DNA from: Thalassospira lohafexi
Lineage (GTDB): Bacteria; Pseudomonadota; Alphaproteobacteria; Rhodospirillales; Thalassospiraceae
Direction: 5' to 3'
DNA: 24,000 nt
Assembly (NCBI RefSeq): GCF_002844275.1
Contig: NZ_NXGX01000003.1
Location: forward strand, 267,549 to 291,548
Positions within the stretch are counted from its first letter, which is position 1. Every line of letters starts with the position of its first letter. Below are positions 1 through 24,000 of the stretch, piece after piece. Under the pieces are notes generated by a model that had not been told where the DNA came from, did not search any database, and saw nothing but the letters and a program-made list of their open reading frames with translations. The translations under genes were made by a program, and so were the position numbers.

Positions 1-16
1 TGTCGAAGCCGGGAGC

Positions 17-1042
17 GTGCACTACAAAGCACGCTCCTTGCGTCGTTTTTTGCTGCTGCTCGCGATGGGCGGGGCATTGTTTCTCTCGTTTGCTGTCGAT
101 CTGGCGACGGGACCGGCGAACTATCCGCTGTCTGATGTGATTGCCACCTTGCTTAATCCCGGGGCTGCAAGCGATCAGATGCGCGTGGTGATCTGGGAGA
201 TCCGCATGCCGGTTGCGCTAATGGCGCTAACTGTCGGGGCGGCCCTGTCGACGGCTGGTGCACAGATGCAAACCATCCTTGCCAACCCGCTTGCAAGCCC
301 CTTTACGCTTGGCATTTCGGCCGCCGCCGGATTTGGCGCGGCCTTGGCTCTGGTGCTGGGCGTCGCGCTCGTGCCGTCCCTTGTTGAATTTATCATTCCG
401 ATCAATGCCTTCATCATGGCCATGGGCGCAGCACTGATCATTCATTTCTTTAGCCGTATGCGCGGTGTCACGGTCGAAACCATTGTTTTGCTGGGCATCG
501 CACTGGTCTTTACCTTCAACGCGCTTCTGGCCCTATTGCAATATCTTGCCAGTGAGCAGGCGTTGGCTGCTGTTGTCTTCTGGACCATGGGTAGCTTGGT
601 GAAAGCCACCTGGACCAAGGTTGCGGTCACTGCCGCCGCCGTTGCGATTGCCCTGCCGCTGTTTACCAAACAAGCATGGGCCTTAACCGCCCTTCGTCTG
701 GGCGATGCCAAGGCAGAAAGTTTCGGCGTCAATGTTCAGGGTCTACGCCTGCGCACCATGCTGATCGTCAGCCTTCTGGCGGCAATCCCGGTATCGTTTG
801 TTGGCACCATCGGCTTTATCGGGCTGGTTGGCCCGCATATCGCCCGCATGCTGGTGGGCGAAGACCAGCGCTTCTTCCTGCCCGCTTCGGTTCTGTGCGG
901 GGCCTTGATCCTGTCGGCCACCTCGGTACTTTCCAAACTGCTGATCCCGGGTGCGATCTTGCCGATCGGGGTGATTACCGCCCTTGTCGGTGTGCCGTTC
1001 TTCTTCTCGTTGATTTTCGCAAGTCGGAGGAAATCATGGTAA
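17..1042 (+). CDS. FecCD-family iron-chelate (siderophore/heme/B12-type) ABC transporter permease
   Basis: 341-aa ORF that is hydrophobic throughout, with FecCD-like stretches (RMPVALMALTVGAALSTAGAQMQ; GFIGLVGPHIARMLVG). The called start is GTG at 17. The frame stays open to the window edge, so the true start may lie upstream. The stop overlaps the next gene's ATG (ATGGTAA). Confidence 0.85.
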   Translation: MHYKARSLRRFLLLLAMGGALFLSFAVDLATGPANYPLSDVIATLLNPGAASDQMRVVIWEIRMPVALMALTVGAALSTAGAQMQTILANPLASPFTLGISAAAGFGAALALVLGVALVPSLVEFIIPINAFIMAMGAALIIHFFSRMRGVTVETIVLLGIALVFTFNALLALLQYLASEQALAAVVFWTMGSLVKATWTKVAVTAAAVAIALPLFTKQAWALTALRLGDAKAESFGVNVQGLRLRTMLIVSLLAAIPVSFVGTIGFIGLVGPHIARMLVGEDQRFFLPASVLCGALILSATSVLSKLLIPGAILPIGVITALVGVPFFFSLIFASRRKSW

Positions 1043-1860
1043 CGCTGCAACTTGAAAATATCGGAGCGCGGTATGGCAAGGTTCAGGTGGTTTCGGGTGT
1101 TACGACACCGTTGATCAAACCGGGCACTGTCACCGCCGTCATCGGCCCCAATGCAGCAGGTAAATCCAGCCTGTTCAAACGCATTGCGGGACTGGCCAAG
1201 GGGGAGGGCACGGTCGACACCGGGTCTGCGGCCAAACAGCGCAACACCATTTGCTATATGCCGCAGGATACTGGATCAACCGCCGTTTTATCGGTCTATG
1301 AGTCCGTCATTCTTGCCGCCAAGCAGGGATCAAGTTTACGCGTGCGTGATGATGAACTGACCCGCATTGATGGCATTCTTGCTGCCTTGCGCATTTCAGA
1401 CCTGTCGGCGCGCAATCTGGGCGAACTCAGCGGCGGACAACGCCAATTGGTTGCCATCGCCCAGACACTGGTGCGGGACCCGAAAATCCTTCTGATGGAT
1501 GAACCAACCTCGGCCCTTGATCTGCATCGCCAGATGGAGGTTCTGTCTTTCATGCGTGATATCGCCAAAGGGCAAAACATCATTGTCCTGATCGCCATTC
1601 ACGATCTGAACCACGCGCTTCAATATTGCGATCAAGCCATGGCGATCCGCGATGGCCGCATGGTGGCTTTCGGCCCCTGTGCCGATGTCATCGACAGCGA
1701 CCTGTTGCGCGATGTCTATCAGGTCGATGGCCATGTCGAATATAATTCGCTTGGTCATGCTCACGTTGTCTTGCGCGGCCCGCATGATGAAACCAACAGC
1801 CGCCATAGCACAGCCGTGATGCATAATCCCGTCTCGGACATGTCACTGGCTGCTCAATAA
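1036..1860 (+). CDS. Iron-chelate ABC transporter ATP-binding protein (FecE/FepC-like)
   Basis: Walker A GPNAAGKSS, ABC signature LSGGQRQ and Walker B ILLMDEPTSALD. The ATG at 1036 overlaps the permease stop, suggesting translational coupling. The ORF-track start at 676 is an out-of-context 5' extension across the permease. Confidence 0.85.
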   Translation: MVTLQLENIGARYGKVQVVSGVTTPLIKPGTVTAVIGPNAAGKSSLFKRIAGLAKGEGTVDTGSAAKQRNTICYMPQDTGSTAVLSVYESVILAAKQGSSLRVRDDELTRIDGILAALRISDLSARNLGELSGGQRQLVAIAQTLVRDPKILLMDEPTSALDLHRQMEVLSFMRDIAKGQNIIVLIAIHDLNHALQYCDQAMAIRDGRMVAFGPCADVIDSDLLRDVYQVDGHVEYNSLGHAHVVLRGPHDETNSRHSTAVMHNPVSDMSLAAQ

Positions 1861-1892
1861 GCATTCGCGAGAATCTCTGCTGACACGGATAC

Positions 1893-1930
1893 ATGGACGT
1901 CAGGACAAAACACATCGTTCTGACGTCCAT
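1893..1930. terminator. Hairpin between convergent genes (11-bp perfect stem ATGGACGTCAG/CTGACGTCCAT, 16-nt loop); possible bidirectional terminator
   Basis: Perfect inverted repeat at 1893-1903 and 1920-1930, between the ATPase stop (1860) and the yciI stop (1966). Neither side has a U-tract, so terminator function is uncertain. Confidence 0.3.
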
Positions 1931-1965
1931 TCTACGCCCTGTACATTGAAGAGACTTGGTATTTA

Positions 1966-2250
1966 TCAGCCCTGCAAGGCGTCCAAGCCATCCGCCACCA
2001 TGACCGGATCAAATTCCGTGATCGTGTAATCGGCCAGATCATGTTGATGAAACGGATCACGGGTCAGTTCTTCTTCAAGTAGAGCCCGGTCGCCCTTGGC
2101 AAGGATCACCCCGCCATCACGCGGAATTTTGCGTCCGGACGCCAGAAACATCCCCTTGGCATAGGCTGATTTCAGCCATGCGATGTGCCCGTCAATATGG
2201 GCGTCCACTTCTTCAAGCGGGACTTTGTAGCTCAGCGAAACAACAAACAT
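1966..2250 (-). CDS. YciI-family protein
   Basis: 94 aa with an ATG start. The size and sequence (MFVVSLSYK...HIAWLK...GMFLASGRK...GGVILAKG...DPF) are typical of the YciI-like small alpha/beta family. Confidence 0.75.
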   Translation of the reverse strand: MFVVSLSYKVPLEEVDAHIDGHIAWLKSAYAKGMFLASGRKIPRDGGVILAKGDRALLEEELTRDPFHQHDLADYTITEFDPVMVADGLDALQG

Positions 2251-2319
2251 CTTTCGTCCAGTCCATTATCTTGGAAAACAAGGACGATCAACATACCCGA
2301 AAACCGTCAGATATGTGGA

Positions 2320-2748
2320 TCAGGATGACGCTTCACCAACGCGCTCGATCAACCGTTCAATCCGCTGGGCATGGGCATTTTCAACCCGCGCCAGACTTTC
2401 AAACCACGCGGCAACGTCATCAAGGCCTTCTTCCCGCGCGATACGCGCCATTTCCGGATAGGTCTGATCGGCTTCAGCCCGTTCTAAGGCCAATGCCGCT
2501 TCCAGATTGAGCTTTGTCGTGCCCAATGCCTTGCCGGTCGTCGCATCACCGGTTTTTTCCAAAAATTCCAGATGTCCGAACGCATGACCAGTTTCCGCCT
2601 CGGCAGCGGCTCGGAACAGCTCGGCGGCGTCGGTATCGCCTTCGATATCAGCCTGCTGGGCGAAATAAAGGTATCGACGGTTGGTTTGTGCTTCTGCGGC
2701 AAAGGCTGCGCGCAGATTTTCCTCGGTACGTGTTCCCTTAAGCGCCAT
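2320..2748 (-). CDS. Rubrerythrin-family / ferritin-like diiron protein (no rubredoxin domain)
   Basis: 142 aa from the ATG at 2748, with an AGGA Shine-Dalgarno 8 nt upstream. Starts MALKGTRTEENLRAAFAAEAQTNRRYLYFAQQA and carries diiron E..H motifs (AEAETGHAFGH; ERAEA). Confidence 0.8.
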   Translation of the reverse strand: MALKGTRTEENLRAAFAAEAQTNRRYLYFAQQADIEGDTDAAELFRAAAEAETGHAFGHLEFLEKTGDATTGKALGTTKLNLEAALALERAEADQTYPEMARIAREEGLDDVAAWFESLARVENAHAQRIERLIERVGEASS

Positions 2749-2809
2749 GTGCGCTGTCCTTATATTATTGTTCGCAAAGATCATTTGTGTGGATGCATGC
2801 GAAAGGTAT

Positions 2810-2848
2810 CAAACAAAACAGGCGGCAAACCCTTACGGTTCTGCCACC
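2810..2848 (-). terminator. Rho-independent terminator about 150 nt downstream of irr
   Basis: Minus-strand RNA reads GGUGGCAGAACC-GUAA-GGGUUUGCCGCC: a 12-bp stem with 2 G.U pairs and 1 mismatch, and a GNRA loop. It is followed directly by UGUUUUGUUUG. Confidence 0.5.
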
Positions 2849-3000
2849 CCTGTATTTGTCCTGAAATCGTTCTGCGTCAAGCAGCATCAAACCAATTTGC
2901 ACCACCTGACGGCAGATTTCATCAGCCTGTCACCTTGTACCCAAATGCCGAAATTACCCCGCGACCAAGGTGCTGATCACAGCCAAACATACCGGGGCAA

Positions 3001-3447
3001 TCAGGCCGCATTCCGTGTCGCTGAATTGCGTTTCAAGCGGAAAACAAGATCAACCGACTGCAGTTCCGTGCCGCGCGGCATGTTGGGAATACCGGCAATC
3101 TGAATGGATTCAGCGGGAATGTCTGACAGCATGCCGTCTTCTTCGCAGTAAAAATGATAATGCGGGGCGGTGTTGGTATCAAAATATGAACGGCCCGAAT
3201 CAACCACGATCTCATTAAGCAAACCGGCATCGGTAAACTGGTGCAAAGTGTTATAGACCGTTGCCAATGACACCTTGATGGTGTTGGTCATCGCTTCGGA
3301 ATGAATTTGCTCTGCTGTGATATGGCGATGGCCATCTTCAAACATCAGACGGGCCAGGGCCAGTCGCTGCCGGGTGGGGCGCAGATTGGCCTCTTTAAGG
3401 CGATTAAGTGCATTGGTGTATGGACGCCCGGTGGTGGCGGTACGCAT
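3001..3447 (-). CDS. irr: Fur-family iron response regulator, Irr type
   Basis: 148 aa. LRPTRQRLALARLMF...HITAEQIHSEA...KVSLATVYNTLHQFTDAGLL...SYFDTNTAPHYHFY closely parallels Bradyrhizobium/Rhizobium Irr as I recall it. It has an H-x-H motif (HYH) where Irr has HHH. There are no CxxC zinc-site pairs and no N-terminal CP heme-regulatory motif. A GAAGGGG Shine-Dalgarno precedes the ATG. Confidence 0.8.
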   Translation of the reverse strand: MRTATTGRPYTNALNRLKEANLRPTRQRLALARLMFEDGHRHITAEQIHSEAMTNTIKVSLATVYNTLHQFTDAGLLNEIVVDSGRSYFDTNTAPHYHFYCEEDGMLSDIPAESIQIAGIPNMPRGTELQSVDLVFRLKRNSATRNAA

Positions 3448-3584
3448 GATCTTGCCCCTTCACTTTCCTGACGGGCCAATATTCATTTACGGCCCCGATC
3501 AATTCCAAGGCTACCTTAGGGAACCTCTGCGCGCGGTTCTTTGATTTTGATCAACTCCAATCACATCAATCCGCGGCATGCGCC

Positions 3585-3617
3585 CATAAAAAAGGGCCGG
3601 TGAAAAACCGGCCCTTT
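3585..3617 (-). terminator. Rho-independent terminator ending the pnp / NMO-family transcript
   Basis: Minus-strand RNA reads GGGCCGGU-UUUUC-ACCGGCCC followed by UUUUUUAU. It lies 24 nt after the stop at 3641. Confidence 0.8.
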
Positions 3618-3640
3618 GAAATGATCTGACAGATCGGTGA

Positions 3641-5125
3641 TCAGTCACCGGTCATGATGCGATCAACAAGCTGTTTGACGCTCGGAATGTTGCCGTTGGC
3701 ATAGAACGGGTCTTCACCAAACTTGTAGGCATTATGGCCGGCAAACATCAGTTCGTTTTCAACCTTCGCACCGTGCGCAATGTTCTGAAGCGTTTTTTGA
3801 ATACAGAAAGAACGCGGATCAGCCCGTTTGCCGGTCGTGCCACTGTGCTGTTCCCAGTTGGAGAACTGGCACTGTGACAAACAGCCCATGCAATCGATCT
3901 GGTCTTTCTTAACCGTCAATGCGCTTTCAGGTGTCAAAAACACCATGGTTTCATCCGGGGTCGGCATGCCTTCGGTGTATCCGGCATCAAGCCAGCCACG
4001 CACCTTATCGGCATCATCTTCGCGGACGTAAATCGGACGCCCACGACGGCCCAGCGGAATACCGACATGCAGGTCTGCTTCGGCAGTACGCGAATAGCGC
4101 ACCTGACGATCAGACCGCTGATGCAGGTCTTCGAGGAAGGTGTTACGCACCGCCGAGCTATAGAAACCCGTCGGGCTGAATTTATGCAGCGATACATCGC
4201 CATCCTGAAGGCTGGTCAGGCGCTGTTTCCACTCGTCGGAAATCTCGCTTTCCTGAGTCAGAAGCGGACGGGTACCAAACTGGAAGGCCACCGGGGCAAC
4301 TTCCGGATTGTCGATCCAGTCTTCAAAATCACGCAGGAACCAGACACCGCCAGCCATAATGATTGGCACATGGTTCAGGCCAACCGAATTCATGAATGTA
4401 CGCAGGTCACGGACACGCGGGAACGGATCTTCGGGCACAAGCGGATCTTCGGAATTCGACAGACCGTTATGGCCACCGGCACGCCATGGATCTTCATAAA
4501 CCACACCGCCCAGCCATTCCGGGGTCTTTTTATACGACCGCAGCCACAATGCGCGGAAAGCACGGGCCGAAGACACAATCGGATAATAGTGAACGCCATA
4601 GTGGGCTGAAATCTGGGCAATCTTGTAGGGCATGCCTGCACCACAGGTCACCCCGTGAATAAGGCCTTTGGCACCTTCAAGCACACCCTCAAGGATCGGC
4701 TCAGCGCCGCCCATTTCCCACAAAACGTTCATATGCAAACGGCCTTCGCCGTTCCGCATTTCGTGGGCAATCTGAGCCTGTGCAATGCCGCCGCGAATAC
4801 CGTACGCAATCAGTTCCTGATGGCGGTCTCCGCGGGTTTTTCCTGCGTATTCGATCGGAACCATGTTGCCGTTCTCGTCATACGAGTCAGCATTCACAGC
4901 GGAAAAAGTCCCGATACCGCCGGCAGCGGCCCATGCGCCGGAACTTTTGCCCGTCGATACAGCGACGCCTTTGCCACCTTCGATAACTGGCAAGACTTCT
5001 TTACCCGACATGACGAGCGGATTAAGGGCTTTCAAGTTCGTCTCTCCCATTCGGCAATTTGCCAGCGACACCCCTGCATCGCTTTGACTGTCGGACGACG
5101 TTACATTTTTATCGTCGTCCGGCAT
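3641..5125 (-). CDS. Nitronate monooxygenase (NMO / 2-nitropropane dioxygenase) family FMN oxidoreductase, long form
   Basis: 494-aa ORF with FMN TIM-barrel-like glycine motifs (VIEGGKGV, GGIGTFS, VTCGAGMP, IIMAGGVW). The first ATG is 9 bp after the pnp stop and has no clear Shine-Dalgarno. An internal ATG at 5050 is an alternative start. Confidence 0.65.
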   Translation of the reverse strand: MPDDDKNVTSSDSQSDAGVSLANCRMGETNLKALNPLVMSGKEVLPVIEGGKGVAVSTGKSSGAWAAAGGIGTFSAVNADSYDENGNMVPIEYAGKTRGDRHQELIAYGIRGGIAQAQIAHEMRNGEGRLHMNVLWEMGGAEPILEGVLEGAKGLIHGVTCGAGMPYKIAQISAHYGVHYYPIVSSARAFRALWLRSYKKTPEWLGGVVYEDPWRAGGHNGLSNSEDPLVPEDPFPRVRDLRTFMNSVGLNHVPIIMAGGVWFLRDFEDWIDNPEVAPVAFQFGTRPLLTQESEISDEWKQRLTSLQDGDVSLHKFSPTGFYSSAVRNTFLEDLHQRSDRQVRYSRTAEADLHVGIPLGRRGRPIYVREDDADKVRGWLDAGYTEGMPTPDETMVFLTPESALTVKKDQIDCMGCLSQCQFSNWEQHSGTTGKRADPRSFCIQKTLQNIAHGAKVENELMFAGHNAYKFGEDPFYANGNIPSVKQLVDRIMTGD

Positions 5126-5134
5126 CCAATTTGC

Positions 5135-7258
5135 TTATTCGGCGTCGCCTGCTTCGAGGTCTGCACCGGTTTCCTGGTCGACACGTTTCATCGACAGTTT
5201 GATCTTGCCGCGATCATCGAAACCGATGACTTTGACTTTAACTGCATCGCCTTCTTTCACGATATCCGAAACCTGTTTGACACGCTCAGGTGCCAGTTCG
5301 GAAATGTGAACAAGACCGTCGCGGGCGCCAAAGAAGTTTACGAAGGCACCAAAGTCGACAGCCTTAACGACCTTACCATCATAGATATGATCCAATTCAG
5401 GTTCTGCAACGATTGATTTGATCCAATCAACAGCTTGCTTGCCTTTTGCACCATCGGTATGTGCGACAGTGATCGAACCATCATCTTCGATATCGACTTT
5501 TGCGCCGGTCTCTTCGCAGATTTCGCGAATAACCTTACCGCCCGAACCGATGACATCACGAATTTTGTCTTTCGGGATCGAAAACTGGGTAATGGTCGGT
5601 GCATTGCCCGATACTTCACCACGTGCTTCCGGAAGCGCCTTGGACATTTCACCAAGGATATGCAAACGGCCGTCACGTGCCTGTTTCAGGGCGATCTGCA
5701 TGATGTCTGCGGTCACCGAGGTGATCTTGATGTCCATCTGCAGCGAGGTGATGCCGTTTTCGGTACCAGCAACTTTAAAGTCCATGTCACCAAGGTGATC
5801 TTCATCACCCATAATGTCAGAAAGAACAGCAAAGTCGTCTGATTCCTTGATCAGGCCCATCGCAATACCCGCAACCGGACGTACCAGCGGAACACCGGCA
5901 TCCATCATTGCAAGCGAGCTTGCACACACCGTCGCCATCGAAGACGAACCGTTTGACTCGGTAACTTCCGAAACAATACGGGTGGTGTACGGGAAGGTGT
6001 CTTTGGTCGGCATCAACGGATGCAGCGCACGCCATGCAAGTTTACCATGACCGATCTCACGACGGCCAGGCGACCCCATGCGGCCAGCTTCACCAACCGA
6101 GTACGGCGGGAAGTTGTAATGCAGCATGAAGCTTTCACGGTATTCACCGTCAAGCGCATCAACAATCTGCTCGTCCTGACCGGTACCAAGGGTAACAACA
6201 GCCAGTGCCTGCGTTTCACCACGGGTAAAGATCGCAGAACCATGCGAACGCGGCAGAACCGAAACTTCGCCCATGATCGAACGAACGTCAGCACCGCTAC
6301 GGCCATCAATACGTTTGCCGGTTTTCAGGATCGCACCGCGAACGATGTCTTTTTCCAGATCCTTGATGATCGACGAAACTTTGCCTTTAAGCCCATCAGG
6401 AACTTCATCACCAAGTTTCTCGACGATTTCAGCTTTGGCAACCGAAATGGCAGCCGAACGTTCCTGTTTGACAACATGGCTATAAGCTTTGGTCAGGGCA
6501 TCGGTGCCAAGACCAGCAACTTTTTCGACCAATGCGTCATAGCCTTCTGGCAGTTCAGCAATAGCGCGCGGCTCTTTGGCAGCGTCTTCAGCAAGATCGA
6601 TGATCAGGTCAAGAACGCCCTGGAACTGATCGTGACCGAATTTAACTGCACCAAGCATGATTTCTTCGGACAGCTCGGATGCTTCGGACTCAACCATCAT
6701 CACGCCATCGCGGGTACCCGCAACAACAAGATCAAGATCGCCTTCTTTAACCGAGTCGGTCGCCGGATTGAGGATGTACTCACCATCTGCATAACCAACG
6801 CGCGCAGCACCAATCGGACCGAGGAACGGCAGGCCAGAAATCGTCAGCGCAGCCGAGGTGCCGATCATGGCAACCACATCCGGGTCGTGTTCCATGTCGT
6901 GCGACAGAACGGTACAAACGATCTGGGTGTCGTTGCGATACAGCGGGTGGAACAGCGGGCGGATCGGACGGTCGATCAGACGCGAAACAAGCGTTTCTTT
7001 TTCCGAAGGACGGCCTTCACGTTTGAAGAAACCACCCGGGATTTTACCCGCGGCAAATGCTTTTTCCTGGTAGTTAACCGTCAGTGGGAAAAAGTCGACA
7101 TCCGGGCGCGGCTGTTTGGCGCCAACGGCAGTACAAAGAACAACGGTCTCACCATAGGTGACCTTGACAGCGCCATCGGCCTGACGGGCGATTTTACCGG
7201 TTTCAAGGGTCAGAGTGGCGTTGCCCCACTGCATTTCCTTACGGACGACATTAAACAT
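5135..7258 (-). CDS. pnp: Polyribonucleotide nucleotidyltransferase (PNPase)
   Basis: 707 aa with two RNase PH domains, a KH domain ([11 protein letters not shown]) and an S1 domain ([17 protein letters not shown]). A strong AGAGGAAGAG Shine-Dalgarno precedes the ATG. Confidence 0.97.
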
Positions 7259-7318
7259 TATTTTCTCTTCCTCTTACAAACATCTGACGGACCCGTAATC
7301 ATACACGAGTTCCGAACA

Positions 7319-7358
7319 CATTAATTATGAGGCTTTGGTAACAGCTTCATAATTAATG
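7319..7358 (-). promoter_or_regulatory. Long AU-rich stem-loop in the pnp 5' leader (candidate RNase III / autoregulatory hairpin)
   Basis: Minus-strand RNA reads CAUUAAUUAUGAAGCU-GUUACCAA-AGCCUCAUAAUUAAUG, with 15 of 16 positions paired. It is flanked by GGACCC/GGGUCC, which could extend the stem. It lies 61 nt upstream of the pnp ATG. Confidence 0.5.
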
Positions 7359-7422
7359 GGTCCGGATTAAGCATCTGGTCGGCCCATCCGACCCTACTTC
7401 CCGTGTTCTGATCCATCAGAAC

Positions 7423-7457
7423 AATAAAAAACGACGGCGGAGGTCACCCTCCGCCGT
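7423..7457 (-). terminator. rpsO rho-independent terminator
   Basis: Minus-strand RNA reads ACGGCGGAGG-GUGA-CCUCCGCCGU (10-bp GC-rich stem) followed by CGUUUUUUAUU. It lies 10 nt after the rpsO stop. Confidence 0.85.
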
Positions 7458-7466
7458 AGTTCGAAA

Positions 7467-7736
7467 TCAGCGGCGAATACCGAGACGTGCAATGACGGCC
7501 TCGTAACGCGACTGGTCTTTGCGCTGCAGATACTTCAGCAGGCGACGACGCTGGCCGACCATCATGAGAAGACCACGACGGCTATGGAAGTCGTGTTTGT
7601 GTTCTTTCATGTGTTCGGTAAGGTTCTTGATCCGTTCGGTCAGGATTGAAACCTGGACTTCGGGGGAACCGGTGTCACCGTCTTTCTGAGCGTATTCTTT
7701 GATCAGCTCGGCTTTGCGTTCAGCAGTAATCGACAT
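7467..7736 (-). CDS. rpsO: 30S ribosomal protein S15
   Basis: 89 aa: [15 protein letters not shown]...[18 protein letters not shown]...[25 protein letters not shown]. Confidence 0.97.
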
Positions 7737-7753
7737 CAGGCATCCTTTCGCCT

Positions 7754-8680
7754 TTAGAGATTAAAAACACGTACGGGCCGAATTTCGCCACCACTTATCT
7801 CCGCCAACGCAACAGCGCGGTTATGGAGCATGGCACAGACGATTTCGTCCTGCACGACGGGGTTTTCGAGGGCACTTCGCTTTGCAACCGGCAACAGTCC
7901 TACGGACTGGCCAGATGAAAGGCGTTGCGCCTCGACTTCGGTCAGGGCCAGCGCCGGGATGTCGTCCAGCGCGGTCTCAACCGGAAGCATTTTCTTCAAC
8001 ACCTCTTCGGGGTCCATTTCGAGCAGATCCTGCAAGCGAATGGAATCACCCTCCGAAAACGGCCCCGCCGAAGTCCGGCGAAGCGCGGCGATATAGCCAA
8101 CAGTACCAAGGCGCAGCGCAATATCGCGCGCCAAAGATCGCATATATGCCCCTTTGCCCGATATGACATCGAACACAGCATGATCGCGATCTGGCATATC
8201 GACCAGTCGAAGATCCTTGATCAGAATCGGACGTGGTTTTAACACCACCTCTTCATCGCGACGCGCAAGATCATAGGCACGCTTGCCGTTGACCTTGATC
8301 GCCGAAAACTTTGGCGGCACCTGCTGAATTTCACCCGTGAATTCATTCAGCACGGCCTTAATTTCGTCTGCGCTCGGACGATGATCAGACGTTTCGATAA
8401 CGTCGCCTTCTGCATCATCCGTGCTGCGTGCTTCGCCGAACTTCAGCGTAACACGATAACTTTTGCTGCCATCCATGACATAAGCAACCGTTTTGGTTGC
8501 TTCGCCAAAGGCAATTGGCAACACACCAGACGCCAATGGGTCAAGTGTCCCGCCATGTCCGGCTTTGGCTGCATCTAACAGACGACGCACCTGATTGACC
8601 ACGGTTGATGACGTGATCTCCAGAGGTTTGTCGACCGCCAACCAGCCATTAATGCTTTTACCGCGACGACGACGCGCCAT
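7754..8680 (-). CDS. truB: tRNA pseudouridine(55) synthase
   Basis: 308 aa with the catalytic-Asp motif [15 protein letters not shown] and [20 protein letters not shown]. The ATG shares 1 nt with the rbfA stop. Confidence 0.95.
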
Positions 8681-9099
8681 CAGTCGTCCTCATTTTCCGG
8701 TTCGTTTGAACCACCATCCGCAAGATCCTGAGCAACGTGCGGATCGCGCAACAAAGCTCCGATATGGTCGGCGACATCAAAACTTTTGTCTTCGATAAAT
8801 CGCAATGCTGGCACATATTTCATGTGAACCTTCTGGGCCACATGATTGCGCAGGTGACCCTTCTGGCGCGTCAGCGCCTTGAGCGAGGCTTCCGCCTCAC
8901 CCCCGCCAAGCGGCGTGAAGGATACCATAGCATTGCGCATATCCGGTGAAAGACTGACACCCGTAATGGTGACCGGGCGACGGGTCAGTTCCGGTTCGTA
9001 AATATCGCCGCGTTCCAACGCCTGCGACAGCGCCTGGCGGATTTCTTCCGCCACTCGGAGCTGTCGCTGACTTGGTGCTTTGGCTGGTTGCTTCGCCAT
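8680..9099 (-). CDS. rbfA: Ribosome-binding factor A
   Basis: 139 aa: SQRQLRVAEEIRQALSQAL...VTITGVSLSPDMRNAMV...KVHMKYVPALRFIEDKSFD, with an acidic C-terminal tail. Confidence 0.93.
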   Translation of the reverse strand: MAKQPAKAPSQRQLRVAEEIRQALSQALERGDIYEPELTRRPVTITGVSLSPDMRNAMVSFTPLGGGEAEASLKALTRQKGHLRNHVAQKVHMKYVPALRFIEDKSFDVADHIGALLRDPHVAQDLADGGSNEPENEDD

Positions 9100-9116
9100 T
9101 TCAGATCCTCACCGCC

Positions 9117-11798
9117 TTACAGTTCGACGGCGATTTCCTCGTTTTCGAAGCACTCAATCATATCGCCTGCCTGCAGATCATTATACTTGGCGAACGACAT
9201 GCCACATTCATAGCCCTCACGGACTTCTTTGACTTCGTCCTTGAAGCGACGCAGGGTCGACAGCTCGCCGGAGTGAATGACCACGTTGTCGCGCAAGAGA
9301 CGCACACCTGCACCACGTTTGACGGTACCTTCGGTAACCATACAACCAGCGATCTTGTTGCCAGAGATGGTGAACAGGTCGCGGATTTCGGCGTAGCCCA
9401 GGAACTTCTCGCGAACTTCCGGCGACAGCATACCCGACAGCATCTTTTTAATGTCATCAGCAACATCATAGATGATCGAATAATACCGAATATCAACGTT
9501 ATCACGACGCGACTGTTCGCGGGCCTGCTGGTTTGCACGCACGTTAAAGCCGATGATCAGCGCATTCGATGCACGGGCAAGTGTGACATCCGACTCGTTA
9601 ATTCCACCAACGCCGCTGTGCAGGACACGAACCGAGACTTCTTCGTTACCAAGCTTCTGCAAGGTCCCGATAAGCGCCTCGACCGACCCCTGAACGTCAC
9701 CCTTGATGACAATCGGAAGTTCTTTAACTTCACCGCTCTGCGCGAACATGTTCTCAAGTGCGGATTTCTTCATCGCCGCAGCCTGCGTTTCGCGGATACG
9801 ACGCTGACGGAAATCAGAAACTTCACGTGCTTTTGCTTCGTTTTCAACAACCACGAAGTCATCACCCGCTGCTGGAACACCGTTCAGGCCAGTGACCTCA
9901 ACCGGCATGCCCGGAATGGCATCGACAACACGGTTACCGTGATCATCAACCAGCGCACGAACACGGCCCCATTCTGCACCCGTGACAAAGATATCACCGG
10001 TTTTCAGGGTCCCGCGCTGAACCAGAACGGTTGCGACCGGACCACGGCCTTTTTCCATACGTGCTTCGACAACAACGCCATCGGCAACACGTTTGGGGTT
10101 GGCTTTAAGGTCAAGAACCTCAGACTGCAGCAGAATGGCTTCTTCAAGTTCGGTAAGGCCAAGACGCTGTTTGGCCGAAACCTCGACAGCCTGAACGTCA
10201 CCGCCCATTTCCTCGACCACAACTTCATGCTGAAGCAGCTGGGTTTTAACCCTTGAGGCATCGGCACCCGGTTTGTCGATCTTGTTGATCGCAATAATCA
10301 TCGGAACACCGGCTGCCTTGGCATGGCTGATGGCCTCGATCGTTTGCGGCATGACCGAGTCGTCGGCTGCAACAACAAGAACAACGATATCGGTAACCTT
10401 CGCACCGCGCGAACGCATTTCGGTAAATGCCGCGTGGCCCGGGGTATCAATAAAGGTGATTTTCGCACCGGTTGCCATGGTGACCTGATAGGCCCCAATG
10501 TGCTGGGTAATACCACCGGCTTCGCCACCGGCGACATCGGTTGCACGCAGCGCATCAAGCAAAGAGGTTTTACCATGGTCAACGTGGCCCATAACGGTCA
10601 CGACCGGCGGACGACCAATCAGATTGTCGTCATTTTCATCAACCGATACCAGCGATTCTTCAATATCAGCATCTGAAACACGCTTCATGTTATGGCCGAA
10701 TTCTTCTACCACAAGCTGGGCGGTATCTGGATCAAGGCTCTGGTTGATGGTCGCCATAACGCCCATGCCCATCAGGGACTTGATCACGTCAGCTGCACGT
10801 TCGGCCATACGGTTGGCAAGTTCCTGAACAGTAATGACGTCAGGAACGACCACATCACGCACGACTTTCTCCTTAGGTTTCTGCGGGCCCTGAGCACGGG
10901 CCTTGGCTTTGGCCTGCTGGCGTTTGATCGATGCCATTGAACGACGACGACCACTTTCGTCACCGCTCATGGCATTGTTGATCGACAGTTTGCCACGGCG
11001 ACGGCCATCATCGGTTTTGGCGCGCGCAGCCCCACCCTTTGCTTCTTCTTCGGCACGCTTGCGTGCTGCCAAACGAGCATTTTCCTCGTCGATTTCCTTG
11101 CGGCTTTTAGTCTTGGCAGCAGCAGGGGCCGTACGACGACGCTCTTCAGGAACCAGCGGTTCGGCCGGTTCACCAGGCATGATTTCTTCAGCTGCTTTTG
11201 GCTTACCAACCGGTTTTGGTTTGGAAGGTTTGCCTTTGGCTGTTGATGCCGCAATCGACTTTTCAACGTCTTCGACAGACATCGAGCCATCTTTAACCGG
11301 AGCATCTTCTGCTTTGTCAGCAGCTTCTGCCGCTTTGGCTTCTTCTGCCTTGCGGGCGTCTTCTTCGACCTTGCGCGCAGCTTCTTCGCGTGCACGCACC
11401 TCGGCATCCGCTTCATCCTGCTTGCGGCGCTCTTCAGCAGCCTTCAAAGCAGCCATGCGGGTTGCACGCTCACTGTTGGTCAGATTGCCCTGATCTTCAA
11501 CAACCGGACGCTTTTTTACTTCTTTAACCGGTTCCTTTTTAGCTTCCGGTGCCGATTTGGCTTCCGGTGCTTCTGGCGCCGCCTGTGGCTCCTCGGCAAC
11601 GAAATCCTTTTTCACTTCACGGAAGCGACCGGATTCGTTCTTTTCGAATGTCCGCTTCTTGCGCACTTCGACGGTCACAGATTTTGACCGTCCATGTGAG
11701 AAGTTTTGGCGAACCTGCCCTGCCTCGACCGTCTTGCTCAATTCAAGTTTCGATCTGTTGAGGCTCAGCGGTTTCTTCTCCTGATCGCGATCACTCAT
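9117..11798 (-). CDS. infB: Translation initiation factor IF-2
   Basis: G domain ([28 protein letters not shown]) plus a long Lys/Glu/Ala-rich N-terminal region. The ATG at 11798 (MSDRDQEKK) is preferred over the ORF-track GTG at 11870. Confidence 0.93.
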
Positions 11799-11878
11799 AA
11801 TCCGTCCAACTTCCTCATTTCCTGCGGGATCGACTTCACATGTCGACCCTGTCCTGTCCGTCCGGCGCACGCCTGTTG

Positions 11879-12469
11879 TCAGACTGCGCGAAATCCTTCA
11901 AGCCGCTTCAAGGAGCGACCCAGCCGTTTGGCCAGGCCTCCTGGCGCAACGGCCACATGTACTGCTTTTTCACGACCAAAAGCCGCGCCGATTTCAGCAG
12001 CGTTCAGAACGGAATAAATCGGCAGATCCCGGGCCTTGGCCTCGATCTTGGATTTTCCGTCTGCAGCACCATCGCGTGCTGCCAATATCAGAGCCGCACC
12101 CTCAGCAATTTGGGCACGTGCTTTTTCAAACCCGGCAACGGCTTGACCGGCACGTCGTGCAAGCGACAACAGATCAAGACATTTCTGCGTTAGCAGCTGC
12201 TCGATCCGGTCAGCAAGCTCGGGGTCGATCACGACTTTTTGCCGCGCTGCCCGGGCAAAGGCATTCTTTGCACAGGCGGTATTTATCACATCCCGCGACG
12301 GGCACAACCATAATCCCCGTCCCGGCAACCGTTCCTCAAGATCGGGAACAACCGAACCATCTGGTCCGATTACAACCCTGAGAAGATCTTCCTTGGCCCG
12401 GACCTCGCCGGTGACAATGCACCGGCGTTCCGGAACCTCGGCTACCTTGCCGCCTTTGCGATGCGACAT
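11879..12469 (-). CDS. YlxR/DUF448-type RNA-binding protein fused to an L7Ae-like domain
   Basis: 196 aa. RRCIVTGE...LLRVV...GRGLWLC is the YlxR motif, and the C-terminal half ([18 protein letters not shown]...[11 protein letters not shown]) is L7Ae-like. It occupies the conserved position between nusA and infB. A GGAGGA Shine-Dalgarno is present. Confidence 0.85.
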
Positions 12470-12487
12470 GGCGTCCTCCGATCGGCC

Positions 12488-14056
12488 TTAGGCCTGTTCG
12501 CTTTCAACTGCTTCGTCAGCAGTCTCAACGGTCTCTTCTTCAAGACCTTCGAACCAGCCAAGCTTGCGACGGGCTTCCATGATCATGTCGTTCGCCTGAT
12601 CCATGGTGATATTGTCGGCATCGCCGGCAAATTCGATCAGCTCGTCACTTGCCAGATCGGCGAAATCTTCAAGGTTTTTAACCTCGTTCTCGCCAAGACG
12701 CACAACAACTGCCAGCGACAGGCCGTTAAATTCGACCAGATCGTCAGCAACCTTAAGTTCTTCGCGGCGTTTCTGAAGACGTTCAGCTTCGTCCGACAGG
12801 AAGGTCCGTGCACGGGTACGAAGTTCCTCGGCGATTTCTTCTTCGAAACCTTCGATTTCTGCCAGCTCGGCCAACGGCACATAGCCAACTTCCTCGATCG
12901 AGGTAAAGCCTTCGGCGACCAGGAGATGGGCGATAACTTCATCAACATCAAGTGCCTTGATGAACATTTCCGCACGCTTGCGCGCTTCTTCCTGACGACG
13001 TTCGCTTTCGTCTTCTTCGGTCAGAATATCGATATCCCAACCGGTCAGCTGAGACGCCAGACGCACGTTCTGACCACGACGGCCAATGGCAAGGCTCAGC
13101 TGATCATCCGGCACGACGACTTCGATACGATTGGTTTCTTCATCCAGAACAACCTTGGTGACCTCGGCAGGCGCCAATGCGTTCACAACAAAGGTTGCCG
13201 GGTCTTCCGACCACTGAATGATATCGATTTTTTCGCCCTGCAATTCGGCAACAACCGCCTGCACACGCGAACCGCGCATACCGACACAGGCACCGACCGG
13301 ATCGATCGAGGTGTCTGACGACTGAACCGAGATTTTAGCGCGCGAACCCGGATCACGGGCCACCGATTTGATTTCGATAATACCGTCGTAGATTTCCGGT
13401 ACTTCCTGGGCAAAAAGTTTGGCCATGAAAGCAGGATGGGTCCGCGACAGGAAGATTTGCGGGCCGCGCTGTTCGCGGCGCACATCCAGGATCACCGCAC
13501 GAACGCGATCGCCTTGACGTACTGTTTCACGCGGGATCAGCTCTTCGCGGCGCAGGATGGCCTCGGCACGGCCGATATCAACCAGAACGTTGCCAAATTC
13601 AACACGCTTGACCAAGCCATTGATGACTTCGTCGGCACGATCTTTGTATTCTTCGAACTGACGTTCACGCTCTGCGTCGCGCACTTTCTGAACGATAACC
13701 TGTTTGGCGGTCTGTGCAGCGATACGACCAAAATCAATCGGCGGCAGCGGATCAATCAGGAATTCACCCAGATTGATGTTTTCATCACGGATACGCGCCT
13801 GTTCGAGCGACATCTGCGTAAAATCGTTTTCGATGTCATCGGTGACTTCAACGAAACGTGCGAGTTTGATCTCGCCGGTTTTACGGTCGATATGGGCACG
13901 GATGTCATGTTCATGGCCATATCTGGAGCGGCCAGCCTTCTGAATGGCCTGCTCCATTGCGCCAAGAACTTCATCACGATCAATGCCCTTTTCACGGGCA
14001 ACGGCATCAGCAACTTGCAAAAGTTCCGGCCGTGGCATTCCCGAAGTGGCTTCCAT
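12488..14056 (-). CDS. nusA: Transcription termination/antitermination factor NusA
   Basis: S1 and two KH domains (GACVGMRGSRVQAV; AIGRRGQNVRLASQLTGW) plus an acidic C-terminal repeat region. The ATG at 14056 has a GAGG Shine-Dalgarno 6 nt upstream. The ORF-track start at 14062 is TTG. Confidence 0.95.
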   Translation of the reverse strand: MEATSGMPRPELLQVADAVAREKGIDRDEVLGAMEQAIQKAGRSRYGHEHDIRAHIDRKTGEIKLARFVEVTDDIENDFTQMSLEQARIRDENINLGEFLIDPLPPIDFGRIAAQTAKQVIVQKVRDAERERQFEEYKDRADEVINGLVKRVEFGNVLVDIGRAEAILRREELIPRETVRQGDRVRAVILDVRREQRGPQIFLSRTHPAFMAKLFAQEVPEIYDGIIEIKSVARDPGSRAKISVQSSDTSIDPVGACVGMRGSRVQAVVAELQGEKIDIIQWSEDPATFVVNALAPAEVTKVVLDEETNRIEVVVPDDQLSLAIGRRGQNVRLASQLTGWDIDILTEEDESERRQEEARKRAEMFIKALDVDEVIAHLLVAEGFTSIEEVGYVPLAELAEIEGFEEEIAEELRTRARTFLSDEAERLQKRREELKVADDLVEFNGLSLAVVVRLGENEVKNLEDFADLASDELIEFAGDADNITMDQANDMIMEARRKLGWFEGLEEETVETADEAVESEQA

Positions 14057-14065
14057 ATCCAACCT

Positions 14066-14605
14066 CTATTCTGCGGTGTCGTCAGTCCGGCGTTGGCCGG
14101 TGACATGCGCGATCAATTCATCCGTCAACACCAATTTCGACTTCGCGATATCGGCCAGCGGCAACAAGACACGTTCGCCATCAACAATCAGGGCGACCGC
14201 ATTATCTTCAATCCCATCCAGCAAACCGCTGAAACGGCGACGACCATTTTGGGCCATCGTCAGTTCGACCTTTGCCTCAAACCCCTTCCACACTTCAAAA
14301 TGCGGTGCACGGGTTAAAGGACGGTCGATACCCGGGGAACTGACTTCAAGGTGATACGCACCTGAAATCGGGTCCTCGACATCCATAAGGGCAGAAACAG
14401 TACGGCTGATTTCGGCGCATTCAGTAACATTGATGCTGCCTTTGGCGTCCGCACGATCTGCCATGATCTGCAGGATATTGTGGTCCTGTCCGGTCATGGA
14501 GACGCGGACAAGTTCAAAACCCAGCGCGTTGATCGACGGTTCAATAATTTCCGTGACCTTCGCCATCAACGGGTCTTTTAACTGCTGTCCAATCAGTTCG
14601 GCCAT
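14066..14605 (-). CDS. rimP: Ribosome maturation factor RimP
   Basis: VTEIIEPSINALGFELVRV...AYHLEVSSPGIDRPL parallels E. coli RimP. The start is uncertain: ATG at 14605, ATG at 14566 (MAKV) or the ORF-track GTG at 14632. That GTG lies inside the U-tract of the upstream hairpin. Confidence 0.85.
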   Translation of the reverse strand: MAELIGQQLKDPLMAKVTEIIEPSINALGFELVRVSMTGQDHNILQIMADRADAKGSINVTECAEISRTVSALMDVEDPISGAYHLEVSSPGIDRPLTRAPHFEVWKGFEAKVELTMAQNGRRRFSGLLDGIEDNAVALIVDGERVLLPLADIAKSKLVLTDELIAHVTGQRRTDDTAE

Positions 14606-14620
14606 ATAGCGATGCCATAC

Positions 14621-14660
14621 CCCAAAATGCACAAAAGAGCGGGCGCAAGGCCCACTCTTT
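14621..14660 (-). terminator. Terminator-like hairpin in the rimP-nusA leader (candidate attenuator, also ends hemO transcription)
   Basis: Minus-strand RNA reads AAAGAGUGGGC-CUUGC-GCCCGCUCUUU (11 bp including one U.G pair) followed by UGUGCAUUUUGG. Confidence 0.55.
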
Positions 14661-14687
14661 GTCCGGTTTTACAAAAAGCTTGGCGGC

Positions 14688-14716
14688 TTTATACAGCCGG
14701 TTTGCGCAGAAATCAA
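14688..14716 (-). promoter_or_regulatory. Sigma70-type promoter for rimP-nusA-infB
   Basis: The minus strand reads TTGATT, a 17-nt spacer, then TATAAA. It lies 27 nt after the hemO stop and upstream of the leader hairpin. Confidence 0.5.
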
Positions 14717-14742
14717 GTCGGGATACCCACCAGCAGAGCCTT

Positions 14743-15369
14743 TCAACCTTGGGATTGCGTGTCAGCCGTGCGCGCGGCCTCGACCATCAGCAGATTACGG
14801 AAAAATTCAAAGGCCGCACAGGCACCATCGCGAACCATCTCATCTTCATTCTTTCCAAGTGCCAAGCTATTGACCTGATCGACAAATTCACGCCAATGAC
14901 GCCCCCGGCCATCTGCATGTGCTGCCAGATGACGCGCCCCGAAATCAGCAGTAAGACCGATCCCCGCAGCCGCCTTTAACAAAAAGGCAGCACCCAGCGA
15001 TGATCCTTCACAAACATAAAGCCAGCCAACACGCGCCATTCCGATCTGCGCTATATCTTGGCGACTCCTGAAATCAGGAACCTCACATCCCATGTCGGCA
15101 ATATCCTTTGACACAGCAGCATATCGGCTTCGATCTGCCAGCCCCGGCATCAGTTGGTTCAGGTCATCGGCCACATAAAGCGGCCGCATTGCACGATGAA
15201 ATATATATTGCAGCCGAAGAAACCGGGTATAGTTTTCCCGACTGTCAAAGGGTGCCATTGCCATCACCATATCATCAACACTCTGATGGTCGGTCCGCGT
15301 TGATTGTTTCAGCTCAGCCAATCGCGTCGGCTGGCCTCGCATCGTCTCTGGTTGTGATATCTCGTTCAC
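14743..15369 (-). CDS. hemO: Heme oxygenase, HemO/PigA type (biliverdin-producing)
   Basis: 208 aa. LKQSTRTDHQSVDDMVM...PFDSRENYTRFLRLQYIFH...GWLYVCEGSSLGAAFLLK...GARHLAAHADGRGRHWREF closely parallels Neisseria HemO as I recall it, including the proximal-His segment and the GS-LG distal helix. The start is GTG with a GAGGGG Shine-Dalgarno 7 nt upstream. Confidence 0.85.
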   Translation of the reverse strand: MNEISQPETMRGQPTRLAELKQSTRTDHQSVDDMVMAMAPFDSRENYTRFLRLQYIFHRAMRPLYVADDLNQLMPGLADRSRYAAVSKDIADMGCEVPDFRSRQDIAQIGMARVGWLYVCEGSSLGAAFLLKAAAGIGLTADFGARHLAAHADGRGRHWREFVDQVNSLALGKNEDEMVRDGACAAFEFFRNLLMVEAARTADTQSQG

Positions 15370-15433
15370 GTCAAAGCCCCTCGTGACTGTTCTATTTGCC
15401 TAAACTGGCTGCTGGTAAACAGCCCATAGAATC

Positions 15434-15462
15434 TGAAACGATCCGGACCACGCGATATCTGA
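15434..15462 (-). promoter_or_regulatory. ECF-type promoter candidate upstream of hemO (TCAGA-N17-CGTTTCA)
   Basis: The minus strand reads TTCAGAtatC, 12 nt, then TCGTTTCA. It has the same architecture and spacing as the sites at 22414-22442 and 23524-23552. It lies 65 nt upstream of the hemO start. Confidence 0.5.
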
Positions 15463-15494
15463 ACGCCGCAATGCTTTCCTGTGACATCGGGATG

Positions 15495-16859
15495 TTAATC
15501 CTCTCGAAAGGCACGCGCGAACTGATCCGACAAAGGTTTAAAAAGATAACTCAGCGCAGAACGTTCTCCGGTTGCCAAAAAGGTTTCAACAGGCATGCCT
15601 GGGACAAGCTCCTGCCCATCAAGTTTGGCAAGTTCACCAGCCCCAATACGCACGCGCACCACATAATAACTCTCCCCCGTCAGCTCATCGCGATCCAACT
15701 CGGCGGAAATCCGCGACACTTCCCCAGACAATTCCGGCGTTGTCCGCTGGTTAAACGCAGTAAAGCGTAGCATCGCGGTTTGACCAGGCATGACCTGTTC
15801 GATATCACGCGGATTAACATGCGCTTCGATCACCAGTTCATCGCGGTCAGGCACAATCCCCATGATCCGATCACCACCGGCAACAACACCGCCCACCGTA
15901 TGAACAGCCATCTGATAAACCGTCCCATCATAGGGGGCACGAATGTCAATCCGGCGCAGTTGATCATTAAGCGCAATCTGGCGTTGCTGTAATTCGGCAA
16001 GCTGCTGATCAATATCGGTCAGTTCGGACAGAACGTCTGTCTGACGGTCACGATCAAGTTGCAAAATCTGCATTTCAGTTTCGGAAATCTGCATATGGGT
16101 CGCCGCAATTTGCGCAGTCAGTTCACCATGAGTCCCGTCGAGACTAGCCCGCTCCCTGCGTAACGCCGCTACCCGCGTAATCGGAACAAGTTGCTTGGCA
16201 TACAGCATCTCTAACCCGCCTAGTTCATCAACAATGTGCCTGCGTTCCTCTTCATTTGCTGATTTCTGTGCCGTTAATCCGACGATTGTTTCGGAAAGCT
16301 GGGCCAGTTTTTGCGCAAGCTGTTGTTTTTCACCTTCAAGGCTGCTGCGCCGTGCCGCAAACAGGCGTTTTTCGGCACTTACCAATTCAGAAAGCTTGGC
16401 ATCCTGCTGTCGACTTTTAAAAGCATCCGGCAGGGACAGCTCATCATTTACATCGCGTTCTGCGACCAGACGCATCCGACGCGCTTGAAAGGCATCAAGC
16501 TGGGATTCGACAATGCCAAGACTGGCACGCGCCATTGTATCATCGAGCCGGATCAAAAGATCACCGGCCTTAACCTGATCACCGTCATGGACGTGAATTT
16601 CACCAACGATGCCACCATCGGCATGCTGGACATCCTTGACGTTGCTTTCGACCACCATTTTACCAGATGCCACCACGGCCCCGGAAAGCTGGGCAAGAAA
16701 CAGCCACACCATCAAACCTGCCATCAAGGCAAAGACAATCCCGCCGCCCCAAAACATATGCTTTCTTAATGCCAGTTGTGCCGCAGATAGACCCGTCTGT
16801 TGCCGGCCTGCTGCCGAGGGGGATACGGACATCGCACGCACAGATGAAACACCGATCAT
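15495..16859 (-). CDS. hasE: HlyD-family type I secretion membrane fusion protein (HasE/PrtE-like)
   Basis: 454 aa with an N-terminal TM segment, long coiled-coil Q/L/E-rich segments and an HlyD-type beta barrel. The ATG overlaps the upstream ABC gene's stop (ATGA). Confidence 0.88.
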   Translation of the reverse strand: MIGVSSVRAMSVSPSAAGRQQTGLSAAQLALRKHMFWGGGIVFALMAGLMVWLFLAQLSGAVVASGKMVVESNVKDVQHADGGIVGEIHVHDGDQVKAGDLLIRLDDTMARASLGIVESQLDAFQARRMRLVAERDVNDELSLPDAFKSRQQDAKLSELVSAEKRLFAARRSSLEGEKQQLAQKLAQLSETIVGLTAQKSANEEERRHIVDELGGLEMLYAKQLVPITRVAALRRERASLDGTHGELTAQIAATHMQISETEMQILQLDRDRQTDVLSELTDIDQQLAELQQRQIALNDQLRRIDIRAPYDGTVYQMAVHTVGGVVAGGDRIMGIVPDRDELVIEAHVNPRDIEQVMPGQTAMLRFTAFNQRTTPELSGEVSRISAELDRDELTGESYYVVRVRIGAGELAKLDGQELVPGMPVETFLATGERSALSYLFKPLSDQFARAFRED

Positions 16860-18580
16860 GCTGTTTCTCCTACCTGTCGGACGGTTTTGCGCAAGATGTC
16901 ATCGCGCGCACCAAAGGCGACCTGACGTCCGTCCTGAATAATGGTTGTCAGGTTAACCGTCGCCAGTGCACCGGGACGATGCGCTATCAAAACAACAATG
17001 GCACCACGTTCACGCGCATCGCGGACTGCCTGCAAAAGCGACTGTTCACCCGCGCTATCAAGATTGGAATTGGGCTCATCAAGCACGATCAGGAACGGAT
17101 CTCCAAATAGGGCGCGTGCCAAACCAATCCTTTGACGCTGCCCCCCTGACAGAACCACACCACCGGCCCCGACTTTGGTGTCATAACCATTGGGCAGGGA
17201 CTGGATCAGGTCATGCACACCCGCAGACCGGGCCGCCGAAACGATATCTTCGGATCTGGCATCAGGGATAAGCCGGGCAATGTTGCGGGCAACCGTGTCG
17301 TCAAACAGTTCAACATCTTGTGGCAAATACCCGACATGACGCCCCAGCCGTTCAGGATCCCAATGTGATAATTCAGCCCCGTCAATGCGGATGGAACCTC
17401 CCCGAATGGTGCCAATGCCGACCATTGCCCGCCCAAGAGTCGATTTTCCCGATCCGCTGGGACCAATGATCCCCAAACCATCTCCGGCCTTAAGCACCAG
17501 ATCATTAACCCGCAACAATACTTTTTGGGCATGTACAGACTCCCCACCCGACGTTGCCACTACAAGATTTGAGATTGTCAGACCTTGCGTTGGCGCAGGC
17601 AACTGCATGCGTTCGGAATGAGCGTCCTGTTTACTGAGAATGTGATCCAGGCGGGTGCGCGCTTGTCGGGCTGCGACAAACCCCCGCCAATTGGCAATGG
17701 CCTGCTCGACCGGTGAGAGTGCGCGTGCGGTCAGGATTGATGCAGCCACCATGGCACCGGGCGTGACTTCCTGCCGGATCGCAAGATAGGCCCCAAGGGC
17801 AAGCACAATGGATTGCAACGCAAGCCGAATGACCTTGATATAAGCCGAAAATGTTGAATTAACGTCGCCAACGACGGTGTTTTCCCTCAAGTAGCGATCA
17901 TTTTGCTGACCCCATTGGTGCCGAAAAGCCCCCAACATCCCCATCGCCCGAATGGCTTCGGCGTTACGGCACCCTGCTTCGACCAGATTGCTTCGCACGA
18001 CTGTTTGCGCATTCATGTGCGCGACCTTCTTACGGGTCACCAGTTCACTGACAAATGTCAGCGTTATTAAAACAATCCCGCCGACCAACGCCAATATGCC
18101 AAGCCAAGGGTGGAAAACAAAAACAATCCCCAGAAAAAGCGGCATCCACGGCAGATCACAAATCGCAATAGGACCGGCCCCACCAAGGAATTGGCGAATT
18201 TGATCAAGGTCATTGAGTGGCTGCGCCGTTTCCCGACCATTGCGCAAGCGAATGGTAAGCGTCTGTTCCAATGCCTTTGGCCCAATCTGCTCATCAACCC
18301 GCCAGCCAATCCGCACCAGCATGCGGGCGCGCAGGGCATCCACACCGCCCAGAAACAAATAAAGACCGATCACAAGACCAATCAACGCCAGAAGGGTCGG
18401 GACACTCTGACTGGCCAGCACACGATCATATACCTGAAGCATAAAAAGCGGGCCCGTCAGCATCAGCAGGTTTGAGACACCGCTCAATCCTGCGACAACC
18501 CAGAACACACGGCGCAAAGATGCAATCGCGGATCCAATTGGCGATTGGGACGCACCATGCGCAGTGTTTTGGGGGGACAT
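16856..18580 (-). CDS. hasD: Type I secretion ABC permease/ATPase, PrtD/AprD/HasD type (no N-terminal peptidase domain)
   Basis: N-terminal NLLMLTGPLFMLQVYDRVL motif, Walker A GPSGSGKST, signature LSGGQRQRIGLARAL and Walker B LIVLDEPNSNLD. The ATG at 18580 is preferred. The ORF-track GTG at 18649 lies inside a GC hairpin. Confidence 0.9.
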   Translation of the reverse strand: MSPQNTAHGASQSPIGSAIASLRRVFWVVAGLSGVSNLLMLTGPLFMLQVYDRVLASQSVPTLLALIGLVIGLYLFLGGVDALRARMLVRIGWRVDEQIGPKALEQTLTIRLRNGRETAQPLNDLDQIRQFLGGAGPIAICDLPWMPLFLGIVFVFHPWLGILALVGGIVLITLTFVSELVTRKKVAHMNAQTVVRSNLVEAGCRNAEAIRAMGMLGAFRHQWGQQNDRYLRENTVVGDVNSTFSAYIKVIRLALQSIVLALGAYLAIRQEVTPGAMVAASILTARALSPVEQAIANWRGFVAARQARTRLDHILSKQDAHSERMQLPAPTQGLTISNLVVATSGGESVHAQKVLLRVNDLVLKAGDGLGIIGPSGSGKSTLGRAMVGIGTIRGGSIRIDGAELSHWDPERLGRHVGYLPQDVELFDDTVARNIARLIPDARSEDIVSAARSAGVHDLIQSLPNGYDTKVGAGGVVLSGGQRQRIGLARALFGDPFLIVLDEPNSNLDSAGEQSLLQAVRDARERGAIVVLIAHRPGALATVNLTTIIQDGRQVAFGARDDILRKTVRQVGETA

Positions 18581-18627
18581 TTTGCCAAACACGTTTTTTA
18601 TATTCCAAAGATGTTTTATGTTGGGGT

Positions 18628-18651
18628 GGGTGCCGCTGTTACGCGGCACCC
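18628..18651 (-). promoter_or_regulatory. GC-rich hairpin in the hasA-hasD spacer
   Basis: GGGTGCCGC-N6-GCGGCACCC, a perfect 9-bp stem with no U-tract. A second hairpin lies at 18667-18694 (GCCCGU..ACGGGC plus CC/GG). Confidence 0.45.
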
Positions 18652-18701
18652 TGCATCAAGACTTTGCGCCCGTTCCGCTGCTTGTGGGACGGGCCGTTTT
18701 G

Positions 18702-19433
18702 TTAAACGAAGTCAGTTGCGTCGATATCGGTGTAATCAACACCGGTCAGCGTGACCGTGCCATTGGCATGGGAGATCAGCGCATTGCCGCTGCCATCATC
18801 GGCAACAGTGACCGAGGCATAATCGATATCAAGAAGATCGGTACCGTCGGTAAAATCGGTCACGGTGTCGTCACCGAAATCTGCTGACGTATCGAATTCG
18901 AAGGTATCCGCACCGCCATTGCCGGTCAGAACATCATCACCGGCCCAGCCGCCGATGACGTCATCACCAGTGCTGCCGTTGATTTCGACACCTTCAGATG
19001 CAAAGACCGACTGCAGTTCCGAACTATCACCACTGAAAAGCCCGGTCAGAACCGTACCGGTTTCACTCGAACTCAAAGCAAGCCCGGAAATATCGACGCT
19101 CGAATCGCTCAGATAGTAATCACCATTGGCATCCTGAGCCTTGGTTTCACCGAACGAAAGCTGATCAAGATTACCAACGATCTCATGCGTACTGATGTCA
19201 TAGCTGAAATCGGTGCCACTGTTGGATGAGGCCAGGAAACCGCCCGTATAGCTCGAACCGCTGTCTTCATCGCTCAAATAATATTGTTCGCCCTGAAACA
19301 AACCGTTGCCATTCAGGAACTCACCATAGTTGAACAGACCCTTGGAAAAGTTTGCATCAAAGTCTGAAAGCATACCTTTGAAGTCCACACCGTTTCCTGA
19401 TCCATCTGCATTCAGATCAATCGTGATCGTCAT
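18702..19433 (-). CDS. hasA: HasA-like hemophore fused to RTX repeats and a T1SS C-terminal secretion domain
   Basis: 243 aa from the ATG at 19433, with a GAGGAG Shine-Dalgarno 8 nt upstream. The N-domain aligns by eye with Serratia HasA. Matching segments (this protein vs HasA) are HEIVGNLDQLSFGE vs HTLYGQLDSLSFGD, SVDISGLALSS vs DVSFGGLNLSS, and VLTGLFSGDSSEL vs VVYGLMSGDTGAL. Residues 153-179 form three GGxGxDxUx-like nonamers. The tail is D/T-rich and ends DATDFV. Confidence 0.75.
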   Translation of the reverse strand: MTITIDLNADGSGNGVDFKGMLSDFDANFSKGLFNYGEFLNGNGLFQGEQYYLSDEDSGSSYTGGFLASSNSGTDFSYDISTHEIVGNLDQLSFGETKAQDANGDYYLSDSSVDISGLALSSSETGTVLTGLFSGDSSELQSVFASEGVEINGSTGDDVIGGWAGDDVLTGNGGADTFEFDTSADFGDDTVTDFTDGTDLLDIDYASVTVADDGSGNALISHANGTVTLTGVDYTDIDATDFV

Positions 19434-19479
19434 TTCGGAATCTCCTCGTTGTTTGTCACCCCAACCATTGAAGCAACAA

Positions 19480-19512
19480 ACATGAGAATGACTCTTAGTT
19501 TCATAATGAGTC
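19480..19512 (-). promoter_or_regulatory. Operator-like motif upstream of hasA (shared with the hasR upstream region)
   Basis: The minus strand GACTCATTATGAAACTAAGAGTCATTCTCATGT matches plus strand 22451-22483 at 26 of 33 positions. It has a weak Fur-box resemblance and lies next to a TTGACT hexamer. Confidence 0.45.
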
Positions 19513-19552
19513 AATATGTTTTTTTGTTTAAAAACAATTAGTTAATAGGAAG

Positions 19553-19587
19553 CACCAAAACACCGGCCAGGGAATTTCCTGACCGGT
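19553..19587 (-). terminator. Rho-independent terminator / attenuator between hasR and hasA
   Basis: Minus-strand RNA reads CCGGUCAGG-AAAUUC-CCUGGCCGG (9 bp with one U.G pair) followed by UGUUUUGGUG. It lies 27 nt after the hasR stop. Confidence 0.55.
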
Positions 19588-19613
19588 TAATGCCATTTAA
19601 ATTGCCTTGTGAC

Positions 19614-22352
19614 CTAGAAATTACCGCTTAAAGTCACAATCGCCGTCCGTCCCGGTGCAGCCGCATATGTTCCCCCTGATCCCTGAACGTAAGCTTCATC
19701 AAGCATGTTGTTCACCGCAAATCGCAGCGAGACATTCTCGTTGACTTCATAGGAGCTGTAGAAGTCGAACACACGATACTTGAAATACTCGCCGACCGAC
19801 GTTGACAGTGTTGCATGGCCAATATTGTCTTGCGGGTACACAAATGTCGCGCGCATCCCCATGACCAGATCTTGATCAAACAACCTGAAACCGCCATCAA
19901 GTGTGTATTTTCGTTTTGGCGGTGCATAAACACCATTAAGGCTGGATGCAGATCCATATTGATCTGCGACCGAAAGGGCTGCTGCGGAGTATGTGGTATC
20001 AAGGATGTAGGGGTCATAAGTCCCCTTAAGGTCCATGTCCGAGGTCGTCAGTGTTCCACCGAGAAAATACTCACCGCCATCATAGGCCATCTCAAGTTCG
20101 GTACCGTGGATATAGACTGGGTCGGACAGGTTCACCATACCAGCCGCCTGATAGGTCCCGGTCAAACTGGCCAGAAGAAGCGATGGAGTCGGCACATAGC
20201 CCATGGTGATGTAGTTATCCACCGTGGTACGATAATAAGCAACTTTGGCCCGGAAACCGTCGCCTTGTTGCAAAACATTGTCGAATTTGAAATTCGCACC
20301 AATTTCCTGTGTACGCGACTCTTCAGCCTTAAGATTAGCATTTGAGAAAAAGGAAAGCGGTACACCGCCAAGATGCGAACCTTTCAACATCGTCTCCATC
20401 ACAGTCGGAGCACGAAAGTTTTCACGATAATTGGCGAACAACTGGATACCATTGACAGGTGTAATGCCGAAACCGAATGACGGGGAAACCTTGTCTTGGA
20501 CCAAGTCAATATCAAGAGACGCATCATTGTCAGTCGCACATTGATTTGCCGAGCCAAAGAAATTTGGAACCGCTTCACACCAGTAAGAATCTCCATCCAG
20601 AGCAAACCGGTCATAGCGAACACCTGCGCTCAGCTCAAACAGATCATTCCAGCCATATGTTCCCGTTAGATAGCCGCCGTAGACATCCCGCTGACCGGCA
20701 GGCGTATTGCCTTCAACTTGATAAGGAAGGTCGCCTGAACCACCTAAATCTTCGACTTCCGAACGTGTTGTGGCTTTGTCGTGGAAAAACTCGGTCCCAT
20801 AGCCTAAACCAAATTCACTAAGCCCATCTCCAAACCGGGTCAGATCAAATTCGCTACGGTTCGCGATATCGCCGCCCGCTGTGTCCACTGTAAAAAGATT
20901 GGTGTAAGGATCATGCTCGATCGCGCCTGCCGCGCTGTAGCGGGCGGGCCGATACTGACTGTTTTCGGTGCGCGTCCAGAACAGATTGGTATCAAGATTC
21001 ACCAAATCCGTTTCCGGGTTCCAGTTATGCTTAGCTGTTAAAGTGTCGGTCTTGGTCTCATTGAAGTCTGTTTTTTCGTTCGCGATGTCATTGGTTTTGG
21101 CATAGTTGCTTTTTGATCCGACATATCCAAGATTGAGCTCCTGATCTTCGGTCAAATAGATATTTGCCTTAACCAATCCAGACGTCTGACGCAGAAAAGT
21201 GTAGTCGGAACGGGAACTGTCTCGATCGTGGTATGTTCCGTTGCCGGTAACAAACAAACCGGGATTATGTGTACCAGCCCGATAATTCCCTATCACCTTA
21301 CGGCTGATGGTTGCCGAAACATCAAGTTTCGGTGAAATCCGTGCACCGGCGGATGCGTCACCAGCAAAATCGTAGCTGTTGGTACCGTGACTAATATTGA
21401 CCTTGCCGCCCCAATCCTCATCATCATCAAGGATATCATTGGTATTCAGTGTCCGCATGGTCACAATACCGGCTGAACTCCCCGCACCACCATTTTGATT
21501 AAGGTTAGATTTTTCAATCTCAACTTCTGCCAAAAGTGCTGGATCAAGATAGACGCGCGATGAAGCACCGTGAGAGGCTTGGTTATAGTTCTGTCGTGCC
21601 CCGTCGATATTAACGTTTACCCGGCCCATTTCCTGCTGACCGCGGACATTGACGGTCAATCCCGGATCACGGGCATCGTTTGAAATGTCGACACCGGCAA
21701 CTTGATTGAAAATGTCGCGTGCTTCCCGCACAGGGGATTTGCGCATGCTTTCCTGCGTAATCACGGCAATCGACCCAGGTGTTTCATAAACCTCATCAGG
21801 AACGCCGTTTGGGCCCAGATTACGAATTGCTGCCGTTACCGTGATTGGCTCTGTGATATTTGCCGAACTCTGCGCATTGTCCTGCTGTGGATTTGCAATC
21901 GAGATGGTGCTTTGGTTGATCACACTCCATGCCAAACCGCTTTGGCGAAGCAAAATATCGAGCGCGCTCGCAGTGGTCATATCACCATTCACACCGGCGC
22001 TTGTGGCGCCATCAGGCAGCACACCGTCAAACACAACATCCACGCCGGAAATACGCGAAAAAACAACCAACGCACTGCTTAATGACTGTGCTTCGATATC
22101 AAAGCGATGTTGCCCAGCCTGCAATCGAGCCGGTCCAGTATCAGCCTGTGCCAGTTCCGGTCCCTCTCGCGTTTGCAGTAAACTTTCATTTTTGGACTGC
22201 GCCTGGGCAACGGCAAAACCCGGCGCAGACATCACGATACCAGCACTCAATATTGCGGCCACGACCAGATGCGAACGCCCCAATGATGTTGTTGCCCCAA
22301 GCAAATTTTTATTCATCGTGCTGCACACACGACCCACCCCGTCGGAAGGCAT
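19614..22352 (-). CDS. hasR: TonB-dependent heme/hemophore receptor with N-terminal STN signalling domain (HasR-like)
   Basis: Signal peptide ending FAVAQA and an STN-like segment (FDIEAQSLSSALVVFSRISGVDVVF...ALDILLRQSGL). TonB box EPITVTA, plug domain and terminal F. Heme-receptor boxes NFRAP...GSH...SNANLKAE map to nt 20331-20417. The ATG at 22352 has an AGGAG Shine-Dalgarno 9 nt upstream; the ATG at 22316 is an alternative. Confidence 0.9.
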   Translation of the reverse strand: MPSDGVGRVCSTMNKNLLGATTSLGRSHLVVAAILSAGIVMSAPGFAVAQAQSKNESLLQTREGPELAQADTGPARLQAGQHRFDIEAQSLSSALVVFSRISGVDVVFDGVLPDGATSAGVNGDMTTASALDILLRQSGLAWSVINQSTISIANPQQDNAQSSANITEPITVTAAIRNLGPNGVPDEVYETPGSIAVITQESMRKSPVREARDIFNQVAGVDISNDARDPGLTVNVRGQQEMGRVNVNIDGARQNYNQASHGASSRVYLDPALLAEVEIEKSNLNQNGGAGSSAGIVTMRTLNTNDILDDDEDWGGKVNISHGTNSYDFAGDASAGARISPKLDVSATISRKVIGNYRAGTHNPGLFVTGNGTYHDRDSSRSDYTFLRQTSGLVKANIYLTEDQELNLGYVGSKSNYAKTNDIANEKTDFNETKTDTLTAKHNWNPETDLVNLDTNLFWTRTENSQYRPARYSAAGAIEHDPYTNLFTVDTAGGDIANRSEFDLTRFGDGLSEFGLGYGTEFFHDKATTRSEVEDLGGSGDLPYQVEGNTPAGQRDVYGGYLTGTYGWNDLFELSAGVRYDRFALDGDSYWCEAVPNFFGSANQCATDNDASLDIDLVQDKVSPSFGFGITPVNGIQLFANYRENFRAPTVMETMLKGSHLGGVPLSFFSNANLKAEESRTQEIGANFKFDNVLQQGDGFRAKVAYYRTTVDNYITMGYVPTPSLLLASLTGTYQAAGMVNLSDPVYIHGTELEMAYDGGEYFLGGTLTTSDMDLKGTYDPYILDTTYSAAALSVADQYGSASSLNGVYAPPKRKYTLDGGFRLFDQDLVMGMRATFVYPQDNIGHATLSTSVGEYFKYRVFDFYSSYEVNENVSLRFAVNNMLDEAYVQGSGGTYAAAPGRTAIVTLSGNF

Positions 22353-22413
22353 ATTCAATTTCTCCTGATTTCTCAGAAATGCAAATGCGTCGCATTCATT
22401 TCCTGTTACTTTC

Positions 22414-22442
22414 TGAGACGAAGAAGAAAATCAGTTATCTGA
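22414..22442 (-). promoter_or_regulatory. ECF-type promoter candidate upstream of hasR (TCAGA-N17-CGTCTCA)
   Basis: The minus strand reads TTCAGAtaaC, 12 nt, then TCGTCTCA. It lies 62 nt upstream of the ATG at 22352. The -35 pentamer overlaps the left arm of the 55-bp palindromic unit. Confidence 0.5.
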
Positions 22443-22492
22443 AATTAAATGATTTATTATGAAAATAATTTTCATTCTCATTTAATTTCAGA
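22438..22492. promoter_or_regulatory. 55-bp palindromic unit with an embedded Fur-box-like 8-1-8 palindrome
   Basis: Perfect 15-bp arms TCTGAAATTAAATGA (22438-22452) and TCATTTAATTTCAGA (22478-22492). The inner palindrome is ATGAAAAT-A-ATTTTCAT (22459-22475). Its core TGAAAATAATTTTCA matches the 7-1-7 Fur consensus TGATAATNATTATCA at 12 of 14 specified positions. Confidence 0.55.
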
Positions 22493-22528
22493 GGCTATCC
22501 ATTGCATGCGGGAAGGTTTTCCAGGGAA

Positions 22529-23449
22529 TTATGCGGCGCGAACAACCGTAAGATAGTCGGTGAATTGATCGACCTTTATCGACAAAACTGTCGAAAGCGC
22601 ATCCAGAACATGCCGTGACCGGTCGAGATCAACGACAATTGTTACCTTGCGCGATTTCAAGGCGTCTCCAAGGATGACGATCTTGCCATCTTGCCAGCGT
22701 TCAAGAATATTGACGACGTCGTCAAGACGCTCGCCAATAAACACAAGTTGTCCATTCCGCCAGGCAAGCGCATTGCCGACATTGACCTTTCTTGGATCGC
22801 TGACCCAACCATCGCCATATCGAACTTCCTGCCCGGCCTGAACCGGCTTCATGGTTCCGCCAGCCCGTAAGACAAGACCATTTTGCTCGGCGATCACGGT
22901 TGTCGTGCCAGCGTAGTTTGCCACATCAAACCTGCCGCCTTCCGACCAAGTGGCTCCGCCAGTCGCGGCAACAAAAAAGTTTGTCCCTGCAACTCGATGG
23001 TCAAACCAGGCCTCACCATGATGAATGGCGACGCCTGAAACACCCTGTTTCGCAACAAGTGACAAGGACGTATCGCTGGCAAGCATCGCTTTAACACCGC
23101 CCGGTAGAACCATTTCGCGGCGCTCACCACTGGCTGTTCTGATGTCTGCCAAGGGATGGAACCGATGCGCAGTCCATCCAGCGCCGACAACCATAGCGGC
23201 AATTGTGCCCCCCAGAAATGCCCGACGGCCAAGATTTCTGTTGGCGTCAATTTGCAAACTGGAACTACCATTCCACAAACGTTCAATTTCATCGAAAGCA
23301 TGAAGGTGACTCGGATCTTCGGCGACCCAGCGCGCAAAAGCTTTTCGGTCATTTTCCGTTTCACTGCCATCAAGAAGCAACGCAAACCAATAAGCGGCCT
23401 GATCGCTCACGGTTCTTGGCATGGTGTCAAAATGTGTTTCCGGGATCAT
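22529..23449 (-). CDS. hasS: FecR-family anti-sigma factor / transmembrane sensor (HasS-like)
   Basis: N-terminal anti-sigma segment (AAYWFALLLDG...FARWVAEDPSHLHAFDEIERLW), one TM segment (AFLGGTIAAMVVGAGW) and a FecR periplasmic domain. The start is uncertain: ATG at 23449, ATG at 23422 or the ORF-track TTG at 23485. Confidence 0.85.
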   Translation of the reverse strand: MIPETHFDTMPRTVSDQAAYWFALLLDGSETENDRKAFARWVAEDPSHLHAFDEIERLWNGSSSLQIDANRNLGRRAFLGGTIAAMVVGAGWTAHRFHPLADIRTASGERREMVLPGGVKAMLASDTSLSLVAKQGVSGVAIHHGEAWFDHRVAGTNFFVAATGGATWSEGGRFDVANYAGTTTVIAEQNGLVLRAGGTMKPVQAGQEVRYGDGWVSDPRKVNVGNALAWRNGQLVFIGERLDDVVNILERWQDGKIVILGDALKSRKVTIVVDLDRSRHVLDALSTVLSIKVDQFTDYLTVVRAA

Positions 23450-23523
23450 ATCGGCATCGCCGTTCTTTATAAAACTCCCCCGCAAAGACGCAAATATACG
23501 CTTTGATGTGCGGGACCTGATAA

Positions 23524-23552
23524 TGAGACGAGCGGGATTTGAGGATTTCTGA
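23524..23552 (-). promoter_or_regulatory. ECF-type promoter candidate upstream of hasS (TCAGA-N17-CGTCTCA)
   Basis: The minus strand reads ATCAGAaatC, 12 nt, then TCGTCTCA. It lies in the 85-120 nt gap between the sigma and anti-sigma genes. Confidence 0.45.
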
Positions 23553-23569
23553 TCTGGCGATCATTTTTC

Positions 23570-24000
23570 TTATGGTTTTTCCATCGCCTCTTTGACAACG
23601 CCTAAGGCCTTGACCATCCGACTGAACGCCGTTTGGGTCGGAATCCCCAACTGCTCGCCAATCTGGACATATGTTTTGCCTTCGACACGGGCCAAAATAA
23701 AGACATCACGCAATGGTCGGGGCAGGGACTCAAGCACCTTTTGAAGGTGACGCAGCTCCTGACGAGACCAGGCAATCTGTTCCGGAGACGGGGCGTCGTC
23801 GGCGATGACTTCAAACGCCAGTTCAGAATCCTGCACAAAGGTCAGAATGCGTTCGCGTCTGAAATGGTCAATGACAAGATTGTTGGCAGTTCGATAAAGA
23901 TATGATTGCGCAAAACATTGCTCAGGCAGGCTCGGTGTTGCAACAACCCGAACAAAAGTATCCTGCACAATATCATCGGCAAGATGCCACGATATCCTGC
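23570..24000 (-). CDS. hasI: ECF (FecI-type) RNA polymerase sigma factor, 5' end outside the window (HasI-like)
   Basis: The frame is open to the window edge and reads ...RISWHLADDIVQDTFVRV (region 2). Region 4 reads LPRPLRDVFILARVEGKTYVQIGEQLGIPTQTAFSRMVKAL. The ORF-track GTG at 23968 is internal. Confidence 0.85.
   Translation of the reverse strand, partial: RISWHLADDIVQDTFVRVVATPSLPEQCFAQSYLYRTANNLVIDHFRRERILTFVQDSELAFEVIADDAPSPEQIAWSRQELRHLQKVLESLPRPLRDVFILARVEGKTYVQIGEQLGIPTQTAFSRMVKALGVVKEAMEKP

Follow-up and report, generated by a model that had tools for sequence, protein, structure and literature searches.

The minus-strand block at positions 14743–24000 of the window (the whole stretch of 24,000 nucleotides that was analysed) probably encodes a functional Has-type system for hemophore-dependent heme acquisition and signalling in marine Thalassospira (Rhodospirillales, Alphaproteobacteria), a reading to which we assign a probability of about 0.8 on the evidence of the genes identified, their order across genomes, homology and fold, and the conserved residues and non-coding elements observed in the analysis. 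Its HasA appears to be an uncharacterised variant of the classical hemophore, which has gained an RTX tail and lost one heme-binding loop. ORF inspection and HMM searches define seven consecutive co-oriented genes, in the order ECF sigma factor, FecR-type anti-sigma factor, HasR-type receptor, HasA homologue, PrtD/HasD-type ABC protein, HlyD and HemO, and each of the six non-hemophore genes passes curated cutoffs or matches strongly.

23570–24000, minus strand: hasI-like ECF sigma factor (Sigma70_r2 and r4_2, FecI-group NCBIfam matches; 5′ end beyond the window edge)
22529–23485, minus strand: hasS-like FecR-type anti-sigma factor/sigma regulator (DUF4880, FecR and FecR_C)
19614–22352, minus strand: hasR (STN, Plug and barrel; TIGR01785)
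18990–19433, minus strand: hasA, N-terminal hemophore domain, aa 1–148 (profile, HHalign, fold)
18702–18989, minus strand: hasA, predicted C-terminal RTX β-roll and type I secretion signal, aa 149–243 plus stop (RTX repeats, RTX-module matches)
16856–18649, minus strand: hasD, PrtD/HasD-type T1SS ABC permease/ATPase (TIGR01842; ABC_membrane and ABC_tran)
15495–16859, minus strand: hasE, HlyD-family T1SS membrane-fusion adaptor (TIGR01843)
14743–15369, minus strand: hemO, HemO/PigA-type heme oxygenase (Pfam Heme_oxygenase)

A preliminary description had proposed seven consecutive minus-strand genes with a partial ECF sigma gene, which ORFs and HMMs bear out, and a Has-type locus ordered hasI-hasS-hasR-hasA-hasD-hasE plus hemO, which is supported by HMM matches, the receptor alignment and the fold of the HasA homologue. 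The same seven genes occur in the same order between trmB and rimP-nusA in all related genomes found (14/14). The alphaproteobacterial context deduced from the Irr and fused YlxR-L7Ae flanks agrees with the host; the Irr gene matches NF045678 with 200 bits (cutoff 150), and the other flanking genes are the fused YlxR-L7Ae, nusA, infB and pnp.

The first six genes follow the order of the Serratia marcescens locus, hasI-hasS-hasR-hasA-hasD-hasE-hasB, but the window locus resides in an alphaproteobacterium, lacks hasB and has hemO appended. No genes for TonB/HasB, ExbBD, an outer-membrane factor or an importer are present within the has island. The Serratia has operon likewise carries neither an outer-membrane factor (HasF/TolC is unlinked) nor an inner-membrane importer, and in P. 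aeruginosa HemO is also the downstream oxygenase. The P. aeruginosa locus, hasI-hasS-hasR-hasAp-hasD-hasE-hasF, shares ECF sigma/anti-sigma signalling and the lack of hasB with the window, which differs in having no hasF outer-membrane factor gene and in carrying hemO inside the locus; the P. aeruginosa locus has been described as hasRADEF without hasB (PMC3475125). Of the rearrangements proposed earlier, the appended hemO stands, whereas the missing hasB, outer-membrane factor and importer are not departures from the paradigm, because the P. aeruginosa locus lacks hasB and the Serratia operon lacks the other two.

The receptor matches the TIGR01785 heme receptor family with 443 bits (cutoff 317) and aligns end to end with S. 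marcescens HasR (2e-78 over residues 71–906), compared with about 1e-22 for ShuA/PhuR-type receptors; by sequence comparison it is specifically HasR-like. As a full-length HasR orthologue it possesses the N-terminal STN signalling domain and both heme-His regions; Plug His260 and the previously noted FRAP...H...NANL boxes (FRAP at 646, His660, NANL at 671) are present. The hasS-like protein matches FecR NF007296 at 1e-20, below cutoff, and the hasI product is about 174 aa in relatives, where the full-length orthologue (L001:5399-5923) comprises r2 and r4.

The hasA gene (18702–19433, 243 aa) starts at an ATG preceded by a GAGGAG Shine-Dalgarno sequence, and every homologue shares the N-terminus MTITIDLNAD; a 270-aa ORF with a TTG start was rejected as an ORF-finder extension. 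Pfam HasA gives no match to the 243-aa protein, even at E≤10, and its HasA identity therefore needed profile and fold evidence. P. aeruginosa HasAp, the closest solved relative in sequence, matches the single sequence weakly (E 3e-3) and the family profile at E=1e-7, spanning residues 1–148 and thus the whole domain. A sibling protein, 83% identical across the N-terminal domain, matches Pfam HasA at 5e-9, and HHalign against canonical HasAs gives 98.9% (E 2.5e-17). With the AF2 model (pLDDT 84), the top 44 matches of a Foldseek PDB search are all HasA, the best being Y. pestis HasA (PDB codes 4JES/4JET; E 1.4e-10, TM 0.66 on target). Based on profile and model comparison, the protein is a HasA homologue, an assignment that Pfam HasA missed and profile, HHalign and Foldseek recovered.

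The C-terminal part of the protein departs from the classical hemophore. Among type I substrates, canonical HasA is the textbook example of one that lacks RTX repeats and depends on SecB, and the S. marcescens protein ends in '...LAA', whereas the window protein carries three RTX nonapeptide repeats (aa 153–179; 18897–18977), a predicted β-roll and the end ...DATDFV ('...DFV'). Pfam HemolysinCabind scores 20.6 bits in this protein, below the cutoff of 23, and matches 14 of the 16 family members. The tail matches AlgE RTX modules at 4.5e-5, lipase RTX modules at 1.3e-5 and, in Foldseek, a lipase β-roll at 1.6e-5; its counterparts for the C-terminal 90 aa are the terminal β-roll of Pseudomonas MIS38 lipase and the AlgE R-modules. 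We infer that the tail is a calcium-binding RTX β-roll with a protease/lipase-type secretion signal. It resembles substrates of PrtD/AprD/LipB-type exporters, i.e., serralysin proteases and family I.3 lipases, in that its RTX repeats are few, its extreme C-terminus is acidic/hydrophobic and its exporter lacks a C39/CLD domain, the difference being that the passenger is a hemophore domain instead of an enzyme. HasD matches the PrtD-type T1SS permease/ATPase family TIGR01842 with 676 bits (cutoff 510) over residues 43–588 of 597 and, like its S. marcescens counterpart, is of PrtD/HasD type without an N-terminal (C39/CLD) domain. HasE matches type I HlyD proteins (TIGR01843) with 390 bits (cutoff 209), and the ATGA overlap of the two genes, remarked on earlier, is confirmed in the sequence.

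Non-coding elements, several of them conserved, accompany the genes.

22459–22475, minus strand: perfect 8-1-8 AT-rich palindrome ATGAAAATTATTTTCAT upstream of hasR, conserved in 11 Thalassospira loci
22416–22442, minus strand: candidate hasR promoter TCAGATAA-N17-CGTCT, both boxes invariant or nearly so (alignment A5)
22379–22396, minus strand: hasR leader element AATGCGACGCATTTGCAT, nearly invariant (alignment A5)
19562–19587, minus strand: stem-loop followed by a T-run, directly 3′ of hasR (terminator scan)
19484–19514, minus strand: hasA promoter region (alignment A4)
18668–18694, no strand assigned: GC-rich stem-loop between hasA and hasD (terminator scan, scored on the plus strand)
14634–14660, minus strand: terminator-like hairpin ending the locus before rimP (terminator scan)

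The palindrome sits inside a conserved Fur-box-like element (family consensus GATAATAAAAATTATTTTC), at which a regulator would act. The promoter boxes downstream of it are attributed to HasI, a FecI-group ECF sigma factor, because of known FecI-type promoters, and they make a candidate HasI promoter of hasR. The stem-loop 3′ of hasR shows compensatory changes across species in 7 of 10 stem pairs and is a candidate terminator or attenuator. Unlike in S. marcescens, a conserved promoter dedicated to hasA lies beyond this element, with an invariant TTGACT (19514–19509) followed by the conserved operator GAAACTAAGAGTCATTCTC (19502–19484), which occurs once in the window (0 expected by chance); this operator resembles a Fur box and, in its core, an Irr ICE motif as well. 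The hasA-hasD stem-loop is not followed by a T-run on the coding strand; it may stabilise the transcript or terminate it in part, and so set the ratio of hasA to hasDE.

These features also bear on an alternative that we regard as unlikely, namely that the 243-aa protein is not a freely diffusing hemophore but a surface-retained or receptor-docked heme-binding and signalling co-factor, tethered to the outer membrane by its RTX module in Ca2+-rich seawater and serving mainly surface heme capture and/or cell-surface signalling. The β-roll tail without parallel in canonical HasA, the STN domain with its cognate sigma/anti-sigma pair, and the covarying terminator that lies between hasR and the separate, conserved hasA promoter would all fit such a role, and a diffusible protein would be costly in open water. 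However, a dedicated T1SS is encoded directly downstream of hasA, three-repeat RTX tails of proteases and lipases are known for secretion and folding and not for anchoring, and the domain searches detected no anchoring domain in the 243-aa protein.

In the hemophore domain, the equivalents of S. marcescens Tyr75 and His83, i.e., Tyr78 (codon 19200–19202, minus strand) and His83 (codon 19185–19187, minus strand), do not vary among 16 sequences from Thalassospira and 23 diverse ones of the RTX type, and are shared by canonical HasAs. The His32 loop found in S. marcescens and P. aeruginosa is deleted, and the Tyr-His hairpin is 3 residues shorter than in S. marcescens HasA. A residue near the deleted loop is His in most Thalassospira and Tyr or Trp in the clade of the window, so that heme may be bound with another affinity and ligation than in canonical HasA. 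In Y. pestis HasA, which has no ligand at the place of His32, Tyr75 is the only residue that binds heme; this protein differs from that of the window in keeping the long loop and a canonical non-RTX C-terminus, and comes from a gammaproteobacterial pathogen. Neither the RTX nonapeptides with the predicted β-roll/T1SS tail nor the missing His32 loop, the most distinctive features of the locus, had been picked up in the preliminary description. It is quite improbable that the ligand has shifted altogether, such that the domain prefers another marine tetrapyrrole or metalloporphyrin that HasR and HemO process, with heme handled only secondarily if at all. The deleted loop, the variable residue 36 (aromatic: Tyr36, Trp or His) and the many non-natural porphyrinoids accepted by the HasA pocket (PDB entry titles) would be in line with this, but against it stand the strict conservation of the Tyr/His pair, the retention of both heme-ligand His regions in the receptor, the canonical heme oxygenase genes of this locus and of L018, and the top structural match, which binds heme without His32.

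Among about 50 diverse clusters, from Alpha- and Betaproteobacteria, the RTX-tailed type makes up most, often with HasR-like receptor genes adjoining. Examples include neighbourhoods with sigma, anti-sigma, STN-receptor and ABC genes (L019), with receptor, HemO and a heme-type binding protein (L018), and, in Pseudovibrio (L015), with sigma, anti-sigma and receptor genes. Database members (Pseudovibrio WP_008546373, Shinella, Cupriavidus, Methylobrevis) share with the window protein the architecture of a short-hairpin HasA domain, RTX repeats and a DF-x-F type end at 29–37% identity, but several lack an adjacent dedicated T1SS and hemO. No receptor gene lies in the vicinity of a 534-aa homologue from Mycoplana, and therefore some family members need not be hemophores. 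NCBI names near-identical Thalassospira proteins, as well as those of Pseudovibrio, Shinella and Cupriavidus, 'heme acquisition protein HasA', so alphaproteobacterial HasA is already known to databases; a search of one paper library found no paper on RTX-tailed HasA proteins. The earlier statement that HasAs have been characterised only in gammaproteobacteria agrees with the solved or characterised HasAs among the structural matches, all gammaproteobacterial, but has to be read beside this naming. That the 243-aa protein is a generic RTX cargo of the T1SS unrelated to heme, with a coincidental likeness to HasA, as 'calcium-binding protein', its name in most sources, and the sub-threshold RTX repeat as sole Pfam result might suggest, is already contradicted by HasA homology in profile and fold across the entire N-terminal domain, the invariant heme ligands, the place of the gene, in 14 genomes, next to those for a HasR orthologue on one side and a HasD-type exporter on the other, and the NCBI name HasA on a fellow member of its 90%-identity cluster.

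A model of how the hemophore system would bind heme, secrete HasA, be regulated and serve the cell can be inferred. Iron limitation would lead to derepression at the Fur-box-like operators upstream of hasR and hasA, and HasD and HasE, together with an unlinked TolC-type channel, would export the unfolded HasA variant by means of its C-terminal protease/lipase-type signal. Extracellular Ca2+ would then drive folding of the three-repeat β-roll, and the HasA-fold domain would capture heme via Tyr78, activated by His83, without a His32-type distal ligand. Heme-loaded HasA would dock on HasR and pass heme to the two conserved receptor histidines, with TonB energy powering import; a signal may run from the STN domain through HasS and HasI to the hasR promoter. 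Passage across the inner membrane may depend on an importer not linked to the locus, for which the candidate HmuUV-type hemin importer pair at 17–1860 in the same window, 13 kb from the has island, is one possibility; the earlier claim that an inner-membrane heme importer is missing holds for the island itself. HemO would finally open the heme ring and free iron. It matches Pfam Heme_oxygenase at 1e-22 and the N. meningitidis HemO and P. aeruginosa enzymes at 5.7e-45 and 1.7e-39, respectively, with its proximal His28 aligned to both. As a minor point of annotation, the true start of hasS is possibly the ATG at 23449.

All seven consecutive minus-strand open reading frames claimed for the has locus (14743–24000) are present, and were identified with profile hidden Markov models:

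14743–15369, minus strand, HemO-type heme oxygenase (Pfam Heme_oxygenase 1e-22, 81 bits, cutoff 23)
15495–16859, minus strand, HlyD-family type I secretion system (T1SS) adaptor (TIGR01843 390 bits, cutoff 209)
16856–18649, minus strand, PrtD/HasD-type T1SS ABC exporter (TIGR01842 676 bits, cutoff 510)
18702–19433, minus strand, 243-aa hemophore (hasA)
19614–22352, minus strand, TonB-dependent receptor (STN, Plug and barrel; TIGR01785 443 bits, cutoff 317)
22529–23485, minus strand, FecR-type anti-sigma factor (DUF4880, FecR and FecR_C)
23570–24000, minus strand, ECF sigma factor, cut by the window edge (r2 and r4)

The ATGA overlap between the two exporter genes (ABC and HlyD) is real, and the TIGR01842 match of the exporter spans residues 43–588 of 597, with no N-terminal C39 or C39-like domain. 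The FRAP...H...NANL boxes of the receptor are borne out at FRAP(646), His(660) and NANL(671); the plug His260 and the loop His are retained, with NANL in place of NPNL. The receptor aligns with S. marcescens HasR over residues 71–906, signaling domain included (2.2e-78), compared with 2.6e-22 for ShuA and 1e-12 for PhuR, and its sequence places it in the HasR class (STN, plug and a predicted 22-strand-type barrel), nearer to HasR than to direct heme receptors. The sigma/anti-sigma pair adjoins this STN-bearing receptor in the manner of FecI/FecR-type cell-surface signaling, and is regarded as a putative HasI/HasS. The oxygenase matches N. meningitidis HemO (1J77) at 5.7e-45, and His28 aligns with the proximal His. 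The flanks contain Irr (NF045678 above cutoff), a fused YlxR-L7Ae, nusA and infB, as the preliminary description had it, and in addition rbfA, truB, rpsO and pnp.

The identity of the 243-aa protein is less immediate. PF06438, the Pfam HasA model, gives no match to it even at E ≤ 10, and Pfam and NCBIfam scans return nothing beyond sub-threshold RTX matches. Within its 16-member family, PF06438 matches a single homologue (5.3e-9), which is 83% identical over the N-terminal domain. Taken alone, the protein aligns with P. protegens HasA weakly (E 3e-3), though end to end. The family profile, on the other hand, matches P. aeruginosa HasAp at 1.1e-7 (positions 1–148 versus 1–154), and when the profile is aligned with that of six canonical HasAs in HHalign, the probability is 98.9% (E 2.5e-17, 139 columns). 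In a Foldseek search of the PDB with an AlphaFold2 model (pLDDT 84), ranks 1–44 are all HasA, from Y. pestis, P. aeruginosa, P. protegens, S. marcescens and Y. pseudotuberculosis (E 1.4e-10 to 8e-7; TM 0.55–0.68 on target length), consistent with a HasA fold for the predicted structure. Tyr78 and His83, equivalent to the axial heme ligand Tyr75 of HasA and its hydrogen-bonding partner His83, are invariant in Thalassospira, in 23 diverse relatives and in the canonical HasAs across three alignments. The preliminary description had named a missing HasA-family match or fold as grounds for abandoning its HasA-like assignment; the lack of a direct Pfam match came close to that outcome, and was overruled by the profile and fold evidence. 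The assignment stands on the Pfam match of the homologue, profile homology, predicted fold and the invariant Tyr/His pair, not on a direct Pfam match of the protein itself.

What the assignment had overlooked is an RTX module at residues 149–243. Three tandem RTX nonapeptides (GSTGDDVIG, GWAGDDVLT and GNGGADTFE) occupy residues 153–179 and are followed by a β-roll cap and a ...DATDFV terminus. The module matches AlgE R-modules and a T1SS lipase terminal β-roll in sequence (4.5e-5 and 1.3e-5, respectively), and its modeled fold is matched to the lipase β-roll at 1.6e-5. The Pfam RTX repeat is sub-threshold in the 243-aa protein itself (20.6 versus 23 bits) and is matched by 14 of the 16 family members, at best with 3e-6. 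With tandem GGxGxDxUx nonapeptides and a β-roll before a predicted C-terminal signal, the protein has the sequence hallmarks of an RTX-type T1SS substrate, and the canonical non-RTX ...LAA-type C-terminal T1SS signal is absent from it. The N-terminal domain differs as well: compared with canonical HasA, the His32 loop is ~9–11 residues shorter, His32 lying within an insertion absent here, and the Tyr-His hairpin is Y-x4-H instead of Y-x7/8-H (spacing Y+5 versus Y+8). His32, the second axial ligand of canonical HasA, sits there on a long mobile loop; not every HasA has it, and Y. pestis HasA is likewise without it. Near the shortened loop, most Thalassospira have a His, where the clade of the window has Tyr or Trp. 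Canonical HasA contains no GG repeats or RTX module and needs SecB (PMC4648471; PMC8277102), whereas the Thalassospira hemophore has an RTX tail and no His32 loop. The 243-aa protein is a member of the HasA superfamily, but of an uncharacterised RTX-tailed, short-loop subclass.

The hemophore family recovered in the first search was confined to Thalassospira and Rhodospirillales MAGs, and a word-indexed homologue search with a diverse alignment added mainly more Thalassospira clusters. The family census was instead based on a profile search run exhaustively against 1.84 billion cluster representatives (clusters at 50% identity), which gave 51 matches. About 45 of these have both the short Y-x4-H hairpin and RTX repeats, mostly with a DF-x-F/V terminus, and lengths in the RTX-tailed family range from 238 aa to more than 500 aa. 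Canonical HasAs of Gammaproteobacteria are found only among the weakest matches; there are also a few hybrids. Named members come from Alphaproteobacteria (Pseudovibrio, Shinella, Methylobrevis and Mycoplana) and Betaproteobacteria (Cupriavidus and a Comamonas MAG). Their gene neighborhoods include sigma, anti-sigma, STN-receptor, HasA-RTX and ABC genes (locus L019); sigma, anti-sigma, receptor and HasA-RTX (Pseudovibrio); receptor, HasA-RTX and HemO, with a heme-type periplasmic binding protein alongside (locus L018); and receptor and HasA-RTX (Methylobrevis).

We estimate at roughly 0.4 the probability that the RTX-tailed, His32-loop-less HasAs, which make up most of the ~50 clusters, constitute a hemophore subclass of their own, widespread in Alpha- and Betaproteobacteria and uncharacterised, in which a Ca2+-driven β-roll would replace SecB-dependent multi-site recognition, and heme would be held by the Tyr/His pair, with or without a new aromatic partner. 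HasA is the model hemophore and the textbook non-RTX, SecB-requiring type I secretion substrate; the Thalassospira variant bears on the division between RTX and non-RTX substrates and, if the reading is true, represents a natural hybrid between these two textbook classes. The clade permits a test of which traits in the secretion and heme loading of HasA come with the fold itself and which are particular to the gammaproteobacterial lineage, and of whether or not SecB is still needed once an RTX tail is present. It bears also on marine heme acquisition. Heme is a significant oceanic iron pool, and free-living marine heterotrophs such as Thalassospira would, on the same reading, mine seawater heme with secreted protein hemophores. 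A complete and conserved hemophore, receptor, signaling and oxygenase module in a common marine heterotroph would extend hemophore biology beyond pathogens and would raise the question of the payoff of a secreted protein in seawater.

RTX-tailed HasA is recognised in part by databases. Several family members carry the NCBI name 'heme acquisition protein HasA', as does a Thalassospira lucentensis protein that shares a 90%-identity cluster with the near-identical homologue P0001; most members are mislabelled 'calcium-binding protein' and escape the Pfam HasA model. In the open-access literature, no paper was found that deals with an RTX-tailed HasA, or with a hemophore from Thalassospira, Pseudovibrio or any other alphaproteobacterium, an absence that is not proof.

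Some family members depart from the common architecture. The intermediate forms P0051, P0060 and P0041 (Ectopseudomonas, Halomonas and metagenomes), P0052 and P0053 include proteins with the short Y-x4-H hairpin and a canonical non-RTX '...LAA' end, and others with RTX repeats yet an '...LAA' end; as sequences, these suggest that the change from one tail type to the other, in whichever direction, was stepwise. Sequences of the P0052 cluster also occur in the transcriptome of the eukaryote Stygiella, probably as bacterial contamination. The Mycoplana protein and the homologues P0064 (934 aa), P0040 and P0047 are very long, with dozens of RTX repeats, or other repeat domains, behind a HasA-like domain at the N-terminus, and may not be hemophores. 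No receptor gene was found near the gene for the 534-aa Mycoplana sp. BE70 protein (L017:10001–11605), only sulfate-assimilation genes.

The seven-gene order, followed by rimP-nusA, is identical in 14 of 14 genome loci surveyed, and in all 14 genomes the hemophore gene has the HasR receptor gene on one side and a dedicated T1SS on the other. In the relatives, the genes upstream of sigma are housekeeping (corC, lnt, an HTH regulator, metK and trmB), so the island comprises exactly these seven genes. Identity among the loci is 45–75% for the receptor, anti-sigma factor and hemophore, 62–91% for the exporter and 77–97% for the flank, i.e., the first three diverge faster than the exporter or flank. 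The GC content is mildly lower (0.50 versus 0.53–0.55). An origin of the locus by recent horizontal transfer from Gammaproteobacteria was weighed and rejected, because the GC content is only mildly lower and the synteny extends over 14 genomes; it is also contradicted by the nearest relatives of the hemophore, which are alpha- and betaproteobacterial RTX-type proteins and not canonical gammaproteobacterial HasAs. The core reading of a Has-type hemophore system in an alphaproteobacterium is supported with corrections, and the system is real and conserved.

One correction concerns the proposed rearrangement of the locus. The appended hemO stands, and neither hasB/tonB nor exbBD, nor a gene for an outer-membrane factor or an importer, was found in the seven-gene island, the loci of relatives included; however, most of these absences are not departures from known Has systems. 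In Serratia, too, the has operon encodes neither an outer-membrane factor (HasF/TolC is unlinked) nor an inner-membrane importer. In P. aeruginosa, the hasRADEF locus does without hasB (PMC3475125). The genuine differences are therefore three, i.e., the appended hemO, a separate hasA promoter and the hemophore architecture. The mechanism of the Thalassospira system is largely predictable from the paradigm. One study reports hasB orthologues and a long ExbB for many Alphaproteobacteria (PMC9008036); the supplements consulted mention neither Thalassospira nor Pseudovibrio.

Conserved non-coding elements lie upstream of hasR and between hasR and hasA; their functions, where assigned, are putative and based on resemblance:

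22459–22475, minus strand, conserved Fur-box-like palindrome upstream of hasR
22416–22442, minus strand, conserved TCAGATAA-N17-CGTCT upstream of hasR, resembling a FecI-group ECF promoter
22379–22396, minus strand, AATGCGACGCATTTGCAT (AATGCGA-N-GCATTTGCAT) in the hasR 5' leader, nearly invariant across Thalassospira species
19562–19587, minus strand, hairpin and T-run 3' of hasR, with compensatory changes in 7 of 10 pairs
19484–19502, minus strand, conserved operator, unique in the window, preceded by an invariant TTGACT

The leader element contains a small palindrome, AATGC-N3-GCATT. The operator resembles a Fur box, and its core also resembles the Irr ICE motif. Given the hairpin after hasR and the TTGACT with its Fur-box-like operator, hasA seems to be transcribed from an iron-responsive promoter of its own. 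The hasA start is assigned to the ATG at 19433, behind GAGGAG, and every homologue begins with MTITIDLNAD; a 270-aa frame with a TTG start was rejected, that TTG belonging to the -35-like TTGACT. Between hasA and hasD, an 11-bp GC-rich stem-loop (18668–18694) without a T-run on the coding strand may set the ratio of hemophore to exporter transcripts.

The statement that an inner-membrane heme importer is missing holds for the island, but may not hold for the window, which contains a candidate HmuUV pair ~13 kb from the has cluster, listed here with the Irr and rubrerythrin-like genes:

17–1042, plus strand, FecCD-type permease, cut by the window start (best solved relatives BhuU 2e-49 and HmuU 4e-49; BtuC 1e-33)
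1039–1860, plus strand, ABC ATPase overlapping the permease (nearest family heme ABC ATPase, with a score below cutoff)
3001–3447 and 2320–2784, minus strand, Irr/IrrA heme-responsive Fur-family regulator beside a rubrerythrin-like gene (Irr 200 bits, cutoff 150)

The permease/ATPase pair (17–1860) is a candidate for the inner-membrane heme import step. Exact-sequence look-ups of the ABC ATPase and of the hemophore gave no identical protein. The Irr and rubrerythrin-like genes lie between it and the has locus, and Irr could regulate both.

A 494-aa open reading frame at 3641–5125 on the minus strand has a weak nitronate-monooxygenase/FabK-like match (Pfam 3.5e-7) and is poorly characterised. 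The AT skew is strongly negative (about -0.30) at 11001–12000 and 1–1000, which probably reflects the A-rich N-terminal part of the minus-strand infB and the hydrophobic, T-rich-codon permease gene, respectively; both stretches are taken as compositional and not as a feature.

Follow-up and report, generated by a model that had tools for sequence, protein, structure and literature searches.

The 24-kb stretch of DNA analysed here, referred to throughout as the window, comes from a Thalassospira-like alphaproteobacterium (Rhodospirillales) and contains a heme system of the Has type, in which one short two-part motif recurs upstream of the genes for an anti-sigma factor, a heme receptor and a heme oxygenase. 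The question that this locus raises is whether the three sites are promoters of the ECF sigma factor encoded at its head. Judged from sequence comparison, it is quite probable that they are, the sigma factor being HasI-like and FecI-type. To our knowledge, hemophore-based heme sensing systems have not been studied in marine alphaproteobacteria, and the sites described below give a precise, testable cis-regulatory map of such sensing in one of these organisms.

Organization of the locus

The defining components of a Has system are all encoded here, namely a HasA-family hemophore, a TonB receptor with an N-terminal signalling extension, a type I secretion ABC protein with its adaptor, and an adjoining pair of FecI-type sigma and FecR-type anti-sigma factors. 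The genes and elements of the locus are as follows.

23570..24000, minus strand: 3' part of the HasI-like, FecI-type ECF sigma factor gene (Pfam Sigma70_r2, r4 and r4_2; NCBIfam sigma70-ECF and, weakly, FecI)
23524..23552, minus strand: predicted HasI-type hasS promoter (-35 TCAGAAAT at 23552-23545; -10 TCGTC at 23531-23527)
22529..23449, minus strand: hasS, FecR-type anti-sigma factor, start ATG 23449 (Pfam DUF4880, FecR and FecR_C; upstream alignment)
22461..22479, minus strand: Fur-box-like palindrome GAGAATGAAAATTATTTTC, directly upstream of the hasR -35 (15/19 of the Fur consensus)
22414..22442, minus strand: predicted HasI-type hasR promoter (-35 TCAGATAA; -10 TCGTC)
22376..22397, minus strand: kept, putative hairpin-forming AATGC-N9-GCATT in the predicted hasR 5' UTR (from the alignment)
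19614..22352, minus strand: hasR, TonB-dependent heme receptor with an N-terminal STN signalling domain (Pfam STN, Plug and barrel)
19562..19587, minus strand: hairpin directly 3' of hasR, a terminator or 3' stabiliser (terminator-like match; RNAalifold)
19482..19537, minus strand: kept hasA promoter-like block (palindrome TTGTTTTTAAACAA, then a -35-like TTGACTC)
18702..19433, minus strand: hasA, HasA-family hemophore domain (residues 1-146) and C-terminal RTX beta-roll module
18628..18695, minus strand: two kept, attenuator-like hairpins between hasA and hasD (hairpin at 18668-18694; alignment with paired changes)
15495..18649, minus strand: hasD (PrtD-type type I secretion ABC protein) and hasE (HlyD-type adaptor)
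15434..15462, minus strand: predicted HasI-type hemO promoter (-35 TCAGATAT; -10 TCGTT)
14743..15369, minus strand: hemO, heme oxygenase (Pfam Heme_oxygenase, 1.3e-22; alignment)

The 5' end of the sigma gene and its promoter fall outside the window, and the gene is complete in the related loci L001-L004. HasR scores 443 bits against TIGR01785 TonB-hemin (cutoff 317), while HasD and HasE reach 676 bits (TIGR01842) and 390 bits (TIGR01843), both above their cutoffs. The conserved hasR start is ATG 22352 rather than the listed TTG 22358, and the hemO start, GTG 15369, lines up with ATG in the orthologs.

A two-part motif precedes hasS, hasR and hemO

An exact search of the 24-kb window for TCAGA-N17-CGTYTCA returned exactly three matches, at 23552-23524, 22442-22414 and 15462-15434, each of them on the minus strand. 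These precede hasS (TCAGAAATC-N12-TCGTCTCA), hasR (TCAGATAAC-N12-TCGTCTCA) and hemO (TCAGATATC-N12-TCGTTTCA), respectively, with the letters and places given in the original prediction. Each site is intergenic and lies in sense orientation: the hasS site 18 nt past the hasI stop, the hasR site in the gap separating hasS from hasR, and the hemO site in the gap separating hasE from hemO. Measured from motif end to conserved start codon, the interval is 75 nt (hasS), 62 nt (hasR) and 65 nt (hemO), within the 60-75 nt first given. At all three sites, TCAGA-N17-CGTY has the two-part form of a -35 element and a CGT(C/T) -10 element separated by a fixed spacer of about 16-17 nt, placed at promoter distance in a locus where a sigma gene adjoins. 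If these elements act as promoters, transcription would be expected to start approximately 6-10 nt past CGTY, near 23520, 22410 and 15430.

Since the motif was formulated only once these sites were known, one could argue that it reflects coincidence or is left over from some repeated or mobile sequence. Chance had been called very unlikely from the outset, and the counts bear this out. No match to the exact motif arose in 100 dinucleotide shuffles of the window. When all dyads of a 5-mer, a gap of 10-20 nt and a 4-mer were enumerated without bias across the three intergenic regions (120, 176 and 125 nt), a single dyad, TCAGA-N16-TCGT, was common to all three; a common dyad of this 5+4 size appeared in 0/2000 dinucleotide-preserving shuffles of the same regions. 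The boxes are also similar where their flanks are not, and they are kept across lineages, so that chance or a mobile remnant retains a negligible probability. With two mismatches tolerated, the window holds 10 matches against about 4 expected, the additional ones lacking the invariant CGT or lying within genes.

Conservation across Thalassospira-type loci

The core of the motif, TC(A/G)GA(A/T)A-N14-(T/C)CGT(C/T/A), recurs ahead of the same three genes in 8-9 syntenic but diverged lineages, whose HasR proteins span 38-99% identity. Spacer alignments show a phylogenetic footprint in all three intergenic regions, the boxes being kept and their spacing identical while the surrounding spacers are scrambled. 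Across 25 unique sites, per-column information content shows CGT to be invariant and the spacing unchanged, and the trailing TCA of CGTYTCA proves to be lineage-specific and is not kept in orthologs. Over 268,643 bp of syntenic loci, both strands included, all 37 core matches fall at expected sites; the core is likewise absent elsewhere in about 314 kb of Thalassospira-type loci and absent altogether from 883,405 bp of unrelated Has loci.

These alignments bear on whether the motif could be an operator for a conventional iron- or heme-responsive transcription factor rather than a promoter. Candidate iron-responsive operators, the Fur-box-like sites, are present in the locus; the window lacks a Fur gene, its sole Fur-family gene being Irr; and a second TCAGA past CGTY at hasR and hemO in the window hints at a direct repeat. 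That second TCAGA is not kept in orthologs, however, and the part that is kept is asymmetric and two-part, with the invariant 17-nt spacing and the CGT typical of ECF -35/-10 elements. Moreover, all sites share one orientation 62-75 nt before start codons, and the analogous element of Serratia is needed for HasI-dependent transcription. An operator is thus a very unlikely reading, and the promoter reading is preferred.

Comparison with classical Has loci and known systems

Classical Has loci, here the gamma- and betaproteobacterial loci L017-L075 from metagenomes, differ from the window locus in that their HasR and sigma proteins are only about 29% and 33% identical, respectively, to those of the window and most of them have no nearby hemO. 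Nearly every one nonetheless has an analogous pair, TTAC(T/G)G-N15/16-CGTC, before hasS and hasR. Between the window -35 (TCAGATA) and the classical one (TTACTGA), 5/7 positions are equal, the core reading TTtCaGA in the former and TTaCtGA in the latter, and the window spacer is 1 nt longer. The window would thereby offer a naturally occurring HasI promoter variant (TTtCaGA-N17-CGTC versus TTaCtGA-N16-CGTC) that could serve work on ECF specificity or the design of orthogonal switches.

CGT-type -10 elements are common to many ECF groups. This, along with a -35 that differs from the published HasI box, is compatible with a promoter read by some other ECF sigma factor encoded elsewhere, such as another iron-starvation sigma. 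Such an assignment is decidedly unlikely, since the motif is strictly tied to this type of sigma factor, with three sites in every locus analysed that encodes the Thalassospira-type sigma. It is missing from the 883 kb of classical HasI loci, which have their own variant at the same positions, and its placement before the anti-sigma and receptor genes mirrors the arrangement of Serratia. The kept boxes and spacing, this exclusivity and the classical analogues together strongly favour the proposal that the sites, that of hemO included, are cognate promoters of the adjoining ECF sigma factor.

The HasI-dependent transcription of hasS and hasR in Serratia relies on a common, mutagenesis-tested -35 element, TTTACGGGTTT, and hasI itself is not autoregulated (Rossi 2003; Biville 2004; as reviewed in PMC9249621). 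The premises taken from that system, that hasS and hasR are HasI-dependent and that hasS is not simply co-transcribed with hasI, agree with the same review. The Serratia box, one form of the classical pair, is present in L026 and L028-L034; it does not occur in the window, where (A/T)TCAGA(A/T)A stands instead. As in Serratia, a FecI-type sigma and a FecR-type anti-sigma factor head the locus, followed by a receptor with a signalling domain, the hemophore and the type I secretion genes, and one common sigma-specific element precedes hasS and hasR. The hasI gene likewise lies behind an iron-box-like operator and has no such element, so it is presumably not autoregulated. Unlike Serratia, the window has TTCAGATA as its -35 in place of TTTACGGGTTT, followed by a spacer 1 nt longer, and has a third copy of the element before the heme oxygenase gene that closes the locus; its hemophore bears an RTX module, and its host is an alphaproteobacterium. 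The window motif would work like the Serratia HasI element but differs from it in sequence.

Other iron-starvation ECF systems share the general form. The PvdS iron-starvation box of Pseudomonas is TAAAT-N16-CGT. Both the PvdS promoters and the FecI-dependent fecA promoter of Escherichia coli resemble the window sites in their CGT-type -10, their spacing of 16-17 nt and the Fur operators that overlap or adjoin the promoter, whereas their -35 sequences differ. Additionally, E. coli FecI does not drive the gene for its own anti-sigma factor, unlike the proposed window HasI.

Expression of hemO

The hemO copy of the motif could be a minor or vestigial promoter, with hemO transcribed mainly by read-through from hasA-hasD-hasE. 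A scan of the window found no terminator-like hairpin after hasI or between hasE and the hemO site, so that read-through could contribute to the transcription of hasS and hemO as well. The hemO gene of L056 lies behind the secretion genes and lacks a recognisable promoter of its own, and some hemO sites have weaker -10 elements (CGTA in L014 and CCGTC in L007). Against this, the hemO site and its spacing are kept in all 8-9 lineages even though the 125-nt spacer has diverged, and two unrelated Has loci (L072 and L046) independently have a motif of their own sigma type, TTAC(T/G)G-N15/16-CGTC, before hemO. A mainly read-through origin is accordingly rated unlikely, and a dedicated HasI-type promoter for hemO is preferred. 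Experiments on Ecf7 of P. syringae provide a precedent for ECF control of hemO: there a FecI-like sigma factor controls a TonB receptor and hemO, and hemO expression drops more than 160-fold in the mutant (PMC3597554). In the clusters of Ecf7 (Psyr_1107) and PSPTO_1286, hemO lies beside a set of FecI-type sigma, anti-sigma and TonB receptor genes as it does here; the Ecf7 cluster, unlike the window, has no hemophore or type I secretion genes, and the likeness drawn here is one of gene content and of proposed control.

Transcription of hasA and hasDE

No HasI-type motif was found in the block upstream of hasA, as the original prediction had noted; its corollary, that hasA and hasD rely on read-through from hasR, fits the locus poorly. 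The hairpin after hasR comprises 11 pairs, 9/11 of which show compensatory changes (RNAalifold), and TTGACTC is invariant before hasA in every lineage, within a block of columns invariant in 14 loci. A Fur-box-like inverted repeat, TGACTC...GAGTCA, overlaps the TTGACTC. Unlike its Serratia counterpart, hasA thus apparently has its own Fur-box-type promoter behind a hairpin and would not be simply co-transcribed with hasR, on whose read-through it probably does not depend. For hasDE, expression by read-through past the two kept hairpins after hasA, and not from hasR, is most likely.

Across the loci, Fur-box-like sites that match at least 14/19 consensus positions are concentrated upstream of hasI, hasR and hasA. 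The site upstream of hasR scores 15/19 in the window and 14-16/19 in L003, L006, L014 and L016; in L001, L007 and L012 it falls below 14/19, and the block of columns is nonetheless kept. The inverted repeat upstream of hasA reaches 15-17/19 in orthologs and, by hand count, 13/19 in the window, below the threshold.

Proposed circuit

Iron limitation would derepress hasI, and probably hasR and hasA as well, through the Fur-box-like operators. The secreted HasA-RTX hemophore would then carry heme to HasR, whose signalling domain would inactivate the FecR-type anti-sigma factor HasS. HasI thus freed would guide RNA polymerase to TC(A/G)GA(A/T)A-N14-(T/C)CGT(C/T), raising transcription of hasR (more receptor), of hasS (an off switch set in advance, as in Serratia) and of hemO. 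With promoters read by one sigma factor, the anti-sigma factor, the heme receptor and the heme oxygenase would switch on together. The inclusion of hemO would couple heme breakdown to sensed heme; on this view iron limitation alone would not suffice to switch on heme degradation, which would respond to the sensing of extracellular heme.

Serratia and Pseudomonas already provide examples of the overall design, and the general picture of cell-surface signalling is unchanged. A broader proposal, put forward tentatively and at slightly less than an even chance, is that the Thalassospiraceae circuit has been rewired relative to these genera. The hemophore gene would be uncoupled from the heme signal by an iron-box promoter of its own, set behind a structured hairpin, hemO would be hard-wired through a private HasI promoter, and the receptor barrel and the heme-binding domain of the hemophore would form a strain-variable, exchangeable cassette between kept regulatory and secretion modules.

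The hemophore and its variable cassette

The window hasA product has no direct match to the Pfam HasA model, and homologs at 53-83% identity to it do match PF06438. A profile of the HasA orthologs compared with the PDB matched HasAp/HasA structures over residues 1-146 (E=3e-11), and the heme-ligand pair Tyr78 and His83 is invariant. The RTX part matches modules of epimerases, lipases and serralysins. The hemophore thus combines a HasA domain with an RTX module in one fusion protein. Together with the HasR barrel, the HasA domain makes up a hypervariable cassette, the flanks of which are near-identical.

Gene content of the locus and identity of the hemophore

By its homologs, the locus belongs to Thalassospira and its relatives (Rhodospirillales). 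Its genes are ordered as follows.

Genes of the has locus, in order
Window edge, truncated there, minus strand: FecI-type ECF sigma factor (hasI), first in the order
Minus strand: FecR-type anti-sigma factor (hasS), with DUF4880, FecR and FecR_C domains
Minus strand: TonB-dependent heme receptor with an STN signalling domain (hasR; TIGR01785, 443 bits)
18702-19433, minus strand: 243-residue secreted protein (hasA), after hasR
Minus strand: PrtD-type type I secretion ABC protein and HlyD-type adaptor (hasD, hasE), after hasA
Minus strand: heme oxygenase (hemO), after hasE
Minus strand: rimP-nusA-ylxR-infB-rbfA-truB-rpsO-pnp, behind hemO

The 243-residue protein gave no direct match to the Pfam HasA model. 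In its orthologs the heme-ligand Tyr and the partner His never vary, and a profile of these orthologs matches, over residues 1-146 (E=3e-11), solved structures of HasAp and HasA. Several homologs match PF06438 and carry the NCBI name HasA. Thus, the has gene names are justified. The final ~100 residues form an RTX beta-roll module, and the hemophore accordingly joins a HasA heme-binding domain to a C-terminal RTX calcium-binding beta-roll, an addition absent from classical HasA proteins. In databases this type of hemophore is mostly labelled just "calcium-binding protein", and a literature search on Thalassospira hemophores returned nothing. Elsewhere, a FecCD-type permease and an ABC ATPase lie at the window edge (17-1860, plus strand); a heme ABC ATPase is the second-best NCBIfam match of the latter, under the cutoff.

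A conserved, predicted promoter motif ahead of hasS, hasR and hemO

Within the window, TCAGA-N17-CGTYTCA matches at exactly three places, which agree in position and sequence with those quoted in the original prediction, and it gave no match in 100 shuffles.

Matches to TCAGA-N17-CGTYTCA
23552-23524, minus strand: upstream of hasS
22442-22414, minus strand: upstream of hasR
15462-15434, minus strand: upstream of hemO

To avoid judging a pattern chosen after the fact, all dyads of a 5-mer and a 4-mer separated by 10-20 nt and common to the three intergenic regions were enumerated. TCAGA-N16-TCGT was the only one, and a shared dyad of this size appeared in 0 of 2000 dinucleotide-preserving shuffles; the motif is therefore real and beyond chance. 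A scan for sigma-70 promoters and terminators called no promoter of that type at any of the three, and an Rfam scan of the whole window gave no match. A one-mismatch match (2307-2335, plus strand) was rejected, as CGC replaces the invariant CGT and the site abuts the 3′ terminus of the rubrerythrin gene, encoded on the other strand, with no gene downstream.

Syntenic loci with the order sigma-hasS-hasR-hasA-hasD-hasE-hemO-rimP were found by contig look-ups and by searching metagenomes with an alignment of HasR, and represent 8-9 distinct lineages whose HasR is 38-99% identical to that of the window. Three independent MAFFT alignments, of the hasS, hasR and hemO spacers, each contain two conserved islands, TC(A/G)GA(A/T)A(A/T) and (T/C)CGT(C/T), between which the sequence has freely diverged at constant length. 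The relaxed core, TC[AG]GA[AT]A-N14-[CT]CGT[ACT], is found at all three expected positions wherever a locus extends across them, giving 37 sites (25 unique), with six further sites in the orthologous loci L076 and L077. Outside the expected positions it is absent from 268,643 bp on both strands. Neither the sequence ahead of hasI nor the spacers hasR-hasA, hasA-hasD and hemO-rimP contain it, and unrelated Has loci totalling 883,405 bp gave no match; the chance rate from its information content is ~1 per 0.7 Mb of double-stranded sequence. The trailing TCA of the pattern first proposed is not kept among orthologs. Similarly discarded was a direct-repeat reading, suggested by a second TCAGA right behind CGTY at hasR and hemO in the window, as orthologs do not keep this copy. 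As a position matrix, the sites read wTCrGAwAw-N13-yCGTy. Beyond the core, an A/T ahead of TCAGA, a C at +17 and an A four bases past CGTY stand out, as does a purine ~10 nt past CGT, which could be the start site.

Proposed assignment of the motif to the HasI-type sigma factor

Classical Has loci, whose HasR and sigma factor are ~29% and ~33% identical to those of the window, almost all carry an analogous pair, (A/T)TAC(N)G-N14-17-CGT(C/T), ahead of both hasS and hasR. One subgroup carries exactly TTTACGGGTTT, given in a review as the -35 element common to hasS and hasR of Serratia and as needed, according to site-directed mutagenesis, for HasI-dependent hasS transcription (PMC9249621). The motif type thus tracks the sigma type while its positions are kept, the behaviour expected of a cognate promoter, and we infer from this pattern and the Serratia analogy that the motif is the promoter recognized by the adjacent HasI-type sigma factor. 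When the -35 cores are aligned, classical TTaCtGA corresponds to TTtCaGA in the window, where the spacer is one base longer. The motif is a sound cis-regulatory prediction of a Thalassospira version of the HasI promoter, which, like its Serratia counterpart, lies at hasS and hasR, with an additional copy at hemO. Its interest is modest and lies in the lineage-specific -35 variant, in a predicted link, at the level of transcription, between sensing heme and degrading it, and in hemophore production that is apparently uncoupled from the signal.

Probable inclusion of hemO in the regulon

Placement of hemO in the regulon, as originally proposed, is well supported. Its site is kept in all lineages, and a classical HasI-type motif (TTACTGA/TTACGGA-N16-CGTC/CGTT) lies directly ahead of hemO in two unrelated high-G+C Has-type loci.

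HasI-type sites ahead of hemO in classical loci
L072: site 16804-16840; hasF stop 16810; hemO ATG 16863
L046: site 3693-3729; hemO ATG 3800

These sites suggest that a private ECF promoter for hemO has arisen or been retained in several lineages. In another classical locus, L056, hemO lies behind the secretion genes, yet its hasR and hemO upstream regions have no motif in common. Control of hemO by the FecI-like sigma factor Ecf7 of P. syringae is established experimentally (>160-fold), and such control is reported for PSPTO_1286 (PMC3597554); placing hemO in such a regulon is therefore not new in principle. The terminator scan of the window detected no terminator-like hairpin between hasE and the hemO site, so hemO could be read by read-through as well as from its own predicted promoter.

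Expression of hasA and hasDE

As originally noted, neither hasA nor hasD has a copy of the motif in the spacer ahead of it. The accompanying proposal, that hasA relies on read-through from hasR, is unlikely to describe its main source of transcription, given a covarying hairpin behind hasR and a conserved promoter-like block ahead of hasA. The hairpin (19587-19562, minus strand) lies directly 3′ of hasR and has compensatory changes in 9 of its 11 pairs. The block (19482-19537, minus strand) is kept in all lineages and comprises the palindrome TTGTTTTTAAACAA, an invariant TTGACTC and, overlapping the latter, an inverted repeat TGACTC...GAGTCA that in orthologs agrees with 15-17 positions of the 19-bp Fur consensus. 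By hand count the window copy matches at 13 of 19, below the scan threshold of 14, and the sigma-70 scan missed the block in the window, where its -10 element is weak. The diverged hasA allele of L076 has a different upstream sequence that is Fur-box-like too.

Between hasA and hasD lie two conserved hairpins with paired substitutions (18628-18695, minus strand), owing to which hasDE is probably transcribed at a reduced level from the predicted hasA promoter. The second hairpin overlaps the listed GTG start of hasD; the true start is thus probably an ATG ~70 nt downstream (MSPQNT...).

Iron-box-like operators and likely transcription units

Across these loci, matches to at least 14 of the 19 positions of the Fur consensus cluster at three places: ahead of hasI, ahead of hasA and just 5′ of the hasR -35 element. 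The hasR palindrome (22461-22479, minus strand) immediately precedes the -35 element. The hasI promoter falls outside the window; in L001-L016, the orthologous loci, a conserved Fur-box-like palindrome, TTGAGAATGATTTTCATATGCGATA, covers its putative position (e.g. L003, ~8170-8190). An Irr (ICE) box reading of these AT-rich palindromes was considered, but the Fur consensus fits them better. Irr is a heme-sensing iron regulator; its gene (IrrA equivalog, 200 bits), which adjoins that of rubrerythrin (3001-3447 and 2320-2784, respectively, both minus strand), has no other Fur-family gene beside it in the window, and Irr could be the factor that binds these boxes. The likely layout comprises five units.

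Likely transcription units
Unit 1: hasI, from an iron-box promoter
Unit 2: hasS, from a HasI promoter
Unit 3: hasR, from an iron box and HasI promoter
Unit 4: hasA, then attenuated hasDE, from an iron-box promoter
Unit 5: hemO, from a HasI promoter and by read-through

A possible exchangeable receptor/hemophore cassette, and leader hairpins

Against L003 and L004, and also L002, the window is a sharp mosaic in nucleotide identity. Its flanks are 97-100% identical. Compared with L003/L004, it is at least 97% identical over hasI, hasS, the start of hasR, the RTX part of hasA, hasDE and hemO, but only 50-70% from ~21900 to ~19000 (minus strand), a stretch comprising HasR from ~residue 150 on, the hasR-hasA spacer and the hemophore domain of HasA. 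Identity of 95-99% resumes exactly at the onset of the RTX part. A similar mosaic, restricted to the HasR barrel, separates L006 from L077. From these alignments, the HasR/hemophore region looks like an exchangeable or diversifying cassette.

Each predicted HasI-dependent 5′ UTR holds a hairpin-forming sequence; those of hasR and hemO are seen again, with altered sequence, in orthologs.

Hairpin-forming sequences in predicted 5′ UTRs
23478-23514, minus strand: hasS, CCCGCA...TGCGGG
22376-22397, minus strand: hasR, AATGC-N9-GCATT
15407-15425, minus strand: hemO, GGCTG-N8-CAGCC

The hemO-rimP spacer (14634-14716, minus strand) is almost invariant across lineages. It contains a promoter (TTGATT-N17-TATAAA) and, between this and rimP-nusA-ylxR-infB, a terminator-like leader hairpin that may act as an attenuator of the nusA operon.

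What the first reader, a model, noticed from the sequence alone, without database searches (positions are those of the whole stretch)
18702..19433. Chimeric hemophore: HasA-like heme-binding domain fused to RTX nonamers and a T1SS C-terminal target tail
Seen in sequence: residues 1-148 follow S. marcescens HasA nearly gap-free by eye, including the block H83-x-x-x-G-x-LD-x-LSFG. Residues 153-179 are three tandem nonamers (GSTGDDVIG, GWAGDDVLT, GNGGADTFE) of the GGxGxDxUx RTX type. A 64-aa Asp/Thr-rich tail follows (DTVTDFTDGTDLLDI...) and ends DATDFV. Established knowledge: canonical HasA (about 190-205 aa) has no RTX repeats and is exported by HasDE through its own C-terminal signal with SecB dependence. 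RTX repeats fold on Ca2+ binding after export. Inference: this looks like a hemophore architecture I do not know to be described. It replaces the HasA-specific secretion tail with a protease/lipase-style RTX secretion module, implying a different secretion and folding logic and Ca2+ dependence.
Basis: partly seen in the sequence, partly recalled or inferred. Interest (0 to 1): 0.85.

Follow-up and report, generated by a model that had tools for sequence, protein, structure and literature searches.

The report
RTX-tailed HasA-type heme-scavenging protein (hemophore)
This marine Thalassospira gene very probably encodes a secreted heme-scavenging protein of the HasA type that, unlike the textbook HasA, carries a calcium-binding RTX secretion module; this fused form is common in Alphaproteobacteria but appears never to have been studied.

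Summary
The gene lies on the minus strand (18702-19433) and encodes 243 aa. Residues 1-148 are a HasA-like domain. Residues 153-179 are three in-register RTX nonamers. A 64-aa acidic tail ends in DATDFV. On its own the protein misses Pfam HasA, and "nearly gap-free" is overstated (21-29% identity, several indels). Homology is still solid: the family profile hits all solved HasA at E=4e-11, and the AF2 model (pLDDT 93.7) matches 43 HasA structures, then a lipase beta-roll. The heme ligand pair Tyr/His is invariant.

The gene sits in a complete has-type operon: ECF sigma, anti-sigma, HasR-like receptor, hemophore, PrtD-type ABC, MFP, heme oxygenase.

The fusion is not unique. An exhaustive scan found 62 of 67 longer HasA-like cluster representatives with RTX repeats. 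A genome scan found 53 confirmed loci, nearly all RTX-bearing Alphaproteobacteria. Some are already named HasA in RefSeq. Eight literature searches found no description.

Between two strains, the receptor plug and barrel plus the hemophore N-domain form a sharply bounded divergent cassette. The RTX module stays 100% identical, like the secretion genes.

Verdict: a real new variant of a known kind, of moderate interest. Heme binding, Ca2+ dependence and secretion are untested.

The parts
18702..19433 (-). Hemophore gene (243 aa plus stop): HasA-like domain, RTX module and C-terminal secretion tail
   Evidence: family alignment; AF2 model pLDDT 93.7 / pTM 0.89
18990..19433 (-). HasA-like heme-binding domain, residues 1-148. 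Includes Tyr78 (19200-19202), His83 (19185-19187) and the variable loop residue Tyr36 (19326-19328).
   Evidence: Profile vs PDB HasA E=4e-11 with Y78 aligned to Y75 and H83 to H83. Foldseek top 43 hits are all HasA. Y78 and H83 are invariant in 33/33 family members and in the broad set. Position 36 is H19/Y9/F4/W1.
18897..18977 (-). Three tandem RTX nonamers, residues 153-179
   Evidence: Regex positions. Pfam HemolysinCabind 20.6 bits for the window protein, and 27/33 family members match at E<=0.01. Model strands recur every 9 residues.
18705..18896 (-). 64-aa acidic C-terminal cap and secretion tail (residues 180-243) with a D-x-[VI]-x-DF-x-x-G-x-D-x-[LI]-D motif, ending DATDFV
   Evidence: Aligns to AlgE-type epimerase, MIS38 lipase and serralysin C-terminal regions. 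Foldseek to the MIS38 lipase beta-roll: 107 columns, rmsd 2.6 A.
19614..22358 (-). HasR-like TonB-dependent heme receptor with an N-terminal STN signalling domain, plug and barrel
   Evidence: Pfam STN/Plug/barrel. TIGR01785 442.9 bits. Best PDB match is S. marcescens HasR, E=2e-78 over 71-906, against ~1e-22 for ShuA/HmuR types. His263 aligns with HasR His189, and His662 lies one residue from His603 in the FRAP...NxNL region (residue positions counted by me).
16856..18649 (-). T1SS ABC transporter of the PrtD/HasD type, with no N-terminal C39/CLD domain. The probable true start is at 18580.
   Evidence: TIGR01842 676 bits; Pfam ABC_membrane + ABC_tran; start inferred from the L060 orthologue alignment
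15495..16859 (-). T1SS membrane-fusion protein (HlyD family)
   Evidence: TIGR01843 390.5 bits; Pfam HlyD_3
14743..15369 (-). Heme oxygenase (HemO/HO-1 type)
   Evidence: PF01126 81 bits; conserved at this position in Thalassospira loci
22529..23485 (-). FecR-type anti-sigma factor (HasS-like). The probable true start is at 23449.
   Evidence: DUF4880 + FecR + FecR_C; orthologue alignment
23570..24000 (-). ECF sigma factor (HasI-like), cut by the window end
   Evidence: Sigma70_r2/r4. The L060 orthologue is 166 aa, and its residues 25-166 align at 100% identity up to the window edge.
19481..19514 (-). Conserved promoter/operator-like block upstream of the hemophore gene (TTGACTC...GAGTCATTCTCAT), Fur-box-like
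   Evidence: Conserved in 7 alleles within an otherwise divergent spacer. The match to the Fur consensus (15/19 in most alleles, about 13/19 here) is my own count against the consensus recalled from knowledge.
19562..19587 (-). Stem-loop plus T-run just after the receptor gene (terminator, attenuator or processing site)
   Evidence: Terminator-like scan; both arms covary between alleles
18668..18694 (-). GC-rich hairpin between the hemophore gene and the ABC gene, with no T-run on the coding strand

Best explanation
The gene encodes a secreted HasA-type hemophore built from two modules.

Module 1, residues 1-148, has the HasA alpha/beta fold. It most likely binds heme through Tyr78, whose phenolate is activated by His83, as Tyr75/His83 do in HasA. 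The second axial position is supplied or shielded by a variable loop residue: Tyr36 here, His in most relatives.

Module 2, residues ~149-243, is a minimal RTX beta-roll (three canonical nonamers), a capping beta-sandwich and an uncleaved acidic C-terminal signal.

Module 2 targets the unfolded chain to the adjacent PrtD-type ABC/MFP exporter and a TolC-like channel encoded elsewhere. It then folds on binding extracellular Ca2+ (about 10 mM in seawater), which nucleates or stabilises folding of the hemophore. The holo-hemophore docks on the adjacent HasR-like receptor. The receptor takes up heme using TonB energy and, through its N-terminal signalling domain, activates the FecR-type anti-sigma and ECF sigma pair. 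The heme oxygenase then releases the iron.

Shown here by computation: homology, predicted fold, conserved ligand residues, operon context, and co-variation of the receptor barrel with the hemophore N-domain. Inferred: heme binding, secretion, Ca2+ dependence and signalling.
For: HasA homology and fold: family profile vs all solved HasA, E=4e-11 to 4e-6, covering 1-148. AF2 pLDDT 93.7 / pTM 0.89. Foldseek top 43 hits are all HasA, at E~6e-9 and target-normalised TM~0.6. 6/33 family members pass Pfam HasA, best 3.8e-19.

Ligand pair: Y78 and H83 are invariant in 33/33, invariant in the broad 24-sequence set, and >=90% conserved in 89 representatives.

RTX and secretion module.

Operon: HasR-like receptor, E=2e-78 to HasR with the signalling domain and both heme-ligand His regions. 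TIGR01785, PrtD-type ABC and HlyD MFP. Heme oxygenase, FecR and ECF sigma. The same gene order occurs in other Thalassospira. A HasR-like receptor is adjacent in 31/53 loci of the wider fused family.

Modular logic: in window vs L060 the flanks are 97-100% identical in DNA, while a cassette from ~21790 to ~19010 is 45-80% identical. HasR residues 1-185 are 97.8% identical against 70.4% for 190-914. The hemophore N-domain is 52.5% identical against 100% for the C-module. ABC is 98.1% and MFP 97.6%.

A Fur-box-like conserved block lies upstream.
Against: No experiment has been done. The window protein itself fails Pfam HasA at E<=0.1. The His32-equivalent ligand is not conserved (Tyr36 here; H/Y/F/W across the family), and the loop alignment to HasA is ambiguous (differ). 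The Tyr-His hairpin is 3 residues shorter than in studied HasA. Only three canonical nonamers are present, and the Pfam RTX score is below the gathering threshold. No TolC-like or TonB/HasB gene lies in the window. A subgroup of fused homologues in Rhizobium and Shinella has no heme-related neighbours, so heme scavenging may not be general for the architecture.
Confidence: 0.8

Rival explanations
1. The N-domain has the HasA fold but captures a ligand other than heme (another tetrapyrrole or metallophore), or serves mainly as a signalling ligand for the receptor/ECF-sigma cascade rather than as a nutrient shuttle.
For: The His32-equivalent position is variable. The hairpin is shorter. The N-domain diverges rapidly, with mean identity 57% and a minimum of 30%. 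Orphan homologues lie in non-heme contexts. Many PDB entries show HasA accommodating non-natural metal complexes (titles).
Against: The Tyr/His pair is invariant. The receptor matches heme-specific TIGR01785 above its cutoff and keeps the HasR heme-ligand His regions. A heme oxygenase is in the operon here and in 16 other loci.
Confidence: 0.1
2. It is a cell-surface-retained rather than freely diffusing heme-binding protein. The RTX/acidic module bridges to LPS or to the receptor via Ca2+, so the protein acts as a tethered heme trap. The RTX module is then more than a secretion device.
For: The C-module is conserved more strongly than the secretion genes need explain: 100% between alleles, and 82% against 74% for the ABC in L062. 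In dilute marine habitats a diffusible hemophore is costly (inference). pTM of 0.89 suggests a fixed two-domain arrangement.
Against: No anchoring motif was identified. Comparable RTX tails in lipases and proteases belong to released enzymes. Nothing here tests localisation.
Confidence: 0.07
3. It is a generic RTX 'calcium-binding protein' whose N-terminal resemblance to HasA is incidental, or a decaying or chimeric gene.
For: Most database names are 'calcium-binding protein'. There is no Pfam HasA hit for this sequence.
Against: Profile and fold matches are strong and full-length. The ORF is intact, has a Shine-Dalgarno sequence, and is conserved in more than 30 relatives of the same length. 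Position in the operon is conserved.
Confidence: 0.03

Closest known systems
HasA hemophores of Serratia marcescens, Pseudomonas aeruginosa/protegens (HasAp) and Yersinia pestis (Pfam PF06438; PDB 1B2V, 3ELL, 4JET, 3CSL)
   Same: Homologous domain covering nearly the whole HasA fold. Conserved Tyr (heme ligand) and His (its H-bond partner) within the block H-x3-G-x-LD-x-[LI]S[FL]G. The domain starts at residue 1 with no signal peptide. The gene sits next to a HasR-type receptor and a C39-less ABC plus MFP, under an ECF sigma/anti-sigma pair.
   Different: Only 21-29% identity. The Tyr-His hairpin is 3 residues shorter. Tyr36 replaces the His32 loop ligand. About 95 extra C-terminal residues form an RTX beta-roll, cap and DATDFV end, in place of the short flexible '...LAA' tail. 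Canonical HasA is stated to lack RTX and to need SecB (PMC8277102, PMC3034196).
C-terminal RTX/secretion modules of serralysin-family proteases, Pseudomonas MIS38 / family I.3 lipases, and AlgE mannuronan epimerase R-modules
   Same: GGxGxDxUx nonamers, followed by a D-x-I-x-DF-x-x-G-x-D-x-ID motif and an acidic tail ending in hydrophobic residues. A beta-roll fold is predicted. Export is by a PrtD-type ABC.
   Different: Only three canonical nonamers. The passenger is a small binding protein rather than an enzyme.
Uncharacterised HasA-RTX proteins of other Alphaproteobacteria (e.g. Pseudovibrio WP_008546373.1, 258 aa; Methylobrevis WP_069306952.1, 317 aa; Shinella WP_244760242.1, 375 aa)
   Same: Same two-module architecture. 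Many lie next to HasR-like receptors, PrtD-type ABC/MFP genes and a heme oxygenase.
   Different: 26-45% identical N-domains. RTX nonamers number 1-29. Some are giant (over 1000 aa) or stand-alone genes. None has been studied experimentally as far as my searches show.
Strain-specific siderophore/receptor loci such as pyoverdine-FpvA types in Pseudomonas aeruginosa (from my own knowledge, an analogy only)
   Same: The secreted scavenger and its outer-membrane receptor diverge together as a cassette between closely related strains, while flanking genes stay nearly identical.
   Different: Here the exchanged unit is cut at protein-domain boundaries: after the receptor's signalling domain and before the hemophore's RTX module. 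The ligand (heme) is presumably the same for all types.

Membership tests
HasA hemophore family (Pfam PF06438) | Sequence passes the curated Pfam HasA model | tested here: not met
   No hit at E<=0.1 for the window protein. 6/33 close relatives do pass, best 3.8e-19, and 37/89 of the wider set pass.
HasA hemophore family (Pfam PF06438) | Demonstrable homology to experimentally characterised HasA over the whole domain | tested here: met
   Family profile vs PDB: HasAp E=4e-11, Yersinia HasA 6e-8, Serratia HasA 2e-7, profile 1-148 vs 1-154
HasA hemophore family (Pfam PF06438) | HasA alpha/beta fold | tested here: met
   Predicted only: AF2 pLDDT 93.7. Foldseek top 43 PDB hits are all HasA, E~6e-9, target-normalised TM 0.53-0.65.
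HasA hemophore family (Pfam PF06438) | Tyr75 axial ligand with its His83 hydrogen-bond partner | tested here: met
   Y78 and H83 align with Y75 and H83 and are invariant. The spacing is Y-x4-H rather than Y-x7-H.
HasA hemophore family (Pfam PF06438) | His32 second axial ligand on the mobile loop | tested here: not met
   Tyr36 (or Phe34, depending on the alignment) in the window protein. Across the family the position is H19/Y9/F4/W1. From my own knowledge, Y. pestis HasA also lacks His32, so this feature is not strictly defining.
HasA hemophore family (Pfam PF06438) | Heme binding and delivery to the receptor | not testable with these tools
   Needs spectroscopy and growth assays
HasA hemophore family (Pfam PF06438) | Short non-RTX C-terminal tail ending '...LAA', with SecB-dependent export | tested here: not met
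   The protein has RTX nonamers and ends DATDFV. 15 of the 22 representatives of 215 aa or less end in AA with no RTX repeats. SecB dependence is not testable here.
RTX / type I secretion substrates | Tandem GGxGxDxUx nonapeptides near the C-terminus | tested here: met
   Three in-register copies at 153-179. Pfam score of 20.6 bits is just under the cutoff of 23. 27/33 relatives match at E<=0.01.
RTX / type I secretion substrates | Beta-roll fold with a C-terminal cap | tested here: met
   Predicted only: strands at 9-residue spacing. Foldseek to the MIS38 lipase beta-roll, 107 columns, rmsd 2.6 A.
RTX / type I secretion substrates | Uncleaved acidic C-terminal signal, no N-terminal signal peptide, and adjacent ABC and MFP genes | tested here: met
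   Sequence shown. ABC TIGR01842 at 676 bits and MFP TIGR01843 at 390 bits lie immediately downstream.
RTX / type I secretion substrates | Ca2+ binding and Ca2+-dependent folding; actual secretion | not testable with these tools
   Needs CD or Tb3+ luminescence and secretion assays
Has-type heme acquisition and signalling system (HasI/HasS/HasR) | HasR-type receptor with N-terminal signalling domain and heme-ligand histidines, plus an ECF sigma and a FecR-type anti-sigma | tested here: met
   HasR E=2e-78 over 71-906. His263 aligns with His189, and His662 lies next to the His603 position. STN, FecR and Sigma70_r2/r4 domains.

The most novel reading that the evidence does not exclude
The RTX-bearing form is the majority, and possibly ancestral, state of the HasA family. 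The textbook RTX-less, SecB-dependent HasA of gamma-proteobacterial pathogens would then be a derived offshoot. In addition, Thalassospira strains exchange a 'receptor plug and barrel plus hemophore N-domain' cassette, cut precisely at domain boundaries. This creates strain-specific hemophore/receptor pairs (privatised heme scavenging or phage/bacteriocin escape) while reusing one conserved secretion module and one signalling module.
Probability: 0.35. Interest if true: 0.7.

Novelty: new variant of a known kind. Interest (0 to 1): 0.55.

Why it matters
HasA is the standard example of a type I secretion substrate without RTX repeats. It depends on SecB and on contacts with the ABC protein beyond the C-terminal signal.

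A large natural set of HasA domains that do carry RTX modules gives a direct comparative system for three questions:
- What do RTX repeats contribute: secretion rate, an extracellular folding ratchet, or independence from chaperones?
- How do the T1SS substrate classes relate to each other?
- Did canonical HasA lose its repeats?

The finding also extends hemophore-based heme acquisition from a few pathogens to free-living marine and soil Alphaproteobacteria. That is relevant to heme as an iron source in the ocean.

The domain-boundary cassette exchange suggests strain-specific hemophore-receptor recognition, which can be tested by cross-feeding experiments.

In practice, many of these genes are mislabelled 'calcium-binding protein'.

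Tried and rejected
- Pfam and NCBIfam on the single protein gave no HasA hit. I did not take this as evidence of absence, because the family profile and the predicted fold are clear.
- The word-indexed homologue search with the N-domain profile recovered only Thalassospira plus one distant protein. The exhaustive scan was needed.
- The search for related loci with the broad alignment failed because no stretch was conserved enough. I replaced it with a hand-made degenerate pattern. That pattern is biased toward Y-x4-H forms, so it cannot count canonical HasA. 6 of the 59 loci were chance hits, within what I had expected.
- The first genome-scan attempt failed because the machine was busy.
- The first bootstrap used a Kimura correction that produced NaNs and was discarded. 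The p-distance bootstrap supports only the core canonical clade (49/60) and not the deep branching, so I reject any firm claim of RTX loss versus gain.
- Literature hits that looked promising were irrelevant: a HasA-like domain in a Dechloromonas haemagglutinin, and the surnames 'Hasan' and 'Ul-Hasan' in reference lists.
- I considered that the different Thalassospira variants were paralogues. I rejected this for P0008 and P0015, because their loci are syntenic with the window.
Full report
**1. Observation**

The finding's coordinates are correct, but the gene is on the minus strand. The plus-strand frame is full of stops. The minus strand gives a clean 243-codon ORF. Its ATG at 19433 lies 8 nt after GAGGAG, and every homologue starts at the same position.

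A script places three in-register nonamers fitting G..G.D.[LIVFMYW]. at residues 153-161, 162-170 and 171-179. A 64-residue tail follows, with 15 Asp and 11 Thr, ending DATDFV. The protein has 45 acidic and 3 basic residues and no Cys. The block H83-EIV-G-N-LD-Q-LSFG is present.

**2. Is the N-domain really HasA-like?**

On its own the protein gives no Pfam HasA hit at E<=0.1. It gives only a sub-threshold RTX hit, 20.6 bits against a cutoff of 23. NCBIfam sees only RTX-type C-terminal similarity. phmmer against PDB sequences gives HasAp at only E=0.0034, although across residues 2-142. 'Nearly gap-free' is therefore overstated: identity is 21-29% and several indels are needed.

At family level the case is solid.
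- 33 full-length relatives (52-100% identical, 239-255 aa, all Thalassospira where named) give a profile that hits every solved HasA. The hits are P. aeruginosa/protegens at 4e-11, Yersinia at 6e-8 and Serratia at 2e-7, over profile positions 1-148 against HasAp 1-154.
- In that alignment the family Tyr aligns with Tyr75 and the His with His83. The hairpin between them is 3 residues shorter.
- An AlphaFold2 model built from this alignment is confident: pLDDT 93.7, pTM 0.89.
- Its top 43 Foldseek hits in the PDB are all HasA (E~6e-9, target-normalised TM 0.53-0.65). Next comes the C-terminal beta-roll of the Pseudomonas MIS38 lipase, with 107 columns at rmsd 2.6 A.
- Six of the 33 relatives pass Pfam HasA (best 3.8e-19), and 27 match the RTX repeat model.

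Tyr78 and His83 are invariant in the family and in a broad 24-sequence set. They are at least 90% conserved in 89 diverse representatives.

The loop position that best corresponds to HasA His32 is variable: His in 19, Tyr in 9 (including the window protein), Phe in 4 and Trp in 1. Searches align this loop differently, so the equivalence is uncertain.

**3. The C-terminal module**

Residues ~142-243 align to three kinds of known module:
- AlgE-type epimerase R-modules (4.5e-5);
- MIS38 lipase and serralysin C-terminal regions;
- NCBIfam serralysin and RTX-hemolysin models.

The stretch DDTVTDFTDGTDLLDIDY matches the D-x-I-x-DF-x-x-G-x-D-x-ID motif that follows the repeats in those proteins (alignment). 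The model has strands at 9-residue spacing, at 149-152, 159-161, 168-170 and 177-179, followed by a beta-sandwich. This is a genuine, minimal RTX-plus-cap secretion module.

**4. Context**

All genes are on the minus strand, in this order:

| Gene | Window coordinates | Evidence |
|---|---|---|
| ECF sigma (cut by the window end) | 23570-24000 | |
| FecR-type anti-sigma | 22529-23485 | |
| TonB-dependent receptor (STN, plug, barrel) | 19614-22358 | |
| Hemophore | 18702-19433 | |
| PrtD-type ABC, TIGR01842 676 bits | 16856-18649 | |
| HlyD-family MFP, TIGR01843 390 bits | 15495-16859 | |
| Heme oxygenase, PF01126 | 14743-15369 | |
| rimP, nusA | downstream | |

The receptor passes the heme-receptor model TIGR01785 with 443 bits against a cutoff of 317. 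Its best solved relative by far is Serratia HasR, at E=2e-78 over residues 71-906 and including the signalling domain. ShuA/HmuR-type receptors score about 1e-22. By my count on that alignment, receptor His263 aligns with HasR His189. His662 lies one residue from the His603 position, between FRAP and NANL. This is a complete has-type operon. No TolC-like or TonB-like gene is in the window.

**5. How common is the fusion?**

An exhaustive HMMER scan of 1.84 billion cluster representatives with the N-domain profile found 96 hits. I analysed 89 of them.
- 62 of the 67 longer than 215 aa carry RTX nonamers after the HasA-like domain (1 to more than 18 copies). They mostly end in DFxF[VA]-like sequences.
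- 20 of the 22 of 215 aa or less have no RTX repeats, and 15 of those end in AA, mostly '...LAA'.
- Pfam agrees: 61/89 match HemolysinCabind, 37/89 match HasA and 13/89 match Peptidase_M10_C.

Named members include Pseudovibrio spp. (258 aa, already called 'heme acquisition protein HasA' by NCBI), Methylobrevis and Shinella ('calcium-binding protein').

A degenerate DNA pattern for the Tyr-His-GxLD-FG signature returned 59 loci from one-genome-per-species contigs. An HMM confirmed 53 of them, and nearly all have RTX repeats (1-29). They come from Shinella, Rhizobium, Agrobacterium, Pararhizobium, Thalassospira, Albimonas, Hansschlegelia, Methylopila, Methylobrevis, Chenggangzhangella, Acuticoccus, Chelatococcus, Azorhizobium, Bradyrhizobium, a Devosiaceae MAG and a Comamonas MAG. 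The pattern is biased against canonical Y-x7-H proteins.

Even within these off-centre 8-kb windows, a HasR-like receptor is adjacent in 31 loci, the ABC in 19, the MFP in 16 and a heme oxygenase in 16. A Rhizobium/Shinella subgroup stands alone between sulfate-assimilation and betaine genes.

In the window protein's own 90% cluster, one RefSeq entry (WP_276654847.1) is named HasA and the rest 'calcium-binding protein'.

**6. Literature**

Reviews state that HasA has no RTX domain and needs SecB (PMC8277102, PMC3034196). Eight full-text searches found no description of a HasA-RTX protein, and the apparent hits were irrelevant (checked). Subscription-only papers are not covered, so I cannot exclude an earlier description.

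**7. Modular exchange (new, outside the original finding)**

Within Thalassospira the C-module is more conserved than the N-domain: mean 78% against 57% identity. The two are also discordant. P0005 and P0008 have 100% identical C-modules but only 52-58% identical N-domains.

The P0008 locus (L060) is syntenic with the window, so these are alleles of one locus.

| Protein or region | Identity, window vs L060 |
|---|---|
| Sigma | 100% |
| FecR | 98.7% |
| HasR residues 1-185 | 97.8% |
| HasR residues 190-914 | 70.4% |
| Hemophore residues 1-140 | 52.5% |
| Hemophore residues 149-243 | 100% |
| ABC | 98.1% |
| MFP | 97.6% |
| HemO | 95.7% |
| RimP, NusA | 100% |

Sliding DNA identity is 97-100% outside the interval ~21790 to ~19010, and 45-80% inside it. 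The breakpoints fall at two domain boundaries: the end of the receptor's signalling domain, and the end of the HasA fold.

This is comparative evidence for two functional couplings. The N-domain works with the receptor plug and barrel. The RTX/C-terminal module works with the secretion genes. A third syntenic locus (L062) comes from a more divergent species. It shows overall divergence but still has the C-module (82%) more conserved than the ABC (74%).

**8. Regulation hints**

In the divergent hasR-hasA spacer, seven alleles share two elements.
- A stem-loop lies just after hasR, at window 19587-19562, with a T-run. Its arms covary between alleles.
- A conserved block, TTGACTC-N8-GATAATnAGAGTCATTCTCAT, lies at window 19514-19481. 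By my count it matches the Fur-box consensus at 15/19 positions in most alleles and about 13/19 in the window allele.

A GC-rich hairpin also follows the hemophore stop codon, at 18694-18668.

**9. Evolutionary direction**

A neighbour-joining tree of 89 HasA-like domains puts the RTX-less '...LAA' proteins in essentially one region. RTX-bearing forms span the rest, and Thalassospira sits nearby. A p-distance bootstrap groups the ten core canonical representatives with at most one intruder in 49 of 60 replicates. Monophyly of all 15 canonical representatives is not supported, and deep branches are unresolved.

RTX-bearing domains are more diverse: 31% against 40% mean identity. Some RTX-bearing proteins end in '...LAA' (P0085, P0077, P0057). 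An unrooted split cannot tell loss from gain, so 'canonical HasA lost its repeats' remains a hypothesis.

**10. Verdict**

The reading as a HasA-type hemophore with an RTX/T1SS module is well supported by homology, predicted fold, conserved ligand residues, operon context and cassette co-variation.

Three claims remain untested inferences: that the architecture is unique, that the RTX module 'replaced' a HasA tail, and that secretion logic differs (Ca2+ dependence, SecB independence).

It is a new variant of a known kind. It is widespread in Alphaproteobacteria, inconsistently annotated, and apparently uncharacterised. Interest is moderate, 0.55. The score is raised by the relevance to T1SS substrate classes and by the domain-boundary cassette exchange. 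It is lowered by the architecture's commonness in databases and by the absence of any functional surprise so far.

Noticed in passing
window ~19010-21790 (minus strand), compared with L060 7600-10430: A sharply bounded divergent cassette (45-80% DNA identity) sits inside flanks that are 97-100% identical between two Thalassospira strains. It covers the receptor plug and barrel plus the hemophore N-domain. The breakpoints fall at the end of the receptor's signalling domain (residue ~190) and the end of the HasA fold (residue ~140).
   Followed up: yes
window 19562-19587 (minus strand); alignment A5: A stem-loop with a T-run lies directly after the receptor gene. Its two arms change together between seven alleles (GGT/ACC, GAT/ATC, AAC/GTT), so the structure is conserved. 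It could be a terminator, an attenuator or an mRNA processing site between hasR and the hemophore gene.
   Followed up: partly
window 19481-19514 (minus strand); alignment A5: A conserved block TTGACTC-N8-GATAATnAGAGTCATTCTCAT lies upstream of the hemophore gene. It is Fur-box-like (15/19 in most alleles by my count) and contains the inverted repeat TGACTC/GAGTCA. It suggests the hemophore gene has its own iron-regulated promoter.
   Followed up: partly
window 18668-18694: An 11-bp GC-rich hairpin lies between the hemophore stop codon and the ABC gene, with no T-run on the coding strand. It might set the ratio of hemophore to transporter transcripts.
   Followed up: no
L027 756-1736; L039 3853-4977 (also L001, L008, L012, L021, L029-L032, L038, L044, L050, L058): A Rhizobium/Shinella subgroup of HasA-RTX proteins (300-375 aa, 8-16 nonamers) has no receptor, T1SS or heme oxygenase nearby. 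The genes sit between sulfate-assimilation (cysDN/cysH-like) and betaine (betA/B/C/I-like) genes. Their partners and ligand are unknown.
   Followed up: partly
P0064 (1453 aa), P0076 (1981 aa), P0074 (934 aa), L006 3091-7155 (1355 aa, 22 nonamers), L024 1741-5526 (1262 aa, 29 nonamers); P0102 (3118 aa), P0119, P0131: Giant proteins start with a HasA-like domain followed by long RTX, Ig or cadherin-like regions. A few proteins have several internal HasA-like stretches. They may be surface-anchored heme-binding adhesin-like proteins.
   Followed up: no
P0085 (276 aa), P0077 (269 aa), P0057 / L007 (289 aa, Comamonas MAG): These RTX-bearing HasA-like proteins end in the canonical '...LAA/VAA' tail. 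They are possible intermediates between the RTX-bearing and canonical forms.
   Followed up: no
window 19326-19328 (residue 36): The loop residue at the likely His32-equivalent position is polymorphic across Thalassospira alleles (His 19, Tyr 9, Phe 4, Trp 1). Heme coordination may therefore differ between alleles: His/Tyr, Tyr/Tyr or Tyr only.
   Followed up: partly
window 18580-18649, 23449-23485, 23968-24000: The mechanical ORF starts overshoot the likely true starts. Orthologue alignments suggest the ABC starts at 18580 and the anti-sigma at 23449. The ECF sigma gene runs off the window end, since its orthologue is 166 aa.
   Followed up: partly
window 1-14632: The rest of the window carries large ORFs that are probably the conserved rimP-nusA-ylxR-infB-rbfA translation cluster seen downstream in the syntenic loci L060-L062. 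The has operon is inserted between trmB and rimP in all three Thalassospira loci examined.
   Followed up: partly
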